Origin: a bacterium HR10
Lineage (GTDB): Bacteria > Acidobacteriota > Blastocatellia > HR10
Reading direction: 5' to 3'
NCBI GenBank assembly: GCA_002923315.1
Contig: BEHM01000001.1
Location: 56,506 to 120,505 of the forward strand
Length of the DNA: 64,000 bases
In this document: positions 1 through 64,000 of the stretch, in pieces
How positions within the stretch are numbered: position 1 is the first letter of the stretch
How the letters are laid out: the number at the start of each line of letters is the position of its first letter
Translations under genes and position numbers: made by a program
Notes under the pieces: generated by a model
Seen by the model: only the letters and a program-made list of their open reading frames with translations
Database searches by the model: none
What the model was told of the DNA's origin: nothing

Positions 1-286
1 GGTTCGCGAGGCCATGCGCGATCGCGTGCATCAGCCATATCGGCAGAGCCTGGTTCCCGGCCTCTCCGACGTCTTGCAGATTCGCGACGTGGATGGCCTG
101 ATCGGTGTGGCGCTGAGTGGGGCCGGGCCGACGGTCATCGCCATCGCGTCGAGCAATTTCCGGAAGATCGGCGAGGAGCTGGTCGCGTGCTTCGAGCGTC
201 ACGGTGTGTCCGCCCGGCCGCTGATCCTCGATGTGGATACGACCGGACGCACCGTCTCTCGATCAGACGTCGAGGTGGAGGGCTGA
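1..286 (+). CDS. thrB: homoserine kinase, C-terminal part (5' end lies upstream of the window)
   Basis: The frame continues from position 2 with no start. The translation ...HQPYRQSLVPG ... LSGAGPTVIAIA ... DTTGRTV matches the conserved C-terminal GHMP-kinase/ThrB motifs (HQPYR, SGSGPT, D-AGA-V). Confidence 0.7.
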   Translation, partial: VREAMRDRVHQPYRQSLVPGLSDVLQIRDVDGLIGVALSGAGPTVIAIASSNFRKIGEELVACFERHGVSARPLILDVDTTGRTVSRSDVEVEG

Positions 287-2355
287 GCTTCGCCCTCGCG
301 AGAGGGGGACTTCGCGGGCCCTCTCCGAATGCCCCTGCCTTCCAGCGATTCCGGCAGAGCCTTGCTCCCTGTGGGAAGGTTCGTCGAGTTCGCGAGCGAG
401 AAATCGCGGCTCGCTGCCGGGAGGGTGAAAGAGAACGTGCTGCCGACACCTGGCGTGGATTCGACCCAGATGCGTCCGCCATGCGCCTCGATGATTCGCT
501 TGCAGAGCGCGAGTCCTATGCCTCGTCCCGGGAACTCCTCCTCGGAATGGACCCTCTGGAAGACGTGGAAGATTCGCTCCCAATGCCGGGCTTCGATGCC
601 GATCCCATTGTCGCGCACGTAGAACGTGTGCTCCGGATCGGCCGTCGGCGCGCATCCGATCTCGATGAGCGGGCGCGGCTTGTCATTGAACGTGAGCGCG
701 TTTTGGATGAGCTGGAGGAAGACAAGACGCAGATGGGCAGCGTCCGCGAGAACGATGGGCCAGGGGCCGGTGAGCGTGAGCCAGGCGTTGCGTTCTTCCA
801 GAAGTGGGGATACGGTCTCGCGAATCTCCTCCAGGAGGCGCCCCACATCGGTCGGCTCTCGGCGAAGGGCATCGGGCGTGATGTGGGCGAGCTTCACGAG
901 ATCCCCGATCATGTCGCGCAGGCGAAGGGCTGCGCGCCCGATCGCCGTGAGGTATTCGCGCGCGGAATCGTCCAACTGCGTCCCGCCTTCTTCTTCGAGG
1001 AGCTGCGCGGCGTTCAAGATGATCTGCAGCGGCTGCCGAAGGTCGTGGGAGATGATGTGCAGAAACGTCTCATACTCGGCGTGGGCGCGTTGAAGCTCTT
1101 CGCGCAGGCGGTCGCACTCGCACTGGAGCCGGCGCACCTGTTCTGTCAACCCTGAGGTTTCGGAGAGCTGTTCCGCCTGATGTTGGGAGAGGACGAGATT
1201 CCCCTGCCTGTCGAAGAGCGCGTGTGAGGAGAGCGCGATGGGAAGAAGCGTTCCATCCCGCCGTCGCAGCAGGAGCTTGCCTTCGGCCTTCCCCTGCGTT
1301 CGGATGTCGCGAAGGAGCGTCTGAAGCGCCTTGTGCTCGGCGTCGGGGAGGAGCGAGGCGAGGGGGGTTCCGAGGAGTTCCGCCCTCTCGTATCCGAGAG
1401 CCTTCGTCATATTCTCATCGAGGTTCTGCAGCCGCCCCTCGGCATCGAGGAGGAAGGTGAAAGTCGCCGGGGCATCGGTCAGGGACGGACTGTCGCTCGG
1501 TTCGGGCTGTAGGGGGTGGACCTCCGCTCCACCAGCCGAAGGGGAACGCCAGGCATGAAGGTGTTCGGAGAAGGCGTGGAGCATGGTTTTGAACGCCCGG
1601 AGCACTTCGTCCACCTCTCGCGGGCCGTAGATGCGGGTGTTGGCGAGCTTGGCCGTGACGAGCAGGAGTTCGGAGGCGAACGCTTTGAACGCGTCGAGCA
1701 CTTCGGCCGTCGGGGCATGACGCACGCGGCGAGGATCGAAGAGCGTCGCGTCCGGTGCCCCTGCTTCCGGGAGGACGGGGAGTCGAGCGCGCTCGGCGGC
1801 TTGTCGTCGAGCGCATTCGATAAGGAGGAGCGCCGGATGGACACCAAAAAGCACGTTCAAACATGAGCGCACGTGGCGGTGAAACATGTCCTCCAGCAGT
1901 CGGGCGATCGGTTCAGCCTCCGGGCAGGTGAGCGCTTCGTCGAGCGCGGAGAGATCAAGCGGCGGGATCTCGCGTTCGCGCTGAGAGGACATCCGGAGGA
2001 TGCGATGCACGCGCGCGAGCAGTTCGTCGCGTCGCGTGCCTTTGACGATGAAATCCTCGGCGCCGACTTCGAGCCCGCGCAGCACATCCACAATCTGATC
2101 GCGCACGCTGTAGAGGACGACCGGGACGGCGCGCGTCGCCTCGTCCTCCTTCAGCCTGCGACAGACCTCGTAGCCGTCCATCTGCGGCATGTTGAGATCG
2201 AGGAGCACCAAGTCCGGCTGGGTCTCACGCGCGAGCGCGAGCGCGCGCGCCCCATTCGTCGCTGTGACGACCTCGTAGCCGGCTTGGTCGAGGATCCTCG
2301 CCGTGAGCTTCAGTTCGATTGGCGAGTCGTCAACCACGAGAATGCGTTTCGCCAT
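199..2355 (-). CDS. hybrid response regulator / PAS sensor histidine kinase (REC-PAS-HisKA-HATPase_c)
   Basis: I trimmed the start to the ATG at 2355 (MAKRILVVDDSPIE...), which gives a receiver domain with the phospho-Asp context LLDLNMP. It also has an H-box (ISHDLRQPL) and a C-terminal HATPase_c (DNGIGI...GRGIGLAL...GGRIWVES). The longer upstream ORF extension has no homology. Confidence 0.8.
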   Translation of the reverse strand: MAKRILVVDDSPIELKLTARILDQAGYEVVTATNGARALALARETQPDLVLLDLNMPQMDGYEVCRRLKEDEATRAVPVVLYSVRDQIVDVLRGLEVGAEDFIVKGTRRDELLARVHRILRMSSQREREIPPLDLSALDEALTCPEAEPIARLLEDMFHRHVRSCLNVLFGVHPALLLIECARRQAAERARLPVLPEAGAPDATLFDPRRVRHAPTAEVLDAFKAFASELLLVTAKLANTRIYGPREVDEVLRAFKTMLHAFSEHLHAWRSPSAGGAEVHPLQPEPSDSPSLTDAPATFTFLLDAEGRLQNLDENMTKALGYERAELLGTPLASLLPDAEHKALQTLLRDIRTQGKAEGKLLLRRRDGTLLPIALSSHALFDRQGNLVLSQHQAEQLSETSGLTEQVRRLQCECDRLREELQRAHAEYETFLHIISHDLRQPLQIILNAAQLLEEEGGTQLDDSAREYLTAIGRAALRLRDMIGDLVKLAHITPDALRREPTDVGRLLEEIRETVSPLLEERNAWLTLTGPWPIVLADAAHLRLVFLQLIQNALTFNDKPRPLIEIGCAPTADPEHTFYVRDNGIGIEARHWERIFHVFQRVHSEEEFPGRGIGLALCKRIIEAHGGRIWVESTPGVGSTFSFTLPAASRDFSLANSTNLPTGSKALPESLEGRGIRRGPAKSPSREGEAQPSTSTSDRETVRPVVSTSRISGRADTP

Positions 2356-2416
2356 CGCCGAACTCCTCCCTCGATCGCCCTTCGCACCTGGCGCGAGGGG
2401 CGCGAGAACTGGTGAT

Positions 2417-5155
2417 TCATGCCGGGAGCGAAGCTTGCTGCGATTTCCCCAGCAGGCGTCCGATAGTCTCCAGAAGCTGTCGTGGCGTGTACGGCTTCTG
2501 CAGGACGTGCACGTTCTCCACGCGGATGCCGAGGAGACCACTCTCTTCCGGGTTGTATCCGGTGACCAGGAGGATTTGCGCCCGCGCATCTCGCTCCCGA
2601 ATCCGGCGGGCGGCTTCGATCCCCGTGACCCCCGGCATCAGGGCGTCCAGGACGATCACGGCGATCTCCCGCTGATAGTCCTCGTAGAGCTTCAGCGCTT
2701 CTTGTCCGTCGCGCGCCTTCAGGACGCGATACCCATGCGCGCGGAGGATCTTCTCTTCAAGATCGAGAAGGACCGGCTCGTCATCGGCCAGAAGGATCAG
2801 CTCATCCGCGCCTCGGATCAGGGGAGTCGCGCTCCCCTCTCTCTTGGGGATCGCCGTGCGTTCGGTGAGGGGCAGGTAGAGATCGAATCGGCTTCCGAGA
2901 CCGGGAGCGCTCTCAACGGTGATGAATCCGCCGTGAGCGCGCACGATCCCGTAAACGACTGAGAGGCCGAGCCCCGATCCCTTCCCGACCTCCTTCGTCG
3001 TGAAGAAGGGCTCGAAGATGCGCGCTTGCACCTCCGGCGTCATTCCGATCCCCGTGTCCGCGACCGAGAGGCGCAGGTAGGCGCCCGGCGGGGCATCTGG
3101 GGGAAGCGGTGGGACTCCCGGCTTCGCGAGCGTGACCGGCGCGCATGAGATCGTGAGCGTTCCGCCATCCGGCATGGCGTCGCGCGCGTTCACGGCGAGA
3201 TTCATCAGAACCTGTTGCAACCCCACGGGATCGGCCTCGAGCGATCCGATGTGCTCGGAGACGTCCAGGCGAATGGTGATCGTCTCCGGCAAGACGCGTT
3301 GCAGCAGGCCGACCATCTCCTTCAAGAATTCCCGCACATCGAGCGTGGTGCGATGCACCTCGATGCGCCGACTGAAGGTCAAGAGTTGGCGGACGAGTCG
3401 CGCGCCGCGCTGTCCCAGGGTGAGCACGTTCTGCAGTAATTCGCGGCGCGGGTCCCGCGGGCTCAGCTCCCGGAGGGCCAATTCGGTGAACCCGAGCATG
3501 CCCGTCAGGAGGTTATTGAAATCATGAGCGATCCCCCCGGCCAACGCGCCGATGGACTCCAACTTCTGCGCGTGCGTGAGTTGCTTCTCCAAACTCTTCT
3601 GCTCGGTCACATCGCGCACGGTCATCCGATAGCGGAGCGCGCCCTGTCCATCGCCTTCCACCGTCATGTTCACGCGTACGGGGAAGTGCGTCCCATCGCG
3701 GCGAACCATCTCCAGCTCCAGCTCGCGGACCGTCCCCCCCTCTTTGAGAGAGAGGAGGGCGTGCTCGAAGATCCGTCGGCTGCGCTCATCCAGCACATCG
3801 CCGAATGTGAGCTGTCCGATGACCTCCTCTCGCCGGTAGCCGAGCCATCGGAGTTCCGTCTCGTTGATCTCCAGAAACGTGCCGTCGGGAGCGAGCGTGT
3901 GATAGCCATCGGGGGCATTGTTGTAGAGATCGCTGTATCGTTCCTCCGAGCGGCGGAGGGCCTCCTCCTTTCGCTTCAACTCCGTGATGTCCACCATCAC
4001 GGCCAAGGAGCCCGCGAAGGTCCCCGCCTCATCCCACAGGGGAGCGGCGGCGACGAGGAAGTCGCGCAACTCGCCCTCCTTTGTTCGCATGCGCACCTCG
4101 TAGCGGGAGCTTTCGCCTCTCCGCCGCTTCTCCGTCTCGGCGGTCACTCGGGAACGATCCTCCTCCGGCATCAAGGTCAGGATAGAGCGTCCGATCAGCT
4201 CCTCCTCAGCATACCCCAGGGCGCGGGCGAAGGCGGGGTTCACGTAGCGGATGAGCTCGTTGGTGTCTGCGATGAGGATTCCCTCTTGGGCCAGCTCCAC
4301 AAGCTGGCGATACTGTTCCTTCATCCGTTCGGTGGCGTGGTGCAGCGCTTCCAGCTCGCGGTGCTGGCGCTGCAGTTCTTCATAATATGCGCGCAGCCGG
4401 AGGACCAGCTCGTTGAACGCATGGGCCGCCTCGCCCAGCTCGATCACGCGGGGGATGCGCACACGCGCGCGCAGATCACCCTCTCGAACCTGGCGCAGCG
4501 CCTTCGCCAGGCGACGAATCGGATCCGTCACCACCTGTTCCAGGATCAGGAAGATCAGCAGTGCGAAGATCGTGCCATTGAGGGCGTGGGTCAGCAAGCT
4601 CAAGCCCAGGTGGGTCTTCAAGCGGGCATCGAGGAACGCTGTGTCGAAAGCGAGCAAGAGAACGGCCGCCGCCTCCGTCTCGAAGTATTGTTCGGCCGTG
4701 GTCGGGATCGGCATGAGCGCGAGGTACAGGGAGTCACGCGCGAGTGATTGGCACAGCAGGTGTTTTTCCCTCAGCGCTCGCTGTATCAGCGGGAGCGCTT
4801 CAGGGAGGACCGCCTGGACCTCTCGCCCAACCACATCGGACCGATGGGCCGCCAGGATGCGCTGCCCTCGATCAATGAGCAGGGCCTGCTTCACCCGGCG
4901 GTCGCCCGCCACGCCCTCCAGCACCGAGCGCAATGCCCCGTGATCCTGGCGAACGAGCAGCATCTGCACGGGGTATCGCAAGTTGCTCGCCAGATTGATG
5001 GCATCCGTGCGGATCTCTTCTCGCGCGGCGGCCTTCTGCCGGTGGTGATCCAGGACGACGAGCAATCCCGACAGAAGGAACGTGCCCGCGAAGGTCGCCG
5101 CGGCGAGCACCACGGAGAGCGACGGCGCGAATCGGCCATGGAATTTCGGGCTCAT
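2417..5155 (-). CDS. hybrid sensor histidine kinase (TM periplasmic sensor-HAMP-2xPAS-HisKA-HATPase_c-REC)
   Basis: The start is the ATG at 5155 (MSPKFHGRF... followed by a TM helix). It has an H-box AHDFNNLL, a G-box (DTGIGM...GSGLGLS) and a C-terminal receiver (LILLADDEPV...VLDALMPG). Its ATG overlaps the stop of the upstream substrate-binding-protein gene (ATGA), so the two are translationally coupled. Confidence 0.8.
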   Translation of the reverse strand: MSPKFHGRFAPSLSVVLAAATFAGTFLLSGLLVVLDHHRQKAAAREEIRTDAINLASNLRYPVQMLLVRQDHGALRSVLEGVAGDRRVKQALLIDRGQRILAAHRSDVVGREVQAVLPEALPLIQRALREKHLLCQSLARDSLYLALMPIPTTAEQYFETEAAAVLLLAFDTAFLDARLKTHLGLSLLTHALNGTIFALLIFLILEQVVTDPIRRLAKALRQVREGDLRARVRIPRVIELGEAAHAFNELVLRLRAYYEELQRQHRELEALHHATERMKEQYRQLVELAQEGILIADTNELIRYVNPAFARALGYAEEELIGRSILTLMPEEDRSRVTAETEKRRRGESSRYEVRMRTKEGELRDFLVAAAPLWDEAGTFAGSLAVMVDITELKRKEEALRRSEERYSDLYNNAPDGYHTLAPDGTFLEINETELRWLGYRREEVIGQLTFGDVLDERSRRIFEHALLSLKEGGTVRELELEMVRRDGTHFPVRVNMTVEGDGQGALRYRMTVRDVTEQKSLEKQLTHAQKLESIGALAGGIAHDFNNLLTGMLGFTELALRELSPRDPRRELLQNVLTLGQRGARLVRQLLTFSRRIEVHRTTLDVREFLKEMVGLLQRVLPETITIRLDVSEHIGSLEADPVGLQQVLMNLAVNARDAMPDGGTLTISCAPVTLAKPGVPPLPPDAPPGAYLRLSVADTGIGMTPEVQARIFEPFFTTKEVGKGSGLGLSVVYGIVRAHGGFITVESAPGLGSRFDLYLPLTERTAIPKREGSATPLIRGADELILLADDEPVLLDLEEKILRAHGYRVLKARDGQEALKLYEDYQREIAVIVLDALMPGVTGIEAARRIRERDARAQILLVTGYNPEESGLLGIRVENVHVLQKPYTPRQLLETIGRLLGKSQQASLPA

Positions 5156-6174
5156 GGGAGTTCCCGAATCAGCGCGACGTCGAAGAGCTGAGCGATGCTC
5201 TCGACCTCGCGAATGACGTTCACTCGGCGGTGGCGTTCGATGAGCTGTTCGAGCGCGGCGCGTCCGGCCGGCGTGTCGAGCGCGCGGAGATTCTCCCCTC
5301 GGTCGAGGAATCGAATCTCGGCCAGCATCGCCTTCGCCTCTTCGATCGAGACGCGCGAGCGTTCGGCGAAGAAGCGCGCCGTCTCCTCCGGATGCGTGCG
5401 GCCGTACTCCACAGCGCGGAAATAGGCGCGAAGCAACCGTCGGCATTCCTCGCGGCGTTCTCGGAGCAATGACTCCTGGATGGAGAGCACGTCGGCGATC
5501 TCCCCCGGAAGCTCGCGGCTCGAGAAGAGAATGTTCGCGCCCGTGCGACGAACCGTTAGCGTCAACCAGGGCTCAAAGGTCAGCCACGCCTCGATCTCGC
5601 GCCGCAGGAAGGCTTGTTGGCCATCCTGGGTGGAGAGGCTCACCACAGTGACCTCTTCCTCCCTCAAGCCCGTGCGTTCGCGCAGGCGCGCCCACAGATA
5701 GCTCCCGACGCCCCAGAGGCTGACGCCCACCCGCTTCCCTCGCAACTGGTGAATTGTCCGGATCTCAGGCTGGGCGATGAGACCCTCGGCGCCCTCGGAG
5801 TAGGCGAGCACGGCGACGCCCTTAGCGGTCTTCACTCTCTGCGCCAGTTGCAGGAAGCCGCTCAGGCTGCTGGCTAAGGCGTCGAGCCGATGGGCCTCAT
5901 AGGCCTGGACGGCTGCCGGAAACGCGCTGAATTCTCGCAGCTCCACCGCTACCCCTTCTTCTCGAAAGAACCCCTTGTGCTCCGCGAGGTTGAGGAACCC
6001 GTGTCCGGGGAAGGGACTATATCCGATGCGGATCGGCCCCGGAGATGGTCTCCCACAACTCCCACTGAACAGGGCGAGCGCGAGCGCACCGGTTATCACC
6101 ACGCGCGGAAGGCTCTGCTTGAAAGATGAGCGCCAGCGAGCGACCCTCACTCCCTTCCCGTTTCCGCCGAGCAC
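5152..6174 (-). CDS. NMT1/THI5-like (SsuA/TauA-type) periplasmic substrate-binding lipoprotein
   Basis: It has a signal peptide with a lipobox (LFSGSC), and the fold-level similarity is to the aliphatic sulfonate/nitrate-type ABC substrate-binding proteins. The start codon is uncertain: the longest ORF begins at a GTG. Confidence 0.6.
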   Translation of the reverse strand: MLGGNGKGVRVARWRSSFKQSLPRVVITGALALALFSGSCGRPSPGPIRIGYSPFPGHGFLNLAEHKGFFREEGVAVELREFSAFPAAVQAYEAHRLDALASSLSGFLQLAQRVKTAKGVAVLAYSEGAEGLIAQPEIRTIHQLRGKRVGVSLWGVGSYLWARLRERTGLREEEVTVVSLSTQDGQQAFLRREIEAWLTFEPWLTLTVRRTGANILFSSRELPGEIADVLSIQESLLRERREECRRLLRAYFRAVEYGRTHPEETARFFAERSRVSIEEAKAMLAEIRFLDRGENLRALDTPAGRAALEQLIERHRRVNVIREVESIAQLFDVALIRELP

Positions 6175-6388
6175 TGAGTCCCCATCCGCGCAAGGTCATA
6201 ACTTCGCCCTCCTTCGTGAGGGCATGACACAGCCTCCGATATTTTTGGAGGCGCGGGCGATTCGGGCAATACGGCGTTCGCCGGATTTTCACGGGACAAA
6301 TGCCGGAGCCCGAGAGGGAAGGCTCGCGCTCGTTTCGGCATCAGTTGTGCGATCACCTCAGGGCCTGATCCGCCAGCAGGGCCGGTCC

Positions 6389-7984
6389 TCACCTCTTCCC
6401 CGGTCCGTAGAGGATGCGTCCCGGGCGGGCTCCCGTGTGCTCCCCATCTTGAATGACGAGGACTCCGTTGACGAGCACATGGCGAATCCCTTCGGCATAT
6501 TGATGGGGGTTTTCGAACGTCGCGCGATCTCTCACTCGTTCGGGATCGAAGATGACCAGATCGGCGGCCATTCCCGGTCGGATCATCCCGCGATCCCAGA
6601 AGCCGAAGACCTGCGCCGGGAGACTCGTCATCTTCCGAACGGCCTCCTCCCAGGAGAGGAGGGCGCTCTCGCGCACATACCGACTGAAGACGCGGGCGTT
6701 GTTCCCATAGCCTCGGGGATGCGGCACACCCTGTCCCGGTTCCAGAACGCCCGCATCGGAGGCGATCATGGTGAAGGGTTGCTGCAGGATGTAGGTGATG
6801 TCGCGTTCGTGCATCTTGTGATAGACCATCTGCACGCGCCCTTCGCTGGCGAGGAACATCTCGATGATTTGTTCGGCTTGCTCCTCGACGCTCGCTCTCC
6901 GTCGGACGAGTCGCGTGATCTCGGCGATATTTTTGCCGTTGAAGCTCGGGTCCGGGCGATACTGAGCGACGTAGGCGTAGGAATAGTCTTTGAATCCCTG
7001 CTCGCGGATGCTGCGGATCATCTCCCGCTTGATGCGGGCGCGCAGATTCGGATCGCGGAGCCGTTCGACGGCCTTCGCGCGACCGCCATCATGCACCCAG
7101 CTTGGCAGGAGCGTCTCCAGGCCTGTGCTGGAGGCCGGGTAGACGTACTGGTCCACGGTCACGGGAAGGCCGCGAGCACGGGCCTCTTGGACCAATTGGA
7201 CGGTGCGACGACTCTCTCCCCAGAGCTTCTTGCTCGATACCTTGAAATGAGAGATCTGCACGGGCACGCCCGCGCGCTCGCCGATAGTGATCGCTTCGCG
7301 AATCGCGTCCATGACGCCGTTGCCCTCATTGCGAATGTGGCTGGCGTAGATGCCTCCATATTGGGCGACGACGCGCGCCAGCTCGATGATCTCCTCGGTC
7401 TTCGCGTACGTCCCCGGGATGTAGATGAGTCCGGTGGAGAGGCCGACGGCGCCCTCCTGCATCGCCTGCTCGACCAGATGCTTCATCCGCTCCAGCTCTT
7501 CGGGCGTTGGCTGACGCGCCTCTTCCCCCATCACGGCGCGGCGAACCGTGTTATGACCGACGAGCGTCGCCAGGTTGATCGAGAGCCCCTGATCCTCCAA
7601 TCGGCGCAACGCCTCTCCGATCGGGAGCCAGGAGCCTCCGCAATTGCCCGTCACGACGGTGGTCACGCCCATGCGCAGGAAGTTCTCCGCCGTCGGTCGG
7701 CGCAAGATCCCCCCCTCCACGTGCGTGTGCACATCAATGAACCCAGGCGCGACGATGAGCCCTCGCGCGTCCAGCACGCGAGCGGCCTCCTCCGATGGGA
7801 TCCGTCCGATCGCGGCGATTCGTCCATCCCGAATCCCGATGTCCGCGATGAACCAGGGATTTCCCGTCCCATCCACGATCCGTCCATTTGTGATCACCAG
7901 GTCGTAAGCCGGGGCGGTCGCCCACGCGATTGGCCAGATGAGGATCGCACTCAGAAGCAGAAGTGCCCATTTTCGGATTCGCAT
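6389..7984 (-). CDS. N-acyl-D-amino-acid deacylase (D-aminoacylase) family amidohydrolase, secreted
   Basis: It has an N-terminal signal peptide. The sequence YDLVITNGRIVDGTG ... GFIDVHTHVEG ... matches the metal-dependent amidohydrolase HxH motif and the D-aminoacylase architecture. Confidence 0.8.
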   Translation of the reverse strand: MRIRKWALLLLSAILIWPIAWATAPAYDLVITNGRIVDGTGNPWFIADIGIRDGRIAAIGRIPSEEAARVLDARGLIVAPGFIDVHTHVEGGILRRPTAENFLRMGVTTVVTGNCGGSWLPIGEALRRLEDQGLSINLATLVGHNTVRRAVMGEEARQPTPEELERMKHLVEQAMQEGAVGLSTGLIYIPGTYAKTEEIIELARVVAQYGGIYASHIRNEGNGVMDAIREAITIGERAGVPVQISHFKVSSKKLWGESRRTVQLVQEARARGLPVTVDQYVYPASSTGLETLLPSWVHDGGRAKAVERLRDPNLRARIKREMIRSIREQGFKDYSYAYVAQYRPDPSFNGKNIAEITRLVRRRASVEEQAEQIIEMFLASEGRVQMVYHKMHERDITYILQQPFTMIASDAGVLEPGQGVPHPRGYGNNARVFSRYVRESALLSWEEAVRKMTSLPAQVFGFWDRGMIRPGMAADLVIFDPERVRDRATFENPHQYAEGIRHVLVNGVLVIQDGEHTGARPGRILYGPGKR

Positions 7985-8141
7985 CGCTCACCTCCTCGGT
8001 TCGGAATTGTGGCTCACGGGGAGAAAATATATCCGCCTGCCCTGGTCCTCGTCACGTCCAGCAACGGGGGGTGGCGAAGCCTCGCTCTTGGGGAGCGGGG
8101 GAGAGGGTACCTCGCTTCGCGGGAAAGCTGAGGGCGATCTC

Positions 8142-8531
8142 TTAGTCCGAGCCCGTGGTCGCTCTGAGCTTCGCTTCGAGGTACGCGCGGAGGGCGACGG
8201 CATTATTGTGCTCCCCATCGCGAGCGCTGAAGAGCAACGTGATCGTCCCCTGGCGCGCGGCCTCCAGCAGCGGCTTCCACGCCTCCGGCTTGCGGTCTAA
8301 TTCGGCGAAGTAGCGGCGTTGGAATTCTTCCCACTTCTTGGGATCATGAGCGAACCATCGGCGCAGCGCTTCGCTGGGCGCGACCTCTTTCAGCCACCCG
8401 TCCATCGGCAGTGCGGCCTTCTTCATCCCACGCGGCCAGAGGCGCTCGACGAGAAACCGACGCCCATCGCCAGGATCGGGCGGATCGTACACCCGCTTGA
8501 GGCGAATCTCCGGTGCCGATCTCTTGCTCAT
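8142..8531 (-). CDS. DUF488 (YeaO-like) family protein
   Basis: I set the start at MSKRSAPEIRLKRVYDPP...; the R-x-Y-D...LVERLWPRG signature is typical of DUF488. Confidence 0.55.
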   Translation of the reverse strand: MSKRSAPEIRLKRVYDPPDPGDGRRFLVERLWPRGMKKAALPMDGWLKEVAPSEALRRWFAHDPKKWEEFQRRYFAELDRKPEAWKPLLEAARQGTITLLFSARDGEHNNAVALRAYLEAKLRATTGSD

Positions 8532-8577
8532 CCGATCTTCGCGTAGCCCCCGGCTACGCCGGCCATTCCGCAACCCC

Positions 8578-9093
8578 TCACTCCGGACATTGGGCTTCCG
8601 TGAAACGGACCCACGAGAGGATGTGCTCCACAGTGGGCAACTCGCTCACTTCCGTGATCACGCGGGCGAAATAGATTTCACCATATCGGTCAGCGATGTA
8701 GAGCGCTCCGCTTGTCGCGACTCCATAGGCGCGATGCGCGCGTCCACCTTCGTCCACGAGGATGGGGAAGGGAAGGGGCAGGGTGCGGGGTGCTCGCGCG
8801 ATCGTTTCCATCGCTGTGCGCGCGTTGGGGGCGATCACCAGGACCTCCGCTTCCTCCTGACGAATCTCCGCATAGCGATCGGCCAGTGCCCGGAGGAGTT
8901 CGATGAGCGCGGCATCATGGTGCTCTCCAAGGAAGAAGAGGACGAGCGCCCGCTGCCCGCGATAATCCGAAATCCTCACCTGCTGTCCCGTCACCGTCAC
9001 CACCGTGACATCCGGCAGCAGCTCGCCCGGATGAGGAGGCGACATCGCGTCCCTCTCGACTCGCTCCATAGCGTCCTTAGAACAGTATGGCAA
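8578..9093 (-). CDS. redoxin/peroxiredoxin-fold protein lacking the catalytic cysteine
   Basis: The layout is AhpC/TSA-like (LPDVTVV..G..V.ISDYRGQRALVLFF ... PFPILVDEGG..YGV). At the position of the peroxidatic FxxxxTxVCxxE motif it reads LGEHHDAALIE, with no Cys. The start is ambiguous between 9093, 9069 and 9045. Confidence 0.5.
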   Translation of the reverse strand: MPYCSKDAMERVERDAMSPPHPGELLPDVTVVTVTGQQVRISDYRGQRALVLFFLGEHHDAALIELLRALADRYAEIRQEEAEVLVIAPNARTAMETIARAPRTLPLPFPILVDEGGRAHRAYGVATSGALYIADRYGEIYFARVITEVSELPTVEHILSWVRFTEAQCPE

Positions 9094-9259
9094 CTTTCGC
9101 GGTGAGGTTCAATGAGGTCCGCGACTCCGAAGCGATCTCTCAGGACGGCGCGATCCCCCTGTGGAAGAGGCGCGGCGCTCGGCCACACGCGACGGGGATC
9201 GCTAAAGGACCTGATTTCCCGCTTGTTCTTCAGGGGGGCGCTCCGTACCATTCTCCTCT

Positions 9260-10810
9260 ATGCGGTGGCCGCGATCGAGTGGCATTCTCCTGCATATCAC
9301 CTCGCTCCCGAGCCGAGGTGGGATTGGTGATCTCGGCCCGGAAGCGTATCGGTTCGTGGACTTCCTGGTCGAGACCGGTCAGCGCATCTGGGCGATCCTT
9401 CCCTTGGGCCCGACGGGATACGGCGATTCCCCCTATCAATGCTTCTCCGCTTTCGCCGGCAATCCCTTATTGATCAGTTTGGAGATGCTCGTCGAGGAGG
9501 GGCTCCTCTCACCGGAGGAGACAGAGGGCGTGGACTTCCCCGAGGGAACGGTGGAGTACGAGCGCGTGATCCCGTTCAAGATGGCGCGCTTGCGACAGGC
9601 CTTCGAACGGTTTCTGACGCGGGCGTCGGCGGAAGAGCAAGAGGCGTTCGAAATGTTTTGTCGGGAGAACGCGTGGTGGCTCGAGGACTATGCCCTCTTC
9701 ATGGCCGTGAAGGCGGCGCATGGTGGAGCCGTGTGGACGCAATGGGATCCGCCGATCGCTCATCGGGACCCGCAGGCCGTGGACCAGTGGCGGCGGACGT
9801 TGGCCCATGAGATCACTATGCGGAAGTATTGGGAGTTCCAGTTCTTTCGCCAATGGGCGGCGCTGCGCGCTTACTGTCGGCGACGCGGTATCTGGATCAT
9901 GGGCGATCTCCCGATCTACGTCGCTCACGATAGTGCCGACGTCTGGGCGCATCGCGATCTCTTCCATCTGGATGAGGACGGGAACCCCACGGTCGTCGCC
10001 GGAGTCCCGCCGGATTATTTCAGCGAGACCGGGCAGTTGTGGGGGAACCCGATCTATCGGTGGGACGTGATGGCTCGCACCGGATACGCGTGGTGGATTG
10101 ATCGGGTGCGATGGGCGCTGCAGCTTGTGGACATCATTCGGCTCGACCATTTCCGCGGATTCCAGGCGTATTGGGAGGTGCCGGCGACGGAGCCGACGGC
10201 CATTCGCGGTCGGTGGGTACAGGGACCGGGCGAGGCTTTCTTCGAAGCCTTGGGACGCGCGTTGGGCGAGTTGCCCATCGTGGCGGAGAACCTCGGTGTG
10301 ATCACGCCTGACGTCGAAGCCCTGCGCAAGCGCTTCGGATTCCCTGGAATGGCCGTCCTGCAGTTCGCGTTTGGCGGCGATCCGCGCACCTCTTCGTTTC
10401 TCCCGCACAATCATGAGCGTGATCTCGTGGTGTACACGGGCACGCATGATAACAATACGATCCTCGGGTGGTGGAGCGGCGAGGAGAGCACGCTCGCGCC
10501 GGAGCAGGCCGAGCGCGAGCGAGAGCTGGCGCGAAAATATCTCGACCTCGATGGTCGGCCCGTGCATTGGGCCTTCATCCGCGCCGCGCTCGGATCGGTG
10601 GCCGATCTGGCGATCATCCCTCTTCAGGATGTGCTGGGGCTGGGCAGCGAGGCGAGGATGAATCGCCCGGCGCGGCCGACGGGGAACTGGCGCTGGCGAT
10701 TTCGTCGCGAGATGTTGACGCCGGAGATCCGCGAACGATTGCGGGAGCTGACGTGGCTCTATGGCCGATTCCCCGATTGTTCGCCGGCGGGGGGCTTGGT
10801 ACAATGCTGA
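9260..10810 (+). CDS. malQ: 4-alpha-glucanotransferase (amylomaltase, GH77)
   Basis: Full-length GH77 similarity: GILLHITSLPS.GGIGDLG at the N-terminus, and a DLPIYVAHDSADVW / catalytic Asp-Glu context. Confidence 0.85.
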   Translation: MRWPRSSGILLHITSLPSRGGIGDLGPEAYRFVDFLVETGQRIWAILPLGPTGYGDSPYQCFSAFAGNPLLISLEMLVEEGLLSPEETEGVDFPEGTVEYERVIPFKMARLRQAFERFLTRASAEEQEAFEMFCRENAWWLEDYALFMAVKAAHGGAVWTQWDPPIAHRDPQAVDQWRRTLAHEITMRKYWEFQFFRQWAALRAYCRRRGIWIMGDLPIYVAHDSADVWAHRDLFHLDEDGNPTVVAGVPPDYFSETGQLWGNPIYRWDVMARTGYAWWIDRVRWALQLVDIIRLDHFRGFQAYWEVPATEPTAIRGRWVQGPGEAFFEALGRALGELPIVAENLGVITPDVEALRKRFGFPGMAVLQFAFGGDPRTSSFLPHNHERDLVVYTGTHDNNTILGWWSGEESTLAPEQAERERELARKYLDLDGRPVHWAFIRAALGSVADLAIIPLQDVLGLGSEARMNRPARPTGNWRWRFRREMLTPEIRERLRELTWLYGRFPDCSPAGGLVQC

Positions 10811-10814
10811 GGTG

Positions 10815-11813
10815 ATGATGGAGGACGAGAAGCTGATCGAGTGGGCGAAGAAGAGGTTGCCGGAGCTTTTACGCACGGACGAGGAGTTCCGCGCCCTTCT
10901 CCTCGGGACGCTCGTTCACTATCTCCCCACGCGTGAGGAGTTCACCGCTATTCTGGAACGGCTGGAACGCATCGAGCGCGAGTTGGAGGAGGTTCGCAAG
11001 GAACAGGTGGCTCTGCGTCAGGACTTCCAGGCCATGCAGCGGACGCTCATCGAGCAGGGACAGGCTATTTTGGCCATGCAGCAGGCGATCACCGAGCAGG
11101 GGCGGGCCATACATGAATTGCAGCAGACGGTGGCTGAGCAGGGGCAGGCCATACGGGAGTTACAACAGACAGTGGCCGAGCAGGGACGAGCCATACAAGG
11201 GCTGCAGCAGGCGGTAATGGAGTTGCAGCAGACGGTGGCTGAGCAGGGGCGGGCTATACAGGGACTGCAGCAGACGGTGGCTGAGCAAGGGCGAGCTATA
11301 CAGGAGTTGCAGCAGGCGGTTATTGAGCTGGGGCAAGCGGTTCGTGTTCTGTTCGAGCGAGTGGAGCGATTGGAAGTCGCGCATGCGGAATTAGCAGGAG
11401 AGGTACACGGATTGCGCCAAGAGATGCAGGGATTGCGCGAGGACTTCACGCGCTTGGAGCGGCGCGTGGATGTGGGATTCGCGCGGTTTGGAATCCTCTC
11501 GGAAGAGGTCCTTCGCCGTTCGCTTCAAGTGGCCATCGAGGCGTGGTTGAAGGCCGGGCGCGTGCAGACCATGGAATTGGCCGGACGCCAGGTGGACGTC
11601 GTGATTCGCGATGCCGAGCACGTCATTCTGGAGGTGACGGCGCGGGCGCATCTGCAGGACATTGACAAGTTGAAGATGGCCGCGCGAGACTACGAACGCC
11701 GATTTGGCGTGAGACCGCGGTTGGCCATCGCCTGCGCCTACATCACGCCTGTGGTCGTCGCGCGGTTGATCGAAGAGGGGATCGAACTGATCTCGGCGGA
11801 GGTTCCGGAATAA
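10815..11813 (+). CDS. coiled-coil tandem-repeat protein with a C-terminal DUF3782-like (putative PD-(D/E)XK-fold) domain
   Basis: The start is ATGATG, preceded by GAGGTG and lying 5 nt after the malQ stop. The central region is about 7 heptad-based 14-aa repeats (LQQTVAEQGRAIQE). The C-terminal roughly 110 aa (VDVVIRDAEHVILEVTAR...) resembles DUF3782. Confidence 0.6.
   Translation: MMEDEKLIEWAKKRLPELLRTDEEFRALLLGTLVHYLPTREEFTAILERLERIERELEEVRKEQVALRQDFQAMQRTLIEQGQAILAMQQAITEQGRAIHELQQTVAEQGQAIRELQQTVAEQGRAIQGLQQAVMELQQTVAEQGRAIQGLQQTVAEQGRAIQELQQAVIELGQAVRVLFERVERLEVAHAELAGEVHGLRQEMQGLREDFTRLERRVDVGFARFGILSEEVLRRSLQVAIEAWLKAGRVQTMELAGRQVDVVIRDAEHVILEVTARAHLQDIDKLKMAARDYERRFGVRPRLAIACAYITPVVVARLIEEGIELISAEVPE
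11034..11327 (+). repeat. 42-bp in-frame tandem repeat array (6 full units plus two 21-bp half units) inside the coiled-coil gene
   Basis: Units begin at 11034, 11076, 11118, 11160, (half unit at 11202), 11223, 11265 and (half unit at 11307). The consensus is TTG CAG CAG ACG GTG GCT GAG CAG GGG CGG GCC ATA CAG GAG. Each unit carries a rare ATA codon. Confidence 0.8.
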
Positions 11814-11842
11814 GCGTCCTCGCCTTCGTCAGTGGAGCTCGG

Positions 11843-14461
11843 CTATTCCCCCTTGGCATCCATCCAGTTGCGCCCCAGGCCGATCTCGACCACGAGGGGG
11901 ACGTTCAAACGATGCACATTCTCCATCTCCAGCTTGACGAGCGAGGGGACGATCTCCCGCTCCTCCTCTGGGACCTCCAGCAGCAACTCGTCGTGCACCT
12001 GCAGCAAGAGGCGGCTCTTGAGGTTTTGCCGGCGCAGGGCATGATGGACGCGGATCATGGCGAGCTTCACCAGATCGGCCGCCGTCCCCTGAATGGGCGC
12101 ATTGATCGCCTCGCGCTCGGCGCGGGCGCGCAGGCTCGGATTTTTGTTGGCGATGTCCGGGATCGGTCGGATGCGCCCGAAGAGCGTGCGCACGTATCCG
12201 GTGCGCCGCGCCTGCTTGGGCGTCTCGTCCATGAACCGACGCACGCCGCGATAGGTGCGATAGTAGTTCTCGATCACGCGGTGGGCTTCTCGACGCGAGA
12301 GGCCCGTGCGTTGCGCCAGACCGAAGGCGCCGATGCTATAGGCGATACCGAAGTTGACGATCTTGGCCAAGCGTCGCAGCTCTTGCTCTTGTTCGGGCGT
12401 CTGCGCGCCGAAGATTGTTCGGGCGACATGCGCGTGGATGTCGAGACCGCGCCGGAAGGCTTCGGTCATCTCCGGATCGCCGGTGATATGGGCCAGGATG
12501 CGCAGCTCGATCTGCGAATAATCGGCCGAGAGCAAGAGCCATCCTGGTTCGGCGACGAACGCGCGGCGAATCCGGCGGCCCAAGGGGGTGCGCACGGGAA
12601 TGTTTTGCAGGTTGGGGGAGGCCGAGGAGAGTCGCCCCGTCGCCGTCCCCGTCTGATTGAACGTCGTATGCACACGTCCGGTCGTCGGATTCACGAGTCG
12701 AGGCAGGGCATCAATGTAGGTGCTCTTCAGTTTCACCAATTCGCGATATTCGAGGATGAGGCGGGGCAGCTCGTGCTCTTCGGCCAGCTCCTCGAGCACA
12801 TCGGCGCTGGTCGAGATGCGCCCGGTCTTCTTCGTCCGCCGCGTGACGACTAGGCCGTGCGCCTCCAGGACTTCTCCCACTTGCTGCGGGGAGTTGATGT
12901 TGAATTCGCGCCCCGCCACGTGATGAATACGTCGCGTGAGCGCTTCGATCTCCCGCTCCAGCTCTTCCGAGGCTTCTCGGAGCGCGTCCACGTCTACCCG
13001 CACGCCGATCCGCTCCATCTCGGCGAGGATGCCGATGAGCGGGAGCTCGATCTCCCGGTAGACGCGCTCCAGCTCCAGCTCGGCCAGTCGCTTCGCGAGC
13101 ACACCGTTGAGGCGGAGGATCACGTCCGCCTCCCGCGCGCTCGCCCTCCAGGAATCGGGAGCGTCATCCCACTCGATCCGCAGATGTTCGCGGGCGAGCG
13201 CGCGGAGGTCGTACTTGCCGCGATTCGGATTGAGGAGCCACGCAGCGATCATGACGTCCTCGAGCGTCCCTTCCGGGACGATCCCCCGCTCGGCGAAGAC
13301 CTTCACCGCCGATTTCGCATCATGCGTGCATTTGACGATCAATCCGTTCTCGAGGATCTCTCGCACCATCTCCCACGCCGCTGGCCACGTCGTCAGGTCC
13401 ACGTAGGCGGCCGCGCGAGGTTCGATCGCCATGGCGATGCCGCGCGCATCTCCATTCGCCCAAGAGAGCGCGAAGGCGAAGCGATCCGCCGCCCAGATGC
13501 GGTCCATCCATTTCCGGAGCGCGCGTTCGTCGGAGAGCTGGAGGTAATCCCCGGCCGCCTCTCTCGCCACGACCTCTGTCACCCGCTCGGCCGCGAGCTT
13601 CTCCACGTCCACGAGGTCCTTGAGCAGGGAGGTGAATTCCAGCTCGGTGAACAACTCGTACGTGCGGCGCGGGTCGGGCCCTCGGTACCGGAGTCGGTCC
13701 AGCTCGATGTCCAGGGGGAGGTCGGTTCGGATCGTCACCAGCTCGCGCGAGGTGAGGATGAGATCGCGATGGTCGCGCAGCGATTCCCGATACGATTTCT
13801 TCTCGACCTTCTCCCAATTGGCGAGCACTTGTTCCAGCGAGCCGAACTGACGGATGAGCTGCACGGCTCCCTTCTCCCCGATCCCCGGGGCTCCAGGAAT
13901 GTTATCCGTTGAGTCCCCCCAGAGCGCGAGGAGGTCCACGACCTGATCCGGTCTGACGCCCAAGCGCTCTTGGACGCCTTTCTCGTCGAGATAGACGTAG
14001 GTCTGGCGATCAGCTCTGAGGATGCGAATGTTCTCGCTCACGAGTTGGCAGAGGTCTTTATCGTTGGAGACAATGACGACCTCCATGCCCTGCTCGGCAG
14101 CCCGTCGGGCGAGCGTCCCGATGACGTCGTCGGCCTCGTAGCCAGAGATGGCGAGGACGGGAACGCCCAGCGCCTCGCACACGCGGTGGATGTAGGGGAT
14201 TTGCAGTGCGAGATCATCGGGCATCTCCGTGCGGTTGGCCTTGTACTCGGGGAAGACCTCGTGCCGGAACGTCGGCTCCCCCGTGTCGAAGACGACGGCG
14301 AGATACTCCGGCTTCTCCTCAAGGATGAGCTTCCGGAGCATGGTTGTGAAACCGTAGATGGCGTTCGTGGGGAAGCCGCGCGAGGTCGCCAGGCCGCGAA
14401 TCGCATAGTACGCGCGGAAGATGTTGGACATGCCATCCACGAGGAATACGCGCTGCTTCAT
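11843..14461 (-). CDS. polA: DNA polymerase I
   Basis: It has the 5'-3' exonuclease N-terminus (VFLVDGMSNIFRAYYA), a proofreading-like middle domain, and the polymerase motifs (RRxAKxxNFGxxYG, QVHDELL). Confidence 0.9.
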   Translation of the reverse strand: MKQRVFLVDGMSNIFRAYYAIRGLATSRGFPTNAIYGFTTMLRKLILEEKPEYLAVVFDTGEPTFRHEVFPEYKANRTEMPDDLALQIPYIHRVCEALGVPVLAISGYEADDVIGTLARRAAEQGMEVVIVSNDKDLCQLVSENIRILRADRQTYVYLDEKGVQERLGVRPDQVVDLLALWGDSTDNIPGAPGIGEKGAVQLIRQFGSLEQVLANWEKVEKKSYRESLRDHRDLILTSRELVTIRTDLPLDIELDRLRYRGPDPRRTYELFTELEFTSLLKDLVDVEKLAAERVTEVVAREAAGDYLQLSDERALRKWMDRIWAADRFAFALSWANGDARGIAMAIEPRAAAYVDLTTWPAAWEMVREILENGLIVKCTHDAKSAVKVFAERGIVPEGTLEDVMIAAWLLNPNRGKYDLRALAREHLRIEWDDAPDSWRASAREADVILRLNGVLAKRLAELELERVYREIELPLIGILAEMERIGVRVDVDALREASEELEREIEALTRRIHHVAGREFNINSPQQVGEVLEAHGLVVTRRTKKTGRISTSADVLEELAEEHELPRLILEYRELVKLKSTYIDALPRLVNPTTGRVHTTFNQTGTATGRLSSASPNLQNIPVRTPLGRRIRRAFVAEPGWLLLSADYSQIELRILAHITGDPEMTEAFRRGLDIHAHVARTIFGAQTPEQEQELRRLAKIVNFGIAYSIGAFGLAQRTGLSRREAHRVIENYYRTYRGVRRFMDETPKQARRTGYVRTLFGRIRPIPDIANKNPSLRARAEREAINAPIQGTAADLVKLAMIRVHHALRRQNLKSRLLLQVHDELLLEVPEEEREIVPSLVKLEMENVHRLNVPLVVEIGLGRNWMDAKGE

Positions 14462-14606
14462 AAGGCTTCTATTGTACCCTCACTTCTCCCCCCTTCACAA
14501 CAGATGCGCGTCACCCCCTCCGGGGGAGGGCCGTCAGGTTGACGGCGCGCGTCACGCTCTTTAAGCTTGGGGGCTCATCTGGAGAGGCTGAACGGAGGCA
14601 GGGGAT

Positions 14607-15605
14607 ATGCGAGATCGTGGCATCGCGCGATACCTGGCGCTCGTCGTGGTGTTCGCTGTGGCGTCGGGGGATTTCGGAGGGTTCAGAACGGCGGCTCGGC
14701 CGTCTCCGCAACTCCGGGCCATCATCACCGGTCGGAGCCTCGCGTTCTCGCCCGATGGTCAGCTCATCGCCACGACTGGAGAGTATGGGTGGGTCTTGCT
14801 CTTCCGCGTCGCCGATGGAGGCCTCGTGCGGATCTTCGGAGGACATATTGGGCCGACCATGTTCGTCACCTTCTCTCCTTCCGGAACATTGCTGGCCTCC
14901 GGGAGCCTCGATGAGAATTTCCATCTCCATCGCGTCTCCGACGGCCAACTCGTCATGACGCAGGTCGGACATCAAATGGGCATTAATGCCATCGTGTTCA
15001 CGGCCGATGAGGCGCTGATGGCATCGGCCAGCACGGATCGTGATATTCGCATCTGGCGCGTGGCGGAGAATCCGGCGTTGCGGATTCTCCGTGGACATCG
15101 AAATCGCGTGGAAGCGCTCGTGCTGACGCCCGATGAGCGCGAGCTGATCTCCGCCGGGTTCGACGGCACGATCCGTTTCTGGCAATTTCCCGACGGGCGC
15201 GCGCTCGAGGTGCTCGCGGCTCACGATGAGCGTATCCTCGCCCTCGCGCTCTCCCCAGATGGGGAATGGCTGGCGTCGGCAGGAGCTGATCGCGCGATCA
15301 AGATCTGGAACCGGCGGGCGCGGACGCTCGCCATGGTGCTCGAAGGGCATGAGAAGGCCGTGAATGCGTTGGCCTTCTCGCCCGACGGAGCGCTCTTGGC
15401 GTCGGCGAGCGAGGATCGAACGGTTCGGCTCTGGCGCCTCTCCGATGGCGCGCTCGTTCAGACGATTCCCGCTCATGCGGGGGGCGTCTTCGATGTCGCG
15501 TTCTCCCCGGATGGGGCGCTGCTGGCATCCAGTGGATCGGATCGCGCGATCCGCCTCTGGGCTGTGAGCGATGGGAGCCTTTGGCGGACGATCACATCAC
15601 CATAG
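14607..15605 (+). CDS. WD40-repeat protein with an N-terminal signal/anchor
   Basis: Seven WD repeats (GH...SPDG..LAS.S.D..I.LW). Confidence 0.8.
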   Translation: MRDRGIARYLALVVVFAVASGDFGGFRTAARPSPQLRAIITGRSLAFSPDGQLIATTGEYGWVLLFRVADGGLVRIFGGHIGPTMFVTFSPSGTLLASGSLDENFHLHRVSDGQLVMTQVGHQMGINAIVFTADEALMASASTDRDIRIWRVAENPALRILRGHRNRVEALVLTPDERELISAGFDGTIRFWQFPDGRALEVLAAHDERILALALSPDGEWLASAGADRAIKIWNRRARTLAMVLEGHEKAVNALAFSPDGALLASASEDRTVRLWRLSDGALVQTIPAHAGGVFDVAFSPDGALLASSGSDRAIRLWAVSDGSLWRTITSP

Positions 15606-15616
15606 ATGCGCGGGAC

Positions 15617-17227
15617 TCATCTCCTCCCCTGGTCCGGCGTCGCGCTCATTAAGGAGGGGAGGATGACGATCTCGACGCGTTGGTTCCGGCGCCGCGCTTG
15701 AGGGGTATTCCCCCGCTCCAAGGGGGCTTCGGCTCCCCGACCCACGGGCTTCAAGCGTTCGCTCGGCACGCCCTTGGACATGAGGTAGGCGGCGACGGCC
15801 GCGGCGTTCGCCTCGGAGAGGGCTTTGAGGCGGTCCGCCGGAGCCGATCCGCTCACATGCCCTTCGATCACGTACGTCCCGAGCGGGAAAGTCGCCAGAA
15901 TCGTCGCGATGTAGTCGAGCTTCGGGAGGACTTCACGTCGCAGTTGCGGCGTGCCCGAGGCGAGCTGTCGCTGCGGCATGAAGAGTTCCGCGTTCGGCAG
16001 CACGACGATGAAGCGATCCTCCTCGTCGCGGGTCTCGGCGACACGCGCCAAGGCGAGCTTCGCGCGATGCTCGTTGATGGAGATGCTGCTCCGTCGCAGG
16101 AGGCGCAGCTCCTCGGTCAGGGCTCTTGCGCGCGTTTGTTCCTCGGTGAGCTGTCGGGCGAGCCGTTCCAGCTCCTCCCAATATCGCCGTTCTGACTCCG
16201 CCTGTTGGGCCAGGCGTCGCTCCGCTTGTGCGAGCGCAGCGGTGGTGGCGTCCAAGCGGTTCCGAAGATCACTCAGCTCGCGCTCCCGCTCCTGCAGGCG
16301 CTCGTGCAAGTGCTCGCGCTCCGAGGTCAGGCGCTTCAGGTCCTCGCGCAGCTCGCGCACCTGATCCTCCAGATCGGCGAGCGCCATCTCTCGCTTCCGC
16401 TGTTCGGCCGCCTCCCGCCGTTCGCGGGCGAGCCGGCGCGCGAGCTCCGACATGAGGATCGCCCGTCGGGCCAGGATGGCCGCGCGCTCGTCAAATCCCC
16501 GCTCGAAGGCGCGTTCGGCGTCCTCCAGCAGCGCTTCAGCCCGCTTCATCTCCGAATCGGCATATTCGTTCACGCGAAAGAACCGAGCCAGGTCCAGCGC
16601 TCGGCGCGCTTCCAGCAGTTCCACGGGCATCTCCCGATCCCGCTCGGTGCTCACCCGCTCCTCGCGCCAGGGCACGCTCTCCATCCCGATATCGCCGCGG
16701 AAGTGCACTTCGACGGGTTCCGTCTCCAACCCCTCCTTCTCCTCGGGCGGTAAGCTCGCCAGCACGACCTCGCGACTCGGGGCCTCGACCAGAAAATGCG
16801 GTTCGGCCGTCATCACCACGCAGAACGTGCGATGGCGCGTCGCCGTCTCGATCGTCCCTCCCCAAGAGCGCGCGAAGATGCGCAGGATGCTCGTCTTTCG
16901 TGGACGAAATTCCCCGATGTTCTCCACCAGACCTTCCGGGGTGACGGCCCAGAAGACGTAGGTCGTGTACTGCTTGTGGCTCGGTGGATCGAGATCCTTC
17001 ACCGTGATCGTGAGCCGTGCGATCCCATCTTTGTACTGGACCGTCGCCGTGCCCGTTGTGCGGCTGTAGCGGGTCGTCCCGCGCAGCTTCAGCTCGATTT
17101 TTCGATCTTGGGGGAACGTGGCGGCTGTCGCCCGGAAGACGAAGTCGCTGCGCTCCTGAGCGAGAGCGGCGCCGTGCAGGAGGAGTCCCAAGACGCCGGC
17201 GCTCATCGCAGATCGTCGTGACCTCAT
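15617..17227 (-). CDS. OmpA/MotB-domain protein with a central coiled coil
   Basis: It has a signal peptide (LGLLLHGAALA), a long charged coiled coil (ERRE/AEQRKRE...), and a C-terminal OmpA-like peptidoglycan-binding domain (NQRVEIVI). A 4-bp ATGA overlap with the upstream VWA gene indicates coupling. Confidence 0.75.
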   Translation of the reverse strand: MRSRRSAMSAGVLGLLLHGAALAQERSDFVFRATAATFPQDRKIELKLRGTTRYSRTTGTATVQYKDGIARLTITVKDLDPPSHKQYTTYVFWAVTPEGLVENIGEFRPRKTSILRIFARSWGGTIETATRHRTFCVVMTAEPHFLVEAPSREVVLASLPPEEKEGLETEPVEVHFRGDIGMESVPWREERVSTERDREMPVELLEARRALDLARFFRVNEYADSEMKRAEALLEDAERAFERGFDERAAILARRAILMSELARRLARERREAAEQRKREMALADLEDQVRELREDLKRLTSEREHLHERLQERERELSDLRNRLDATTAALAQAERRLAQQAESERRYWEELERLARQLTEEQTRARALTEELRLLRRSSISINEHRAKLALARVAETRDEEDRFIVVLPNAELFMPQRQLASGTPQLRREVLPKLDYIATILATFPLGTYVIEGHVSGSAPADRLKALSEANAAAVAAYLMSKGVPSERLKPVGRGAEAPLERGNTPQARRRNQRVEIVILPSLMSATPDQGRR

Positions 17228-18258
17228 TGTCCCCTCCTCCCTTCGGATTCAGAAGCCTTCGGGGCGAAGTATCCCGCGCGGTGGCGCGCGACCGCACCCG
17301 GACGTCCGAGGATTTGTACCTGGAGCCGACGGAAGCCCCCGTCGCGCGCGGTGTTCGTCGGATAGTAGGCGAGCAGGAACTGACTGCTCAGATCCTCGGC
17401 GATCTGCCGGAAGGCATCGAAGAGCGTTCGTTCATCCGTGGGGTAGTAAGCGCGCCCGCCCGTGAGCGTGGTCAGCGCGTCGAGCGTCCGCGCGTTCACA
17501 TCGGCGAAGCGGAATGAATCGCTCACGCCGATGGCGTAGATCAAAATGCCCGAGCGCTGAGCCCGCGCGATCACGTCCGCTTCAGCATACCGGCTGCTCG
17601 TGTCGTGGCCATCGGTGATGAGGATGAGGGCGCGTCGAATCCGGTGCTCATGGCGCTTGAGCACGCGTTGGGCGAGCGCTCCGTCCAGGACCTCCTCAAG
17701 CGCGATATAGGCCGCATCATAGAGGGCCGTCCCTTGGCTCGCATATCCGGTATCCTCGCGGACGAGCGTCCGCAACGCGTCGCGCAGTCGGCGCTCGTCG
17801 CTCGTCAACCCGCAGTGCAGGCGCGTCACGCCGCGAAATGTGAGAAGCGCAGCGTGGTCCTTCCCCCAGCGGAAGAACTGCGCGAAGAACCGCTCGGCCG
17901 CGGCCCGCTCCTTAGGCCAGGTGAATTCCTGGCTCCCGCTGAAATCCACAGCCAGAGCGACGAGCATCGGCAACTCCTGCGTTCGTCCGAAGAATTCGAT
18001 CTTCTGCTCCACGCCATCTTCGAAGATGCGCACCTCCTCGCGCCGCAGATCCGTGACCGGTCGGTTCTGCGCATCCGTGACGGTGAAGACGACGTCCACC
18101 AGCGTGCTCTCCAGAGAGAGGACAGCCTCCTGGGGCTCCGACGTGGCGCGCGGAGGAGGCGGGGTCGACTCCTGTCTGGATGGGACAAGCGCGAGGTTAC
18201 CCCACAGGAGCGTGAGAATCAGGCTCACGATGATCCGGTCGCCGTGCGCTCGCTTCAT
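17224..18258 (-). CDS. von Willebrand factor A (VWA) domain protein
   Basis: It has an N-terminal signal/anchor, a VWA MIDAS context (LAVDFSGS...), and the typical BatA/VWA length. Confidence 0.8.
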   Translation of the reverse strand: MKRAHGDRIIVSLILTLLWGNLALVPSRQESTPPPPRATSEPQEAVLSLESTLVDVVFTVTDAQNRPVTDLRREEVRIFEDGVEQKIEFFGRTQELPMLVALAVDFSGSQEFTWPKERAAAERFFAQFFRWGKDHAALLTFRGVTRLHCGLTSDERRLRDALRTLVREDTGYASQGTALYDAAYIALEEVLDGALAQRVLKRHEHRIRRALILITDGHDTSSRYAEADVIARAQRSGILIYAIGVSDSFRFADVNARTLDALTTLTGGRAYYPTDERTLFDAFRQIAEDLSSQFLLAYYPTNTARDGGFRRLQVQILGRPGAVARHRAGYFAPKASESEGRRGQ

Positions 18259-18305
18259 CTTCGGTCACCGGGGTATTGTACCATACGTCGCGAAGCCGAT
18301 GAGGG

Positions 18306-19736
18306 TCAGGAGAAGAAAGGTCTCCACTTCTCCTCGGGCGGAGGGGGGGTGAGCAAGCTCCCCGCGATCAAACCCAGGAGCGAAGCCGCCAGGGCCGGGT
18401 AGATCGTCTCAATCCCCGTCGCTTCCGCGAGCGAAGCGAAGTGCCAGATGAGCGTCACGAGCATCCCCCCGAGGATGGACGCGAGGCCGCCGGTCGTCGT
18501 CGCGCGCTTCCACAGGAAGCCGGCCAGCAGCGCGGGAGTGATCCCCACACCATACATCGTGTAGGAGAACAGGGCGGCGCGCAGCACGGTCTCGAAGAAC
18601 TGAATGAGGACGTAGCCCGCGAGACCGAGGCCGATGACGGCCACGCGCGAATAGAGGACGATCTGTCGCTCGGTCGCCTGGGGATTGATGAAGCGCTGGT
18701 AGATGTCCCGAACGATATTCGTCGCTGGGACCAGAAGGAAACTGTCGCCCGTGGAGACGATGATGGCGACGGCGGCGGCCAGCAGGACACATCCGGCGAG
18801 CACGGGCAGCCCCTCGCGCGCGGCGTACAGGAGCACCTGCTCGCTCCGACCCGAGGCCAGCTCGGGGAAGAGGCTCGATCCGATGACGGCCAGGACGATG
18901 ATCATCGTCTCGATGCAGACGGTCCCGATGATCCATCCGATGACGGCCCGACGAGCCGCGCGCTCATCGCGGGCCGAGAAGAAGCGTTGATACATATTGG
19001 CCAGACCGAGCATCAGCAGGAGCGTGGGCAGGGCATAGGAGAGGGCTTCCGTCACCGTGAAACGCCCCATGAGGCTCAGACGTTCGGCCGCGACGGCTTC
19101 TCCGAAATGAGCGGTCAGGCGCTCTCGCACCCCATCCCATCCCCCAGCTCGCGCGATGAGGAAGGGATACGCGAAGAAGATGCCGCCGAGCATGAGAAGC
19201 CCGTTGAAGATGTCCGTGTACGCGATCGAGAGTAGTCCAGCCGTCGCCGTGAAGGCCGTCACGAAGAGGAACGTGATGAGGGTGCCTGTGCTCGGGTCGA
19301 GCCCGGCGACGATATTCAAGACCAATCCACCGGCGCGGAATTGATAGGAGGCGATCACTGTGTACGCGATGATCGTGACGAAGGTGCCCAGCAAGCGCGC
19401 CCAGTGGTTATAGCGCAGCTCCAGCACATCCGGGACCGTCAACTGTTCGAGCTTGCGCGCGCGGCCGGCGATGAAATAGATCAGGCCGAGCGCGACCCAG
19501 ACGCCGGCGTCGAACCAGAGCGCAGCGAAGCCTTCGCGATAGGCCAACCCCGCGCCCGCGATGATCGAGCCCGAGCCGATCCATGTCGCCAGGAGCGTGC
19601 CAACCAGTACGGGCGCGCTCAGCTTGCGCCCGGCGACCATGAAGTCCGTCTGGGTCTTGACGACGCGCGAGGCATAAAGGCTGACGCCCATCAGAAAGGC
19701 CAGATAAACGAGCACGACAAGCACATATGTGTTCAT
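18306..19736 (-). CDS. sodium:solute symporter family transporter
   Basis: I trimmed the start to ATG 19736 (MNTYVLVV...). It has about 13 TM segments and SSF-family motifs. The 525-nt upstream extension of the raw ORF has no protein-like features. Confidence 0.8.
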   Translation of the reverse strand: MNTYVLVVLVYLAFLMGVSLYASRVVKTQTDFMVAGRKLSAPVLVGTLLATWIGSGSIIAGAGLAYREGFAALWFDAGVWVALGLIYFIAGRARKLEQLTVPDVLELRYNHWARLLGTFVTIIAYTVIASYQFRAGGLVLNIVAGLDPSTGTLITFLFVTAFTATAGLLSIAYTDIFNGLLMLGGIFFAYPFLIARAGGWDGVRERLTAHFGEAVAAERLSLMGRFTVTEALSYALPTLLLMLGLANMYQRFFSARDERAARRAVIGWIIGTVCIETMIIVLAVIGSSLFPELASGRSEQVLLYAAREGLPVLAGCVLLAAAVAIIVSTGDSFLLVPATNIVRDIYQRFINPQATERQIVLYSRVAVIGLGLAGYVLIQFFETVLRAALFSYTMYGVGITPALLAGFLWKRATTTGGLASILGGMLVTLIWHFASLAEATGIETIYPALAASLLGLIAGSLLTPPPPEEKWRPFFS

Positions 19737-20041
19737 GGAGCGCTCAGCGTAGGACAGGGCGGGCGCCGTTGTCAACCGTCGCGCGCTCGATCTTCTTTCG
19801 TTCGGGATGAACGCGGACCATTCCGACGCCGACCGATCCTTCGGCGGTGCGTGGTGGCCGTCGAGCGCGCGTTCGTCGGACGGTCGAGGGACGGGGATTT
19901 TAACCCGCCATCGGGGCTTTCCCCCTCTCCGAGGAGCATCCCGTCGGTTCTCCCGACTCTCGTCCCGAGGCGGTGCTCTCTGAACCCTCGGGGGAGGAAG
20001 GGTATGGCTTGATCGCCCGGAGGTGCATTCGCTGCCGTTTT

Positions 20042-20057
20042 CGGCACAATGGTTGCT
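20042..20057 (+). promoter_or_regulatory. candidate sigma-54 (-24/-12) promoter CGGCAC-N5-TTGCT upstream of the pentahaem cytochrome
   Basis: It has GG at -24 and GC at -12 with the correct 5-nt spacing, and lies about 160 nt upstream of ATG 20215. rpoN and a sigma-54 activator are both encoded in the window. Confidence 0.3.
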
Positions 20058-20214
20058 ACGTCGCCCCTCGGTGGGTAGCAGATGCGCGAGAGCTGAGGGA
20101 GCGCGCCTTCGGCGCATCGCGAGTGTCGGAATCGAAGGGTCAGCGACCGCCGTCGGCGAGAGGGACGCTGCGTCGGACGCGGTGATCGAGAGCCCGCAGG
20201 GAGGAGGGACGCTC

Positions 20215-21033
20215 ATGAGGCGGCGAACATGCGCCTTTGTATTGGGTCTCAGTCTGGGCATTGGGGGAGCGCTGCTCGGAGCGCGCCTCGGAGGGGCATC
20301 CCCCCTTCAGGGAAGTGCGCAGGCGGAGAATTCGTGCGTGACGTGTCATCAGCGGATCACAACCCCGCTGGAGTTGAGTCAGCGGTATTACGATTGGCAC
20401 CTCTCGGTCCATAAGGAGAGAGGGGTTACCTGTGACGTCTGTCATGGGGGGGATCCTCGGGCGCGACAGGCGCAGGAGGCTCATCGCGAGATGCGCGCCT
20501 CCTCCGATCCACACAGTCGGGTGCATGGGAAGCATCAGCCGGAGACCTGCGGCGCGTGCCATCAAGAGGTGCGCACCGCTTATCTGGCGAGCGCGCACTT
20601 TGCGAAGCTCAGCGCGGCGGGTCTGGGACCGTTCTGCAGCACGTGCCATCTGCAGATGGCGAACGCGACGGTCCGGAGTGCCATTGACGTCAGCGCACTC
20701 TGCGGCCGCTGCCACAACGCCGAAGGAGGGATCATGCCGCCGAATCCGCAGCTCATCAAGAGCGCGCAGGAGACGCTCCTAAGCCTGAGTCGGGCCAACG
20801 GGGTGATCATCTGGGCGGATCGCCTCATCGAAGCGGCCGAGGGGAAGAACCTCACCATCGCCGAGGAGCGGCGGGAGTTAGAGGCGGCTCGAAAGCTCCT
20901 GCAAGAGGCGAAGTGGGAGTGGCACGCCTTCCGCCTGGAGCCCGTGCGGGCGAAGGCCGATCGCGCCTTCGAGCAGGGGGCGAAGGTGAAAGATCGGTTG
21001 CTGCAGAAGGTCTATCCGGGGTCGCGTCCATAG
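20215..21033 (+). CDS. periplasmic pentahaem c-type cytochrome
   Basis: The start is MRRRTCAFVLGLSLGIGGALLGA (signal peptide), preceded by GGAGGGA. There are five CxxCH motifs: CVTCH, CDVCH, CGACH, CSTCH, CGRCH. Confidence 0.7.
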   Translation: MRRRTCAFVLGLSLGIGGALLGARLGGASPLQGSAQAENSCVTCHQRITTPLELSQRYYDWHLSVHKERGVTCDVCHGGDPRARQAQEAHREMRASSDPHSRVHGKHQPETCGACHQEVRTAYLASAHFAKLSAAGLGPFCSTCHLQMANATVRSAIDVSALCGRCHNAEGGIMPPNPQLIKSAQETLLSLSRANGVIIWADRLIEAAEGKNLTIAEERRELEAARKLLQEAKWEWHAFRLEPVRAKADRAFEQGAKVKDRLLQKVYPGSRP

Positions 21034-21163
21034 GGCGAATCGTTCGGGTGCCTGCGAGAGGTGCTCGGGAGGGCAGGCGAGGATTCTCGCGATCAATTGA
21101 GGAGGGGCCTCGATGAAGATCATGCGCGTGCTCGAAAGTGGCCGATCTTCTCGCCGATCCCCC

Positions 21164-21745
21164 TCAGGATGAGGACCGTCGCAAGGGCCTCGATTCGGGA
21201 GCGAGTCGCGCGAGAGCCTCCTCGACGAGGCGCCGACAGGAGGGGCAGAAGGCGTTCGATTTGATGTCCACGTGCTCGATGGAGTTTGAGAAGTGCATGA
21301 CGCAATCGAAGGTCGAGCAGTGGATGAGACCGAACGTGTGTCCCAACTCATGGAGCGCTTCCTTCTCGCAGCGCTCCAGGAAGAGTCGGCGATCCTCCGG
21401 CAGGCCGTAAAAGCGCTGGTCGAGCCGATGGACTGAGAGCACGGCCGCCGCTCCCCCAAGCTGCGCCTCCCCAAAGACGAACGTGAGGATGGGGATGAAG
21501 AGGTCCACGTCCGTCACGCCGAGCACCTTCACGGCGGGATTTCGGTGCCCTCGAACCAGTTGCGCGAGCAGCGTCGTGGAATGGTACTGCTGGCGGAGCG
21601 GGTGATAGGCGGCGTCCAACTCGATCGGATGGTCACGAATGCGACAGGAGACGGGGAGCGTCTCCGGCAAGACGAGCGCGAGGAACTCGAGGACGTCCGT
21701 GTCCACGTTCCCGATCGGGACCAGCTCGATGAGCGCCCGCGACAC
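21164..21745 (-). CDS. amzA: archaemetzincin-family zinc metalloprotease
   Basis: The sequence HELGHTFGLIHCSTFDCVMH...(16)...CPSC fits the archaemetzincin signature HExxHxxGx3Cx4CxMx17CxxC. Its start lies 12 bp downstream of the sigma-54 activator gene. Confidence 0.65.
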   Translation of the reverse strand: MSRALIELVPIGNVDTDVLEFLALVLPETLPVSCRIRDHPIELDAAYHPLRQQYHSTTLLAQLVRGHRNPAVKVLGVTDVDLFIPILTFVFGEAQLGGAAAVLSVHRLDQRFYGLPEDRRLFLERCEKEALHELGHTFGLIHCSTFDCVMHFSNSIEHVDIKSNAFCPSCRRLVEEALARLAPESRPLRRSSS

Positions 21746-21757
21746 GATCGCTCCTCG

Positions 21758-23119
21758 TCATACCGGCGAATCGGGTTTGAGCTGATACTTGCGAATCTTA
21801 TTGTAGAGCGTCACGCGATCAATGCCGAGCAACCGCGCGGCCTGCGAGATGTTCCACCTCGTCTCCTGCAGGATCCGCTGGATGTGCTGCCGCTCGACCT
21901 CGGCGAGCGTCTTTCCCACCGGCTGTCCGCGCGCTTCGTTCACCTGCAAGGGCAGGTCTTCGGGGCGGATCTCCCGTCCGCGGCAGACGAGCACCGCGCG
22001 CTCGATGGCATTTTGCAGCTCGCGCACGTTTCCCGGCCAGTCGTAGCGCTCCAACAGCGCCAGGGCTTCGGGCGAGATGCCGAGGATCGGCTTGTTCATG
22101 CTCTGCGCGAACTTCTTGAGGAAATGCTCGGCCAGAAGCGGGATGTCCTCCCGCCGCTCGCGCAGCGGCGGGATGGTGATGGAGAAGACGTTGAGGCGAT
22201 AATACAGGTCCTCGCGGAATCTCCCCTCGGCGACCAGGGCTTCCAGGTCTTTGTTCGTCGCCGCGATCAGACGGAAGTCCACGGGGATCGGCGTATTGCC
22301 GCCGACGCGAAAGATCTTCTTCTCCTCGAGCACGCGCAGCAGATCCACCTGCGTCTTGAGGCTGATGTCGCCGATCTCGTCCAGAAAGAGCGTCCCTCCA
22401 TCGGCCAGCTCGAATTTCCCCTTGCGCCGATAATGGGCGCCGGTGAAGGCGCCCTTCTCATGGCCGAACAGCTCGCTCTCGATCACCCCTTCGGCCAGAG
22501 CGCCGCAGTTGACGATGACGATCGGCATGTAGCGGCGGGGACTGTTGGCGTGAATGGCGCGGGCGACCAACTCCTTGCCCGTCCCGCTCTCCCCGCGGAT
22601 GAGGACCGTCGTATCGGACATGGCGACGAGGCGAATCTGTTCGAGCACTCGCTGAATGGCTGCACTCTGTCCGACGATCTCATGGAACAGCGCCATCTCC
22701 TGAATCCGCTCGCGCAGCCGGACGTTCTCGGCCACCAAGCGCTTCCGCTCGACGGCGTTTCGGATGATGTGCTCCAGCTGATCGGGATCGAAGGGCTTCA
22801 CGATGTAATCGTAAGCACCCTGCTTCATCGCCTCCACGGCCGTTTCGACCGAAGCGTAAGCCGTCATGATGATGATGGAGGCCTCCGGGGCGATCTCCCG
22901 AATGCGCCGCTGCAGTTGCAGTCCGTCCATTCCGGGCATCTTGATATCAATGAGGAAGATGTCGTAGCTCGACTCGGCCAGCTTCTGCAAGGTCTCCTTC
23001 CCCGATCCGGCGACGTCCACCGTGTATCCCTCCTCGCGGAGCCAGTTCCCCAGGGATTCCCGCACGATGGCCTCGTCGTCCACGATCAAAATGCGGATCG
23101 CGCTTTTGGATACCGTCAT
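21758..23119 (-). CDS. sigma-54-dependent response regulator (NtrC/ZraR family: REC-AAA+-HTH)
   Basis: It has a receiver (ILIVDDE...), an AAA+ Walker A (GESGTGKE), the sigma-54 contact motif GAFTGA, and a C-terminal Fis-type HTH. A 4-bp overlap with the upstream kinase gene indicates coupling. Confidence 0.9.
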   Translation of the reverse strand: MTVSKSAIRILIVDDEAIVRESLGNWLREEGYTVDVAGSGKETLQKLAESSYDIFLIDIKMPGMDGLQLQRRIREIAPEASIIIMTAYASVETAVEAMKQGAYDYIVKPFDPDQLEHIIRNAVERKRLVAENVRLRERIQEMALFHEIVGQSAAIQRVLEQIRLVAMSDTTVLIRGESGTGKELVARAIHANSPRRYMPIVIVNCGALAEGVIESELFGHEKGAFTGAHYRRKGKFELADGGTLFLDEIGDISLKTQVDLLRVLEEKKIFRVGGNTPIPVDFRLIAATNKDLEALVAEGRFREDLYYRLNVFSITIPPLRERREDIPLLAEHFLKKFAQSMNKPILGISPEALALLERYDWPGNVRELQNAIERAVLVCRGREIRPEDLPLQVNEARGQPVGKTLAEVERQHIQRILQETRWNISQAARLLGIDRVTLYNKIRKYQLKPDSPV

Positions 23120-24798
23120 AGCCTGCTCTCCATGTGGTGAGGCGCGTCTCCGGAGAAGACCTCGAAGGCGCGATCAGTCTGATCCTCCGCTCCCGTCGGC
23201 GGGGTGAGTGGGAGCCGGAGGGTGAACGTCGTCCCGTGCCCGAGCGCGGACTGCACGTGGATATCCCCCCCGTGCCGGTGAAGGATGCTGAGCACGACGG
23301 AGAGCCCGAGGCCGAGGCTCCCCTCCTTCTCCTTCGTCGTGAAGAAGGGTTCGAAGATGCGCCGTTGCGTCTCTTCATCCATCCCGACGCCGTTGTCGCG
23401 GATCGCGATCTCAACCCGCTGCGCCTCAGGGAGGAAACGCGAGGTGACGGTGAGCATGCCTTCTTCTGGCCGCACCGCTTCGCAGGCATTGATCAGGAGC
23501 GCGACCAGCGCTTGCCGCATCTGCTGTCCGTCGCAGACGACGGGCGGCACGTCCGGATCGAGTTGAACCTCCGTCTGCAGGCTCATCAGCTCGATCTTAT
23601 GCTGAATCAGGCGGAGCGATTGACGGATGAGTTCGTTGACATCATGCGGCTGGAAGTGCGCGCGCGAGGGGCGGACGAATTGCAAGAGGTTCTTCACGAT
23701 CTCCCCGCAGCGGGCCGATTCGCTGGCGATCATCTCCAGATACTGGCGCGCATTGGCGAGGTCCTCGGGCGAGAACCCGTGATCCCCCATCTTCTTGAGC
23801 AGGAGCTTGGCGGTCGTGAGGATGCCGGAGAGGGGGTTGTTGATCTCGTGAGCGACGATGGCGGCGAGTTTCCCGATGGAGGCCATGCGCTCGGCGTGCA
23901 TCATCTGCTCGTGCGTGCGTCGCAGCTCGGCCGTCTTCTCCGCCACGCGCTCCTCCAGGGTGCGCGCCCAGCTCGTCAGCTCCTCATGAGCGCGCTTCAA
24001 CTCCTCGGTCATGGCGTTGAATGACGCCGCCAACTCGCCCAGTTCGTCCCGCGCGGTGAGCGGGATCTTATGGTCGAGGTCGCCAGAGGCGACGCGCTCG
24101 GTCCCCCGCTTCAGGTGCCGGATCGGGACATGGATCATCACGGCGGTGACGGCCACGACAACGAGCGCGACAAAGAGGATGCTCCCCAGGAAGAGGAAGA
24201 AGAGCTGGCGCTGCCCTTCCGCGATGGCCGCGTCCACCGGGGCGAGCGAGAGCGTCACGTCCAACACGCCGAGCACCGATTGCGCCGGCGAGTGCGCGTG
24301 GCAGGAGGCCGTGTAACATCCCGGTTCGTTCTCAATGGGATTGATGAGTCCCAAGATGCGCTCTCCGCGCTCTCCGAGGTACACGCGGACGCGATCCGGA
24401 CGATCCAGGCGAACAAGCGGCTGCTCCTGCGCATGGCAGCCGTAGCAGGCCTCGGCGCGCTTGTCCACGAACGTATTCACCTCGCGCGCATCAGTGGAGA
24501 AGCTGATCCGACCCTCTTTGTCGAAGATGCGGATCTTGTGAATCCCGGGCTGCGCGCCGATGGTGAGGAGCGTGTGATAGATCTCATCCCGATGGTTCTG
24601 CAGCATGCTGTAGCGGAGCCCCCGCTTGATGACGTCGCTCGTGCGATCCGCGCTGGCGATGGTCATCTGCTCCAGGTCGCGCTTGTGCAGCCGGAGGGTT
24701 TGGTAGCCGAGCAGCGAGAAGACAAACGCCATGCTCGCGATGAGCCAAAGGGTCAGCTTCACGCTCACGCTCGATGTCCAGCGTCGCCACCCCCTCAT
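23116..24798 (-). CDS. sensor histidine kinase with haem-c-motif periplasmic domain (NtrB/ZraS-like HisKA)
   Basis: I chose the start at MRGWRRW (24798). The roughly 170-aa periplasmic segment between its two TM helices contains CYGCH (CxxCH) and CYTASCH (Cx4CH). It also has HAMP, an H-box (AHEINNPL) and HATPase_c. Confidence 0.8.
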   Translation of the reverse strand: MRGWRRWTSSVSVKLTLWLIASMAFVFSLLGYQTLRLHKRDLEQMTIASADRTSDVIKRGLRYSMLQNHRDEIYHTLLTIGAQPGIHKIRIFDKEGRISFSTDAREVNTFVDKRAEACYGCHAQEQPLVRLDRPDRVRVYLGERGERILGLINPIENEPGCYTASCHAHSPAQSVLGVLDVTLSLAPVDAAIAEGQRQLFFLFLGSILFVALVVVAVTAVMIHVPIRHLKRGTERVASGDLDHKIPLTARDELGELAASFNAMTEELKRAHEELTSWARTLEERVAEKTAELRRTHEQMMHAERMASIGKLAAIVAHEINNPLSGILTTAKLLLKKMGDHGFSPEDLANARQYLEMIASESARCGEIVKNLLQFVRPSRAHFQPHDVNELIRQSLRLIQHKIELMSLQTEVQLDPDVPPVVCDGQQMRQALVALLINACEAVRPEEGMLTVTSRFLPEAQRVEIAIRDNGVGMDEETQRRIFEPFFTTKEKEGSLGLGLSVVLSILHRHGGDIHVQSALGHGTTFTLRLPLTPPTGAEDQTDRAFEVFSGDAPHHMESRL

Positions 24799-24814
24799 GT
24801 CCCCATCCCTGTAT

Positions 24815-26392
24815 TCACGGCCGATGACACACCGCGCATTCCTCCTGCGCGCTGAAGGAGGTCTTCCCGTCATGACATCGTCCGCAATGTCGCGCGTCGT
24901 GCCAGTCGCGCGCGGGACGCGACGAGGCCTCCCCCTCGACCTTCAGGATGTGGAACGGCTCACGATGACACACGGTGCAGTCCGGTCGCTCCCAGTTGAT
25001 GTGCGAAGCATGTCGGAACGTGACCGGCCCCGGGCTCCCCTCCCCCTGCGGGAACGTGACGTCCGGTGGGATGTTCAATCGTTCCAGCCCTTCGGCGATG
25101 TTCGGCTCTTCTTCGAGGCGAGACGGAGAGGCGAGAGCCCGCTCGCGATAGGACAGGCCGCTGTAGGCCACGCCGAGGGCGCCGAAGAAGACGATTCCGC
25201 CGAGGATCAGGATCAGAGGTGTCGTCCCGATCCACGGTCTTCGGAGAACGGCGACGGCCGGTGGGACTGCGACCTCCCGCTCCATCTCCGGAAAGACGGG
25301 CAGATATTTCACCGCCAACCCGAACAGGGCGAATCCCAGTGCTACGATCATGAAGGTCACCGAGAGCTCGGTCCAGCTTGGGAAGTACGAGACGCCGGAG
25401 GAGGCCTCCATCCCCGTGATGCTCACGTTCAACCGGTTCATGATGAAGCCCAGGACGACCAGGAGGGCGGAGACGAACAGGCCGAAATGGTCCGTCCGAA
25501 CGCGGCGCACGCTCAGCAGCAGCATGGGACCGATCACGCCGAGCATCATCTCGGCCAGGAACATCCGCGCCTCGTAGGTCGGCTCCAAGACGTGAGCGAG
25601 TGCACCGCGCCCGACCAGATCCTGAACCTTCAGCACCAGATACACGGCCAGCGCGACGACGATCACTTTGCCCAGATCGGTGAGCAGATCAATCTCCAGT
25701 CGTTTCCGGAATGCCCGGTAGCTCAGGAACGACTCGAAGATGGTCATCGCGCACCCGAGCGCGATGGCCGAGATGAAGAAGAAGACGGGCAGAAGCGGCG
25801 AGTACCAGAGCGGATGCAGCTTCTCCGGCACGATCAGATAGAGCGAACCGAGCGAGGATTGATGAAGCGTCGAGAGGATGACGCCGAGAATGACCAATGG
25901 TACCGTCAGCGCGTGCAGGATCCGAAGTGGCCTTTGAAGTCTCAAGCGCTCGAACACCATGGGGCTGAATTCCAGTGCGAGCACTGTCGTGTAGAGCATG
26001 ACGCACCAGGCCACCTCGAACATCACCGAGTGGGGATTCCACATGACCAGCGGATGCCAGATGCGATACGGGCGTCCCAGATCAAAGAGCAGGGCCACAA
26101 TGACCAGCAGGTACCCGAGGAAGGCCGTGAGGATCGTCGGGCGAATGATCGGGCGAAATCGCTCGATGTTGAAGATGTAGACGACGGCGCTGATGGTGAA
26201 TCCTCCGGCGGCCAGCGCGACCCCGCAGAGGACGTCGAAGCCCACCCACAGGCCCCATGGGAAGGCATCGCTCAGGGCCGTGCTCGCTCCCAATCCTCCG
26301 GTGAACCGGACGACCGTGCTGTAGAGGCCGGCACCCAAGATGACCAGAAACACCAGCTGCCAGAAACCAGGCCGTCGCAGGCGCCACCTCAT
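24815..26392 (-). CDS. NrfD/PsrC-family polytopic membrane subunit fused to a C-terminal cytochrome c7-like trihaem domain
   Basis: I chose the start at MRWRLRRPGFW (26392), preceded by AGGGAGG. It has about 10 TM helices of the NrfD type. The C-terminus (VTFRHASHINWERPDCTVCH...CGRCH...CAVCH) resembles PpcA-type trihaem cytochromes. Confidence 0.7.
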   Translation of the reverse strand: MRWRLRRPGFWQLVFLVILGAGLYSTVVRFTGGLGASTALSDAFPWGLWVGFDVLCGVALAAGGFTISAVVYIFNIERFRPIIRPTILTAFLGYLLVIVALLFDLGRPYRIWHPLVMWNPHSVMFEVAWCVMLYTTVLALEFSPMVFERLRLQRPLRILHALTVPLVILGVILSTLHQSSLGSLYLIVPEKLHPLWYSPLLPVFFFISAIALGCAMTIFESFLSYRAFRKRLEIDLLTDLGKVIVVALAVYLVLKVQDLVGRGALAHVLEPTYEARMFLAEMMLGVIGPMLLLSVRRVRTDHFGLFVSALLVVLGFIMNRLNVSITGMEASSGVSYFPSWTELSVTFMIVALGFALFGLAVKYLPVFPEMEREVAVPPAVAVLRRPWIGTTPLILILGGIVFFGALGVAYSGLSYRERALASPSRLEEEPNIAEGLERLNIPPDVTFPQGEGSPGPVTFRHASHINWERPDCTVCHREPFHILKVEGEASSRPARDWHDARHCGRCHDGKTSFSAQEECAVCHRP

Positions 26393-26471
26393 ACCTCCCT
26401 CCTTCGCCAGACCGCATCCGTCGCGCGAGTGGCACGCGCGAGGAAGCCGGATCTCCCTTTGCGTCGAGCCG

Positions 26472-27305
26472 TCATGACGAATTCGTTGAGTCGGATGCCG
26501 AGGATGATCCCGATGGCTCCGGGAGATCACGCGGCGGTTCTCCGGAGTCGCGTCCTCGCTCCTGGCGCTCTCGGCGTTGCACCTCTTGGCGCCGATTCGT
26601 GATCCACCAGATGCCTCCGAGCAGAACGCCCCCGACGATGACGAAGTTGGGGATCTTCTGCAAGACCTGCCACGTCAGCAGGGGGAGCGGCTCCCGGAGC
26701 AGATCCGTTCGGTAGCCCAGGCGCTCGAACGGGACATCCGAGAGCAGCAGGACCGAGGTTCCACCGACTTCCTCCAGGCCGTAAATCCTCGGCACGTACT
26801 TCTGCGGGTGAGCGCGAAGTCGCGCGCGGGCCTCCTCGATCAGCTCCTGACGATCCCCGAACTTCGTCGCTCCCGTGGGACAGACTTCGGCGCATGCCGT
26901 CGGTCGCCCTGCCACGAGGCGATCGGCACACAGATCGCACTTTCGGATGCGCGGCAGGATCTTCCGCCACTCATACTTCGGGATCCCGAAGGGGCATGCC
27001 AGCATGCAATAGCGGCATCCGATGCACCGCTCTTCGTGATAGATGACCGGGCCGGCCGCCGTCTTCTCCAACGCGCCGACCGGACAGACGGACGCGCACG
27101 TCGGGACCTCGCAGTGCATGCAGAGCTGGCGGACGAATCGTCCCCCGCGCTTCTTCACGACCGTATAGGTTTGGTCCGACAGCCGATCCTCCAAAAAGTG
27201 CGTCGCTGTCGGGGGGAGCCGGTTCCGCTCCTTGCACGCTTGGTAGCAGGCGCCGCATCCGATGCACAAGGTCGCATCAAAGAGGAGGCCCTTTTTGCTG
27301 CCCAT
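26472..27305 (-). CDS. 4x[4Fe-4S] ferredoxin-type subunit (NrfC/HybA/PsrB-like) with a C-terminal TM anchor and no signal peptide
   Basis: There are four Cys clusters (CIGCGACYQAC, CMHCEVPTCASVCP, CIGCRYCMLACP, CDLCADRL...CAEVCP) and a C-terminal helix (IVGGVLLGGIWWI). The start is the second ATG (27305), 6 nt after GGAGG. Confidence 0.8.
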   Translation of the reverse strand: MGSKKGLLFDATLCIGCGACYQACKERNRLPPTATHFLEDRLSDQTYTVVKKRGGRFVRQLCMHCEVPTCASVCPVGALEKTAAGPVIYHEERCIGCRYCMLACPFGIPKYEWRKILPRIRKCDLCADRLVAGRPTACAEVCPTGATKFGDRQELIEEARARLRAHPQKYVPRIYGLEEVGGTSVLLLSDVPFERLGYRTDLLREPLPLLTWQVLQKIPNFVIVGGVLLGGIWWITNRRQEVQRRERQERGRDSGEPPRDLPEPSGSSSASDSTNSS

Positions 27306-27555
27306 ACGCATCCTCCACTAGGAGGCGATGCAATTTCCATTCCACGCCTGGATCGTGAGGTCGCTTTCAGCAGCCGGCCACTGAGAGCCGTCCGGTCAAG
27401 CGGTTACAGCAGGGTGGCTCCCTCCTCTCATCCCCCGCGACTGCGCGCGAGGGAGAGGGGTGGGGCAAATCACTCGCTTCCTGAGGCGCGATTCGCGCCT
27501 CCGGCGAGGCTTCGACCTCAAGTGAGGGTCGGCAAAACGCCTTCCTTCGCTCGCT

Positions 27556-28248
27556 TCACCCCTCGGCTGGATGCGGGCTGCGCAGGAATGTTCGGGTGAA
27601 CTCCTCCCAACTGGCTTCATCCAGAGCCTCCAGGACGCCATCGGTCCACTGCCCGCCGTCCTGCAGGACGTGTCCGAGAGCCGCCTGCGGCATCGGCCGC
27701 CACGTGAGGAACTCCTTGAAGCGTTCGATCTCGCACTGGAGCCACGCCCGAGCTTCCTCGGCGACCAGCAGATGGCGTAAGTGCGCCGCCAGGTTCTTCG
27801 GCGTCAGCGTGCAGATCCATCCATCTTCGTACGGATCCATTCGCCCCGTCTCTGGCTGGCGCATGAGGATCTCATTGACCGCGCTCACCACTCCATCGAG
27901 CGGGGCGCGGAAGACGGCCCGTCGGCCCCCCTGCGTGATGGCGAAGAGCGGATCACCCCGCCGCACCATGACGCCGACTTTCGGCAAGTCCACGGCATCC
28001 ACGCGCCCGATGGCTCGACGCGCGAACTCATCCATGCCGACGAATGTCCGTCCGCTCGGTTCCAGGCGCACCCACGTGTGCCCTTCGTCCAGGAAGAGAC
28101 CGGCAGGGATGGAGACGGTCTCGAAGGCGAGCGTCGGACGCAGCGCCGGTCGCCTCACGGGACGTCCCTGTCGGGCCTCAGCCCATTGGACGACGGAATC
28201 CACGAGGATGAATCCGATGATCGTGAGAATGACAAAGAGAGCGACCAT
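27556..28248 (-). CDS. membrane-anchored glycine-cleavage-H-like (GcvH-fold) protein without the lipoyl-lysine
   Basis: It has an N-terminal TM (MVALFVILTIIGFILV). The GcvH-like core reads HTWVRLE...VGMDEFA...VDLPKVG...PYEDGWICTL. The position aligned to the lipoyl-Lys (ESVKA in GcvH) reads TQGGRRA. A strong RBS (GGAGGTGA) precedes the start. Confidence 0.6.
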   Translation of the reverse strand: MVALFVILTIIGFILVDSVVQWAEARQGRPVRRPALRPTLAFETVSIPAGLFLDEGHTWVRLEPSGRTFVGMDEFARRAIGRVDAVDLPKVGVMVRRGDPLFAITQGGRRAVFRAPLDGVVSAVNEILMRQPETGRMDPYEDGWICTLTPKNLAAHLRHLLVAEEARAWLQCEIERFKEFLTWRPMPQAALGHVLQDGGQWTDGVLEALDEASWEEFTRTFLRSPHPAEG

Positions 28249-28251
28249 AGT

Positions 28252-29184
28252 TCACCTCCTCTCCGGAGATCGCCTCCGAGGCGCACTCACCGTGCGCCCG
28301 ATCCGTGGCTGCAAGAACCGCGCGATCACCTGTTCCCATCGCGCGGGACCAAGGACTTCCATGAGCGATTCCATCGCAGCCCGCGTCAGCATCTCCTGCG
28401 CCGTGCACTCCCCTTCAAGGGGAACGCCCCCATCTTGGAGCGTGCGGCCTGCGGCAGAGACTTCTGGGGGCGTCCCCAAAGCGCGCAAGGCCGCGCGAAC
28501 CGCTCGGTGCAGCTTCGAAACTTCCCGCTCATACCAAGAACGCGCCTGCTCCCCATAGAGCAGGTGCTTCAAACTCTCCCGCAAACGTTCCGGTCGCAAC
28601 AGTAGCAGCCATCCGTCCCCATACGGATCGTGATTGATGAGGGAGGGGTATCGCGTGAGCCGCTCGTTGAGCTGAAGGATGACACCCGTCAGAGGAGCGG
28701 ACAGAATGATCTCCCCGGCCTGATGCGCCAGCTTACCCAGCGGGCGTCCGGCGATCACGCGCGCGCCCACTTCCGGAAAGCTCACCTGATAAATCCGCCC
28801 GAGGAGCTTCTGTCCGAAATCATCCAGTCCGATTCGCACGTCCCCCCGCCGCTCGATGCGCGCCCACACATGCGTCGGATGGTAGAAGAGCGCCTCCGCC
28901 ATGTGGAAGCCACCTCGGCTGAAGAGGCGGTGAGACGCCGTGCGCTCACCGTGAGATCGTGAGCTTCCCTCCTCACCGGCGATCTCCCTCGTCCGCTCCC
29001 GAAGGGCGCGGTCAAAAGGGCAATGGTCGCATTCGTAGTCGCGATCGCAAAGTTTGTAGTCCACGATCCCCGCCAACATCCACACGCACTGGAGCACGGG
29101 AGCAGCACCCTCGCGCTCGATGGAGAGCGGATGAGCTCCAGGGCCGGTGGCCTCGGTCGGTCCTCTCGACAGCACCTCGTCCAT
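28252..29184 (-). CDS. GcvH-like protein with an N-terminal Cys-rich motif
   Basis: I chose the start at ATG 29184 (MDEVLSRG), preceded by GGGAGGG. The Cys motif is CVWMLAGIVDYKLCDRDYECDHCPFD, followed by a GcvH-like core (THVWARIE...IGLDDFGQKLLG...HDPYGDGWLLL). The raw ORF start at 29331 is a TTG inside a regulatory palindrome, which is why I rejected it. Confidence 0.55.
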   Translation of the reverse strand: MDEVLSRGPTEATGPGAHPLSIEREGAAPVLQCVWMLAGIVDYKLCDRDYECDHCPFDRALRERTREIAGEEGSSRSHGERTASHRLFSRGGFHMAEALFYHPTHVWARIERRGDVRIGLDDFGQKLLGRIYQVSFPEVGARVIAGRPLGKLAHQAGEIILSAPLTGVILQLNERLTRYPSLINHDPYGDGWLLLLRPERLRESLKHLLYGEQARSWYEREVSKLHRAVRAALRALGTPPEVSAAGRTLQDGGVPLEGECTAQEMLTRAAMESLMEVLGPARWEQVIARFLQPRIGRTVSAPRRRSPERR

Positions 29185-29210
29185 TGTCCCTCCCTCAACT
29201 CTCCCTTGAG

Positions 29211-29226
29211 GGCAATCGATGTGCCG
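29211..29226 (-). promoter_or_regulatory. candidate sigma-54 promoter (minus strand: CGGCAC-ATCGA-TTGCC) for the GcvH-like operon
   Basis: On the minus strand there is GG at -24 and GC at -12 with 5-nt spacing. The predicted TSS is near 29200, about 16 nt before ATG 29184 and spanning its RBS. Confidence 0.4.
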
Positions 29227-29317
29227 CGCGACGTCCTCTCCGGCGGCGTGGAAGTCCTTCGATCCGAAGAACATGCGCGCGCTCTGACCAGTGGCGCGGC
29301 CTTCTCGCGCTGCGTCC

Positions 29318-29332
29318 GTTGAATTCTTCAAC
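29318..29332. promoter_or_regulatory. palindromic operator/enhancer site 1 (GTTGAA-TTC-TTCAAC)
   Basis: A perfect 6-3-6 inverted repeat. The extended 18-bp sequence CGTTGAATTCTTCAACGC is identical to site 3. Confidence 0.45.
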
Positions 29333-29384
29333 GCGAGCCGAGGGCCAGCTGGGGCAAGTCTCAGCGCATCGCGCGCTTAGTCAT

Positions 29385-29399
29385 GTTGAAGAATTCAAC
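29385..29399. promoter_or_regulatory. palindromic operator/enhancer site 2 (GTTGAA-GAA-TTCAAC, the reverse-complement form)
   Basis: A perfect inverted repeat. Its centre is 67 bp from site 1 and 22 bp from site 3. Confidence 0.45.
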
Positions 29400-29406
29400 A
29401 CCTGTC

Positions 29407-29421
29407 GTTGAATTCTTCAAC
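29407..29421. promoter_or_regulatory. palindromic operator/enhancer site 3 (GTTGAA-TTC-TTCAAC)
   Basis: A perfect inverted repeat, about 61 bp upstream of the -24 element of the plus-strand sigma-54 promoter. Confidence 0.45.
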
Positions 29422-29474
29422 GCACGGGGCACTCCTTCCCGGTTTAACTTCAGCAGAATCAATGTCCCTGCCTC

Positions 29475-29490
29475 TGGCATGCGGCTTGCA
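29475..29490 (+). promoter_or_regulatory. sigma-54 promoter TGGCAT-GCGGC-TTGCA for the C_GCAxxG-dihaem gene
   Basis: A near-consensus -24 (TGGCAY) and -12 (TTGCA) with 5-nt spacing. The predicted TSS is near 29500. RBS GGAGGGA lies at 29524-29530 and ATG at 29537. Confidence 0.5.
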
Positions 29491-29536
29491 CGAAGGAAAA
29501 AGCGGAAGTGCTGATCTCATCATGGAGGGATGAGCA

Positions 29537-30340
29537 ATGAGGAAGACGCTGACGCGAAAAGAGTTCCTCACGTTGACGACCAAATGTGCCACATGCGCCG
29601 CCGTCGGTGCAGCTGGGCTGAGCCTCCTCGGAAGGGAAGGGATCGCCCAGATGGATCTTCCGCCGTGGCCGTGGCCCTATCGAAAGCTCGATCCCGAGTA
29701 CGTGCGCAAGCTCGGGCACGAGGGGTATTGGGAGAAAGGATATGGCTGCGCCTATGGCGCTTTCAGAGCCATCATCATCCCATTGCGCGAGGCGGTCGGG
29801 TATCCCTATACGATGATCCCCACGGAGCTCATGATCTGGGGGCACGGGGGCGTCGTCGGATGGGGCGGAACGTGTGGGGCGCTCCTTGGGGCCAGCGCCG
29901 CTATTCAGCTCGTGTGCGATAAGCCGACGGCCGATCGGCTCATCCATGAATTGCAGGGGTGGTACACGCAAGCGCTCCTGCCGACGGACATCAGCAACGA
30001 GTACGCGCAGACAGGGCAGTTCTTCGTCCAGAAGTACACGCGACCACTCCCGCAGAATGCCGCAGGCTCACCCCTGTGTCACATCTCGGTGACCTTGTGG
30101 TGCGAGCGTTCGGGATTCACCGCTTCCTCACTTGAACGCAAAGAGCGCTGCGGCCGGCTCACAGGTGATGTCGCCGCTCGCGCCGTGGAGCTATTGAATC
30201 AATGGGCTGATGGTCAATTCCAGAGCATCTATGTCCCACCGGAGTCCATCGCGACCTGCCTCACGTGTCACGGGGATAAGGGGCTGGACAACGTGAAGGC
30301 CAAGATGAACTGCACGCAGTGCCACGCGCCGCATCCGTGA
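29537..30340 (+). CDS. C_GCAxxG_C_C-family putative redox protein fused to a C-terminal dihaem cytochrome c, with a Tat-like (RK) signal peptide
   Basis: The signal is MRKTLTRKEFLTLTTKCATCAAVGAAG. The family motifs are GYGCAYGAF and GGTCGALLGA. Two CxxCH motifs (CLTCH, CTQCH) sit in the last 40 aa. Confidence 0.65.
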   Translation: MRKTLTRKEFLTLTTKCATCAAVGAAGLSLLGREGIAQMDLPPWPWPYRKLDPEYVRKLGHEGYWEKGYGCAYGAFRAIIIPLREAVGYPYTMIPTELMIWGHGGVVGWGGTCGALLGASAAIQLVCDKPTADRLIHELQGWYTQALLPTDISNEYAQTGQFFVQKYTRPLPQNAAGSPLCHISVTLWCERSGFTASSLERKERCGRLTGDVAARAVELLNQWADGQFQSIYVPPESIATCLTCHGDKGLDNVKAKMNCTQCHAPHP

Positions 30341-30483
30341 GGACGCCGGACGTGGGGCCTCGCGTCTGACGAGGAGTCGGGAGCAGAACCCCCGCCGTTG
30401 AGGCGGCCATCAGCAAGAGGGCATGCAATCGTGAGAGGGCGCTCGCGCCAGGTCGCGGACGAACTCCCGCGGGGCGATCCGCC

Positions 30484-32331
30484 TTAGGAGACTCCTCGAA
30501 CGGGGGGCGCGCTCCCGTTCAGGAGCGCTTCATCGGGGAGCTCCAGTCGGAGCTCTTGGAGGCTTCCGAGCAAAAGCTCACGCACTTCGGCAGAGCGTGA
30601 GGCGGCGAGCGCCTGGCGAACGACCTCGCGCACGCGCGTCAGCTCGCATGCTCGCACGAAGTCCTTGATGAGCGGGATCGCGCGCGGGCGCATGCTCAAG
30701 ATACGGGCTCCCAAACCCAGCAGGACCAGCGCATGCAGCGGATGCGCGGCCATCTCGCCGCAGACTTCAAGGGGGCGGCCTGCGCGCTCGGCCGCCTGGA
30801 TCACGTGCCGCAGAGCGCGCAGCACGGCCGGATGCAGCGGATCATAGAGCGAGGCCACGCGATCGTTATCCCGATCCACCGCCAGCAGGTACTGGATGAG
30901 ATCGTTGGTCCCCAGGCTGAGGAAATCCGCCACGGCAGCCAGCTCATCGGCGAGCCACACGGCGGCAGGCGTCTCGATCATCACGCCCACGGGAAGACGA
31001 TCCGGCGCGGCGATCCCTTCTGCGCGCAGTTCACGGCATGCGGTCTGAAGCAGGTGTCGGACCTGCTCGACTTCCTCCAAACTCGTGATCAGGGGGAGGA
31101 CGAGGCGCAGATTCCCGAAGGCGGCGGCCCGCACGATGGCGCGCAATTGGGTTTTGAGAACCTCCGGCGCGCGCAGCGAGAACCGAATGGCGCGGAGCCC
31201 GAGCGCCGGATTCCGCTCGGGGAGCCATGGCTCCGAAGACTCGGACTCCATCTGCCGGTCGCGCAGCGCATGAAGGGTGCCGAGCGCGGCCATCTGATTT
31301 TCGTCCCAATCCACCGTGCGAATGGCGACCCCGTCGCGCCCGGCCACTTCCGCGGCCTGACGATACGCCTCCAGTTGCAGCTCTTCCGAGGGCAGTTCCG
31401 GAGCTGCCTGCAGGAAGAGAAATTCCGTGCGGAGCAAGCCAATCCCGCATGCGCCGAAACGGTGCAGGTCATCCAATTCAGAGAGACGCTCGATGTTCGC
31501 GCGGATGGTGATCGGAACGCCGTCGCGCGTCATCGTGGGGAGAGGGGCGCGTGCCTGCCATCGGATCCAATGCTGTTCGCGCTCCTGGCGCTGCCGCTCA
31601 TAATGCTGAAGGACATCTGGGGAGGGACGGACGAAGACGAGCCCTCGCGTCCCATCCACGAGGACGAGCGCCTGATCTTCGATCTGCGCGAGCGCCCCAC
31701 GAAGACCCGATACGGCCGGGATGCCCAGCCCACGGGCGAGAATGGCCACGTGCGACGTCCATCCCCCTGTGCCGAGGATCAAGCCCGCGATGCGCTGCGG
31801 ATCGAGTTCCCCAAGCAGGCTTGGCGGGAGCGTCTCGCTCACCAGGACCGCACTCTCCGGAAAGGCGCAGGTGGAGCGGTCCCCCGAGAGCACCCTGAGC
31901 AATCGGTTCGCCACATCTTCGATATCACTGCCACGCTCGCGCAAATCATCGTCCTTGATCTCCGCATAGATGGCCAGGATGCGATCAGTGACCAGTTTCA
32001 CCGCCCATTCGGCGTTGACGGCGTTGGTGCGGATGAGGCTTTCGATCTCGCCGAGGATCCCCGCATCCTCCAACATCAGCACGTGCGCATCCAGGATATA
32101 GGCGTGTTCTTTCCCCAGGGCGTGCTCCATGCGTTGCCGCAGGACGCGCAATTGCTCGCGCGCGATGCCCACGGCCTTGTGGAAGCGGGCCACCTCGGAC
32201 TCGATCTCCTGAGGAGCGAGCCGCCGGCGGAAGATCACTCGTCCGCGCCAAGGCGAGTGCACGGCCGGTCCCCACCCGATCCCCGGCGAGATGCCCAGTC
32301 CGCGGAGTATGATCTCCGAATTCGCCGTCAC
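30484..32331 (-). CDS. ptsI: phosphoenolpyruvate-protein phosphotransferase (PTS enzyme I)
   Basis: Full-length EI similarity, with the active His context GGWTSHVAILARGLGIPAV and a PEP-utilising C-terminal domain. Confidence 0.9.
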   Translation of the reverse strand: MTANSEIILRGLGISPGIGWGPAVHSPWRGRVIFRRRLAPQEIESEVARFHKAVGIAREQLRVLRQRMEHALGKEHAYILDAHVLMLEDAGILGEIESLIRTNAVNAEWAVKLVTDRILAIYAEIKDDDLRERGSDIEDVANRLLRVLSGDRSTCAFPESAVLVSETLPPSLLGELDPQRIAGLILGTGGWTSHVAILARGLGIPAVSGLRGALAQIEDQALVLVDGTRGLVFVRPSPDVLQHYERQRQEREQHWIRWQARAPLPTMTRDGVPITIRANIERLSELDDLHRFGACGIGLLRTEFLFLQAAPELPSEELQLEAYRQAAEVAGRDGVAIRTVDWDENQMAALGTLHALRDRQMESESSEPWLPERNPALGLRAIRFSLRAPEVLKTQLRAIVRAAAFGNLRLVLPLITSLEEVEQVRHLLQTACRELRAEGIAAPDRLPVGVMIETPAAVWLADELAAVADFLSLGTNDLIQYLLAVDRDNDRVASLYDPLHPAVLRALRHVIQAAERAGRPLEVCGEMAAHPLHALVLLGLGARILSMRPRAIPLIKDFVRACELTRVREVVRQALAASRSAEVRELLLGSLQELRLELPDEALLNGSAPPVRGVS

Positions 32332-32618
32332 GATCCCAATCGCTCCTCCTCTTCACCGAATTTCGACTCGATCAACCGGCAGATGGCTTCGATCGCCTCC
32401 ACCTCGTCCTCTCCGGATGTGGTGATGTCCAGATGCGTCCCCGCCGATGCCGCCAGCAGCAGGACGCCGAGGATGCTCTTGGCGTCCGCCGTCTGTCCCG
32501 TATCGGAGCGGGCGAGCGTGATCGCGCTGCGGAACCGATTGGCCGCCTGCACGAGCTTGGCGGCTGCGCGCGCATGCAATCCCAGACGGTTGGCCACCTG
32601 CACCGTTCGTCGCTGCAT
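32328..32618 (-). CDS. ptsH: phosphocarrier protein HPr
   Basis: An His15 context (NRLGLHARAAAKL) and a Ser46 region (GQTADAKSILGVL). Confidence 0.85.
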   Translation of the reverse strand: MQRRTVQVANRLGLHARAAAKLVQAANRFRSAITLARSDTGQTADAKSILGVLLLAASAGTHLDITTSGEDEVEAIEAICRLIESKFGEEEERLGS

Positions 32619-32624
32619 CGCCGG

Positions 32625-33038
32625 CTATCGCTTCGCGGGCGTGAGGATCTCGCTGGCCAAATAGATGTTCTTCTGCCCCTGTTCTTTGACCTTGCGCGCT
32701 ACGGTGAGCAGATCGTCGTTCGGGTCTTGATTGGCGAGCTTGAGAATCATGGGCAGATTGACGCCGGTGACGATCTCCACCGGCTCGACGCCCAGGAAGG
32801 TGGCCGCGATATTGGTCGGCGTTCCTCCGAACATATCCGTCAGCAACAGCACGCCGCGCCCGCTGTTGACCCGCTCGATGGCCCGACGGATCGTCTCGCG
32901 CGCGACCTCCACATCATCATGCCAGCCGATGGAGACGGCCGTGATGTGGCTGATCTGACCGACGATCATCTCCGCGGCGTTCACCAGTTCCGTGGCCAGT
33001 TGTCCATGCGTGATGACGACGCCTCCGATGAGTCCCAT
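32625..33038 (-). CDS. PTS EIIA component, mannose/fructose family
   Basis: The sequence MGLIGGVVITHGQLA...LTDMFGGTP is the EIIA-Man fold with the phosphorylatable His in ITHG. Confidence 0.8.
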   Translation of the reverse strand: MGLIGGVVITHGQLATELVNAAEMIVGQISHITAVSIGWHDDVEVARETIRRAIERVNSGRGVLLLTDMFGGTPTNIAATFLGVEPVEIVTGVNLPMILKLANQDPNDDLLTVARKVKEQGQKNIYLASEILTPAKR

Positions 33039-33173
33039 CCTGCTTCCTCCGGCGTCGGCGAAGCGACGAACCGCTCGCCTCCCCGACGCATGCGCTCGAG
33101 CTCCGTGCCTTCCGTGCTTTCTTATTGTACCTCAAGGCGTCGGCTCGCGTCCTCATCGGGAGCTGCCGTGTGC

Positions 33174-34049
33174 TCAGAGTTTGTCTATATCCCGGTGCGT
33201 GACGCGAAGCTTATAGCCCTCGCGTCGCAGCACCCGCGCCAGCTCCTCGACGATCATCACCGACCGGTGGCGTCCTCCCGTACACCCGATCCCGATCGTC
33301 ACATAGCTTCGTCCCTCGCGCTGGTAACGCGGAAGAAGGAATCGGAGGAGGTTCTCCAGGTGCGCGATGGTCTCCATCGTATCCGGGTGCGCGCGCATGA
33401 AGTCAATGACGCGCGCATCTTGTCCCGAGAGCGGGCGCAGCTCGGGCACAAAGTGCGGGTTCGGCAGGAAGCGGACATCAAAGAGCAGGTCCAATCCCGG
33501 GGGAACGCCATGCTTGAACCCGAAGCTGAGGAGCGTGACCGTCATCTCCAGCAGCGCGTCAGCAGTGCCGAAGCGTTCGATCACGTAGCGGCGCAGCGTG
33601 TGCACCGTGTGCTCGGACGTGTCAATGATGAGGTCGGCGCGAGCGCGGATCTCTTGCAACGCCTCCCGTTCGCGCGCGATGGCCGTGGGCAGGTCCGTCT
33701 CGGCGTCGGCCAGCGGATGCGGACGTCGCGTCTCGGAGAAACGGCGCAGCAGGACCTCGGGGCTCGCCTCGAAGAAGATGATCCGCACGTTGGTCCCTTG
33801 CCGCCGCAACTCGTCGTAGAGGCGGGGGAAATCGGGGAGGAATTGGCGCTCGCGGATGTCAATGACGATGACGGCGCGACGGAGCGTCTCCGCGCTGGCG
33901 CGACACAATTCCACAAAGGGGGGGATCAGGTGAATCGGCAGATTGTCCACGCAGAAATATCCGAGGTCCTCGAAGGCCTTGACCGCCGAGGTCTTCCCCG
34001 AACCGCTCAAGCCTGTGAGGATGAGGATGTGAGGGGAAGCGAAAGCCAT
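33174..34049 (-). CDS. rapZ: RNase adapter protein RapZ (YhbJ)
   Basis: A Walker A (LTGLSGSGKTSA) and C-terminal GCTGGRHRS, the typical RapZ signature. Confidence 0.85.
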   Translation of the reverse strand: MAFASPHILILTGLSGSGKTSAVKAFEDLGYFCVDNLPIHLIPPFVELCRASAETLRRAVIVIDIRERQFLPDFPRLYDELRRQGTNVRIIFFEASPEVLLRRFSETRRPHPLADAETDLPTAIAREREALQEIRARADLIIDTSEHTVHTLRRYVIERFGTADALLEMTVTLLSFGFKHGVPPGLDLLFDVRFLPNPHFVPELRPLSGQDARVIDFMRAHPDTMETIAHLENLLRFLLPRYQREGRSYVTIGIGCTGGRHRSVMIVEELARVLRREGYKLRVTHRDIDKL

Positions 34050-34052
34050 GCG

Positions 34053-35015
34053 TCACGAGGATTCGAGCGCGTCCCCGGCGACCAGCGCATCGTGCGCGCG
34101 CACGAACTGCCGCATCGCATCAATGCCCCGGCGTTTCAACAGGTGATTGCGCACGGCCACCTCGACGAGCGTCGTGAGATTGCGCCAGAACGTGACGGGA
34201 AGGCGAATCAGGGGGATCGAGATGTCCAGCAGGCGGAGCGTCTCCTCCTGCAAGCCCAGGTGGTCATAGTCTCGCTGCGGATCCCAGCGCTCGAACGCGA
34301 TGGCCAGATCCACCGAGGCTTCTTCGGCGAGCGCCGCGACGCCGAACAATTCTCGAATGTCCAGGATGCCGAGCCCCCGGATCTCCATGTGCCCCCGCGC
34401 GCGTTCCGGAGCCAGGCCGATCAACCGATCCGATCCGATGGCGCGCACCTCGACGACATCATCGGCGACGAGCCGATGCCCGCGCTGAATGAGATCGAGC
34501 GCACATTCGCTCTTGCCCAGTCCGGATTCGCCGAGCAGCAATACGCCGACGCCGAAGACCTCGACCAGGACGCCGTGCATCCAGCACCGGGGGGCGAGAA
34601 CCCGCTGCAGAAACTCCGTGAGCTTCAGAATCGCCGTCGAGCTGAGGCGCGAGGAGACCAGGACCGGAACGCGATGCCGCTCGGCCGCGTGGAGGAATTC
34701 CGGCGGGGGGGTGAGCCCCTTGGTCACGAGGACGCACGTGATCGCCTCCCAGGGGAGGTGCTCGATGGCGCGGTGTCGCTCCGCCGGCGAGAGATGGTGC
34801 AGGAAGGTCACCTCGCTCTGCCCCACGATTTGGATCCGCCCCGCGTGCACATAGTGCGTGAATCCCGCCAGCGCCAGCCCGAGCTTTTGAATGCGCGGCG
34901 AGCGGATCGTCCTGGTCACACCCTCAGCGCCGACGATCACGCGCAAGTCCAGATCGGCTGGCGCGCCGGTGAGCAGCTCGGCGACGGTGATCTCGGGCGT
35001 GAGGGGAGCGGTCAT
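34053..35015 (-). CDS. hprK: HPr kinase/phosphorylase
   Basis: I chose the start at MTAPLTPEITVAEL (35015), preceded by GAGGG. It has a Walker A (GESGLGKSE) and the HprK signature LVADD...EIRGLGI. Confidence 0.85.
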   Translation of the reverse strand: MTAPLTPEITVAELLTGAPADLDLRVIVGAEGVTRTIRSPRIQKLGLALAGFTHYVHAGRIQIVGQSEVTFLHHLSPAERHRAIEHLPWEAITCVLVTKGLTPPPEFLHAAERHRVPVLVSSRLSSTAILKLTEFLQRVLAPRCWMHGVLVEVFGVGVLLLGESGLGKSECALDLIQRGHRLVADDVVEVRAIGSDRLIGLAPERARGHMEIRGLGILDIRELFGVAALAEEASVDLAIAFERWDPQRDYDHLGLQEETLRLLDISIPLIRLPVTFWRNLTTLVEVAVRNHLLKRRGIDAMRQFVRAHDALVAGDALESS

Positions 35016-35022
35016 CGCGCCC

Positions 35023-35538
35023 TCAGGGTTCGATGAGTCCGAGGTGACCATCGGTGCGCTTGTAGAGGACGGCCACCCGATCGGTCTCCGCATTGCGGAA
35101 GACGAGGAAGTGATCGTTCGATTTCAAGAGCAGCTCGGCCGCCTCGTCCGGCGTCAAGGGCTTCACCGAATATCGGGGCGTGCGCACGATGCGCACCTCT
35201 GGCGCCGAAGATTCCGCGGGCAACGTCTTCACGAGCTTGCGCGTCGCCCGTCGGCGGGCCGCGAACTTCTCCTTCTGCTTGAGCGTTTGTCGCAGGAGGC
35301 GATCAATGGCCTCGGTGACCGAGCTGTAGAGGTCGTCCGTCTCGGCCGTCCCCGTGAACTGATGATCTCGCCAGGTGACGAGGATCTCCGTCAGGAACCG
35401 ATGCTTCTCAGCAGCGAGGATGACGTGCACCTTGGCCGCGTCATCGAGGACGCGGCCGATCTTCTCCAGTGCCCGCCGAAGGCGCTTCTCGATCGTGGGC
35501 GTCAGCTCCACATTTCGCGTCGTGAGTTCCAGATTCAT
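35023..35538 (-). CDS. hpf: ribosome hibernation promoting factor (long form)
   Basis: The N-terminal sigma-54-modulation-protein fold (MNLELTTRNVELTP...) plus a C-terminal dimerisation extension. Its start overlaps the rpoN stop (ATGA). Confidence 0.85.
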   Translation of the reverse strand: MNLELTTRNVELTPTIEKRLRRALEKIGRVLDDAAKVHVILAAEKHRFLTEILVTWRDHQFTGTAETDDLYSSVTEAIDRLLRQTLKQKEKFAARRRATRKLVKTLPAESSAPEVRIVRTPRYSVKPLTPDEAAELLLKSNDHFLVFRNAETDRVAVLYKRTDGHLGLIEP

Positions 35539-37010
35539 CCTCCCCTCCCCGCATGAAGTAGCGCGCGATCCCGCGAGCTGGGAATCCCCAGCTGCTTCCG
35601 ATACTTCGTCACCGTGCGGCGCGAGAGTCGAACGCCCTCGCGCTCCAGCAAGCGCACCAGATCATCGTCCGTCAGCGGCGCTCGGGGATCCTCCTGCTCG
35701 ATGAGCTTTTGCAGGCGCAGCTTGAGGACGCGCGTGGAGATCTGCTCGCCGTTCTCCTTCCGCACCCCTTCGGTGAAGAAACGGCGCAGTTCGATGAGCC
35801 CCTGAGGGGTATCAATGTACTTGTTGCTCACGATGCGGCTGACGGTCGAGAGCGAGAGGCCCAGCTCGGCCGCGATGTCCTTGAGCAGCATCGGCTTCAG
35901 ATATTCGGGGCCGTAGTCGAGGAAGTCGCGCTGTCGCCGAACGATGGCCTCACAGACGCGGTAGATCGCCCGACGGCGATGCTCGATGTTCCTCAGCAAC
36001 TCGACAGCCGAGCGAAATCGCTCCCGCACGAAATCCCGCGCCTCTTTCGGGAGCTGCCCGCTCTTGAGGAGGCGCCGATAGTAGGGGTTGATCCGCAGGT
36101 GCGGCAGGCCCTCGTCGTTGAAGAGGATGACGTAGCGATCGTCCACCTTCACGATGCTCGCCTCGGGCACGATGTACATCGGCGGCGCAGCGCCGAGATT
36201 CCGTCCCGGGCGCGGGTCCAATTGCCGGATCACCTCCAGCTCCTCGCGCACCGTCTGCAGCGGGAGGCCGAGGCGTTCGGCCAGCTCCGGGAGCCGATGC
36301 GGATGCAAATCCCACAGATGATCGCGCACCAGGCGCGCCGCCAGCCGATCCTCCCATCCCCGCGCGCGAAGCTGCAACAGCAAACACTCGCGCAGATCGC
36401 GCGCGCCGATACCCGGCGGATCCAGGCTCTGCACGAGCGCGAGCGCGCGCTCGACGACCTCGTCGGACCATCCCCCAAGGGCTTTGATCTCCTCCAGCGT
36501 CGCCTCCAAATACCCGTCGCTGTTCAGACACCCGATGATCGCCTCCGCCGCCTGCCGCACCTCATCGTCCGATGGGGCCATGACGCGGAGTTGCTCCAAC
36601 AGCGCCTCGTACAGGGACGGACGGCTCGGCGTCAGCTTCTCCAGAAGCGAGACCTCCTCCTCCGGCGAAGGCTCCGCCCACGTCGTGCGCGGAGCCGGAT
36701 CGAGATAGTTCTGGAAGAAGTCCTCGAAATCCACTTCCTCGAAGGGATCTCGCGGCTTGGGTTCCAGCTCCACTGGTTCGGACGATCCATGGGCTTCCTC
36801 ACGCGCTTCGCGCTCAGTATTGCGCAGCGCGGCCTCCGCCGAGGGAACCACCTCGACCGCTTCCTCCAGCACGGGATTCTCTCGCAGCTCCTGCCGGATG
36901 AGGGTGAGCAACTCCAGCTTGGTCATGGCCAGCAGGTCAATACGCTGCTTGAGCTGCGGCGTCAGCGTCAGACGCTGCGTCAGTCCCGGCGCGATCTTGA
37001 CCGACGGCAT
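35535..37010 (-). CDS. rpoN: RNA polymerase sigma-54 factor
   Basis: An N-terminal activator-interacting region I (LTQRLTLTPQLKQRIDLL) and a C-terminal RpoN box (ARRTVTKYR). Confidence 0.9.
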   Translation of the reverse strand: MPSVKIAPGLTQRLTLTPQLKQRIDLLAMTKLELLTLIRQELRENPVLEEAVEVVPSAEAALRNTEREAREEAHGSSEPVELEPKPRDPFEEVDFEDFFQNYLDPAPRTTWAEPSPEEEVSLLEKLTPSRPSLYEALLEQLRVMAPSDDEVRQAAEAIIGCLNSDGYLEATLEEIKALGGWSDEVVERALALVQSLDPPGIGARDLRECLLLQLRARGWEDRLAARLVRDHLWDLHPHRLPELAERLGLPLQTVREELEVIRQLDPRPGRNLGAAPPMYIVPEASIVKVDDRYVILFNDEGLPHLRINPYYRRLLKSGQLPKEARDFVRERFRSAVELLRNIEHRRRAIYRVCEAIVRRQRDFLDYGPEYLKPMLLKDIAAELGLSLSTVSRIVSNKYIDTPQGLIELRRFFTEGVRKENGEQISTRVLKLRLQKLIEQEDPRAPLTDDDLVRLLEREGVRLSRRTVTKYRKQLGIPSSRDRALLHAGRGG

Positions 37011-37013
37011 AGC

Positions 37014-37817
37014 TCAAAGCTGGAAGTGTTCGCCCAAATAGACGCGCCGCACCTCCGGATCCGCCGTCAGCGTCTCCGGCGTGCCGGCGCGAAAGATCCG
37101 CCCCTCGCTGAGGAGATAGGCGCGATCGGTGATGCGCAGCATCTCCCGCACATTGTGATCCGTGATGAGGATCCCAATCCCTCGCGCCTTCAACCCGAGG
37201 ATGATGCGCTGCAGATCGAAGACCGCCAGCGGATCAATCCCCGTCAGGGGTTCATCCAGAAGCAGGAAACGTGGCTCCATGACGAGCGCGCGCGCGATCT
37301 CCGTCCGCCGACGCTCCCCCCCCGAGAGGGCGTAGCCTTTGACGTGACGCACGGCGGCCAGCCCCAGTTCCTCCAGAATCTCCTCGAGTCGGCGCCGACG
37401 CTCGGCGCGGCTCATCTTCCGCCGCTCCAAAATGGCGAGGATGTTCTCCTCCACCGTCAGACGACGGAAGATCGAGGGCTCCTGCGGGAGGTAGACCAAA
37501 CCGCACCGCGCTCGAAGATACATGGGCAAGGCGGTGATCTCGCGCCCATCGAGGAAGACGGCGCCACGATCGGGCCGCTCCAGCCCGACGATCAGATGAA
37601 AGGTCGTCGTCTTTCCCGCTCCGTTAGGACCGAGCAGGCCGACGATCTCTCCCGGATGCACATCGAGGGAGACGTTGGTGAGGACACAGCGCCCCCGATA
37701 GTATTTCGTCAATCCGGAGGCGCGCAAGACCGCTCCGTCCACAGGGAGCCGAGCGCGATGGGGCAAGGGCTCATGGCCGAGCGCCGCCTCGTTCGCCTCT
37801 GTGATCAGCATGCTCAC
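37014..37817 (-). CDS. lptB: LPS export ABC transporter ATP-binding protein
   Basis: ABC ATPase motifs ([23 protein letters not shown]). Its position directly upstream of rpoN is the canonical place for lptB. Confidence 0.85.
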
Positions 37818-40069
37818 GGTTGCCCCCTCGGAATTGTCCTCACGGTCCTCACCCGGCGCGCCCCTTCACCGTCCTCGACCACAACTGTATCACTCCCCCC
37901 GAGGAAAGTCAATCGAGCCCCCTCTTGACGCACGCGGTGGCGATCATCCTCCACGCGCGCGGGTGCGCCTTCAAGAAGGATCCGCTCCCCCCCGGCTTCG
38001 TACACGGCGCGCTCGGCATATGCGCGGCGATCGGGATCCATGAGCGTGACGTTTCGCTCGGCGATGGCGCGCTCGATCTCCGCGACACCCGGTTTGAGGA
38101 CGATCGTGAGCGACTCGGCCCTGAGGTCTTGCGCGCCGCGCCGCAGATGTGCGCCCCCCTCGTAGAGGATCTTCCGCTCGGCCTCGCGGTACGTCAGGCG
38201 CGCGGCCGAGACGACGACGGGAATCGTCTCTCCTTGAGGCGTCTCCGCCGCGCGCGCGCGGAAGAGGAACGAGCGGATCTGCCCGCGCGCCGTGAGCACG
38301 CGCTCGGCCTCGCGCACCTCCAGCTCGTCCGCCGTGAGGTAGGTGTCCTGTTGCCAGGCGCGCACCGCGCCCGTGTAGCGCACGCGGCGTTGGCGATGAT
38401 CAACGTCCAGGCGATCGGCCGCGATGAAGATGGGCGCGTCGCGCGCGGCGAAGGGGAGCGCACTGGTACCCGCCTCGCGGGGGAGAGCGGTCGTCAGCAC
38501 GCGGCCGCGAGCCACGCTCCGTTCCTCTCGCGGGTTCACATCCACCTCGTCCGCGCGCGTCCGTCCGCGCGCATCCCACACGGTCGGATCGCCTCCACGC
38601 AGGCGAATCCATCCGGAATCGGCCTCGTAGATCGCCCGCTCGCTCCGCGCACCCCGCTCTCCCTCCAGGTAGCGAAATCCCCCTGCGTGAAGGAGGCGCG
38701 TGATCTCCTGCGTCTCCGGATCAAATTGGGCGAGCAATGAGGGACTCATCATCACGCGCTTCGGGCGTGCTGCCCTCGGCTCGATCTCCACGCGGACGTC
38801 ACCTTCGGCGCGAGCCTCCGTCGCCCGGAGGCGTTCGGCCGCGAACTCCACCTCCAGCTGGCGCGCGAAGATCGTCTTCCGCTCAGCGGCCCTCGCGAAA
38901 GCGGTCGGGAGCATCTCCAGGCGAACGTCGCCCGAAGCGCGCAGGCGGTGCAGCGCTCGGGTCCCCGTTCGGAAGATCGCCTCCACGCGGTTCGCCTCCA
39001 GACGTCGCTCCGCGGACGCCCGCTCAGGTCCTGTGCTCCGCATGATGACGTTCACGCGCCCGCCCTCGGCCCATGCCGATTGAGGGGTGAGCCTCCCTCG
39101 CCGCTCCGCGAAGACGATCTCCAGGCGAGGGCTGCGCAACTCGTGTTCCTCAGCTCGATTCCGAACGCGCGCGGCGACCGACCCAAGCGCGATCGCGCGC
39201 GCCAGATCGTGTCCGCTCATGAAGGAGAGCGCAAGACGATGGCTCGTGATCTCGCTGCTCGCCGCATCATCGCGGGAGCGGAGGCGGACGTCCCCTTCGG
39301 CCATGAGCTCTCGGATTCGATGTGCGCTATCCAGAGAGCCCTCGAGCCGCTCGGCGCGCAGCTCCTCCGCACCGCGCGTCATCACGACTGTTCCGACGAG
39401 TCGAAACGCGAGCGTGGCGGTCTCGAACGAGGCCGAATCCGCTCGAACGGTCCACGCTTGTTCCGATGTCTTCGGCGCGACCGTCAGGCGAACCGCGCGC
39501 AGCCGGACGAGATCTCCCCGCCCGCGCCCGAAGCGAATCTCCGCTCCCTGACTCTCCCCCCATCCTCTGGCGTGTTCGAAGGTGACCGGTCGCTCCGTGC
39601 GTAAGACCTCCGCCGCGTGATCGTACTGCGCCTCATCGGTGCGCACGCTGACGCCCTCGCGCATCCGCGCCACGACATCCGTGGCGAAGATGACGAGCCC
39701 GGTCGTTTGATCAGAGACGGCGCGGCGAGCCGTGATGCGCGCGCGTTCCGCCCCGTCAGGGGCATACAGCGTCAGGCTCACATCGCTCAATTCGTGATGC
39801 CCATCATCGTACGCCTCATCGCGCGCCGCTGTGAGGAGAAAGATGGGACGGCCTTCTTGAGTCTGGAGGTGACGAATGTTCTCACTCACCGAGAGCAGAC
39901 GCGCATGGAGACGCACCCCCACCGCCTCCTCGCTCCGACGCTGAAGTAAGCCGTGGTGCTGGCGAGAGGAGAGGATGAGCGTGGCGCCGACCGCGACGAA
40001 GAGCGCGACGGCCAGGGCGCGAGTCACCCGGGGCCAGGTGGGCTCACGCCATCTCATCGCCTCCTCCAA
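37814..40069 (-). CDS. large LptC/LptA (OstA-like) family protein with an N-terminal membrane anchor
   Basis: It has an N-terminal TM ([17 protein letters not shown]) and sits upstream of lptB, where lptC-lptA normally lie. At about 750 aa it is 3-4 times the length of LptC plus LptA. The start may be the second ATG at 40057. Confidence 0.45.
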
Positions 40070-41768
40070 GGGGCGTCTCCGACAGGTCTTTGATCACCAG
40101 GTGGATGTGCAGGAGCCCATTGGAGAACGATTCGCCGATACTCGCCGCCAACCGGAGGCGCGCGCCCGCGACGCGCGAGGCGAACGAGGACGCACCGTTC
40201 CACCAAAAGGCATCCAGACTCCGCCCCGCCTGTCGAATGCGCAGTTTGAGATGGCGCTCCTTCAGGATGCGAGGCTCGCCCTCCACGCGCACGTCGGCGA
40301 AGAGGAAGAGGGGGCGCGGATTCCCGGGACCGAAGGGCTCAAGGCGCTGCAGATGTTGCCAGAGGTCAAAGGTCACCGCGGAGATGGCGAGCTGCGCATC
40401 GAGCACGAGCGTGGGCACCAGGTCGTCGGGGGTGAGCACGCGATCGGCTTCGGCGGTGATTCGCCGTCGGAAGTCGTCGAGGCGATCGCGCCGAATGAGG
40501 AGGCCGGCCGCGTGCGCATGTCCGCCATAGCGTTCGAAGAGATCGGCGCACGCTTCCAACCCACGCAGCAGATGAAAAGCCGGGATGCTCCGCCCTGACC
40601 CATGCGCCCATTCGCCCTCCAGGGCGAGAATGATCGCCGGCCGCGCGAATCGTTCCACGACTTTCGAGGCGACCAGACCGATCACGCCGCGATGCCACCC
40701 CTCGCGCGCGAGCACCAGGACCTTAGCCTCTCGCAGCGTCGGATCTTCGGCGAGCATCGCCTCGATCTCAGCGAGCATCGCCTGCTCCTCGCGCTGGCGA
40801 CGGGCATTCTGTTCATTGAGCTGAACGGCCAACTGTCGCGCGATCTCCCGATCCTCGGTCTGCAGCAGTTCGATCGCCGGCCGAGCCGTGCCCAAACGAC
40901 CCGCAGCGTTCACGCGCGGAGCGAGGCGAAACGCGACATCCTCGCCCGTCACCGGACGATCCGGGGCGAGCCCGGCCACTTCGGCGAGGGCGCGAAGCCC
41001 TACCTGCTCCGGAGCCCAGAGCCGCTCCAATCCGAGGCGCGCGATCACGCGATTCTCCCCCGTCAGCGGCGCCAGGTCCGCAATCGTGCCGAGAGCGGCC
41101 AGAGGAAGGAGCGACGCGAGCCCTTCCGTCCGACCCTCGCGCAGAAGGAGCGCCTGCGCGAGCTTCAAGGCGACGCCCACCCCCGCCAGGTTCTTCTCGG
41201 GATACGAGCAGTCGGGACGCTTCGGATTCAATACGGCGACGGCGCGCGGGAGCGCGGCTTCGGGGAGGTGATGATCGGTCACGATCGTCTCCATCCCCAG
41301 CGCCCTGGCGCGTTCGACCACCTCATGAGCGCGGATCCCGCAATCCACGCTGATGAGCAAGCGTCCGCCAGAGGCGGCGAGCGCTTCAATCGCCTCCACG
41401 TGCATCCCATACCCCTCGCGCAATCGTTCGGGGACATGGAAGGCGACGCGCGCGCCCAACCGCTCCAGCGTCTTCTTGAGAAGGACGAGGCTGGTCACGC
41501 CATCCACATCATAATCGCCGTAGATGACGATCAGCTCCCGCTGCGCGATCGCGCGCGCGATGCGCTCCACAGCCTCGCGCATGCCAGCCATGCGATAGGG
41601 ATCGTGCAAGTCCTCTAGACGCGGGGCGAGAAATCGGCGCGCCTCATCCGGCGTCGTCACGCCGCGCGCGCTGAGCAGCCGAGCGATCACCTGCGGCACG
41701 CCCAGCTCCTGTTGCAAGACGCGAACCACATCCTCCGCGCATGGGCGCATGATCCACCGAGAGCCCAT
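40044..41768 (-). CDS. recJ: single-stranded-DNA-specific exonuclease RecJ
   Basis: DHH (YGDYDVDGVTS, DHH at TDHHLP) and DHHA1 motifs. I chose the start at MGSRWIMRP (41768), preceded by GGAGGAGG. Confidence 0.85.
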   Translation of the reverse strand: MGSRWIMRPCAEDVVRVLQQELGVPQVIARLLSARGVTTPDEARRFLAPRLEDLHDPYRMAGMREAVERIARAIAQRELIVIYGDYDVDGVTSLVLLKKTLERLGARVAFHVPERLREGYGMHVEAIEALAASGGRLLISVDCGIRAHEVVERARALGMETIVTDHHLPEAALPRAVAVLNPKRPDCSYPEKNLAGVGVALKLAQALLLREGRTEGLASLLPLAALGTIADLAPLTGENRVIARLGLERLWAPEQVGLRALAEVAGLAPDRPVTGEDVAFRLAPRVNAAGRLGTARPAIELLQTEDREIARQLAVQLNEQNARRQREEQAMLAEIEAMLAEDPTLREAKVLVLAREGWHRGVIGLVASKVVERFARPAIILALEGEWAHGSGRSIPAFHLLRGLEACADLFERYGGHAHAAGLLIRRDRLDDFRRRITAEADRVLTPDDLVPTLVLDAQLAISAVTFDLWQHLQRLEPFGPGNPRPLFLFADVRVEGEPRILKERHLKLRIRQAGRSLDAFWWNGASSFASRVAGARLRLAASIGESFSNGLLHIHLVIKDLSETPLGGGDEMA

Positions 41769-41881
41769 TCGCTGCCTCCTCCGTTCGCCTCCGCTGCCGG
41801 CGACTCCCGACACGCTGCCGGTCATTGTACCGCACGCCGTGCATCCGGCAGAAGGTGCGCATGCCGCGCGCTTCGGCCGCT

Positions 41882-44053
41882 TCAGCGGCTGGCGCGCGCG
41901 CGGGTCGGAACGTAGGGATGGTTCAGATACTGACGGGCGATCTCTTGAGCGCCGTTATAATCGTCCTTGGTCTCCATCGCCTTCTGATACTCGGCGATGG
42001 CGCGCTCGCGCTCGCCGAGCGCATCGTAGCAGTTCCCGCGATAGATATAGCTCCAGACGACCACCCACGAGGGACGCTTGTCCCCATTGAGCGCATCCGT
42101 GAAGGCGTCCAGAGCCCGCTGGAAATTTCGCTGTTCGAAATAGAGCAGACCCAGATTGTAGTGGGCCCATGAGCTGAGCGCGTCCAGCTCCAGAGCCGCC
42201 CGGAATTGCTGCTCGGCTTCCGGATACTCGCGATTCTTGAGATGTTCGATCCCCCGCCGAACGACAACGGCGATGCGAATGTGATCGGTGAGGTGGAGGA
42301 TCTGGAACTCCGGGTCCACGACGATCTCCCGCGGGAGCGTCTCGGCGGGGATCTCGAAACTCGCCTCCGTCCCCTTCATCGCGAGCGTGATCTTCTCGGT
42401 GCGATCGCCTTCGGCGCGCAGCAGCAACTCCACAGGCATTTCAAAGAGCTCGAGCGTCTGCTTGACGGTCCCCCGCACTTTGAACTTCCCGTCGCGGGTG
42501 CGCACGATCATGTACTCGACGCGGAACTCGGGCACGCCGGTCGAGTCCACCCAGAGGCCGAAGAAGCTGCGGAGACTGCGTCCGGCGATTCGGCTCGCCA
42601 TCTCCTCGAAGTCCGCGATGCCCGCATTCTTGCCCGCGTAGGTTTGGTAGAAGGTCTGCAGCAGTGTGAAGAACTTCTCCTCGCCGAGCACGTGCCGAAG
42701 CATGCGGAAGACGAACGCGCCCTTGTCGTAGACGATGGCCTGATAGCTCGGCGAGAGGTCGTACAGCTCGCGCGGGGCGCGGGCGATGGAGGTCGCCGAC
42801 TCGAAGGCGAGCGCGCGCTCGAGCACTTCGCGAACGGCTTGCTCCCAGGCGGCGCGTGGTTCCGTCAGCTCCCGGAACAGCAGCGCGCTGTATTGCGCCA
42901 GCCCCTGCGAGATCCAGGCGTCATCGAAATTCTTCAGCGCGACGGCTTGTCCCCACCATTGGAACGCGACCTCGCGCGCCAGCCGTCCGAGATCGAGCGG
43001 ACGCTCCTCGGCCAGCGCGCGCGGGGCGATGAAGAGCGTCCCGGGCCCGACATAATACTCCAGCGAATCATCATCAATTTCGGCGACGCGCAGGCGATCG
43101 CCGAACGCATAGGGGCCGAAGCGCGCGTGATAGACCTCGAGCATGCGCCCGATGGGCTCAGCGAGGATCTCCAGGCGCCCCTCATCGCCCGGCTTCATGA
43201 ACAGCTCGATGGTGAAGCCGCCCGGCGTGCGCACTTCTTTGGTGAGGTATTTTGAGAACGCGAACGACGCAGCGAGCACCGGTTGGGTCGAGACGAACGT
43301 ATAGGCGATCCGAGCGGGACGGGCCGACGCCTCGGCGGGAGCTGTCGTCCGGCGCGGTCCGCGCGCCGGAGCGGGCGCCGATCGCTCCACGACCGGTTGC
43401 GGGGTGACGGCGCGTTCGCTGTAGCCGGCGAGCACGATCCCCTGCGGCACGCGCAGCGTGATCTCATAGCTCGCGCGATCGGCGGCATAATCGTGAAACG
43501 GCAGCCATCGCGCCGCGTAGAAGAGATAGCCACCCTCCGGACCGACGTAGGCGAGCCGCCGATCCGGTATGGGCCCACCCTCCGGCCCGCGCAGCGCACC
43601 GGCATACTCGAAGAGGAGCGTGAGCGCCGTCCCCGCCTCCACGACCTTCCCCAAATCCACGCGCACGTTGAGCTGATCGAACCGATCCTGCAAAAACGTG
43701 AGCGCTTCACCGGTCTCCGCATTCTGCACGCGCGAGACGACGAGCGAGCCATTCAGCTCCAGGACGATCGAACGCGTGGCCGATCCCACGCGCAGCGTCA
43801 CCAAGGAACGGGCCGACAGCGTGAACTCGGTCGGGTCCATGTCCGCCTCGACCTTATAGTGGAGCACATCCAGAGTCGGCGCAGTTTGCGATGCCAACGC
43901 CAGGGCAGAATGCTCGCCTGAGCAGAACGCCCCCTCGGGAAATCCCAGCAGCAGAAGCGTCAGTCCCAGGGCGCTCAACCACCCCCTCGCCCCGTGAAAG
44001 CCTACCGGCGGATGGGTTCGTGCCGTCCTCCACTCTCCTCGGCGCATCGGCAT
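41882..44053 (-). CDS. secreted M1-aminopeptidase-like protein with a degenerate zinc site and C-terminal TPR repeats
   Basis: The start is MPMRRGEW... followed by a signal peptide. It has M1 (aminopeptidase N) fold similarity, but the HExxH-(18)-E motif is replaced by REVAFQWWG and there is no GAMEN. The last 150 aa are TPR repeats. Confidence 0.6.
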   Translation of the reverse strand: MPMRRGEWRTARTHPPVGFHGARGWLSALGLTLLLLGFPEGAFCSGEHSALALASQTAPTLDVLHYKVEADMDPTEFTLSARSLVTLRVGSATRSIVLELNGSLVVSRVQNAETGEALTFLQDRFDQLNVRVDLGKVVEAGTALTLLFEYAGALRGPEGGPIPDRRLAYVGPEGGYLFYAARWLPFHDYAADRASYEITLRVPQGIVLAGYSERAVTPQPVVERSAPAPARGPRRTTAPAEASARPARIAYTFVSTQPVLAASFAFSKYLTKEVRTPGGFTIELFMKPGDEGRLEILAEPIGRMLEVYHARFGPYAFGDRLRVAEIDDDSLEYYVGPGTLFIAPRALAEERPLDLGRLAREVAFQWWGQAVALKNFDDAWISQGLAQYSALLFRELTEPRAAWEQAVREVLERALAFESATSIARAPRELYDLSPSYQAIVYDKGAFVFRMLRHVLGEEKFFTLLQTFYQTYAGKNAGIADFEEMASRIAGRSLRSFFGLWVDSTGVPEFRVEYMIVRTRDGKFKVRGTVKQTLELFEMPVELLLRAEGDRTEKITLAMKGTEASFEIPAETLPREIVVDPEFQILHLTDHIRIAVVVRRGIEHLKNREYPEAEQQFRAALELDALSSWAHYNLGLLYFEQRNFQRALDAFTDALNGDKRPSWVVVWSYIYRGNCYDALGERERAIAEYQKAMETKDDYNGAQEIARQYLNHPYVPTRARASR

Positions 44054-44094
44054 GATTGTACCACCCTTCTCAGATCCGAAGCCATCGCTCGAGG

Positions 44095-44892
44095 TCATTG
44101 CATGGTCAATCGCCCCAGCAGACCGCGTTCGCGCGCCAGGTCGAACATGCGCACGAGCAGCCACAGACCCAGCCCCAGATAGAGGGCGTTCAATCCGAGC
44201 GCCCACCCGAAGTGATCCCAGCGAAAGGTCCCCGTGCGCAGGACCTCGCGCATGCCTTCGAAGACATACGTGCAGGGGATCGCTCGCGCGATCACCTGCA
44301 GGGAGGGCGGCAGGACGCTCACCGGATAGAAGACGGCCGCGAACGGTTGCAGGAGAAACGGTACAGCCCACGCCAGTGCTTCCGCGGCTTGCCCGAAGCG
44401 CAGGATGATCGCCGTCGTGATCACGCCCAGGGCCAGGCCCAGGATCAGCAAATTCACCATGAAGGGGATGAGGGCGAACCCCATCTCGAAGAGATCAAAG
44501 TGATAGAGCCCCCACGCGAGCGCCGCCAGCGAGATGAGGGTCACGCCGACGCGCACCAGCCCGAAGAGGAACGTCGCCGCGATGTATTCGCTCAAGCGGA
44601 CGGGCGCGCAGAAGATGTTGAGGAGATTGCGCACCCAGACGTCCTCCAGGAACGAGAGAGTGATCCCCTGTTGCGCGCGGTAGAGGACGTCCCAGAGGAT
44701 CATCGCCCCGATTAAGAACGTGACCAGACGCGGCACGGCGCCTTCCCCCACGCGTTGGAGGAAGAGGGTGACGTATCCCCACAGGAGCAGCTCCATCGTG
44801 GGCCAGAACCACACCTCCACCAATCGGATGACGCTTCGCCGGTAGACGAAAGCGTATCGGAGCACGAGAATGCCCACGCGCCGCAGATTCAT
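44095..44892 (-). CDS. ABC-2 family transporter permease
   Basis: Six TM segments with ABC-2 type-2 exporter topology. A 4-bp overlap with the upstream ATPase gene. Confidence 0.75.
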   Translation of the reverse strand: MNLRRVGILVLRYAFVYRRSVIRLVEVWFWPTMELLLWGYVTLFLQRVGEGAVPRLVTFLIGAMILWDVLYRAQQGITLSFLEDVWVRNLLNIFCAPVRLSEYIAATFLFGLVRVGVTLISLAALAWGLYHFDLFEMGFALIPFMVNLLILGLALGVITTAIILRFGQAAEALAWAVPFLLQPFAAVFYPVSVLPPSLQVIARAIPCTYVFEGMREVLRTGTFRWDHFGWALGLNALYLGLGLWLLVRMFDLARERGLLGRLTMQ

Positions 44893-45653
44893 CGTTCCCG
44901 CTGACTGACGAGAATCTCTCCGCTTCGAGCGATGCGGATGAAGACCTCCTCCAACGTCCGCGTGCGGAAGTGTTCGAGGATCTCACGCGGTGATCCCTCG
45001 GCGATGATGCGCCCCTGATGCAGGAAGAGGATGCGATCACAGACCTCCTCGATATCGCGCATATTGTGCGACGTGTAGAGCATGGCGATCCGCCGTTCCC
45101 GCTGAATCTGACGCAGGAGGCGGCGCACTTTGTCGGCGATATTCGGATCGAGGCTCGCTGTCGGCTCATCCAGCAGCAGCAACTCGGGATCGTTGAGCAG
45201 GGCCTTGCAGAGATTGACGCGCGTCATCTCGCCGCTGGAGAGTCGCCCCGTGCGAGCATCGCGCAGGTGCGCGATCTCCAGAAGCTCAAGCACCTCAGCG
45301 ATGCGCTCCTGCGCGCGCGACACCCCATAGAGCTGAGCGAAGAGCCAGAGATTCTCCCATACCGTGAGGTTCGGCGGGAGGTTCACCCCCACTGAGGAGA
45401 AGTTCATGCGGCGCAGGATCTCGATCCGATGGCGCTCGATATCTCGGCCGAAGATCTCGATGCGCCCTGAGGTGGGACGGATGAGGCCGAGGATGAGGTG
45501 CAAGGTCGTCGTCTTCCCGGCCCCGTTGGCGCCGAGCAAGCCCACAATCTCCCCGCGCGAGATCGAGAAGCTCACGCGATCCACAGCCACGATCCCATCG
45601 AACACCTTCGTCAGCTCGTGCACGCGCAGGACAGCGTCCTCGCATCGGCGCAT
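44889..45653 (-). CDS. ABC transporter ATP-binding protein
   Basis: I chose the start at MRRCEDAVLRV (45653). It has Walker A (GANGAGKTT), the signature LSSGEMTR and Walker B (LLLDEP). Confidence 0.8.
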   Translation of the reverse strand: MRRCEDAVLRVHELTKVFDGIVAVDRVSFSISRGEIVGLLGANGAGKTTTLHLILGLIRPTSGRIEIFGRDIERHRIEILRRMNFSSVGVNLPPNLTVWENLWLFAQLYGVSRAQERIAEVLELLEIAHLRDARTGRLSSGEMTRVNLCKALLNDPELLLLDEPTASLDPNIADKVRRLLRQIQRERRIAMLYTSHNMRDIEEVCDRILFLHQGRIIAEGSPREILEHFRTRTLEEVFIRIARSGEILVSQRER

Positions 45654-45735
45654 AACGGGGCAAAGATACCAATGGGGTTCTCCGCCGGGCAAGCGAGGAG
45701 ATGCGGTCAGCGCGCCCTCGCGCGCGCATGAGCCG

Positions 45736-45765
45736 TTTGCCGGGGCGGGGAGATCGGGATATAAT
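45736..45765 (+). promoter_or_regulatory. sigma-70-like promoter (TTTGCC-18-TATAAT) for the small ORF at 45790
   Basis: There is a perfect TATAAT at 45760-45765 in an otherwise GC-rich region. The predicted TSS is near 45772. Confidence 0.35.
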
Positions 45766-45789
45766 CTGCCCTCCTGAGCGGAGGGCGAT

Positions 45790-46164
45790 ATGGAGCGCTC
45801 CATTCGCGCGAAAGCGCTTCTGGATCACGTCGAGCGTCTGTTGGCTGATGACCCGGAAGTCTTGGTGCCCGTGCGAAAGCTCTGGATTCGGCTCCAGCGG
45901 GAGTATCCGTGGCGGCCGTTGCCGACATTCTCGGAATTCCTGACCCTGTTGCGCGAGGACGAGCGGTTCGAGTATTGGCCCCTTGGTGAGAACCCGGAGG
46001 CAGAGCCGGCGGTCGCTCTCCCGCACGAACGGTGGTCCGCGCGTGAGGCCGCGGCCTGCGAGCGGGGGCCGCGCGTCAAGCTCCGACGTATCCCGGTGAC
46101 GGAGACGCTCCTGCTGCGTATCCTCCGCCACCAGATCCAAGGCCTGCTCGAGATCCTGCGGTGA
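45790..46164 (+). CDS. hypothetical small protein (124 aa)
   Basis: A strong RBS (GGAGGG, 4 nt before the ATG) and an upstream TATAAT. There is no recognisable domain. It is convergent with glmS. Confidence 0.4.
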   Translation: MERSIRAKALLDHVERLLADDPEVLVPVRKLWIRLQREYPWRPLPTFSEFLTLLREDERFEYWPLGENPEAEPAVALPHERWSAREAAACERGPRVKLRRIPVTETLLLRILRHQIQGLLEILR

Positions 46165-46176
46165 GCCCCACGCGCG

Positions 46177-48057
46177 TCACTCGACGGTCACCGACTTGGC
46201 GAGGTGACGCGGCTGATCCACGTCGCACCCCTTGAAGACGGCCACGTGATAGGCGAGCAGTTGCAACGGGACGATGGCGAGAATCGGCGAGAGCCAATAG
46301 CTCGCCGATGGGATCTCCAGGATGCGATCGGCCACCTGGCGCACTTCCACATCGCCCTCGGTGACGATCCCCAGCACGCGTCCCCCTCGCGCCTTCACCT
46401 CGACGATATTGGCCAGCGTCTTCTCGTATAGCAGGTGCGAGAGGGGAGAATCCGGATCGCGCGTGTTGATCGCGATGACCGGCAGGTGCTCATCAATGAG
46501 GGCATTGGGTCCATGCTTCATCTCCCCGGCCGGATATCCCTCGGCATACACGTAGGCCAGCTCTTTCAACAGCAGCGCGCCCTCCAGGGCCATCGGATAG
46601 TTGACACCGCGTCCGAGGAAGAAGGCGGCGGGCGCGCGCACCAGCTCGCGGGCGAGCGCACGCAGGTCGTCATCTGTGGCGAGCACGCGTTCGAGCTTCT
46701 CCGGGATCGCCCAGGCCTCGCGTATCAGTTGCTCGGCGCGCGCGTCATCGAGCCGCCCGCGCCGCTGCGCCAGATAGAGGGCCAACAGATACACGGCCAT
46801 CACCTCCGCGGTGAACGCCTTCGTCGAGGCGACGCCGATCTCCGGTCCCGCGTGCAGGAAGATGGTCCCCTGAGCCTCGCGCGTGAGCGTGGCGCCGCGC
46901 ACATTGCAGATGGCCAGCACCGGGGCGCCCCGACGTCGCGCCTCGCGAACGGCCGCCAGAGTATCGGCCGTCTCGCCCGATTGGCTGAGCGCGACCACGA
47001 GCGTCCCCGCGTCGAGGATCGGATCGCGATACCGGAACTCGCTCGAATACTCCGCCTTGGTCGGCAGCCGGGCCAGATGCTCGATCAGGAATTCACCGAG
47101 GAGCGCGGCATGCCAACTCCCCCCGCACGCGACGAGTCGAAGGTGGCGCACCTCGCGCAGATGATCCTCGGGCATCTCGATCTCCTCGAAGCGGACGCGC
47201 CGGCCATCCGACGTCGTGTGCGCCGCGAGCAGATCGCGGAGCGCGCGCGGCTGTTCGTAAATCTCCTTGAGCATGAAATGCGGGAAGCCGCCCTTCTCGA
47301 CCAAGATGGGCTCCCACTCGATCCGCTCCAGGCGCGGGGTCACCGCATTCCCCTCGAAATCGCTCACCCGAACTCCCTGGCGCGTGAGGGTGGCGATCTG
47401 CCCATCCTCCAGGAAGAAGACGTCGCGCGTGTAGTAGAGCAGAGCGAGCACGTCCGAGGCGACGAAGTATTCGTCGCGACCGACGCCGATGACGACCGGT
47501 GGCCCTTGTCGAACGGCCACGATGGTCTCCGGCACATCCGCCGAGATGATGGCCAGGGCGAAGACGCCGGTCATCTCTCGAAGCGCTGCGCGCACGGCTC
47601 GCTCCAGACGCGAACCCGGATCCACCTCGCTCGCCAATGGCTGGCCCAGATGCGCTTCGATCAGATGCGCGATGACCTCCGTGTCGGTCTCCGTTCGAAA
47701 CGCATGCCCTTCCGCCAGGAGCCGGCCCTTCAGCGTCAGATAGTTCTCCACGATCCCATTGTGGACGACGGCCAGACGTCCCGAGCAATCGCAATGCGGA
47801 TGCGCGTTCTCCACGGTCGGCCGTCCGTGCGTGGCCCAGCGCGTATGTCCGATCCCATAGGTCCCATCGAGGGGGTGGAGGCGGATCAGTTCCTCCAGGT
47901 GCCGCAGCTTGCCCGCCGCGCGGCGCACTTCCAGACGCCCCTCATCCACAACGGCCAGGCCGGCGGAGTCATAGCCGCGATATTCCAGACGCCGCAACCC
48001 GTTGAGCAAGATGGGGACGATCTGCCGCGGACCGACGTATCCGATGATCCCCGACAT
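46177..48057 (-). CDS. glmS: glutamine--fructose-6-phosphate aminotransferase (isomerising), with Ser at position 2 instead of the catalytic Cys
   Basis: Full-length GlmS similarity, including both SIS domains. The N-terminus reads MSGIIGYVG, where the class-II amidotransferase consensus is MCGIVG. Confidence 0.9.
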   Translation of the reverse strand: MSGIIGYVGPRQIVPILLNGLRRLEYRGYDSAGLAVVDEGRLEVRRAAGKLRHLEELIRLHPLDGTYGIGHTRWATHGRPTVENAHPHCDCSGRLAVVHNGIVENYLTLKGRLLAEGHAFRTETDTEVIAHLIEAHLGQPLASEVDPGSRLERAVRAALREMTGVFALAIISADVPETIVAVRQGPPVVIGVGRDEYFVASDVLALLYYTRDVFFLEDGQIATLTRQGVRVSDFEGNAVTPRLERIEWEPILVEKGGFPHFMLKEIYEQPRALRDLLAAHTTSDGRRVRFEEIEMPEDHLREVRHLRLVACGGSWHAALLGEFLIEHLARLPTKAEYSSEFRYRDPILDAGTLVVALSQSGETADTLAAVREARRRGAPVLAICNVRGATLTREAQGTIFLHAGPEIGVASTKAFTAEVMAVYLLALYLAQRRGRLDDARAEQLIREAWAIPEKLERVLATDDDLRALARELVRAPAAFFLGRGVNYPMALEGALLLKELAYVYAEGYPAGEMKHGPNALIDEHLPVIAINTRDPDSPLSHLLYEKTLANIVEVKARGGRVLGIVTEGDVEVRQVADRILEIPSASYWLSPILAIVPLQLLAYHVAVFKGCDVDQPRHLAKSVTVE

Positions 48058-48060
48058 CCG

Positions 48061-49569
48061 TCACCTCGCCGGAGATGACGAGGATTCCTCCGAAGCTGTC
48101 TCTTCGAGCGTCTTCTTCTCGACGGCCGGAACGCCGACGACGAGCGTGCGCGCGGGCACATCGCGGATGACGACGGCTCCGGCTCCCGTCATCGCTCCTC
48201 GCCCCACACGCACGGGCGCCACGAGCATCGTGTCGCTGCCGAGTTTGACGTCATCCTCGATGACGGTCGGATGCTTCCGCTTCCCATCGTAGTTGCAGGT
48301 GATCGTCCCTGCTCCCACGTTCACTCGCTCCCCCAGCGTGGCGTCCCCCAGGTACGCCAGATGCATGGCCTTGCTCCGCCGCCCAATGCGAGACTTCTTC
48401 ACCTCGACGAAATTGCCGATGACCACCTCATCGGCCAATTCCACCTCCCCCCGCAGGTGCGCGAACGGTCCCAGCCGCACATCATTCCCGATCCGGCTCC
48501 CCTGAATCACCGTGAAATTCCGCACGATCACCCGATCCCCCAACTGCGAATCCACGATCCGCGTCCAGGCGTGAATCTCGCACGCCTCGCCCACGCGCGT
48601 CTCCCCCTCCAGGTGCACATGCGGGTGCACGATGGTATCCATCCCGATGACGACATCGGCGTCAATGCGCGTCGTGCTCGGATCGAGGATCGTGACCCCC
48701 TCGTGCATCCATCGCTCGCAAATGCGCCGGCGCAGCAGCGCGTCCGCCCGCGCCAGCTCCGCGCGCGTGTTGACGCCGAGGAGTTCCTCAGGATGCCCGC
48801 TCTCGAGCGCGCGGACGCGATAGCCGAGGCTCGTGAGGACGCCCACGACGTCCGTCAGGTAATATTCGCCTCGCCGATTCTCCGGCCGCAGCCGGGCGAG
48901 CGCCCCCCGCAGCGGCTTCGGATCGAAGACGTACACGCCCGCGTTGACCTCGGTGATCGTCCGCTCTTCGGGCTGAGCGTCCGCCTCTTCGACAATGCGG
49001 ACGACATCACCGTGCGCGCTGCGCACGATCCGCCCGTATCCGGTGGGATCCTCCAGGCGCATCGTCAGGAGCGTGGCGACCGCCTCGCCGCGCGCGTGCG
49101 TCTGCACAAGGTGCGCGAGCGTCTCCGAGCGCACCAGCGGCAGATCCCCGTAGAGGATCACCAGAGGTTCGTGCCACACTGCCGGGTCCTGCCACTGCTC
49201 CACCGTGGAGAGCGAAGCCGCGTCGGTCACTGCCGGGAGATCGGAAGATCCCTCCTGCACCTGGAGCGCCTCCAGGGCGACGCGAACGGCATGTCCGGTG
49301 CCGCGCGGCTCACCTTGAGGGACGAAGAGTAGGTGCGGGCGCTCGCCCTCGCCACCGATGGCCCGCGCCACCTCTCGCTCGACGACGCCACGCACCTCTT
49401 CGGCCTGAGGCCCGAGGACGACGATCAGTCGGGCCGGATGGATGCCGAGCACCGCGCGCACGACATGCGCGATGAGCGGCCGTCCGGCCAGCTCATGCAA
49501 GACCTTCGCCCGCCGCGATCGCATCCGCGTCCCCAGGCCCGCCGCCAGAATCACCACGTTCGGCCTCAT
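48061..49569 (-). CDS. glmU: bifunctional UDP-N-acetylglucosamine pyrophosphorylase / glucosamine-1-phosphate N-acetyltransferase
   Basis: I chose the start at MRPNVVILAAGLGTRM (49569), preceded by GGGAGGA. It has the nucleotidyltransferase N-domain and C-terminal left-handed beta-helix hexapeptide repeats. Confidence 0.9.
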   Translation of the reverse strand: MRPNVVILAAGLGTRMRSRRAKVLHELAGRPLIAHVVRAVLGIHPARLIVVLGPQAEEVRGVVEREVARAIGGEGERPHLLFVPQGEPRGTGHAVRVALEALQVQEGSSDLPAVTDAASLSTVEQWQDPAVWHEPLVILYGDLPLVRSETLAHLVQTHARGEAVATLLTMRLEDPTGYGRIVRSAHGDVVRIVEEADAQPEERTITEVNAGVYVFDPKPLRGALARLRPENRRGEYYLTDVVGVLTSLGYRVRALESGHPEELLGVNTRAELARADALLRRRICERWMHEGVTILDPSTTRIDADVVIGMDTIVHPHVHLEGETRVGEACEIHAWTRIVDSQLGDRVIVRNFTVIQGSRIGNDVRLGPFAHLRGEVELADEVVIGNFVEVKKSRIGRRSKAMHLAYLGDATLGERVNVGAGTITCNYDGKRKHPTVIEDDVKLGSDTMLVAPVRVGRGAMTGAGAVVIRDVPARTLVVGVPAVEKKTLEETASEESSSSPAR

Positions 49570-49654
49570 CGCCGTCCTCCCTTCGGAGGCTAAAGTACCA
49601 TACCCCCTCGCCGTGGGCAAACCGTTTCGCCTCAGGTGGAGACCCATTCGGCAT

Positions 49655-50851
49655 TCAGGGCGAGGGGCGGGAGAAGCGCGCTTGGGCCCGGCGATAGATC
49701 GCGACGTTCACCTGATGTTCGGCCCAGGTGCGGGCGAAGCGATGCGCGCCGTCGTGCCGCGTGCCATCCACGACGAAGTAGAGATAGTCGGTCAAAGCCG
49801 GATAGAGCGCGGCGCGCAAGGCCTCGCGCCCCGGAGAGGCAATGGGGCCGGGGGGAAGGCCCGGATAGAGGTAGGTGTTGTAGGGCGACGGACGCGCGAG
49901 GTCGGAGCGATGAATGATCCGATCCTCTTCGCCATCGAGGAGCGCGGCATAGAGAACCGTGGGATCGCATTCGAGTCGCATCCCGCGCCGCAGCCGGTTG
50001 TGAAAGACCGAGGAGATGAGCGGACGCTCCTCGGGAAGCTTCGCCTCCTTCTCGATCAGAGACGCCAGCGTGACGATCTCACGAACGGTGAATCCCAGGG
50101 CGCGGGCGCGCGCGCGATCCTCCTCGGTGAAGACGTCGCGGAATCGCCGGACCATGCGCGCGATCAGATCGCGCGCCGAGGTGGACGGCGTGTACGTGTA
50201 GGTGTCGGGGAAGAGGTAGCCTTCGAGTGAATCCGCCTGCGGATCGAGATCGCGAATGAGGCTCGCGTCTTCGGTGAACTCCAGCGCGCGATCGGCCTCG
50301 CGGATGGGCAGTCGGGCGATCAGCTCGGCGATCTCGAAGCGGTTGAGCCCTTCAGGGATCGTGATCTTCTCCGTGACGACCTCGCCGCGAATGAGTCTTC
50401 GAATGACCTCCAGGGGCGAGATCGGAGAGGGGAAGCGATAATCGCCGGCTTTCAGATGCGCCCCCTGGCGCGTGAGCGCGAGATAGGCGAGGACGGGGAG
50501 CGGATGGGCGATGATGCCCTCTCCCGCGAGCTGATGCAAGATGCGGCGCGCGTCGGTCCCTGGAGCGATGGTGATCACGCGCGCGGCGGCCGCGTGCTCT
50601 CGCGGCATCACAAGCGAGAAGACAACAACGCCGACCCCGCCGATCGCGAGCACAAGCATCAGCCCCAGCGCGCGCCATCGCCACCGGACGCGTCTCGGGG
50701 GACGGCGCCTGCTCCTCTCCGATCCGGTGCTTCGGATGGGAGTTCGGGCGCAGCTTATCCGAACCGAACGCCGCTCGAGCGCGCACAGCGCGCGCCATGC
50801 AGCGCGAAGGAAAATGTCGCGCGAGGTCTTCACCGTGGTCCTCCTCGCCAC
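49655..50851 (-). CDS. mltG: endolytic murein transglycosylase MltG (YceG family)
   Basis: A single N-terminal TM helix followed by the YceG domain (YLFPDTYTY..., GLPPGPI). The start is uncertain. Confidence 0.8.
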   Translation of the reverse strand: MARRTTVKTSRDIFLRAAWRALCALERRSVRISCARTPIRSTGSERSRRRPPRRVRWRWRALGLMLVLAIGGVGVVVFSLVMPREHAAAARVITIAPGTDARRILHQLAGEGIIAHPLPVLAYLALTRQGAHLKAGDYRFPSPISPLEVIRRLIRGEVVTEKITIPEGLNRFEIAELIARLPIREADRALEFTEDASLIRDLDPQADSLEGYLFPDTYTYTPSTSARDLIARMVRRFRDVFTEEDRARARALGFTVREIVTLASLIEKEAKLPEERPLISSVFHNRLRRGMRLECDPTVLYAALLDGEEDRIIHRSDLARPSPYNTYLYPGLPPGPIASPGREALRAALYPALTDYLYFVVDGTRHDGAHRFARTWAEHQVNVAIYRRAQARFSRPSP

Positions 50852-50863
50852 GCGCCGGCGCGT

Positions 50864-51322
50864 TCATGACATGCTCTCCGAGGAAGTCGCGCCATGATCC
50901 TCGATCGTCGCCCGATCGGAGCGAAGAGCGGTGAGGAAGTCTTGGAGGATCACGCACGCGGCCACTTGATCCACCCGTTCTGGCGTCGGTCGCTCGCCGC
51001 GCTCGCGAAGCAGCATTTCGGCTTCGACCGACGTCAGGCGTTCATCCCACAGGGCGACGGGCAGGCTCGTGAGCGCGCGAAGGCGGTGGGCGAGCTTTCG
51101 CGCGCGTCGCGCGGAGGGGCCGACGGTGCCGTCCATATTGAGCGGCAGTCCCACGACGATCTGTCCCACCTGGTGCGCGCGCGCCAGCTCAGCGATGGCC
51201 CGCGCGTCGCGCTCCACCCCTCGCGCGGTTAGGACGGCGAGCGGACGCACGCTGATCCCCAGCTCATCGCAGAGCGCCAGGCCGATACGTTTCATCCCCG
51301 GATCCACGGCCAGAATGCGCAT
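50864..51322 (-). CDS. ruvX: Holliday junction resolvase-like protein RuvX (YqgF)
   Basis: MRILAVDPGMKRIGLALCDE is the RNase-H-like YqgF signature. The conserved ruvX-mltG order is present. Confidence 0.85.
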   Translation of the reverse strand: MRILAVDPGMKRIGLALCDELGISVRPLAVLTARGVERDARAIAELARAHQVGQIVVGLPLNMDGTVGPSARRARKLAHRLRALTSLPVALWDERLTSVEAEMLLRERGERPTPERVDQVAACVILQDFLTALRSDRATIEDHGATSSESMS

Positions 51323-51409
51323 GACCTCGTTCAGTATAAGAATGCCCGAACGGGCTCGTCAAACCTCGCCCCGCGCCGGAGAGGGGGTACGGAGAAGGCC
51401 TCGCGCGGC

Positions 51410-51439
51410 TTGACGCAAAGGGCGTGCCGGTGCTACATT
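51410..51439 (+). promoter_or_regulatory. sigma-70-like promoter TTGACG-18-TACATT upstream of carD
   Basis: A -35 TTGACG at 51410-51415 and a -10 TACATT at 51434-51439. This implies a roughly 130-nt leader before the carD GTG start. Confidence 0.4.
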
Positions 51440-51573
51440 CATCACCGTCGGTGATGACATGACGTGCACCGTGAGCGTATGAGACGGGCAGGAGAGCCAG
51501 ATCGAGTTTTTCACGCCGTAAGGAGCCTTTTCTTCGTCTCACCGCCAATCTCTCAGCCGCCAGGGAGGTAGTC

Positions 51574-52113
51574 GTGGATTTCAAGGTCGGGCAAAAGGTC
51601 GTCTATCCGAATCACGGGCTTGGCGTCATCGAAGCGATTTGCGTGCGGGAAGTCTGCACGGGACAGACCTGCGAATTCTATCAACTCCGGCTGATCGCGA
51701 CCAACTCCATCGTCATGGTCCCGACGGCCACAGCGCGCGATGTGGGATTACGTCCGCCCATCACGCCCGATGGCTGTCAGCGCCTGCTCCAAGTCCTGGC
51801 CGATGATTTCGAGGACCCTCCGATGGATTGGAAGGGGCGCTACAAAGAATTCACCGAGCGCATGCGGACGGGGGACATCTTCGAGATCGCGTATGTGTTG
51901 AAGACCCTCGTCTATCTGAACACGATCAAGCCGCTCTCGTTCCGCGAGAAGCGGCTCCTGGAGAAGGCGCGATATCTGATCGTCTCGGAGGTGGCCGAAG
52001 CGTTGCGGCGCTCGGTCGGACAGATTGATGCGCTGATTGATCAGGCCTTGGAACGGGCGTGCGCGAAGCATCGAAATGGGCGGGTCCCGCGCGTTTTCGC
52101 CGCGGGCACGTGA
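51574..52113 (+). CDS. carD: CarD/CdnL family transcriptional regulator
   Basis: MDFKVGQKVVYPNHGLGVIEAI... is the RNA-polymerase-interacting Tudor-like domain. It uses a GTG start with GGGAGG 6 nt upstream. Confidence 0.85.
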   Translation: MDFKVGQKVVYPNHGLGVIEAICVREVCTGQTCEFYQLRLIATNSIVMVPTATARDVGLRPPITPDGCQRLLQVLADDFEDPPMDWKGRYKEFTERMRTGDIFEIAYVLKTLVYLNTIKPLSFREKRLLEKARYLIVSEVAEALRRSVGQIDALIDQALERACAKHRNGRVPRVFAAGT

Positions 52114-52145
52114 TCGCAGATGAAGAGGTCTGCTCATGACGTGAG

Positions 52146-53546
52146 ATGATGGACGATTCCAGTGCGATAGAAAGCCTCGTTCGCCTCGGGCTCATCATCC
52201 TTCTGGTTCTGGCCAACGGATTTTTTGTCGCATCGGAATTCGCACTGGTGGCCGTGCGTCGGTCCTGGGTGGAGACACAGGCGGCCAAGGGGGACCGGCG
52301 CGCGCGCCTGCTGTTGCCGCTGCTCGACCATTTGGACGATTACATCGCGGCCACGCAACTGGGCATCACGATCGCGAGCTTGGCGCTCGGATGGTTGGGA
52401 GAACCGGCGCTGGCTCGGCTGATCGCGGCTGCGCTCGAACGGGTGAGAGCGGGACTTCCCGAGGACCTCTTCGCGCGGATCGGTGCCCCTTCGACCTGGC
52501 TTCATCCCGTCGCCATCCACTCGATCGCCATCGCGCTGGCATTCGCCACCATCACCTTCCTGCATGTCGTCGCGGGGGAATTGGCGCCCAAGACGCTGGC
52601 GCTGGAGCGCACGCCGCAGGTCGCCCTGTGGATCGCTCGACCGATGGCGATCTTCTATCGCGTCTTCTTCCCCTTCGTTCGCCTGCTCAACCGTTCGGGC
52701 TTGGGACTCGTGCGCCTGCTGCGCATCCCCTCTTCGCGGACTCATGGGGGGATGTACGCCGAGGAGATTCAGCATCTGATCAACGTGAGCCGCGAGCAGG
52801 GATTGCTGGAGGCCGAAGAGCATCAGCTCATCAGCAACGTCTTCACCTTCACGGCGACGACCGCGCGCGAGGCCATGCGCCCGCGCGCCGATATGGTGAC
52901 GGTCGAGGCCGACACGCCGTTCGAGGACCTGCTGCGCGTCTTCGAGGAGACGGGGTATTCGCGCATCCCCGTCTATCGGGGAGAACCGGACAATATCATC
53001 GGCGTTCTGCACGGGAAAGACCTGCTGCGCTATTTGCGTCATCCCGAACGCTTCCGCCTGGAGGCCATCCTGCATCGGCCGCTCTTCGTTCCCGACACGG
53101 CTCCCCTGGACGAGGTCTTGCGGCAGATGCGGCAGCAGAAGAGTCACCTCGCGATCGTCGTGGACGAATACGGTGCGATCGAAGGGCTGCTCACGCTGGA
53201 GGACGTGCTGGAAGAGCTGGTCGGAGAGATCGCGGATGAGCACGACCGTGACCTGGACGAGGAGCGCATTCGGGTGCGGCCGGATGGGGCGATCCTCCTC
53301 GATGGGGGGGTGACCGTTCGCGAGGTGAATCGGCGGTTGCATCTGGATGTCCCGGAGTCGGACGAGTATACGACGATGGCGGGATTCATCATGGCGCGAT
53401 TGGGGAAGTTGCCGCTGCCGGGGGATCGGGTGGTCCATAATGGGGTGGCGTTCATCGTCGAGAAGATCGAGGGACGGCGGCTCACGCAACTTCGCGTGGA
53501 GTCGGTCGCGCGGGCTTCGGAGGGTGCCTCAGCCGATCACTCTTGA
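52146..53546 (+). CDS. hemolysin/CorC family protein (DUF21-CBS pair-CorC_HlyC)
   Basis: Four N-terminal TM helices (DUF21), a tandem CBS pair, and a C-terminal transporter-associated domain. Confidence 0.8.
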   Translation: MMDDSSAIESLVRLGLIILLVLANGFFVASEFALVAVRRSWVETQAAKGDRRARLLLPLLDHLDDYIAATQLGITIASLALGWLGEPALARLIAAALERVRAGLPEDLFARIGAPSTWLHPVAIHSIAIALAFATITFLHVVAGELAPKTLALERTPQVALWIARPMAIFYRVFFPFVRLLNRSGLGLVRLLRIPSSRTHGGMYAEEIQHLINVSREQGLLEAEEHQLISNVFTFTATTAREAMRPRADMVTVEADTPFEDLLRVFEETGYSRIPVYRGEPDNIIGVLHGKDLLRYLRHPERFRLEAILHRPLFVPDTAPLDEVLRQMRQQKSHLAIVVDEYGAIEGLLTLEDVLEELVGEIADEHDRDLDEERIRVRPDGAILLDGGVTVREVNRRLHLDVPESDEYTTMAGFIMARLGKLPLPGDRVVHNGVAFIVEKIEGRRLTQLRVESVARASEGASADHS

Positions 53547-53858
53547 CGGACGCCCAGGCCCGGCATACACTGAAAGCGCCTCGCCTTCAACGGCATTCCC
53601 ACCGCCGGGGGCCTTCAGGCGACCTCGGCCGTCTGAGGGCTCCCCTTCCCCTTCTGCTCCCGAGTGCGATGAGAGCCGCCGCGATTCTCCACGCGGAGCG
53701 CCTTCGGACGATGCGATGATCGCTTCAGCCCCGCGCCTTGTGATCCCGGGAGGCGCGAGCGTCGTCTCCGCTTCGAGTGAGACGCGCGGAGACGTCGGTC
53801 TTTGAGGCGCGCGACGCTCTGGCGCATTCCCAGGGGCGATCGCTACACTTGAGACGAT

Positions 53859-54788
53859 ATGACGGAGATCGTGAACGAATTCGCGTGGTCCGTCTCTCGC
53901 CATCGGGAATTTCAGGAGTGTCCCCGTCGGTATTACCTCGCGCACTATGCCTTCTGGGGAGGGTGGGAGCGAGAGGCGAGCGAGCTGGCCAGAGCGTGCT
54001 ATCGCTTCACGAAGATGAAGACCCTCGACATGTGGGCGGGGGAGATCGTGCATGGGACGATCGAGTGGGTCTTGCGGCGATTGTGGGAGGAGAAGCCGGT
54101 GACGCGCGACGCCGCTCGAGCATACGCCATCGAGCGCTTGCGCCGGGGATGGAAGGAATCGAAGGAGCGGCAGTGGGAGCGCGATCCAAAGCGCCGCGTG
54201 AATCTCTTCGAGCATTACTATGGGATCGAGATTCCGAAGGAGCGGACGGACGAGATCAAGGAACATGTGCTCCGGTGCGTGGAGAACTTCTGGGCCTCGG
54301 AGGTCTTCGCCTTCATTCGCTCGGTGGATCGCGCGGCGTGGAAGGCGATCGAGCGACGAGACGCGTTCCACGTGGGCGATGTGAAGGTGTGGGTCAAGAT
54401 CGACTTCGCGCTCACGCACGACGAGCGATGCTACATCTACGATTGGAAATCGGGGCGCGAGGGGGCCGATGATCTCCGCCAGCTCGCGTGCTATGCGCTC
54501 TACGCGCGGGAACACTGGGAGGTCTCCTATGATCGTCTGCGGATCGTCCCGGTCTACTTACGGGAGCTGTCCGAGGCGGGCGTCCAGGAATATACCGTGT
54601 CGCCGGAGCAGCTCATCGAAGTGAAGGAGGAGATCCTGCAGAGCGCCGCGCACCTGCGCGCGCGGCTCGTGGATCCGGAGCGGAATCTCGCTCGGATGGA
54701 GGATTTCCCGATGACGACGGAGACCTGGCGCTGTCGCCGCTGTTTCTTCCAGGAGGTCTGCTATGGTGGGAGATTCGAGGGGGAGTGA
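53859..54788 (+). CDS. PD-(D/E)XK nuclease family protein, Cas4/AddB-like with Fe-S cysteines
   Basis: An N-terminal Cys (EFQECPRRYYL), nuclease motifs (...KIDFALTHDE...YIYDWKSG), and a C-terminal CRRCFFQEVC. No cas genes or CRISPR array are nearby. Confidence 0.6.
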   Translation: MTEIVNEFAWSVSRHREFQECPRRYYLAHYAFWGGWEREASELARACYRFTKMKTLDMWAGEIVHGTIEWVLRRLWEEKPVTRDAARAYAIERLRRGWKESKERQWERDPKRRVNLFEHYYGIEIPKERTDEIKEHVLRCVENFWASEVFAFIRSVDRAAWKAIERRDAFHVGDVKVWVKIDFALTHDERCYIYDWKSGREGADDLRQLACYALYAREHWEVSYDRLRIVPVYLRELSEAGVQEYTVSPEQLIEVKEEILQSAAHLRARLVDPERNLARMEDFPMTTETWRCRRCFFQEVCYGGRFEGE

Positions 54789-54866
54789 GTGCGCCTTCCC
54801 GAGAACCCGCACGCGCGTCTTCACGCATGCGGATGCGTGCGAGCGACGCTCAATGGAGGAGGGACG

Positions 54867-55979
54867 GCGATGACGAAAGACCGGTACCTGCGCGGACGCG
54901 CGATTGAGCCTCGGCCGATCACCGCTTCGACGACGATCGTGGAATTGGTGGAGGAGCACTTCCTGGCGTACAACGCCGGGCGATTGCACGAGGCCTGTCG
55001 GCTCTTCGTCGAGAAGATGCTCGAGGAGAACGTGACCGTGGGGATGAGCCTGACGGGGGCGCTCACCCCGGCCGGACTCGGCATGTCGGCTATTGTGCCG
55101 CTCATCGAGCACGGATTCGTGGACTGGATCGTCTCCACGGGGGCCAATCTCTATCACGACACGCACTTCGCCATCGGGTTCACCATGCATCGAGGGACGC
55201 CGCACGCTGACGATGTCGAGTTGCGGCGGCATGGGGTCGTGCGCATCTACGACATCTTCTTCGATTACGACGTATTGCTCTCGACCGATCGCTTCTACTA
55301 CGAGGTCATCTCGCAGCCGGAGTTTCAGCGCGAGATGGGCACGGCGGAATTCCATCACCTCGTGGGCAAGTACGTGCTCGAACGAGAGCGGCTCCTGGGG
55401 CGCGGGATGCGATCCATCCTCTCGGCGGCGTATCACTACGGTGTGCCCATTTACACGCCGGCGCCGGGAGACAGCTCGATCGGCATGAACGTGGCGGCGA
55501 AGGCGCTGCTGGGGAATCATCTGAAGTTCGACGTCGCGCGCGATGTGAACGAGACCGCGGCCATCGTCCTCGGCGCCAAGCGCGATTATCCGAATGGCAA
55601 GAGCGCGGTCTTCATCCTCGGGGGGGGATCGCCGAAGAACTTCCTCTTGCAGACGGAGCCGCAGCTTCAGGAGGTGCTGGGGATCGAGGAGCGCGGGCAC
55701 GATTACTTCCTGCAGATCACCGACGCGCGTCCCGATACGGGAGGGCTATCGGGGGCGACACCCTCGGAAGCCGTGAGTTGGGGGAAGGTGGATCCCGATC
55801 GCTTGCCCGATGCCGTCACCGTCTACCTCGATACGACGGTCGCGCTGCCCATCCTCACGGCCTACGCCCTGGCCAAGCGCCCGCCGCGGCGACACAAGCG
55901 GCTCTACGATCGCCGGGAGGAATTGCTCGCGCGGCTCCGACGCGAGTATGAGAAGGCGCGGGCGCGAGGCGAATTCTGA
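54867..55979 (+). CDS. deoxyhypusine synthase-like protein
   Basis: I chose the start at [14 protein letters not shown]. It has DHS-fold similarity (NAD-binding [16 protein letters not shown]). Confidence 0.7.
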
Positions 55980-55992
55980 GGGTCGGGCCTCA

Positions 55993-57162
55993 TCACGCGG
56001 CGGAATCCCAGAGGTCGAGGGATTTCAACCCCGATCCCGTGTTGAACAGGACGATGCGCTCTTCGGGGTGAACCTCCCCGCGCGCGAGGAGCTTCTTGAG
56101 GGCGGGAAGGCAAGCGGCGCCTTCGGGGCAGGCGAACACCCCCTCCAGGCGAGCCAGCTCGCGCATGGCCTCCACGATCTCGTGATCCTCGACGGCGATG
56201 GCTCCCCCGCGACTGCGCCGCAGGATGTCGAGGATGAGGAAATCGCCGAGCGCCCGGGGGACCCGCAGTCCAGCGGCGATCGTGTGGGCGTCGCGAACCT
56301 CCTCGGCTTCGGCTTTCCCCTCCCGGAAGGCGCGCACAATCGGCGCGCATCCGCTCGCCTGAACGGCGAAGAAACGCGGTCGTTCCGCTCCGATCCATCC
56401 GAGGGCTTCCATCTCCTCGAACGCCTTCCACATGCCGATCAATCCCGTCCCCCCTCCCGTGGGGTAGAGGATCACATCGGGGAGCTGCCCGTTCAGTTGC
56501 TCCACCAGCTCATATCCCATCGTCTTCTTGCCTTCAACGCGGTAGGGTTCCTTCAACGTCGAGACATCGAAGTACCCCTGCGCGGTCTGCTCGGCGGCGA
56601 GTCGTCGCGCGCACTCCGTGATGAGGCCGTCCACCAAGACGACACGCGCGCCGTAGAGTTCCGCCTCCCGACGATTGGCTTCGGGAGCATCGCGCGGCAT
56701 GAAGACGAAGGCTTCCAAGCCGGCGCGCGCGGCGTACGCAGCGAGCGCGCCCGCGGCATTCCCCGCGCTCGGAACGGCCAAGCGTCGAAGGCCGAGCTGT
56801 CGCGCCATGGAGACGGCCACGGCCATGCCCCGCGCTTTGAACGTGCCCGTCGGATTCGCCGATTCGTCCTTGATGTAGAGGGTGCGAACGCCCACGCGCT
56901 CCGCCAGGCGGCGACACGCCAGCAGTGGCGTGAATCCTTCGCCGAGCGAGACGATCGCCGCTGCATCCTCCACGGGGAGGACCTCCCGATACCGCCAGAG
57001 CGTCGGCTCCCGATGCGCGAGCGCCGCGCGCGTGAGCGTGCGCGCCGCTCGTTCCAGATCATAGCGCACCAGCAGCGGCTTACCGCACGCGCAGAGCTGA
57101 TAGACGCGCCCCGGTGGATAGGAGCGGTGGCATTTGGAGCAGACGAGCGACGTCACGTGCAT
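55993..57162 (-). CDS. thrC: threonine synthase with an N-terminal zinc-ribbon
   Basis: The PLP-lysine context is KDESANPTGTFKARG. It has a CxxC...CxC N-terminus (CSKCH...CACG). The start may be 57192 or 57162. Confidence 0.85.
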   Translation of the reverse strand: MHVTSLVCSKCHRSYPPGRVYQLCACGKPLLVRYDLERAARTLTRAALAHREPTLWRYREVLPVEDAAAIVSLGEGFTPLLACRRLAERVGVRTLYIKDESANPTGTFKARGMAVAVSMARQLGLRRLAVPSAGNAAGALAAYAARAGLEAFVFMPRDAPEANRREAELYGARVVLVDGLITECARRLAAEQTAQGYFDVSTLKEPYRVEGKKTMGYELVEQLNGQLPDVILYPTGGGTGLIGMWKAFEEMEALGWIGAERPRFFAVQASGCAPIVRAFREGKAEAEEVRDAHTIAAGLRVPRALGDFLILDILRRSRGGAIAVEDHEIVEAMRELARLEGVFACPEGAACLPALKKLLARGEVHPEERIVLFNTGSGLKSLDLWDSAA

Positions 57163-57270
57163 AGGACCATGACCGTAGCATAATTCCCCCATCGAGGGAA
57201 AGAGAAACGGAGCCTCGGCGTCGAAAAGGGGAGGATCGCGCCTTGACGAATCGTTCGAGACGCAGATACG

Positions 57271-58119
57271 GTGATGCTGATGGTGAAGCTCGTGGCCGTT
57301 GACATAGACGGGACACTGCTGACGTCAGCGCGGGTGATCTCACCGGCGACGCGAGCCGCGATCCGCGATGTCCTCGATCGCGGGGTGCGCGTGGTCCTGG
57401 TCACCGGTCGGAGTTTCCCCCACGCGCGTCCGTTCGCGGAAGAGCTGGGACTGACGACGCCGCTCATCCTGCATAATGGGGCGCTCATGAAGGATGTCGC
57501 GGGGCGGATCTTCGCCGCGTACCGGCTCCCGAGTGAGACCACGCGCGAATTGATTCGTCGGGCGCGGGCGCATCGGATGGGCCTCGTCTGCTTCGACGAT
57601 CGCGATGGAGAAGACCATGCCGTGATCGAACCCATCGCGCCGGAGAACGAGCAGCTTCTTCGTTACGTGAGCCAGTGGCGGCATCCCCCCGAAGTGGTGC
57701 CCGACTTGCTGCGATATGCCGATCACGCTGTGCTCGCGCTGACGACTGTTGACCGGTGGGCGAGAGCCCGCCGCTTCGCAGAGGTGATTGGCGAAGAATT
57801 CCGCGGGCGCGTGCGCGTGTGGCGCACCGAGTATCCGCAGCGCGATATGGCGCTGCTCGATTTCGTCTCGCCCGAATGCTCGAAAGCCCGGGCGCTCGAT
57901 CATCTGGCGCGCCGATGGGGGATCGCGCCCTCGGAGATCATGGTCGTCGGGGACAACCGCAACGATGCGGAGATGTTCGCCTATGCGGGACTCGGCGTCG
58001 TGATGGGGAATGCGGAGGAGGAGCTGAAAGCGCTCGGCGACTATGTGACGGGGACCAACGATGAAGATGGGCTCGCTCAGGCCCTCCGCCGCTTCGTCCT
58101 CGGCGAAGCGCCCGCCTGA
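57271..58119 (+). CDS. Cof-type HAD-IIB family hydrolase
   Basis: VAVDIDGTLL (motif I) and GDNRNDAEMF (motif IV). Confidence 0.8.
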   Translation: MMLMVKLVAVDIDGTLLTSARVISPATRAAIRDVLDRGVRVVLVTGRSFPHARPFAEELGLTTPLILHNGALMKDVAGRIFAAYRLPSETTRELIRRARAHRMGLVCFDDRDGEDHAVIEPIAPENEQLLRYVSQWRHPPEVVPDLLRYADHAVLALTTVDRWARARRFAEVIGEEFRGRVRVWRTEYPQRDMALLDFVSPECSKARALDHLARRWGIAPSEIMVVGDNRNDAEMFAYAGLGVVMGNAEEELKALGDYVTGTNDEDGLAQALRRFVLGEAPA

Positions 58120-58136
58120 TGGTCGAGCGGGTGCCG

Positions 58137-59246
58137 TCAGACGGCCGTCTCCTCCTCGGCCGGTGCGCACAGGCGATAGATCAAGAATTCAAGAAGGGCA
58201 TCAGGAGGACCGAGCGAATTTTTGAGCGCGTCGTCCGCGCGCGCGATCTGTTGAAGGCCGGCGATGATCTCCTCGCGCGGGATGCGCCGCACGTGCTCGT
58301 TGAACCTCCCGGCGGCCAGCGGCGGCAGTCCCGCTGCGCGCGCGACCTCCGCGCTCGGCGCGCCGCGCGCCATCAGTTCTTTGGCGAGGAGCATGCGCCG
58401 GTAGAGGCTGGCGATGGCCCCCAGGATCTTCACCGGCTCCTCGCCCGCATCGAGTTGGCGGCGCAAGATGCGCCAGGCCGCCGCCGGTCGGCGCGCGAGG
58501 ATCCAATCCGTCAGCTCGAAGTTCGAGTGTTCGCGATGGCGCACAGCCAGAGCCTCCACATCCGAGCGCGCGATGTGGCCGCGCTCGCCGACGAACGTGA
58601 GGAGCTTGTCCAGCTCGGCAGCCAGCAGCATCAGGTCCGATCCCACCAGACCCACGAGCGCCGCCGCCGCCGCATCCTCGATAGTACCGTGGTGGCGGCG
58701 CACGTATCCTTTCACCCATTCGAGCGCCTCTCGTTCGGAGAGGCGTCGGAATTCGACAATCGTGCACGCCTTCATCAGGGCGGTGACGATCGTCAGCCGA
58801 CGGTCCACGCGTTCGAGGATGAAGACGAGCGTCGTCGTCGGGATCGGGTGTTTCAGGTATTCGATGAGCGCCGCGGACTCGCTCTCGGGCTCCGAAGCAT
58901 CTGAGATGCCTTCCGGAGCTTTCAATCGCTGATCCAGGTCGCGCACGATCACCAGGCGTCTGGGCGAGAGCACGGGGAGCTCGCGCGCCGCGGCCAGGAT
59001 GTCCGCGAGCGGCGTCTCGACCGCCGAGAAGTGCGAGAGGTTGAACGCGCGGTGCGCCGGATCAAGCGCTCGGGCGATGAGCGCGCGCAGGGCTTCGCCG
59101 AGCAGATATTCCTCCGGGGCATACTTCGACTCCTCCCCGGTCCGCCGCGCGCTCTCCGGCAGCCATCCGGTGAAGAGGTAGAGCGGTTCGATCTCCCCCT
59201 GCTCCAGGGCCTTTCGGAAGGCCTCGGGCGTGAGCCGCTTCGTCAT
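58137..59246 (-). CDS. holA: DNA polymerase III subunit delta
   Basis: HolA fold similarity, in the conserved leuS-lptE-holA arrangement. A 4-bp overlap with lptE. Confidence 0.8.
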   Translation of the reverse strand: MTKRLTPEAFRKALEQGEIEPLYLFTGWLPESARRTGEESKYAPEEYLLGEALRALIARALDPAHRAFNLSHFSAVETPLADILAAARELPVLSPRRLVIVRDLDQRLKAPEGISDASEPESESAALIEYLKHPIPTTTLVFILERVDRRLTIVTALMKACTIVEFRRLSEREALEWVKGYVRRHHGTIEDAAAAALVGLVGSDLMLLAAELDKLLTFVGERGHIARSDVEALAVRHREHSNFELTDWILARRPAAAWRILRRQLDAGEEPVKILGAIASLYRRMLLAKELMARGAPSAEVARAAGLPPLAAGRFNEHVRRIPREEIIAGLQQIARADDALKNSLGPPDALLEFLIYRLCAPAEEETAV

Positions 59247-59761
59247 GTCCCGAAGAGGATGAGCGAGACGAGGCTGCGCGCGAATTCGCGCGCGATGCGA
59301 TCCAGAGCTGGCCCCTCTTCCGCGAAGAGGCTCTCGGGGCCCTCCGGGATCTCATATTCGCCCCGGAAGACGAAACGCGGGTGATCGAAGAGGATCACGT
59401 TGCGGGTGAGATCGCGCAGGGTGACGCCAACGGTGATCGCGATCTCATACACGCGGACGCGCCCTGTCTCATCGAGGACGACCCCGCGATGCGTGAGCGA
59501 GCGGATGTTCCCCAAGAGCACCGCATCGGCCTGCTGGGGATCGGACGTGATGCGAACGCGCCGCGTGCGGCGCAGGAATTCCTCCATGACGGCTTGCGTG
59601 AACCGATGCTCGACGCGATATTGCAAGCTCGTGTTCTGGAAGGCTGGGATCGCGAGCGTGCGGATGTGACCGGGCAGGGACACGGACGCGCGCCGGTATC
59701 CGCACGGCCCCGCAAGGAGCAAGAGCGCGAAGAACCCACCGACGATGGCGCTCCGCCTCAT
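59243..59761 (-). CDS. lptE: LPS-assembly lipoprotein LptE
   Basis: A lipoprotein signal (LLLAGPCG) and LptE-like size and position, immediately downstream of the leuS-side genes. Confidence 0.7.
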   Translation of the reverse strand: MRRSAIVGGFFALLLLAGPCGYRRASVSLPGHIRTLAIPAFQNTSLQYRVEHRFTQAVMEEFLRRTRRVRITSDPQQADAVLLGNIRSLTHRGVVLDETGRVRVYEIAITVGVTLRDLTRNVILFDHPRFVFRGEYEIPEGPESLFAEEGPALDRIAREFARSLVSLILFGT

Positions 59762-60720
59762 GCCGCGCTCTCCCCGTGCTCGGCGCGCACTCTCGGGATG
59801 ACCCGTTCGGCGAATTGGCGCAGCGAGGGGTGATGAAACGGTGGCCGCGCGACGCAGATGAAATGCGTGACGCCGACCTCGAGATAGCGGCCGATGCGTT
59901 CGACGATCTCCTCGATCGAACCCACGAGGACCGTGGGCTCGACGGCCTCCGCGGGGCGGCCGTAGGTCTCGGCGAGCGCCTGCATGAGCGCGGCCTTCTC
60001 GCTCGCCGAGTCGGTCACGTGCATGACGCCAGCCCAGGAGACCTCGATCTCCTCGGTGTTGCGTCCGACGGCGCGACCGTGCTCGCGCAAGATGGCGATC
60101 TTCCTGCGGAAATCCTCAGGCGAGCCGAAGGTGTTCCATTGATCGGCATGTTCGGCGACGACGCGCAGCGTCAACTTCTCCCCCCCACCCCCGATCATGA
60201 TCGGCGGATGTGGACGCTGCACCGGCTTCGGCTCACAGTACGCCTCCTGCAGACGGTAGAATCGGCCCTCGAAGGTCACCTGCGGTTCCGTCCACAGGCG
60301 TTTGATGAGCTGAGCCGCTTCGCCCAGGCGCCGAATGCGCTCGGCCATCGTGTAGAAGGGGATGCCGTAGGCGACATGCTCCCGCTCGAACCACGCGGCG
60401 CCCAAGCCCAGGATCAGGCGACCCCCGCTGATGTGGTCGAGCGTCGCCCCCATCTTCGCGAGCACGGCCGGATGCCGATACGTATTCCCCGTGACGAGCA
60501 CGCCCGCGCGCACGCGCGAGGTCTGCGCCATGAGCGCCGTCAGCGCGATCCACCCTTCCAGGCAGGGGCCGGACGGATCGCCGAAGATGGGGAAGAAGTG
60601 ATCGAACGTCCACGCCGTGTCGTACCCCAGGTCATCGAGCAGATGCCAGGTCCGACGCAATTCCTCCCAGCTCGTGTGATGCGTTTGCGTGAGCACACCG
60701 AAACGAATCGGTCTCCTCAT
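59758..60720 (-). CDS. LLM-class (luciferase-like) flavin/F420-dependent oxidoreductase
   Basis: TIM-barrel LLM signature (GVLTQTHHTSWEE...GYDTAWTFDHF...LGLGAAW). It is inserted between leuS and lptE. Confidence 0.8.
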   Translation of the reverse strand: MRRPIRFGVLTQTHHTSWEELRRTWHLLDDLGYDTAWTFDHFFPIFGDPSGPCLEGWIALTALMAQTSRVRAGVLVTGNTYRHPAVLAKMGATLDHISGGRLILGLGAAWFEREHVAYGIPFYTMAERIRRLGEAAQLIKRLWTEPQVTFEGRFYRLQEAYCEPKPVQRPHPPIMIGGGGEKLTLRVVAEHADQWNTFGSPEDFRRKIAILREHGRAVGRNTEEIEVSWAGVMHVTDSASEKAALMQALAETYGRPAEAVEPTVLVGSIEEIVERIGRYLEVGVTHFICVARPPFHHPSLRQFAERVIPRVRAEHGESAA

Positions 60721-60783
60721 CGAACCCTCCTCGTACCCGATCTCGCGACGACCGAACGGATGCCGCCTCGCGGGAGAAGGCGC

Positions 60784-63327
60784 TCATCGCACGACGACGT
60801 TCACCAAGCGATCGGGCACGACGATGACTCTGATGACCTTGCGCCCATTGATGAACGCCTGCACTCTCGGATCGGCCAGGGCCGCGCGCTCATATTCCTC
60901 GGGCGGCGTCCCGGGCGGCAGGAAGATGCGGCTGCGGAGCTTCCCGTTGACCTGCACCGGGATCTCTAGCGTCTCGGCCTGGGCCCATCGCTCGTCGTAG
61001 CTCGGCCAGCGGGCTTTCACCAAGCTCTCGGTGTGGCCGAGCGCCTCCCACATCTCCTCGGCGAAGTGCGGGGCGAAAGGCGCCAGCATCACGACCAGCG
61101 CGTGGATCGCCTCGCCGAGGACATAGAGATCGGCCTCGGTGGCCTCCTCCACCGTGCGGAAGCGCGCTTCGAAATCCCCGATGGCGTTCATGAGCTCCAT
61201 CAGCTTCGCGATCGCCGTGTTGAACTGGAAATGCGACTCGATGTCTTCGGTCACGCCCCGGATCGTCTGATGCGTCTTTCGCCGCAGCGCTCGCTGTTCG
61301 GGCGTGAGGTGTTCCGACTCGGGCTGCGGGAGCGTCGCGAAGCGGCGAGCGAGGACCTCGTGCCACTTCCACAGCAGCGCGTGAATGCGGCGGAGGAAGC
61401 GGAACGCGCCTTCGACGCCCTCTTCCTTCCATTGCAGCTCGTTCTCTGGGGGAGCGGCGAAGAGGATGAAGATGCGCAGCGTATCCGCGCCGTACTTCTG
61501 GATCATCTCGTCGGGATCCACCCCGTTGCCGAGCGATTTCGACATGGCCATCCACCGGCCGGCATACGGACCTTCGGTGACGATATTGAGCACCATGCCT
61601 TGCGTGAGCAGGCGCGTGACGGGCTCGGAGAATTCGACCAGCCCCAGATCGCGCATGAATTTGCACCAGAAGCGGGTGTAGAGCAGGTGCATGATGGCGT
61701 GTTCGATCCCGCCGATGTACTGATCCACGGGCAGCCAGTAGCGCACGATCTCGGGATCGAAGGGCGCCCGGTCATTCTTCGGATCGCAATATCGGAAGTA
61801 GTACCAGGAGGAGTCCACGAAGGTGTCCATCGTGTCCGTATCGCGGCGCGCCGGCCCGTGACATTTCGGGCAGGTCGTGTGGACGAATTCCGGAACGTGA
61901 TCCAGGGGGGATCCGCGCTCGCCCGTGAACGGCGCGTCCGGGGGGAGGATGACCGGGAGCTGATCTTCCGGCACTGGGACGATCCCGCATCGCGGGCAGT
62001 GGATCATCGGGACGGGCGTGCCCCAATACCGCTGGCGCGAGATGCCCCAGTCGCGCAAGCGGTAATGAACGGTGGCGCGTCCGAACCCCTGCTGCTCCGC
62101 ATATTCGGTCATGCGACGCCGCGCCTCTTCCGAGGCCAGCCCATCGAAGGGCCCCGAATGGATCAAAACCCCCTCGCCCTCATACGCTGCCGTCAGCTCA
62201 GCGAAGACGATCGGATGCCCCTCTTCATCCAGCGGCGCGATCACCTGTCGAATGGGCAAGCCATATTTCCGCGAGAACTCGAAATCGCGCTGATCGTGCG
62301 CCGGCACGGACATGATCGCCCCCGTCCCGTACTCCATCAGGATGAAGTTCGCGATCCAGATGGGGAGCCGTTCGCCGGTGAAGGGGTTGTGGGCGTAGAA
62401 TCCGGTCTCCACGCCCTCCTTCTCCATGTCCTCGGCCGAGCGGGCGCGCCGGTCCATCTTCTCCAGGCGCGCGATGAAGTCGAGCACCCGAGCTCGATGC
62501 GCCGAGGCTTCGGCCAATTGTCGCGCCATGGGATGTTCGGGCGCCAGGAGCACAGCATTGGCCCCGTAGATCGTATCAATGCGCGTCGTGAAGATCGAGA
62601 TGGCCTCGTCGCGCCCCTCGAGGCGGAAGTCCACCGTCGCCCCCACGCTCTTCCCGATCCAATTCCGCTGCATCGTGCGCACGCGTTCGGGCCATCCCTC
62701 GCCCAGCTCCTCCAGACCGCGCAGCAATTCCTCCGCGTACTCGGTGATCCTCACGAACCATTGTTCGAGTTGTCGCTGCTCGACCGCCGAGCCGCAGCGC
62801 CAGCATCCGCCTTGCGCTTGCTCGTTCGAGAGGACCGTTTGACATTGCGGGCACCAGTTCACGGGCGAGAGCTTCCGATAAACGAGTCCCCGCTCGTACA
62901 TCTTGAGGAAGAACCACTGATTCCATCGGTAGTATTCGGGCGTATGGCTGGCGATCTCGCGGCGCCAATCATAGCTGATGCCGAGCCGGCGCAGTTGCTG
63001 CCGCATGTAGGCGATGTTCTCCTCGGTCCAGACCGCTGGATGAATCCCGCGCTTGATCGCCGCCTGTTCGGCCGGTTGCCCGAAGGAATCCCATCCCATC
63101 GGATGCAGGACGTTGTACCCCTGCAGGCGTTTGTACCAGGAGAGGGCATCGCCGATCGTGTAGTTGCGGACATGCCCCATGTGGAGACGGCCCGACGGAT
63201 ACGGCAGCATCTCCAGGCAATAGAACTTCGGGCGCGTGGGGTCAACGTCAACCTCAAACGCCCGCTCCTGTTCCCATCGGGCTTGCCACTTCGCCTCGAC
63301 CTCGTGTGGGTAATATTTCGCTTTCAT
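60784..63327 (-). CDS. leuS: leucine--tRNA ligase
   Basis: I chose the start at [11 protein letters not shown] (63327). It has HIGH (HMGHVRNY) and KMSKS (AMSKSLGN) motifs and a CP1 editing domain. Confidence 0.9.
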
Positions 63328-63432
63328 CGCCGATCGCCTCGCGCGTGATCTTCGCGTCGGTCGCGAGTTCTCATTATAAATTTCTCGCCGCGGGAAGGGC
63401 AACGCGGGTTCGCCGCCGCGAGCCCGCAGCGC

Positions 63433-63705
63433 TCACCATTTTCCGAGCAGCATCGCCAGGCCGATGAGGATGAAGGCGCTCGCGGCGATCTTGCGCAGGT
63501 ACTCTTCGGGAATGTAGCGCACGAGCACCGCTCCCCCGAGGACCCCCAGCAACGTCACGACACTCATGGCCAGGGAGGCGCCCAAGAAGACCGCCAGTGG
63601 GGACTTCGTGCGTGAGACCATGCTGATGGCCGTCAGTTGCGTCTTATCGCCCATCTCCGCGAGGAAGATGAGGGCGAACGTCGTCAGGAAGGCGTGCCAG
63701 TTCAT
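63433..63705 (-). CDS. half-size UPF0016/GDT1 (TMEM165) family membrane protein
   Basis: A single E-x-G-D-K-T motif (LAEMGDKTQL) and three TM helices. Full-length GDT1 proteins carry two such repeats. Confidence 0.75.
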   Translation of the reverse strand: MNWHAFLTTFALIFLAEMGDKTQLTAISMVSRTKSPLAVFLGASLAMSVVTLLGVLGGAVLVRYIPEEYLRKIAASAFILIGLAMLLGKW

Positions 63706-63794
63706 GTCCTCCTCCGTTCGAATGTGAAGGGAGATCCACCCGGCTCACGGTGCGTGCCCTCCGCGCGACGACCGGGGGCCGTTCGGCGCGCGCG

Positions 63795-64000
63795 TCATGG
63801 GCGCTCCCGCTGCATCTGGCGGGCGACCTCTTCGGCGCGGGCGAAGACGCGCAGGAAGTTCTCGCCGAGGATCTTCTTGATGTCCCGCTCGCTGTAGCCG
63901 CGTTTGAGCAGCTCGTAGGTGATGCGCGGGAGCTTCGAGCAATCGTCCAAGCCTTCGGGCAGACTCTCCACGCCATCGAAGTCCGAACCGAGGCCGACGT
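63795..64000 (-). CDS. membrane dipeptidase (peptidase M19), C-terminal part (5' end beyond the window)
   Basis: The minus-strand translation ...GLGSDFDGVESLPEGLDDCSKLPRITYELLKRGYSERDIKKILGENFLRVFARAEEVARQMQRERP* matches the M19 C-terminus. There is no start within the window. Confidence 0.55.
   Translation of the reverse strand, partial: VGLGSDFDGVESLPEGLDDCSKLPRITYELLKRGYSERDIKKILGENFLRVFARAEEVARQMQRERP

Follow-up and report, generated by a model that had tools for sequence, protein, structure and literature searches.

The window analyzed here, a 64-kb stretch of the HR10 genome, carries at positions 10815 to 11813 of the forward strand a gene of 332 codons, counted in the ORF list from the ATG at 10815 to the stop at 11811 to 11813. 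As the original prediction had it, this ORF lies between malQ and polA: upstream, malQ (9260 to 10810, forward strand) encodes a GH77 4-alpha-glucanotransferase (Pfam PF02446, E = 1.4e-187), and downstream, the convergent polA (11843 to 14461, reverse strand) encodes DNA polymerase I (PF00476, PF02739, and PF01367). The gene begins just past the malQ stop, as claimed, with the TGA at 10808 to 10810 and the first ATG at 10815. For the ribosome-binding site of its own that had also been assigned to it, the sequence offers a Shine-Dalgarno-like GAGGTGA at 10809 to 10815 (forward strand), overlapping the malQ stop; this element, however, abuts the first ATG, and its spacing is better for the alternative start at ATG 10818, which gives 331 codons of the same gene. 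GenBank places the start at this second Met, from which GBC80952.1 is the identical protein. Since only 4 nt separate the malQ stop from the ATG, the gene is probably cotranscribed with malQ, and the gap stays within 4 to 11 nt in three relatives (L008, L007, and L009). A promoter scan of positions 8900 to 12100 yielded no promoter-like site above shuffled expectation, and the terminator scan gave nothing above shuffled expectation either; a terminator call inside the gene (11324 to 11344) is part of the repeat described below and was rejected. The tRNA and Rfam scans of the 64-kb window were empty.

The gene is genuine, and strong purifying selection acts on it, with dN/dS values of 0.05 to 0.14 against its orthologues, and both its head and its nuclease domain are selected. 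Two reverse-strand ORFs over the repeat array (11018 to 11449 and 11160 to 11384) were rejected as reverse-complement products of the repeat, since it is the forward frame that is under purifying selection. Gene context was compared at nine loci. The order malQ-gene-polA is conserved in L007, L008, L009 to L011, L016, and L017 and holds down to 70% protein identity; the gene is thus a resident of the core chromosome. Remoter orthologues are found in unrelated housekeeping contexts, with no conserved neighbor hinting at a pathway. The gene occurs as a single copy in the window, and in one lineage its copy is frameshifted, indicating that it is dispensable there.

The encoded protein has three parts, a helical head of about 40 residues, a coiled-coil stalk, and a C-terminal nuclease-fold domain. 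The head (residues 1 to 36; 10815 to 10922, forward strand) was modeled by AF2 as two helices, residues 2 to 21 and 23 to 36. Alignment shows it to be conserved across the subfamily, and the head HMM picks it up in some members of the wider family (P0038, P0072, P0071, P0046, and P0073); no Pfam, PHROG, or PADLOC match was obtained for it. A protein search with the head alone came back empty and missed the known orthologues too, a word-index limitation, and was not counted as evidence. At the head-stalk junction stands Y-L-P-T-R-E-E-F (residues 36 to 43; 10920 to 10943, forward strand), which resembles the beta-layer motif, [aliphatic]-A-T-K-[polar]-[DE] (PMC4786415), four of whose six positions are strictly matched by L37-P38-T39-R40-E41-E42. 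In the single-chain AF2 model the helix is broken at residues 37 to 39, within this junction. The orthologue in L012 has L-A-T-R-E-D here, and related "TREDF/KKEDF" motifs are present in 17 of the 40 stalked members of the wider family.

F43 begins an unbroken heptad register. Parsing yielded 26 uninterrupted heptads over residues 43 to 224 (10941 to 11486, forward strand), with mostly Ile or Val at position a and Leu alternating with Gln at position d. AF2 predicted residues 40 to 224 as a single helix, with pLDDT above 90 over residues 51 to 140, and a fully helical stalk would measure about 27 nm. As to localization, the protein contains neither a Walker A motif nor a hydrophobic segment. 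A tandem array of 15 heptads (11025 to 11339, forward strand) is made up of double heptads of 42 bp each and a single 21-bp heptad that lacks a partner, and two heptad types alternate in it, I-x-E-L-Q-Q-T and V-A-E-Q-G-R-A. Tandem Repeats Finder (TRF) reported 42-bp arrays at 11077 to 11215 and 11224 to 11338, along with 63- and 105-bp periods, and the lag-42 self-match over 11025 to 11339 was 0.69, versus 0.28 ± 0.026 in shuffles. The array had been described as near perfect; its 42-bp period stands, but its units are only 74 to 83% identical pairwise (75 to 83% matches in TRF). The two half units reported earlier fit the extra heptad without a partner and a degenerate terminal unit. We also noticed that metagenome assemblies break or collapse at the array, so that the gene is called truncated or frameshifted, also in a GTDB representative genome.

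The C-terminal domain (C-domain; residues 224 to 327; 11484 to 11795, forward strand) matches PF07788 (PDDEXK_10, formerly DUF1626) above its gathering threshold of 21.2 bits: the full-length protein scores 30.6 bits, and its last 117 aa on their own score 33.0. The orthologues have precomputed PF07788 matches. The C-terminal 110 residues had been likened to DUF3782, an assignment that has to be moved: that model (PF12644) represents the stalk in Pfam, and its match here, of 20.8 bits at residues 195 to 251, the stalk end, stays below the gathering threshold of 24.4. Since orthologues P0002, P0004, P0012, and P0014 have precomputed PF12644 matches, the stalk is related to DUF3782 though the present sequence falls short, and the suspected kinship is correct insofar as this is a member of the coiled-coil DUF3782/DUF1626 family.

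Two AF2 models were obtained, with pLDDT values of 80 and 84. The latter is that of the C-domain (pTM 0.74), which shows an a-bbb-a-b-a-b topology composed of a helix (18 to 32), three strands (38 to 43, 46 to 53, and 56 to 65), a helix (68 to 85), a strand (90 to 97), a helix (100 to 109), and a strand (112 to 115). Its best Foldseek matches are NucS/EndoMS structures (2vld and 5gke; E = 5e-6, TM = 0.64), and the top matches are all PD-(D/E)XK nucleases (NucS/EndoMS, VC1899, Can2, MspJI, XisH, and Hjc). Both the predicted fold and these hits bear out the PD-(D/E)XK-like fold that had been proposed for this region. A sequence-profile search against the PDB returned only spurious weak hits (cpSRP43 and Slr0355) and no solved structure for the family.

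Motif residues were counted over 43 family sequences, down to about 30% identity. A protein search with the C-domain alone found just 4 proteins, and an exhaustive HMMER search was used instead, 4 of whose 69 hits (P0016, P0054, P0058, and P0074) were rejected as unrelated repeat proteins. E230 (11502 to 11504, forward strand), in the first helix of the domain, is the candidate motif I Glu, and D261 (11595 to 11597, forward strand), in the second strand, the candidate motif II Asp; each is invariant in all 43 sequences. Motif III, (D/E)-x-K, is represented by E273-V-T275 (11631 to 11639, forward strand), with Thr for Lys. Its Glu is present in 42 of the 43 sequences, and the third position is Thr in 35 and Lys in 4. 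Such a Lys-to-Thr change has been described for DUF1626, together with a proposal that the lysine migrated to the following helix (PMC1913061). By alignment, K285 (11667 to 11669, forward strand), located in "D-I-x-K-L" in the helix after strand 3, is a candidate for the relocated motif III lysine. These data indicated that the C-domain has a nuclease fold with conserved motif residues.

The stalk changes its length in steps of heptads. Variation of repeat number between strains had been expected, and indeed the syntenic orthologues contain 26, 26, 21, and 19 heptads, and the near-identical strain L016 is shorter by precisely one heptad of 21 bp. In the DNA alignment the missing heptad is equivalent to 11198 to 11218 of the window (forward strand), although the repetitive sequence leaves its exact position uncertain by a few bases. 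The same one-heptad difference separates the proteins of near-identical strains (P0086, 324 aa, versus P0083, 331 aa). In 9 of 12 subfamily members, the head and nuclease anchors are separated by an integral number of heptads. Of the 67 family representatives, 36 have near-exact stalk repeats of their own, whose periods are 7, 14, 21, or 28, or else 11, 25, or 29. The stalk has thus arisen by the in-frame duplication of heptad units 21 and 42 bp long, whose gain and loss are ongoing. At this one well-defined locus, the stalk of a DUF1626/DUF3782 nuclease is resized in whole heptads, both between species and between near-identical strains, and independent repeat expansion of the same kind recurs across the family.

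Taken together, we favor, with reasonable though far from full confidence, a "stalked nuclease" of the cytoplasm that belongs to the DUF1626/PDDEXK_10 plus DUF3782 family (COG5493), in which a small helical head and a PD-(D/E)XK domain with its metal-binding acidic residues retained are joined by a long parallel stalk; most likely, the protein works as an oligomeric DNA endonuclease. Through the stalk, the protein would assemble as dimers or trimers, which would bring two or three catalytic domains together at one end, able to cut DNA; NucS and Hjc are likewise dimeric in action. At the far end, the head may bind a partner or a site, and the length of the stalk would be loosely constrained so long as its coiled-coil register persists. 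The oligomeric state is ambiguous, AF2 having been run on the monomer only: the a/d core hints at a dimer, as Ile or Val at position a with Leu at position d favors dimers, and the junction motif hints at a trimer, beta-layers so far having been seen, to our knowledge, only in trimers.

Of the other readings, we first consider a defense or conflict nuclease, that is, a stand-alone antiphage or antiplasmid effector or toxin whose repeat turnover would reflect an arms race or a retunable spacer. The family is patchily distributed, with inferred horizontal transfers (PMC3424549), and archaeal DUF1626 genes are reported to occur in operons with MNT and HEPN genes (PMC3710099); the repeat turnover recurring across the family, the pseudogenized copy in one lineage, and the mildly atypical codon usage of the gene would also suit such a role. 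However, neither the head nor the nuclease domain matches anything in PADLOC or PHROG, the gene keeps its position among housekeeping genes, with no defense neighbors in any locus examined, the selection on it is strongly purifying, and the window holds only one copy. On balance we regard a defense function as unlikely, if plausible enough to be kept in view.

The protein could instead be a noncatalytic scaffold, a coiled-coil tether whose PD-(D/E)XK-like domain only binds nucleic acid or a partner. It is nevertheless hard to explain without catalysis why all three acidic residues are strictly or almost strictly conserved across 43 sequences with identities as low as about 30%; E-x-K is retained by four family members, and a lysine moved to the following helix, as PMC1913061 proposes, would also speak for an enzyme. 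In favor of the scaffold stand the Thr in place of the motif III lysine, the long-stalk architecture typical of tethers, and the variable stalk length; in our judgment it is rather improbable.

The codon usage of the gene raised the question of its origin. That ATA is rare in the window was confirmed, as it accounts for 9 of the 846 Ile codons (1.1%) in 34 reference ORFs. It is not used in every unit, as had been stated, but in five units only, at 11109, 11151, 11193, 11256, and 11298 (span 11109 to 11300, forward strand); ATC or ATT stands at 11049, 11067, 11088, and 11322. A recently acquired foreign gene could have brought its rare ATA codons from a donor of other codon usage. In line with this, 5 of the 22 Ile codons are ATA, against 1.1% in the reference (binomial P = 3e-6 with codons treated as independent), and the codon typicality of the whole gene is below that of all its neighbors; outside the array it is 0.607, below all 34 reference ORFs (minimum, 0.647). 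The five codons are, however, not independent, for each is the first codon of an I-x-x-L-Q-Q-x heptad and hence occupies the same repeat-unit position. At that position, the orthologues L007 and L009 at the same locus have ATC, and L008 and the window have ATA, indicating that one ATA spread with its unit. Moreover, GC3 is 0.75, versus 0.75 to 0.85 in the neighboring genes, and the conservation of the malQ-gene-polA order down to 70% identity leaves a recent foreign origin unsupported. The five ATA codons descend from one unit that spread and are no sign of foreign DNA. Of the two origins suggested by the original prediction, "recently expanded" is therefore a fair reading, whereas the foreign one is largely refuted and, to us, very unlikely. 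Selection of ATA as a translational pause was considered as well and dropped, as the keeping of all five codons is compatible with chance given the divergence of the units. A rare-codon cluster can thus come from the amplification of a single repeat unit without horizontal transfer.

The public names of the protein are "Chromosome partition protein Smc" (GBC80952.1) and, for a JGI orthologue, "chromosome segregation ATPase"; the poxvirus-fusion-protein label that had been anticipated was not seen. An SMC-type chromosome partition protein, as implied by these names, deserves next to no credence and is already refuted by domain content, since the weak stalk matches to SMC, Rad50, and MukB models (TIGR02168, 42.4 bits at a cutoff of 567 bits; JetC or LmuB, 20 to 26 bits) are limited to the coiled coil, and a protein of 332 aa, compared with a model of 1181 positions, lacks a Walker A motif, an ATPase head, and a hinge and ends in a PD-(D/E)XK domain. 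The matches to SMC, Rad50, MukB, JetC, LmuB, tape-measure, and viral-spike models, all in the coiled coil only and far under their cutoffs, were rejected as compositional. The "Smc" label of GBC80952.1 is wrong, and this public misannotation is corrected here.

The stalked nuclease is a new member of an already catalogued, functionally uncharacterized family, and no experimental work on DUF1626, DUF3782, or COG5493 was found in the literature. DUF1626/PDDEXK_10 (PF07788, COG5493) with an N-terminal coiled coil (DUF3782, PF12644), an architecture described previously (PMC1913061; PMC4786415), is known from Sulfolobus, Pyrobaculum, Chloroflexus, Roseiflexus, cyanobacteria, and others. Like these proteins, ours passes the PF07788 threshold, has the predicted a-bbb-a-b-a-b topology and the motif III Thr, and carries an N-terminal coiled coil of the sort that draws "tropomyosin/SMC"-type misannotation (PMC1913061). 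It differs from other DUF1626 proteins in belonging to a small distinct subfamily (in a set of 1.84 billion representatives, C-domains of at least 65% identity make up about four clusters at 50% identity) with signatures of its own, R-F-G-I-L-S-E and the C-terminal I-S-A-E-V-P-E, in its Q-rich I-x-E-L-Q-Q-T-V-A-E-Q-G-R-A repeat, where A-E-A-Q-K-R-T-E is the common type, and in its DUF3782 score below threshold.

NucS/EndoMS, the archaeal and actinobacterial mismatch- and flap-specific endonuclease, shares about 20% identity with the C-domain over 108 residues and is likewise a PD-(D/E)XK nuclease needing a separate N-terminal module to dimerize. In our protein, the stalk and head replace the NucS N-terminal domain, and motif III has Thr, not Lys; the likeness is at the level of the fold and does not by itself imply mismatch specificity, and the NucS/EndoMS model (DUF91, PF01939) did not match at E ≤ 1. 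Further parallels are Tcar0761 and the crenarchaeal DUF3782 endonucleases with alpha/beta coiled coils (Hartmann et al. 2016, PMC4786415), the latter being of the same family. As in the published register, the Phe after L-P-T-R-E-E falls at core position a, and bacterial members are reported to lack nonads (PMC4786415). Unlike the alpha/beta coiled coils, the present stalk is purely heptad, with at most one beta-layer-like motif, at its start, which, compared by sequence motif, has Pro for Ala and Arg for Lys of the consensus. CoCoNuT and McrBC-type systems (PMC11090510) likewise combine extensive coiled coils with nuclease domains, whereas here a single gene stands between malQ and polA, and its nuclease domain has no PADLOC match. 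No McrB-family GTPase or McrC-family nuclease genes were present at any related locus examined.

The change of stalk length itself has a counterpart in type I restriction, where the central coiled-coil repeats of HsdS differ between EcoR124I and EcoR124II, with TAEL twice and three times, respectively. In both cases, in-frame coiled-coil spacer repeats vary, and with them the module spacing of an enzyme that acts, or here probably acts, on DNA. The two are not homologous, no HsdM or HsdR is nearby, and the repeat here is of 7 or 14 residues and takes up a far larger share of the protein. We hypothesize that the stalk could be an evolvable molecular ruler: with the head docked on a fixed structure, cellular or foreign, the number of heptads would determine how far away the nuclease domains cut, and the frequent in-frame gain or loss of heptads would retune this distance. 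We hold the ruler to be quite improbable; if true, it would represent a new kind of distance-programmed nuclease, plausibly for defense or for the processing of specific DNA structures. The family is widespread in thermophiles, and its conserved head and nuclease on a freely resizable stalk provide a concrete starting point for experiments.

The gene at 10815 or 10818 to 11813 is a newly added member of a known, functionally uncharacterized family, and the original prediction was largely right in substance. The ORF lies on the + strand with its stop codon ending at 11813 (ORF list); judged from the orthologue N termini MMEDEKLIEW, MREEKELLEW, and MTQEEQLIEL, it starts at the ATG at either 10815 or 10818. 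The form initiated at the second Met is identical to GBC80952.1 of the unclassified MAG "bacterium HR10." Pfam assigned the upstream flank to a GH77 4-alpha-glucanotransferase (malQ, + strand) and the downstream flank to a convergent DNA polymerase I (polA). The malQ stop codon TGA (10808-10810, +) stands 4 nt 5′ of the gene, and an SD-like GAGGTGA was read at 10809-10815 (+). Since the promoter scan yielded no promoter-like site between the two genes, and the gap is equally short in relatives (4 to 11 nt), the gene is likely to share a transcript with malQ. The remaining window holds ordinary chromosomal genes, e.g., leuS, a glmS-like gene, LptC/LptD-domain genes, and histidine kinases, and zero matches were obtained when it was scanned for tRNA genes and Rfam families. 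Near polA, 14607-15605 (+) encodes a 332-aa protein with a WD40 beta-propeller repeat match, and 15617-17227 (−) encodes a 536-aa OmpA-family protein with a long charged E/R-rich stretch in mid-translation; at related loci L007, L008, and L009, polA is followed by a similar-sized OmpA-domain gene and then a VWA-domain gene.

The repeat array in the middle of the gene is genuine, yet short of the near-perfect array first described. Tandem Repeats Finder reported two 42-bp arrays, one of 3.3 copies at 11077-11215 (75% matches) and one of 2.7 copies at 11224-11338 (83% matches), along with periods of 63 and 105 bp, and the lag-42 self-match was 0.69 versus 0.28 ± 0.026 in shuffles; pairwise unit identity is only 74 to 83%. 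Read in frame, 11025-11339 comprises 15 heptads in a row, in which I-x-E-L-Q-Q-T alternates with V-A-E-Q-G-R-A; one extra heptad is unpaired, and the final unit is degenerate. The array is identical in L017, an independent assembly (run DRR101364).

Across the 15,893 codons of 34 reference ORFs from the window, 9 of 846 Ile codons are ATA. A naive ORF list inflates this usage through spurious overlapping ORFs: those at 9509-10876 (−), 11018-11449 (−), 5975-8131 (+), and others are antisense to or overlap real genes, and such long ORFs, usual in GC-rich DNA, carry 5 to 12 ATA codons at a lower third-position GC of about 0.65 to 0.70. ATA was said to occur in every unit; five units use it (11109, 11151, 11193, 11256, and 11298), each as the first codon of an I-x-x-L-Q-Q-x heptad, while the others encode Ile by ATC or ATT. 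The same unit position has ATC in the syntenic orthologues L007 and L009 but ATA in L008, the closest relative, which means that a single ATA was born in this lineage and multiplied along with its repeat unit.

A foreign or recently expanded origin had been proposed from this codon usage. The gene's codon use is indeed somewhat atypical overall, with a typicality of 0.578 (0.607 without the array) that falls below all reference ORFs (0.647 to 0.775) and a GC3 of 0.75 at the bottom end of local values. However, recent horizontal transfer is not supported, for the malQ-gene-polA order is kept at L008 (96% protein identity), L007 (71%), and L009 to L011 (70%), and L007 and L009 have ATC at the ATA position. 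The order is also kept in L016 and L017. The gene, present in a single copy in the 64-kb window, is under selection, with dN/dS values of 0.05 to 0.14 for the head and 0.06 to 0.14 for the C-terminal 115 codons. More distant orthologues lie in unrelated housekeeping neighborhoods, and no recurrent neighbor gene was found among the loci examined. In the P0005 lineage (L003 to L005, 6717-7847), a possible operon partner lies downstream, a 376-aa gene lacking a Pfam match that shares a 4-nt overlap with the orthologue; the other loci examined have no such gene after the orthologue.

AlphaFold2 with a 13-sequence family alignment (mean pLDDT 80) predicted helices at 2-21 and 23-36, a break at 37-39, a single helix at 40-224, and a compact C-terminal domain. 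From F43 to residue 224, the stalk runs through 26 heptads without a register break (about 27 nm); I and V predominate at position a, L and Q take turns at position d, and G or A is frequent at positions e and g. At the head-stalk junction, Y-L-P-T-R-E-E-F is similar to [aliphatic]-A-T-K-[polar]-[DE], the beta-layer consensus reported for the stalks of this very family (Hartmann et al. 2016, PMC4786415). The related motifs V-T-R-E-D-F and V-K-K-E-D-F are carried by 17 of 40 members of the wider family, and the head profile also picks up part of that wider family; the head-stalk-nuclease plan is thus old.

The expected variation in repeat number was borne out across relatives. Measured from the Phe of T-R-E-E-F to the R-F-G-I motif, stalks span 26, 26, 21, and 19 heptads in the four closest proteins and 15, 13, and 17 in others of the subfamily; in 9 of 12 members, this distance is an exact multiple of the heptad. 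Within one 90%-identity cluster, P0086 (324 aa, 489-kb contig) and P0083 (331 aa) differ by one heptad, seen in the DNA alignment as a clean in-frame 21-bp gap in otherwise nearly identical sequence. Compared position by position with L008, the window's array shows 88% identity and its flanks 94 to 98%; unit order also seems shifted, a pattern compatible with either gene conversion or the gain and loss of units. Among 67 family sequences that have the R-[WFL]-G anchor, 36 have a stalk with its own near-exact tandem repeats, at periods of 7, 14, 21, 28, 11, 25, and 29, all coiled-coil compatible; thus, repeat-driven stalk resizing is a family trait rather than a peculiarity of this gene.

Several relatives are broken or miscalled. 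In L002 (6001-6475, JBEPZV010000046.1, a GTDB representative MAG; P0013, 137 aa), about 524 nt amounting to the entire stalk is missing, and a frameshift separates the head (frame 0) from the nuclease domain (frame 1), reflecting either assembly collapse over repeats or a true pseudogene. In a more distant lineage (P0012; L014 and L015, 6001-6900), several frameshifts break the nuclease domain; since the same breaks recur in an ENA and a JGI assembly that are independent of each other, the gene there is likely to be a pseudogene. Among public gene calls, several of 82 to 129 aa in the P0001 and P0013 clusters (P0085, P0087, P0088, and P0089) end at the array or begin just past it, where short-read assemblers seem to break contigs. 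At L012 (5650-6444, P0015), the gene caller took an internal Met, giving 147 aa; the complete head-stalk-nuclease ORF extends upstream in the same frame, with its own stalk repeat, S-E-L-V-E-L-R-R-D-F-N-A-R, and an exact junction motif, L-A-T-R-E-D.

GBC80952.1 (window 10818-11813) is titled "Chromosome partition protein Smc [bacterium HR10]," and JGI names the 96%-identical orthologue a "chromosome segregation ATPase." Both titles are wrong and founded on coiled-coil similarity only: the 332-aa protein scores 42 bits against an Smc cutoff of 567 and has no Walker A motif. Exhaustive HMMER searching of 1.84 billion representatives with the C-terminal domain (E ≤ 1e-3) gave 69 hits, 4 of them spurious repeat proteins, and the literature yielded no experimental study of the family. 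The best explanation is an oligomeric DNA endonuclease mounted on a stalk, in which the stalk would oligomerize the protein and the head would bind a partner. A non-catalytic tether is less likely given the conserved acidic triad, which is the evidence for catalysis; a defense or conflict effector is disfavored by the lack of any match of the head and nuclease domain to defense and phage families.

The C terminus had been likened to DUF3782. It is PF07788 (PDDEXK_10, formerly DUF1626) that passes its cutoff, at residues 260-312 (30.6 bits versus 21.2; 33.0 bits for the isolated C terminus), whereas PF12644 (DUF3782) stays under its own at 195-251 (20.8 versus 24.4). Modeled alone from 43 sequences, the domain reached a pLDDT of 84 and a pTM of 0.74, with an a-bbb-a-b-a-b topology, as predicted for DUF1626 proteins (PMC1913061). 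R224, G226, E230, D261, Y293, and P301 are invariant across 43 family sequences, the most distant of which are about 30% identical, and E273 is kept in 42 of them. A sequence-level search of the PDB returned no related chain; by Foldseek, the best matches were NucS/EndoMS (2vld and 5gke; E 5e-6, TM 0.64), followed by VC1899, Can2, MspJI, XisH, and Hjc, all PD-(D/E)XK nucleases. The domain thus resembles NucS/EndoMS in fold, not in sequence. Position 275 is Thr in 35 of the 43 sequences, including this gene, and Lys in 4, corresponding to the motif III substitution of Lys by Thr described in 2007 (PMC1913061), where the lysine was proposed to have shifted to the helix that follows; a candidate for that relocated lysine is K285 of D-I-x-K-L.

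Follow-up and report, generated by a model that had tools for sequence, protein, structure and literature searches.

A conserved operon in the acidobacterial genome HR10 predicted to encode a self-regulated, periplasm-facing cytochrome c:menaquinone oxidoreductase module

Introduction

Membrane subunits of the HybB type have 10 transmembrane (TM) helices, and reviewed complexes are drawn with their peripheral subunits in the periplasm (PMC8076601). The FeS subunit FdnH is exported without a signal of its own, on its catalytic partner, and modules that combine a tail-anchored FeS protein, a HybB-like protein and a cytochrome c have been described, together with a signal-less hitchhiking variant (PMC10924467).

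Several of the described systems resemble the locus considered here. Hmc of Desulfovibrio and Nhc share with it a tail-anchored 4x[4Fe-4S] protein, a 10-helix HybB-type NrfD subunit and a periplasmic multihaem cytochrome of the c3/c7 class, the FeS and membrane subunits of Escherichia coli hydrogenase-2, HybA and HybB, are homologous to the corresponding pair, and alternative complex III (ActB/ActC) and Qrc share a cofactor-less NrfD protein, a periplasmic FeS subunit and c-type haems. CbcBA (BccR) of Geobacter sulfurreducens offers a parallel in regulation: this quinone-linked inner-membrane cytochrome module needs a sigma-54 activator encoded next to it in order to be expressed, as is predicted for HR10. 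It differs in that CbcB is a dihaem b-type protein rather than an NrfD, and no FeS subunit or haem kinase is known from it in a comparable arrangement.

Gene organisation and conservation

The window analysed here is a 64-kb stretch of the acidobacterial metagenome-assembled genome ‘bacterium HR10’, in which a conserved seven-gene operon occupies positions 21164-29184 of the minus strand. All nine genes of the surrounding block were found where the original prediction had placed them, and HMM searches bore out every one of its domain calls:

20215-21033, plus strand: pentahaem cytochrome c, 272 aa, five CxxCH motifs and a signal peptide, periplasmic
21164-21745, minus strand: archaemetzincin-family zinc metalloprotease (NF033823), motif HELGHTFGLIHC
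21758-23119, minus strand: NtrC-type sigma-54 activator with REC, AAA+ (with GAFTGA) and HTH_8 domains
23116-24798, minus strand: sensor histidine kinase, 560 aa, in the order TM helix, 170-residue periplasmic domain, TM helix, HAMP, HisKA, HATPase
24815-26392, minus strand: NrfD-c7, 525 aa, PF03916 and PF14522/TIGR04257
26472-27305, minus strand: tail-anchored 4x[4Fe-4S] FeS subunit, 277 aa, of FdnH/HybA/HmcB type
27556-28248, minus strand: membrane-anchored GcvH-fold protein, 230 aa, PF01597
28252-29184, minus strand: soluble GcvH-fold protein, 310 aa, PF01597
29537-30340, plus strand: split-Soret cytochrome c homologue (dihaem), with a C_GCAxxG_C_C domain, two CxxCH motifs and a Tat-like signal, TRKEFL
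35535-37010: rpoN, in the same window

GenBank already annotates the block gene by gene (GBC80958-GBC80966), under names that are generic or misleading (FdnH, ‘Ni/Fe-hydrogenase 2 b-type cytochrome subunit’, ZraS, GcvH).

Conservation of the neighbourhood, set beforehand as a test that could refute the proposal, was found in both of the scans made. A genome scan centred on NrfD (80 loci) found the genes in the same order in loci whose titles name about ten phyla, and in a metagenome scan centred on the kinase the NrfD gene was present in 53 of 57 loci, the activator in 51/51 and the archaemetzincin in 43/43, always after the activator gene; coupling between the module and the dihaem kinase is near-obligate in both directions. 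With synteny of this strength the seven-gene block is a real conserved cluster and a functional unit, as had been proposed.

The two outlying cytochromes had also been counted as parts of the system. Their genes are real, but they lie on the strand opposite to the operon, as separate transcription units outside it, and are missing from relatives. A relative at 83% identity has no pentahaem gene, and one at 66% lacks both the split-Soret gene and the proximity of rpoN. Nearness of rpoN is thus a true feature of HR10 that does not extend to this relative, and all three features are lineage-specific and outside the conserved system. The split-Soret homologue aligns over its full length with the split-Soret cytochrome c of Desulfovibrio desulfuricans (PDB 1H21, E=1e-44), including both CxxCH motifs, and scores 194 bits against an equivalog cut-off of 400. 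The two proteins share the C-terminal CxxCH pair and the C_GCAxxG_C_C domain; the HR10 protein differs in having RK for RR in its signal and in the apparent co-regulation of its gene with the NrfD module.

The FeS and NrfD-c7 subunits

The FeS subunit contains 16 cysteines, which make up four cluster motifs, and ends in a single TM helix followed by a conserved NRR. Its best-scoring families include HmcB (257 bits; equivalog cut-off 420), HybA (215; 263) and FdnH, and FdnH is also its best solved match in the PDB (1KQF_B, E=2e-33) and the best hit of a fold search. A C-terminal TM anchor after the 4x[4Fe-4S] domain is the structure expected of the HybA type, but the twin-arginine signal that belongs to that type was found neither on the FeS subunit nor on a partner encoded alongside. 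No signal peptide of any kind precedes the FeS subunit in HR10 or across 77 loci, a second set of homologues has the short length of 250-285 aa, save three of 295-301 aa, and no conserved partner with a Tat signal was found in the cluster; the one Tat-like signal nearby is the TRKEFL of the lineage-specific split-Soret protein.

That the neighbouring gene encodes an NrfD-type membrane subunit with a C-terminal trihaem c7 domain is upheld by matches to PF03916 (89.8 bits; cut-off 25.8) and TIGR04257 (51.7; cut-off 40), with CxxCH motifs at residues 472, 503 and 519 and similarity of the c7 domain to GSU1996. There are 11 hydrophobic segments, i.e. 10 NrfD helices and an eleventh TM helix that leads into the periplasmic c7 domain. 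Among NCBIfam models the NrfD part scores best with HmcC (348 bits; cut-off 550) and HybB (318; 450), and its best fold match is ActC (6BTM_C, E=2e-8). By its sequence it is a member of the HybB/HmcC subtype of the NrfD/PsrC family, with 10 predicted TM helices and no redox cofactor motifs. HmcB/HmcC and HybA/HybB are the best-scoring families for the FeS/NrfD pair; all of these scores fall below the equivalog cut-offs.

The original prediction had the FeS subunit facing the cytoplasm, where together with NrfD and c7 it would form a true conduit for electrons from cytoplasm to periplasm. The universal absence of signal peptides and of a conserved Tat partner is what such an arrangement would lead one to expect, and signal-less FeS-NrfD fusions exist that can stand alone in their genome. 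Against it, NrfD has no cofactor with which to take electrons across the membrane, the FeS subunit is a tail-anchored homologue of FdnH, HybA and HmcB, reviewed complexes are drawn with periplasmic peripheral subunits (PMC8076601), and a conserved RR and a K/R-rich linker follow the anchor helix before the N-terminus of NrfD. The cytoplasmic loops of NrfD are themselves rich in R and K, obeying the positive-inside rule, which, as read from the sequence, leaves its N-terminus in the cytoplasm. In a natural FeS-NrfD fusion (P0047), 1+10+1 helices separate the FeS domain from c7 in an AF2 model that is poor in the FeS domain (pLDDT 33-55), and this even number of 12 helices would put both domains on the same side; more distant homologous fusions (P0312, P0315, P0316 and P0438) carry canonical Tat signals. 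We consider a transmembrane conduit unlikely. Homology, charge distribution, helix count and the natural fusions, some of them Tat-signalled, instead indicate that the FeS domain is probably periplasmic, beside c7, as in the Hmc, Nhc and Hyb modules, and that electrons probably do not cross the membrane through the module. What stands of the earlier description of this subunit is its four clusters, its lack of a signal peptide and its C-terminal anchor, not its cytoplasmic orientation.

Comparison with described complexes

Hmc and Nhc differ from the HR10 system in possessing a 16- or 9-haem cytochrome, where HR10 has a trihaem domain fused to NrfD, and in their regulators, and the FeS subunit of HR10 is signal-less. 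In addition HmcD, HmcE and HmcF are missing from the HR10 block, which hence has no cytoplasmic arm; its gene map holds no 16-haem HmcA, NarI-like HmcE or HdrD-like HmcF. Alternative complex III and Qrc are set apart by a molybdopterin-like domain (ActB1 or QrcB), for which there is no gene in the block, and by a second NrfD; scores with QrcD (172 bits; cut-off 570) and QrcC (71; 400) are low. The module of a C-tail FeS protein, HybB-like quinol oxidase and c-type cytochrome has the same three-part architecture and predicted topology, but there the FeS protein is Tat-signalled or adjoins an Fe-Fe hydrogenase that is, an octahaem is the usual cytochrome and no conserved flanking genes were found, whereas the dihaem kinase, activator, archaemetzincin and GcvH-like flanks are a conserved feature of the HR10 type (PMC10924467).

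The GenBank names imply a HybA/HybB pair of a hydrogenase-2-type enzyme with catalytic subunits encoded elsewhere, whose Tat-signalled small subunit would carry the FeS protein. HybA and HybB are indeed among the high-scoring families, a tail-anchored FeS protein without a signal, probably carried by a hydrogenase, has been described (PMC10924467), and in one locus (L006) the cluster itself contains the [NiFe] small and large subunits of a periplasmic hydrogenase and a maturation protease, the small subunit bearing the Tat signal RRDFMKF. This locus is, however, the only one of 80 genome loci with hydrogenase genes in the cluster, and no [NiFe] hydrogenase genes, catalytic subunits included, occur within the 64-kb window. 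E. coli HybA has its own Tat signal and partners with HybO and HybC, not with cytochromes, while the FeS and NrfD genes adjoin a cytochrome partner wherever one was identified: fused c7, c7 as a separate gene (L037) or, in 14 Terriglobia loci, a monohaem cytochrome c. With scores also below the HybA and HybB cut-offs, we rate a hydrogenase-2-type enzyme as very unlikely. E. coli HybA and HybB have in common with HR10 the RR after the tail anchor and a GLG..FPWGLW motif.

The claim that the block is not a named complex holds, in that it fits the definition of none of them, with the qualification that HmcB/HmcC and HybA/HybB are recognisably its nearest families.

Sensor kinase, activator and accessory proteins

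Two TM helices of the kinase flank residues 30-198, which bear the motifs CYGCH(118) and CYTASCH(161). Haem motifs in this periplasmic loop had been predicted, and the CxxCH and Cx4CH pair is present in 59 of 61 orthologues, with C118, C121, H122, C161, C166, H167 and H169 invariant. On these conserved attachment motifs the protein is classed as a haem-c sensor kinase, whose sites are presumably occupied by haem. A search of PDB sequences gave no match to the sensor domain; PF21563 (Mcp40H-20_sensor) matches weakly (19 bits; cut-off 27), as it does in relatives, and this family may correspond to the periplasmic haem-c sensors of Geobacter chemoreceptors. In those sensors, too, a covalent haem motif is found towards the C-terminus of a periplasmic domain, but HR10 has two motifs (CxxCH and Cx4CH) and a kinase as output.

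The activator matches PF00072, PF00158 (240 bits) and PF02954 and contains GAFTGA in its translation, features that by sequence make it a bacterial enhancer-binding protein of the NtrC class. The archaemetzincin scores 175 bits with NF033823 (cut-off 145), and HELGHTFGLIH in its translation conforms to HEXXHXXGXXH.

Both GcvH-like proteins had been described as membrane-anchored, which is true of one: the 27556-28248 protein has a TM helix from residue 2, and the positive charges after it place its GcvH domain in the cytoplasm, a side confirmed by TM-REC-GcvH fusions in KSB1-type loci. The 28252-29184 protein has no TM helix and is marked by a conserved N-terminal C-x12-C-x6-C-x2-C motif (CVWMLAG.VDYKLCDRDYECDHCPFD). 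The GcvH fold is kept in both, and both are assigned to the cytoplasm; the lipoyl lysine is absent from both, the position equivalent to E. coli K65 being G/E/N or A/G/E, and scores of 66-82 bits against cut-offs of 116-117 separate them from glycine cleavage protein H. About a quarter of loci have no GcvH-like genes, and elsewhere such domains are output domains of receiver proteins. If the FeS subunit did face the cytoplasm, these proteins could possibly feed it, the four-cysteine one as donor, and among the few loci examined they occur with members of the signal-less subfamily but not with the single Tat-signalled relative included. The loss of the lipoyl lysine and the receiver-domain fusions count against that role and suggest signalling rather than redox chemistry, and our guess is that the GcvH-like proteins take part in regulation or assembly instead of carrying electrons.

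Sigma-54 promoters and candidate activator sites

The following elements were located:

29211..29226, minus strand: -24/-12 element of the main operon (CGGCACATCGATTGCC), predicted sigma-54 type
29475..29490, plus strand: -24/-12 element of the split-Soret gene (TGGCATGCGGCTTGCA), 46 nt upstream of that gene
20042..20057, plus strand: sigma-54-like element (CGGCACAATGGTTGCT), 157 nt upstream of the pentahaem gene
27329..27344, minus strand: weak sigma-54-like motif (TGGAATGGAAATTGCA) of uncertain status, in the 250-nt gap before the FeS gene
29318..29332: palindrome 1 (GTTGAATTCTTCAAC), candidate activator site about 92-107 bp upstream of the operon -24 element
29385..29399: palindrome 2 (GTTGAAGAATTCAAC), candidate activator site
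29407..29421: palindrome 3 (GTTGAATTCTTCAAC), candidate activator site 54 bp upstream of the split-Soret -24 element

The operon element is separated from the ATG at 29184 by 26 nt, so that the leader would be short. Between this element and the divergent split-Soret element are three perfect GTTGAA-N3-TTCAAC palindromes, compared with 0.61 copies expected even with two mismatches allowed, and within the window they are confined to this region. Neither the pentahaem element nor the weak motif has such a palindrome near it, and a motif similar to the latter precedes the FeS gene in L001 and others.

Three sigma-54 promoters had been proposed, and the sites are present; a count of the motif over the whole window with up to two mismatches (16 found, 18.2 expected) is not above chance. 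The significance of the sites comes from their position and their conservation in relatives, which applies to the operon and split-Soret sites. An equivalent -24/-12 site precedes the first operon gene in relatives, and loci from other phyla again have both motif and palindrome in front of the operon. With two windows scanned at each locus, 24/74 loci contain the sigma-54 motif, which was seen in 1.8% of control windows taken singly; the palindrome is present in 35/74 (3.1% of controls). One relative (L083) keeps three palindromes between divergent sigma-54 sites, with a perfect equivalent of the split-Soret element, and in another (L082) a displaced GcvH gene retains a site pair of its own. 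The HR10 operon has the signature of sigma-54 dependence, a GG-N10-GC promoter preceded by candidate activator sites, both of which orthologous loci retain. At the level of sequence, such control is well supported for the main operon as well as for the divergent split-Soret gene; the latter gene would be a lineage-specific member of the regulon.

Proposed function

The close association of module and regulators could also mean that the module is mainly a sensing device, its FeS/NrfD/cytochrome chain equilibrating the kinase haems with the quinone pool without respiratory flux, in which case the two-component system would report the redox state of that pool. The near-obligate coupling of dihaem kinase and module in both directions is in keeping with this, as are the restriction of the palindromes in the window to the module's own promoter region and the replacement of the sigma-54 activator by receiver-GcvH fusions in KSB1 loci. 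A further point in its favour is that the module occurs in loci titled Terriglobia and Acidobacteriaceae, groups whose cultured members are known as aerobes, and that a monohaem cytochrome c is its sole partner there. Yet structural genes placed before regulators in one sigma-54 operon are the usual layout of inducible respiratory systems, a 10-helix NrfD with four FeS clusters would be a costly sensor, and the hydrogenase within the L006 cluster and the two cytochromes added in HR10 point to real electron flux; we judge a purely sensory role improbable.

We think it reasonably probable that the operon regulates itself and encodes a cytochrome c:menaquinone oxidoreductase module that faces the periplasm and is of the same kind as Hmc, Nhc and Hyb. 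At the periplasmic face, electrons would be exchanged between the trihaem c7 domain and the four [4Fe-4S] clusters in the FeS subunit, and between these and the quinone site of the cofactor-less HybB-type NrfD, the proposed direction of flow being from FeS subunit to quinone; in HR10 the split-Soret and pentahaem cytochromes may be the local periplasmic partners. The kinase would read the redox state of the periplasm through its two covalent haems and phosphorylate the NtrC-type activator, which would then bind the GTTGAA-N3-TTCAAC palindromes and switch on both the operon and the divergent split-Soret gene from their sigma-54 promoters. As the activator is itself encoded in the operon, it would drive its own genes too, and the module would thus be under positive autoregulation.

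Gene content and domain identities

The proteins of the block are covered by GenBank entries GBC80958-GBC80966, NrfD-c7 being 100% identical to a 'bacterium HR10' protein, and their nearest relatives are found in Blastocatellia and other Acidobacteriota MAGs. The gene map is based on an ORF listing, codon-position G+C (the G+C content of the window is 64%) and an external gene call, which together place the closely spaced operon genes on the minus strand.

Gene map of the block
20215-21033, plus strand, pentahaem cytochrome, convergent with the operon end
21745-21164, minus strand, archaemetzincin
23119-21758, minus strand, sigma-54 activator
24798-23116, minus strand, sensor kinase
26392-24815, minus strand, NrfD-c7 membrane subunit
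27305-26472, minus strand, FeS protein
gap of 250 nt, minus strand, between the anchored GcvH-like gene and the FeS gene
28248-27556, minus strand, GcvH-like protein with N-terminal TM helix
29184-28252, minus strand, GcvH-like protein with Cys motif
29537-30340, plus strand, dihaem protein, divergent from the operon start

Every domain call of the original prediction passed Pfam and NCBIfam searches. The FeS protein has four complete cluster motifs, with HmcB, HybA and FdnH as its nearest families and FdnH as its best solved relative (1KQF_B, 2e-33), while the membrane part of NrfD-c7 is nearest to the NCBIfam families HmcC and HybB and its c7 domain is assigned to TIGR04257, with GSU1996 as best match. 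The dihaem protein is homologous over its full length to split-Soret cytochrome c (1H21, 1e-44), and the protease encoded in the operon reaches the NCBIfam cut-off for archaemetzincin. The respiratory-subunit scores all fall under the equivalog cut-offs, indicating that the block is akin to named complexes and a member of none; tested for membership of Hmc, Hyd-2, Qrc and ACIII, it failed each time, which for these complexes bears out the earlier statement that this is not a named system. Both GcvH-like proteins had been described as membrane-anchored, a claim that holds for one only, where an initial TM helix leads into positive charges. In the soluble paralogue a four-Cys motif is conserved at the N-terminus. 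The GcvH fold is kept in both and the lipoyl lysine is absent from both, so they are not H proteins, and a lipoyl-carrier or sulfur-relay role was dropped for want of this lysine.

The pentahaem protein is 272 aa long according to NCBI, and several other assemblies call just a 99-aa C-terminal fragment of gene 20215-21033, so that automated surveys could miss it. The adjacent SSF transporter ORF (18306-20261) has about 175 open codons ahead of its likely start at 19736; as this extension overlaps the pentahaem promoter region, the long ORF as listed is an artefact of the high G+C. Elsewhere in the window, two large hybrid sensor kinases with REC-PAS-HisKA-HATPase and HAMP-PAS-PAS-HisKA-HATPase-REC architectures (199-6174) adjoin an NMT1-type binding protein, and the neighbour of polA (10761-11813) encodes a protein of 350 aa that combines a long coiled-coil and, at its C-terminus, a PD-(D/E)XK nuclease domain.

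Conservation of the cluster across phyla

A genome scan seeded with the NrfD-c7 family gave 80 loci and at least 591 relatives, the loci being titled as Acidobacteriota, Bacteroidota, Ignavibacteria, KSB1, Myxococcota, Methylomirabilota, Eisenbacteria, Abyssobacteria, Kryptonia and others. Synteny was read from tblastn searches using the window proteins and from clustering of all ORFs against one another, and the common order in relatives is one to three GcvH-like genes, then FeS, NrfD, kinase, sigma-54 activator and archaemetzincin. The reciprocal result comes from metagenomes, scanned independently with an alignment of five kinase sensor-domain sequences as seed: NrfD was present in 53 of the 57 loci having enough upstream DNA, the activator in 51/51 and archaemetzincin, the most tightly linked accessory gene, in 43/43. 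The same gene order recurs in both genome and kinase-seeded metagenome loci, and the trio of dihaem kinase, sigma-54 activator and archaemetzincin is near-obligate in the cluster.

Other components vary. At least a quarter of loci (21/80, full-length match) have the c7 domain fused to NrfD. In L030 and L037, both Methylomirabilota, c7 is a separate gene with a Sec signal (as read in L037), and in 14 Terriglobia loci a monohaem class I cytochrome c replaces it; the cytochrome partner of the FeS-NrfD core is modular. About a quarter of the clusters are without adjoining GcvH-like genes. The pentahaem gene is missing in an 83%-identical relative, and with its absence from close relatives its proposal as an ActA equivalent was dropped. 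In locus L006 the cluster is typical except that, between the genes for kinase and activator, it contains those for the small and large subunits of a [NiFe] hydrogenase and a maturation protease (14129-17302); the small subunit has a Tat signal (RRDFMKF) and no C-terminal anchor.

The original prediction also pointed to rpoN, 8 kb away. The proximity is present, as a complete lptB-rpoN-hpf-hprK-rapZ-EIIA(Man)-HPr-ptsI cluster (30484-37817) directly adjoins the block, and the arrangement is kept in the 83% relative; at 66% identity both the split-Soret gene and the rpoN/PTS neighbourhood are lost. Since rpoN is part of its usual lptB-rpoN-hpf-hprK-rapZ-PTS cluster, its nearness to the block is coincidental, and we no longer attach any meaning to the unconserved juxtaposition.

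The GcvH-like domain appears in a further context in KSB1/Zhuqueibacter-type loci, where TM-REC-GcvH and REC-GcvH fusions are found and there is no sigma-54 activator beside the module (REC-GcvH-type fusions: L011 8032-9225; L018 2337-3134 and 3164-4360; L044 16556-17707; L014 7985-9169). That these fusions stand in place of the activator suggests that the GcvH-like domain is cytoplasmic and resembles a response-regulator output, and our guess would be a regulatory or assembly role for these proteins.

Predicted haem sensor kinase and sigma-54 regulation

The kinase has a 170-residue loop between two TM helices, and the haem-c motifs predicted there were recovered in 59 of 61 orthologues, as CxxCH at about residue 118 and Cx4CH at about residue 161. 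A 12-sequence cross-phylum alignment gives M65, N68, C118, C121, H122, C161, C166, H167 and H169 as invariant, which fits a predicted dihaem periplasmic sensor of redox state or of a ligand. Pfam yields no more than a weak match of the sensor to a family of chemoreceptor sensors, and a PDB sequence search returned no solved relative of the domain even at E<=10.

Sigma-54-like sites were defined by obligatory GG and GC and at least 9 of 11 consensus positions. Twelve are found on both strands of the window. A simpler whole-window motif count, with up to two mismatches, was not above chance (16 against 18.2 expected) and was replaced by positional and comparative tests; a scan of the block for sigma-70 promoters and terminators likewise gave chance level only. 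Four of the 12 lie in the intergenic regions of the block in the correct orientation. Between the divergent sites at 29226-29211 (minus strand) and 29475-29490 (plus strand) are three perfect copies of the palindrome GTTGAA-N3-TTCAAC, which has no further copies in the window (0.61 expected even with two mismatches allowed). Their distance from the two -24 elements, 54-107 bp on the upstream side, is typical of sites for enhancer-binding proteins.

The arrangement recurs in relatives: in locus L083, from the 83% relative, two divergent sigma-54 sites enclose three palindromes, and palindromes and sites are likewise present in L084 and L082. Of 74 evaluable loci, 24 have a sigma-54 motif no more than 200 nt from the first gene or the FeS gene; this figure counts two windows for each locus, and the comparison value is 1.8% of control windows taken singly. 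The palindrome is found at -500 to -40 in 35/74 evaluable loci against 3.1% of controls. From these sequence patterns we conclude that the operon including its own regulators, together with the split-Soret gene in HR10, is a predicted sigma-54 regulon of the encoded activator. In L082 a GcvH-like gene has moved 5 kb downstream of the cluster to a position beside cbb3 oxidase genes (17378-18324), retaining its own sigma-54-like site and palindrome, and a malic enzyme gene lies between the activator and archaemetzincin genes.

Three sigma-54 promoters had been proposed, and those of the operon and the split-Soret gene are backed by palindromes and relatives. The case for the third, the pentahaem site at 20042, is weaker: its -24/-12 match is good and correctly placed, but no activator palindrome was found near this site or near a weak internal match before the FeS gene (27344-27329), the best having five mismatches. 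The pentahaem site may be real but served by another activator. The leader implied for the operon is indeed short, as had been feared: 26 nt separate the -12 element and the ATG at 29184, and the site next to the FeS gene is spaced likewise.

Which side of the membrane does the FeS domain occupy?

The FeS subunit was originally placed in the cytoplasm, so that the system would conduct electrons to the periplasm. Several lines of evidence favour the periplasm instead. The protein has end-to-end homology with the periplasmic tail-anchored FdnH, HybA and HmcB, and after its anchor come a conserved N/K/H-R-R and a charged tail. This twin arginine directly after the anchor (WWITNRR, KRR or HRR), in the C-terminal part encoded at window 26472-26600, is strongly conserved among all 77 orthologues, and E. 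coli HybA has one there too. The NrfD loops, as read from sequence, obey the positive-inside rule with a cytoplasmic N-terminus. HybB-type subunits have 10 helices, and drawings of the reviewed complexes put the peripheral subunits on the periplasmic side (PMC8076601). The c7 domain comes after the eleventh helix and must be periplasmic. The natural fusion protein P0047 runs from FeS through anchor, K-rich linker, NrfD and helix 11 to c7, which gives an even number of helices between FeS and c7; its predicted structure (pLDDT 67.6, with a poor FeS domain) served helix counting and fold matches only. Among further FeS-NrfD fusions from a full-library search, four (P0312, P0315, P0316 and P0438) start with canonical twin-arginine signals; P0312 is located among multihaem cytochrome genes.

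Other observations speak for a cytoplasmic location or are unexplained. No FeS protein of this subfamily, which is always paired with a HybB-type NrfD and at times fused or solitary, has a signal peptide, and across the 80 loci no conserved Tat-signal partner was found. The sole Tat-like signal in the HR10 block is a conserved TRKEFL on the split-Soret protein. Signal-less fusions can even be fully solitary, as with P0302 (L087 7001-8923) and P0308 (L088 7001-8866), near which no cytochrome, GcvH, kinase or Tat-partner genes were found. The same three-part module has been described with Tat signals, one signal-less variant being thought to ride on a hydrogenase (PMC10924467).

Taken together, we consider a periplasmic FeS domain quite likely, and the earlier mechanistic reading was probably wrong on topology. 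It seems unlikely that the signal-less FeS protein and its HybB-type NrfD depart from known NrfD complexes, either (a) with a cytoplasmic FeS domain in a new transmembrane redox device served by the GcvH-like partners, or (b) with a domain that reaches the periplasm by an undescribed route. Such a route might involve, for example, recognition of the twin arginine behind the C-terminal anchor, or the GcvH-like proteins or archaemetzincin might assist.

Comparison with known systems and implications

NrfD-type modules are the main link of periplasmic redox chemistry with the quinone pool. The electron-transfer core described here can be likened to HmcBC, NhcBC and HybAB with a c3/c7-class cytochrome, and the modelled membrane subunit is structurally like ActC by fold match. 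The combination of signal-less FeS protein, fused c7, dihaem kinase/activator/archaemetzincin trio, palindrome and GcvH-fold proteins was not found in the literature searched, and the observation behind the original prediction was largely right.

Relatives of this variant occur in at least 591 species genomes, among them abundant soil Acidobacteriota, Bacteroidota, Ignavibacteria and candidate phyla, and current database names for the block genes (FdnH, hydrogenase-2 cytochrome b, ZraS, GcvH) are misleading. Bacterial archaemetzincins, and GcvH-fold proteins that are non-lipoylated and receiver-linked, gain a first genomic context from the cluster. Because it brings a haem-based sensor of its own, a predicted activator site and clear sigma-54 promoters, its regulatory logic is directly testable. 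The cluster also raises the question of how a four-cluster FeS domain with neither a signal peptide nor an encoded partner gets to the periplasm, if at all. Were either the cytoplasmic arrangement or the undescribed export route true, this widespread cluster of seven genes would represent a new kind of redox-sensing respiratory unit, found in soil Acidobacteriota and a wide range of further phyla.

What the first reader, a model, noticed from the sequence alone, without database searches (positions are those of the whole stretch)
23116..24798. Histidine kinase with CxxCH and Cx4CH motifs in its periplasmic sensor domain: candidate haem-c redox sensor
The roughly 170-residue segment between the two TM helices carries ACYGCHAQ (canonical CxxCH) and GCYTASCHAH (Cx4CH, a known variant covalent haem-attachment motif). 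The surrounding genes all encode c-type cytochromes and Fe-S proteins. The kinase has an NtrB-type H-box (HEINNPL) and is translationally coupled (ATGA) to a GAFTGA sigma-54 activator.
A covalently bound haem in the periplasmic domain would allow direct sensing of periplasmic redox state or electron flux through the co-encoded conduit.
Basis: partly seen in the sequence, partly recalled or inferred. Interest (0 to 1): 0.7.

Follow-up and report, generated by a model that had tools for sequence, protein, structure and literature searches.

The report
Haem-c Cache sensor kinase, two-haem type
This membrane histidine kinase carries a periplasmic sensor domain related to the Geobacter chemoreceptor domains that hold a covalently bound haem, here with a second conserved haem-attachment motif, so it is most likely a redox (or gas) sensor driving a sigma-54 regulator; it is a new member of a known but little-studied kind.

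Summary
The gene at 23116-24798 (-) encodes a 560-aa kinase: TM1, a ~165-aa periplasmic domain, TM2, HAMP, HisKA (HEINNPL) and HATPase. Its stop overlaps (ATGA) the start of a GAFTGA sigma-54 response regulator.

The domain carries C118-YG-C-H122 and C161-YTAS-C-H167-A-H169. Both motifs are conserved. CxxCH is present in 106/106 homologues. The second motif is Cx4CH in 78 and CxxCH in 14. Met65 is invariant.

A family profile matches the solved haem-c sensor GSU0935 (PDB 3b42, E=1.2e-7). Motif 2 aligns on its Cys140/Cys143/His144 and Met65 on its distal ligand Met60. The AlphaFold model (pLDDT 89) has a single-Cache fold.

So the haem-sensor reading is supported, but the kind is known: Geobacter haem-c "PAS-like"/sCache_haem sensors. 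Two-motif members (GSU0599, GSU0591, Adeh_2011, Adeh_3383) are already noted in the literature, though I found no characterisation of them.

New here is a large, mainly acidobacterial clade with conserved synteny: FeS, NrfD, kinase, sigma-54 regulator, M54 peptidase. It also has conserved sigma-54 promoters and a candidate regulator-binding palindrome.

Haem binding, the number of haems and the signal (redox versus NO/CO) remain untested.

The parts
23116..24798 (-). Sensor histidine kinase gene (560 aa from ATG 24798; a longer ORF reaches 24873)
24700..24762 (-). TM1 (aa ~13-33), preceded by a positively charged N-terminus (MRGWRRW)
   Evidence: hydropathy; continuous helix in the AF2 model
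24208..24699 (-). Periplasmic single-Cache (PDC/PAS-like) sensor domain, aa ~34-197
24604..24606 (-). Met65, invariant; aligned with Met60, the distal haem ligand of GSU0935
24433..24447 (-). Motif 1, C118-Y-G-C121-H122 (CxxCH), in a lower-confidence insertion between strands; the additional haem-attachment motif
   Evidence: 106/106 conserved; pLDDT 57-77 in this segment
24292..24318 (-). Motif 2, C161-YTAS-C166-H167-A-H169 (Cx4CH-x-H); homologous to the haem site Cys140/Cys143/His144 of GSU0935
24124..24207 (-). TM2 (aa ~198-225)
23995..24135 (-). HAMP domain
   Evidence: Pfam PF00672, E=2.5e-15
23671..23874 (-). HisKA dimerisation/phospho-acceptor domain; H-box HEINNPL with His317 at 23848-23850
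   Evidence: Pfam PF00512
23203..23532 (-). HATPase_c catalytic domain
   Evidence: Pfam PF02518, E=1.5e-23
21758..23119 (-). NtrC-family response regulator (REC, sigma-54 AAA+ with GAFTGA, HTH_8); its start overlaps the kinase stop (ATGA)
21164..21745 (-). M54 (archaemetzincin-like) peptidase gene, 13 nt after the regulator; conserved at this position in most related loci
24815..26530 (-). NrfD/HmcC-like membrane protein fused to a C-terminal tri-haem c7 domain (likely start Met47 at about 26392)
26472..27311 (-). HmcB/HybA-like 4Fe-4S protein with no signal peptide (likely start 27305)
27329..27344 (-). Sigma-54 -24/-12 element TGGAATGGAAATTGCA just upstream of the FeS gene
   Evidence: conserved in the aligned intergenic regions of five related loci
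27556..29331 (-). Two GcvH-like genes (27556-28248 and 28252-29331) at the head of the same-strand gene string
29211..29226 (-). Sigma-54-type element CGGCACATCGATTGCC upstream of the first GcvH-like gene
   Evidence: positional equivalents in L001-L004, L016, L031
29318..29421 (.). Three exact copies of the palindrome GTTGAA-N3-TTCAAC (29318-29332, 29385-29399, 29407-29421); candidate binding sites of the regulator
29475..29490 (+). Sigma-54 -24/-12 element TGGCATGCGGCTTGCA, 47 nt upstream of the GCAxxG gene
   Evidence: equivalents in L001/L002
29537..30340 (+). C_GCAxxG_C_C protein with two C-terminal CxxCH motifs, divergently transcribed
20023..21033 (+). Cytochrome c with five CxxCH (likely start at about 20215); sigma-54-like element CGGCACAATGGTTGCT at 20042-20057

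Best explanation
The gene encodes a membrane histidine kinase whose periplasmic single-Cache domain carries covalently bound c-type haem. It belongs to the same sensor family as the Geobacter chemoreceptor domains GSU0935 and GSU0582.

Predicted haem sites:
- The family's canonical haem would be attached at C161/C166, with His167 as proximal ligand.
- Met65, on the long N-terminal helix that continues directly from TM1, would be the exchangeable distal ligand.
- A second haem would be attached at C118/C121/His122, in an insertion between the early beta-strands. His169 is a candidate sixth ligand for one of the two haems.

Proposed signalling, by analogy with the Geobacter sensors. Reduction favours Met-on, low-spin haem, and oxidation (or NO/CO binding) releases the Met. 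The resulting movement of the N-terminal helix passes through TM1/TM2 and HAMP to the DHp His317 and sets kinase activity. The phosphoryl group then goes to the translationally coupled NtrC-type regulator.

Proposed output. The regulator activates sigma-54 promoters in the locus. These lie in front of the GcvH-like/FeS/NrfD-c7/kinase/regulator/M54 gene string (autoregulation) and in front of the divergent GCAxxG di-haem gene, probably through the GTTGAA-N3-TTCAAC palindromes.

What is shown: domain architecture, membrane topology, motif conservation, homology and residue-level alignment to a solved haem-c sensor, conserved synteny, and conserved -24/-12 elements.

What is inferred: haem occupancy of either site, the identity of the ligands, the nature of the signal, the direction of the response, and the regulator's targets.
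For: - Architecture and topology: TM, ~165-aa loop, TM, HAMP, HisKA, HATPase, with a positively charged N-terminus.
- Conservation: CxxCH in 106/106 homologues and Met65 in 100/100. The second motif is Cx4CH in 78 and CxxCH in 14; variable spacing with a fixed Cys-His is what haem-c sites tolerate.
- Breadth: among 146 new 50%-identity representatives, 136 carry CxxCH plus Cx4CH, 3 carry Cx3CH as the second motif and 1 carries CxxCH. The family has 2415 clusters at E<=1e-3.
- Homology: the family profile hits PDB 3b42 at E=1.2e-7 and 3b47 at E=0.008. The alignment places C161..C166-H167 on C106..C109-H110 of the 3b42 chain and Met65 on M26. With the published numbering these are Cys140/Cys143/His144 and Met60, the haem-binding residues and distal ligand of GSU0935.
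- Haem maturation: the window encodes further CxxCH proteins (five, three and two motifs), so the organism must make c-type cytochromes.
- Output: ATGA coupling to a REC/sigma-54 AAA+ (GAFTGA)/HTH_8 regulator, and rpoN at 35535-37010.
- Promoters: the -24/-12 element upstream of the FeS gene is conserved in alignment while its flanks diverge. It is enriched, 25/68 loci against 8.75% of control windows.
- Palindrome: three exact copies fall within 104 bp, where 0.61 are expected in the whole window. In related loci 29/32 sites lie 2-5 kb upstream of the kinase. In L001-L004 a 1-mismatch sigma-54 promoter follows 91-102 nt downstream.
- Published behaviour of the family: redox-linked Met-on/Met-off switching, Em of -156 and -251 mV, and NO/CO binding (PMC8396549).
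Against: - No experiment shows haem in this protein or, in the papers I found, in any two-motif member.
- The window sequence alone gives no PDB hit and is below Pfam's gathering score for PF21563 (24.2 against 27 bits). The link to the solved sensors is at profile level.
- Motif 1 lies in the least confident part of the model (pLDDT 57-77).
- His169 is replaced (Lys in 9 sequences; Ser, Arg, Pro and others in a few) in about 20 of 95 homologues, so it is not a universal ligand.
- The window-wide count of sigma-54-like sites is not above chance (16 against 18.2 expected). Only position and conservation support them.
- In the Terriglobia loci no good -24/-12 site follows the palindrome within 260 nt.
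- Redox versus gas sensing cannot be distinguished from sequence. Related sCache_haem domains fused to signalling modules behave as NO sensors (PMC12889525).
Confidence: 0.65

Rival explanations
1. Same haem-c Cache sensor, but the physiological signal is a diatomic gas (NO, possibly CO or O2) that displaces the distal Met, not ambient redox potential or electron flux.
For: GSU0582 and GSU0935 bind NO in both redox states and CO when reduced, with displacement of Met60 (PMC8396549). The 2026 preprint on sCache_haem domains reports that members fused to signalling modules have NO-sensor properties. The invariant Met65 is an exchangeable type of ligand.
Against: The conserved partners are a quinone-type FeS/NrfD module and, in this clade, c-type cytochromes. 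No NO-detoxifying genes (nor, hmp, hcp) were seen in the 64 kb. A second conserved haem suits electron relay better than gas binding. The window domain is only distantly related to the Tll0287/DUF3365 group tested in that preprint: 2/29 family members match PF11845.
Confidence: 0.2
2. Only the family's canonical site (motif 2, C161/C166/H167) binds haem. The CxxCH at 118-122 is a structural or metal-binding element, or a redox-active disulfide, so the protein is a mono-haem sensor.
For: Only motif 2 aligns with the haem site of the solved structures. Motif 1 lies in a low-confidence insertion. In the papers I found, no two-motif member has been characterised.
Against: Cys, Cys and the following His of motif 1 are invariant in 106/106 sequences, more strictly than motif 2. 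A CxxC disulfide or a Zn site would not need the adjacent His. The flanking sequence AEAC-x-x-CH gives weak matches to cytochrome families: NrfA at E=0.02-0.03, and Cytochrome_C7 and Paired_CXXCH in a few members.
Confidence: 0.15
3. The Cys/His motifs do not bind haem at all. The four cysteines and the histidines form a Zn or Fe site or a thiol-disulfide switch in a ligand-binding Cache domain.
For: Four Cys and three His in about 75 residues could coordinate a metal. No direct evidence for haem exists. Public annotations call these proteins only 'HAMP domain-containing protein' or 'NtrC family sensor kinase'.
Against: Motif 2 and Met65 align residue for residue with the haem-binding Cys/Cys/His and the distal Met of a crystal structure that contains haem c. 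The spacing of motif 2 varies (2, 3 or 4) while the Cys-His pair is kept. The domain is periplasmic, where haem c is attached, and the organism makes other c-type cytochromes.
Confidence: 0.05

Closest known systems
GSU0935 and GSU0582 periplasmic haem-c sensor domains of Geobacter sulfurreducens chemoreceptors (PDB 3b42, 3b47; Pfam PF21563)
   Same: Periplasmic domain between two TM helices followed by HAMP. PAS-like/single-Cache fold. Cys-x(n)-Cys-His after the strand motif ...P-I/F-x-N-E..., aligned with motif 2. A Met on the N-terminal helix aligned with the distal ligand Met60.
   Different: Those are chemoreceptors with one haem and CxxCH spacing. The window protein is a histidine kinase, has Cx4CH at that site, and carries an extra invariant CxxCH in an insertion of about 15 residues. 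Similarity is detectable only with a profile.
Two-motif members noted in the literature: GSU0599 (two-component protein), GSU0591, Adeh_2011, Adeh_3383
   Same: They are described as haem-sensor-type domains with two CX2-4CH motifs. By locus-tag number GSU0599 would be next to GSU0598 (BccR), a sigma-54 response regulator. That would be the same kinase plus sigma-54 regulator arrangement next to respiratory genes.
   Different: I could not retrieve their sequences, so orthology and the position of their extra motif were not tested. BccR controls cbcBA, a di-haem cytochrome b plus multihaem c, whereas the partner here is an HmcB/HmcC-like FeS/NrfD pair. The BccR paper does not mention a kinase (0 occurrences).
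sCache_haem family (DUF3365/Tll0287, PF11845; Deshpande et al. 2026 preprint, PMC12889525)
   Same: A Cache scaffold with an inserted short element carrying CxxCH and covalent haem c. It occurs in chemoreceptors, kinases and GGDEF/EAL proteins. WalK is the closest haem-free fold in that work, as it is here.
   Different: Only 2/29 members of the window's family match PF11845. That family is described with one CxxCH. Its tested signalling members behave as NO sensors.
DcrA of Desulfovibrio vulgaris (chemoreceptor with periplasmic c-type haem)
   Same: A transmembrane signal transducer with covalent haem in the periplasmic domain, proposed to sense oxygen or redox potential. This rests on reference titles seen and on my own knowledge.
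   Different: It is a chemoreceptor, not a kinase. No sequence relationship was tested here.

Membership tests
Haem-c periplasmic Cache/PAS-like sensor domains (GSU0582/GSU0935 type, PF21563) | Extracytoplasmic domain flanked by two TM helices | tested here: met
   Hydropathy peaks at aa 13-33 and 198-225; charged N-terminus; HAMP after TM2
Haem-c periplasmic Cache/PAS-like sensor domains (GSU0582/GSU0935 type, PF21563) | Single Cache (PDC/PAS-like) fold | tested here: met
Haem-c periplasmic Cache/PAS-like sensor domains (GSU0582/GSU0935 type, PF21563) | Significant sequence similarity to the family | tested here: inconclusive
   The family profile hits 3b42 at E=1.2e-7 and 26/29 members match PF21563 with best E=5.7e-8. 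The window sequence alone scores 24.2 bits, below the 27-bit cutoff, and gives no single-sequence PDB hit.
Haem-c periplasmic Cache/PAS-like sensor domains (GSU0582/GSU0935 type, PF21563) | Conserved Cys-x(2-4)-Cys-His at the position of the structure's haem site | tested here: met
   C161/C166/H167 align with Cys140/Cys143/His144 of GSU0935; conserved in 96-97 of 99 homologues
Haem-c periplasmic Cache/PAS-like sensor domains (GSU0582/GSU0935 type, PF21563) | Distal Met on the N-terminal helix | tested here: met
   Met65 is invariant (100/100) and aligns with Met60
Haem-c periplasmic Cache/PAS-like sensor domains (GSU0582/GSU0935 type, PF21563) | Covalently bound haem c actually present | not testable with these tools
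   Needs haem staining, mass spectrometry and spectroscopy
NtrB/NtrC-type two-component system (HisKA kinase plus sigma-54 enhancer-binding regulator) | HisKA H-box and HATPase_c in the kinase; REC, sigma-54 AAA+ with GAFTGA, and HTH_8 in the regulator | tested here: met
   Pfam and NCBIfam (best partial matches AtoS/ZraS and AtoC/ZraR, all below equivalog cutoffs); GAFTGA at residue 223
NtrB/NtrC-type two-component system (HisKA kinase plus sigma-54 enhancer-binding regulator) | Sigma-54 present, with -24/-12 promoters at target genes | tested here: met
   rpoN at 35535-37010. Conserved GG-N10-GC elements upstream of the FeS gene and both divergent genes. The window-wide count is not above chance.
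Geobacter BccR (GSU0598)/GSU0599-cbcBA system | Orthology of the kinase and regulator to GSU0599 and GSU0598 | not tested
   The sequences could not be retrieved with the available searches. The resemblance rests on literature descriptions.
Geobacter BccR (GSU0598)/GSU0599-cbcBA system | Adjacent CbcB-type cytochrome b plus CbcA multihaem cytochrome | tested here: not met
   The neighbours are HmcB/HybA-like FeS and HmcC/HybB-like NrfD proteins. No cytochrome b family was found.
Multihaem cytochrome c (c3/c7-type) domain | Cytochrome c3/c7 fold with closely packed bis-His haems | tested here: not met
   The fold is alpha/beta Cache. Only weak, sub-threshold matches to cytochrome families occur, around motif 1.

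The most novel reading that the evidence does not exclude
The conserved FeS/NrfD pair may not be (only) a regulated respiratory enzyme. It could instead be the sensor's own input device. In that reading the NrfD-type quinone-binding module, here extended by a tri-haem c7 domain, exchanges electrons with the kinase's extra haem (motif 1). That haem relays them to the Met-switch haem (motif 2). The kinase would then read the redox state of the menaquinone pool, or flux through this one conduit, rather than bulk periplasmic potential.

This would be a dedicated quinol-to-haem-to-kinase signalling complex. It would also suggest what feeds regulators such as Geobacter BccR, for which the paper I read names no sensor.
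Probability: 0.15. Interest if true: 0.7.

Novelty: new member of a known kind. Interest (0 to 1): 0.4.

Why it matters
It is still poorly understood how bacteria measure periplasmic or extracellular redox potential in order to switch respiratory pathways. In Geobacter the sigma-54 regulator BccR turns on cbcBA as potential falls, yet the paper describing it names no sensor.

The family found here is large: 2415 clusters at 50% identity, mostly in Acidobacteriota, which are abundant in soils and peat. Its members pair a probable two-haem periplasmic sensor with a sigma-54 regulator and a quinone-type membrane module.

It offers a tractable model for three questions:
- How a second haem tunes or feeds a Met-switch haem sensor.
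- Over which potential window such sensors operate.
- Which genes they control.

The practical gain is modest. Annotation of these 'HAMP domain-containing' kinases can be improved, and a candidate regulator-binding site (GTTGAA-N3-TTCAAC) can be tested.

Tried and rejected
- The single-sequence phmmer search of the sensor domain against the PDB found nothing. Only the family profile reached 3b42 and 3b47.
- The search for related loci with the 68-sequence alignment failed because no stretch was conserved enough. A 13-sequence alignment worked, but it returned only the 80 closest loci, so no Geobacter or Anaeromyxobacter locus was obtained.
- The afdb50 fold library was not available, so named AlphaFold-database homologues such as GSU0599 could not be found.
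- Both homologous-protein runs returned mainly short fragments (under 400 aa) with generic names. The listing of cluster members also gave only generic names. GSU0599, GSU0591 and the Adeh sequences were therefore never compared directly.
- Model coordinates are not exposed, so Cys-Cys and ligand distances in the AF2 model could not be measured.
- A strict sigma-54 consensus scan gave too few hits, and the relaxed window-wide scan is not above chance. I relied on positional conservation instead.
- My 'HKcore' tblastn query was out of frame, and its sparse hits should be ignored.
- The sigma-70 promoter and terminator scan of 20000-30500 was uninformative.
- The 11-mer ATTTGCCCCAC, conserved upstream of the FeS promoter, has no second good copy in the window.
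- Rejected: that the domain is a cytochrome c3/c7-type fold (the fold is Cache), and that the motifs are chance (expected 4e-4 per motif).


Full report
**What is there**

The finding's coordinates (23116-24798, minus strand) delimit a real gene. The ORF can be read from 24873. The ATG at 24798 is preferable for three reasons: it has a purine-rich stretch upstream, it lies 17 nt after the stop of the preceding gene, and it matches where homologues start.

The 560-aa product has two hydrophobic segments, at about aa 13-33 and 198-225, flanking about 165 residues. HAMP, HisKA and HATPase_c follow. The N-terminus is positively charged and HAMP must be cytoplasmic, so the loop is periplasmic.

The loop contains C118-YG-C-H122 and C161-YTAS-C-H167-A-H169. 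The H-box is HEINNPL. The stop codon overlaps the ATG of a REC/sigma-54 AAA+ (GAFTGA)/HTH_8 regulator as ATGA. From the local Cys and His frequencies, a CxxCH is expected 4e-4 times in such a segment.

**Conservation**

A search with TM1-sensor-TM2 found 107 homologues. In their alignment:
- The first CxxCH is present in 106 of 106 sequences.
- The two cysteines of the second motif are present in 97/99 and 96/99, its His in 83/89, and the downstream His in 91/101.
- One methionine (Met65) is present in 100 of 100.
- The spacing of the second motif varies while the Cys-His pair is kept: Cx4CH in 78 and CxxCH in 14.

A sensor-only profile (A3) was scored against 1.84 billion cluster representatives. 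It found 2415 proteins at E<=1e-3 and 435 at E<=1e-30. Of the 146 new sequences among the best 150, 136 carry CxxCH followed by Cx4CH.

**What the domain is**

The single sequence has no PDB match. A profile of the family matches 3b42 (E=1.2e-7) and 3b47 (E=0.008). These are the periplasmic haem-c sensor domains of the Geobacter sulfurreducens chemoreceptors GSU0935 and GSU0582 (descriptions).

The alignment puts ...LGLINPIENEP-C-xxxx-CH... on ...LSLVLPFPNEQR-C-QS-CH... It puts the invariant Met on chain residue 26. With the published numbering (Cys140, Cys143, His144, Met60; PMC8396549), the chain offset of 34 makes motif 2 the homologue of the haem-binding site. It makes Met65 the homologue of the distal axial ligand.

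An AlphaFold2 model built on 68 sequences is confident (pLDDT 89, pTM 0.79). It shows a long N-terminal helix continuous with TM1 and a five-stranded sheet. The only weak segment surrounds motif 1.
- Foldseek ranks 3b42 second.
- 26 of 29 family members match Pfam PF21563 (Mcp40H-20_sensor). Some match sCache_4, sCache_3_2 or Tll0287-like. The window's own score, 24.2 bits, is just under the 27-bit cutoff.

**What is known**

- Haem-c 'PAS-like' periplasmic sensors were described in Geobacter (Londer 2006 and Pokkuluri 2008, cited).
- A 2021 review lists twelve G. sulfurreducens signal transducers with CX2-4CH motifs. Two of them, GSU0591 and GSU0599, have two motifs, and GSU0599 is a two-component protein.
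- Adeh_2011 and Adeh_3383 of Anaeromyxobacter also have an additional motif.
- A 2026 preprint reclassifies the wider DUF3365/Tll0287 group, including GSU0582 and GSU0935, as 'sCache_haem'. It reports about 20,000 sequences in chemoreceptors, kinases and GGDEF/EAL proteins, and NO-sensor behaviour for signalling members.
- For GSU0582 and GSU0935 the published mechanism is a redox-linked spin and coordination switch. Met60 binds the reduced haem and is released on oxidation or displaced by NO/CO. Midpoint potentials are -156 and -251 mV.
- GSU0598 is BccR, the sigma-54 regulator needed to induce cbcBA at low potential. That paper does not mention a kinase. By locus-tag number GSU0599 would be its neighbour; I did not check this.

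The window protein is thus a new member of a known kind, of the two-motif type that I did not find characterised in the papers I read. I could not retrieve GSU0599 to test orthology directly.

**Genomic context**

The window is a housekeeping chromosomal region that includes polA, leuS, glmS, recJ and the rpoN-PTS cluster. It is 84-92% identical in this protein to Acidobacteriota/Blastocatellia-labelled metagenome-assembled genomes.

On the kinase's strand, tightly spaced, lie in this order:
- two GcvH-like genes;
- an HmcB/HybA-like FeS gene;
- an HmcC/HybB-like NrfD gene fused to a tri-haem c7 domain;
- the kinase;
- the regulator;
- an M54 peptidase gene.

Two genes are transcribed in the opposite direction: a GCAxxG protein with two CxxCH, divergent at the head of the string, and a five-CxxCH cytochrome, convergent beyond the M54 gene.

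In the 80 best related genome loci, mostly Terriglobia, the FeS-NrfD-kinase-regulator-M54 order recurs in roughly 70. Only 12 of the 80 have any ORF with three or more CxxCH within 6 kb. The conserved partner is therefore the FeS/NrfD module, not cytochromes.

A more distant Desulfobacterales homologue with the same two motifs sits next to Hdr/FlpD-like genes.

**Output side (inference supported by conservation)**

Sigma-54 is encoded 10.7 kb from the kinase gene. A GG-N10-GC element (TGGAATGGAAATTGCA, 27329-27344) lies just upstream of the FeS gene. It stays aligned in five related loci while the flanks diverge. Sites with three or fewer mismatches occur there in 25/68 loci, against 8.75% of random windows.

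Further -24/-12 elements lie at 29211-29226 (-), 29475-29490 (+) and 20042-20057 (+). They have positional equivalents in the closest loci.

Between the two divergent promoters are three exact copies of the palindrome GTTGAA-N3-TTCAAC, where 0.61 are expected in the whole window even allowing two mismatches. In related loci 29 of 32 such sites lie 2-5 kb upstream of the kinase. In L001-L004 a near-consensus sigma-54 promoter follows 91-102 nt downstream, the same spacing as in the window. This is a plausible upstream activating sequence for the co-encoded regulator, and it implies autoregulation. In Terriglobia loci no clear promoter follows the palindrome, so the generality is uncertain.

**Mechanism proposed**

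I propose a periplasmic Cache domain with one haem at the family's canonical site (His167 proximal, Met65 distal) and a second at the inserted CxxCH (His122 proximal). His169 may be a sixth ligand.

Redox-dependent (or gas-dependent) Met ligation would move the N-terminal helix that is continuous with TM1. That would modulate HAMP, DHp and kinase activity, and so phosphorylation of the sigma-54 regulator.

The rivals are gas sensing (0.2), a mono-haem protein with a non-haem role for motif 1 (0.15) and no haem at all (0.05). The most novel reading not excluded is that the FeS/NrfD(-c7) module feeds electrons from the quinone pool to the sensor through the extra haem (0.15).

**Verdict**

- The kind is already known, and this is a new member of it.
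- The two-haem subtype, its size, its acidobacterial distribution and its conserved operon are worth recording but would not surprise a specialist.

Noticed in passing
window 29318-29332, 29385-29399, 29407-29421: Three exact copies of the palindrome GTTGAA-N3-TTCAAC lie between two divergent sigma-54-type promoters. The same palindrome (one mismatch or fewer) occurs in 28 of 80 related loci, almost always 2-5 kb upstream of the kinase. It is a candidate binding site of the co-encoded sigma-54 regulator.
   Followed up: partly
window 27329-27344 (-), 29211-29226 (-), 29475-29490 (+), 20042-20057 (+): Sigma-54 -24/-12-like elements lie upstream of the FeS gene, the first GcvH-like gene, the GCAxxG gene and the five-haem cytochrome gene. 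All have positional equivalents in L001/L002. The one upstream of the FeS gene is conserved in alignment and enriched across loci.
   Followed up: partly
window 27460-27470 (-): An 11-mer, ATTTGCCCCAC, about 120 nt upstream of the FeS-gene promoter is conserved in L001, L002, L003 and L031 while its surroundings diverge. Its function is unknown, and no second good copy exists in the window.
   Followed up: partly
window 21164-21745 (-): An M54 (archaemetzincin-like) metallopeptidase gene follows the response regulator by 13 nt and keeps that position in about 70 of 80 related loci. I know of no reason for a peptidase in this two-component operon.
   Followed up: no
window 26472-27311 (-); L001-L080: The HmcB/HybA-like FeS protein starts directly at its first ferredoxin motif, with no Tat or Sec signal. 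This holds across the related loci (a twin-arginine-like motif in only 4 of 70), although its HmcB and HybA relatives have N-terminal extensions of 35-38 residues. Its C-terminal hydrophobic helix is followed by an Arg-rich tail. Which side of the membrane the clusters face is unclear.
   Followed up: partly
window 24815-26530 (-): The NrfD/HmcC-like membrane protein carries a C-terminal tri-haem c7 domain. In most related loci the NrfD gene is about 450 nt shorter, and only 12 of 80 loci have a nearby ORF with three or more CxxCH. The fusion therefore seems confined to this clade.
   Followed up: partly
window 27556-28248 (-) and 28252-29331 (-): Two consecutive GcvH-like (glycine-cleavage H fold) genes head the operon. 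The first-listed has an N-terminal hydrophobic helix. The second has a Cys-rich N-terminal region (CDRDYECDHC). A GcvH-like gene recurs upstream in many related loci.
   Followed up: no
window 29537-30340 (+): A C_GCAxxG_C_C 'putative redox-active' protein has a Tat-like N-terminus (TRKEFL) and two C-terminal CxxCH motifs. This is an unusual pairing of a Tat-type signal with haem-c motifs.
   Followed up: no
window 30484-37817 (-): A canonical rpoN neighbourhood (rpoN at 35535-37010, HPr kinase, RapZ, PTS EIIA-Man and PtsI identified by Pfam) lies immediately beyond the sensor locus. Sigma-54 is thus encoded 10.7 kb from the kinase gene, near a locus that appears to depend on it.
   Followed up: no
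L081 8001-10289: A Desulfobacterales-type homologue (762 aa, same CxxCH plus Cx4CH sensor, with extra cytoplasmic PAS domains) lies directly downstream of HdrA-like, FlpD and CCG-domain genes. The sensor type is therefore also linked to cytoplasmic Hdr-like redox modules.
   Followed up: no
window 199-2589 (-) and 2417-5446 (-): Two large hybrid histidine kinases lie at the start of the window. The 796-aa one (199-2589) has REC, PAS, HisKA and HATPase. The 1009-aa one (2417-5446) has HAMP, PAS, HisKA, HATPase and REC. They are unrelated to the finding.
   Followed up: no
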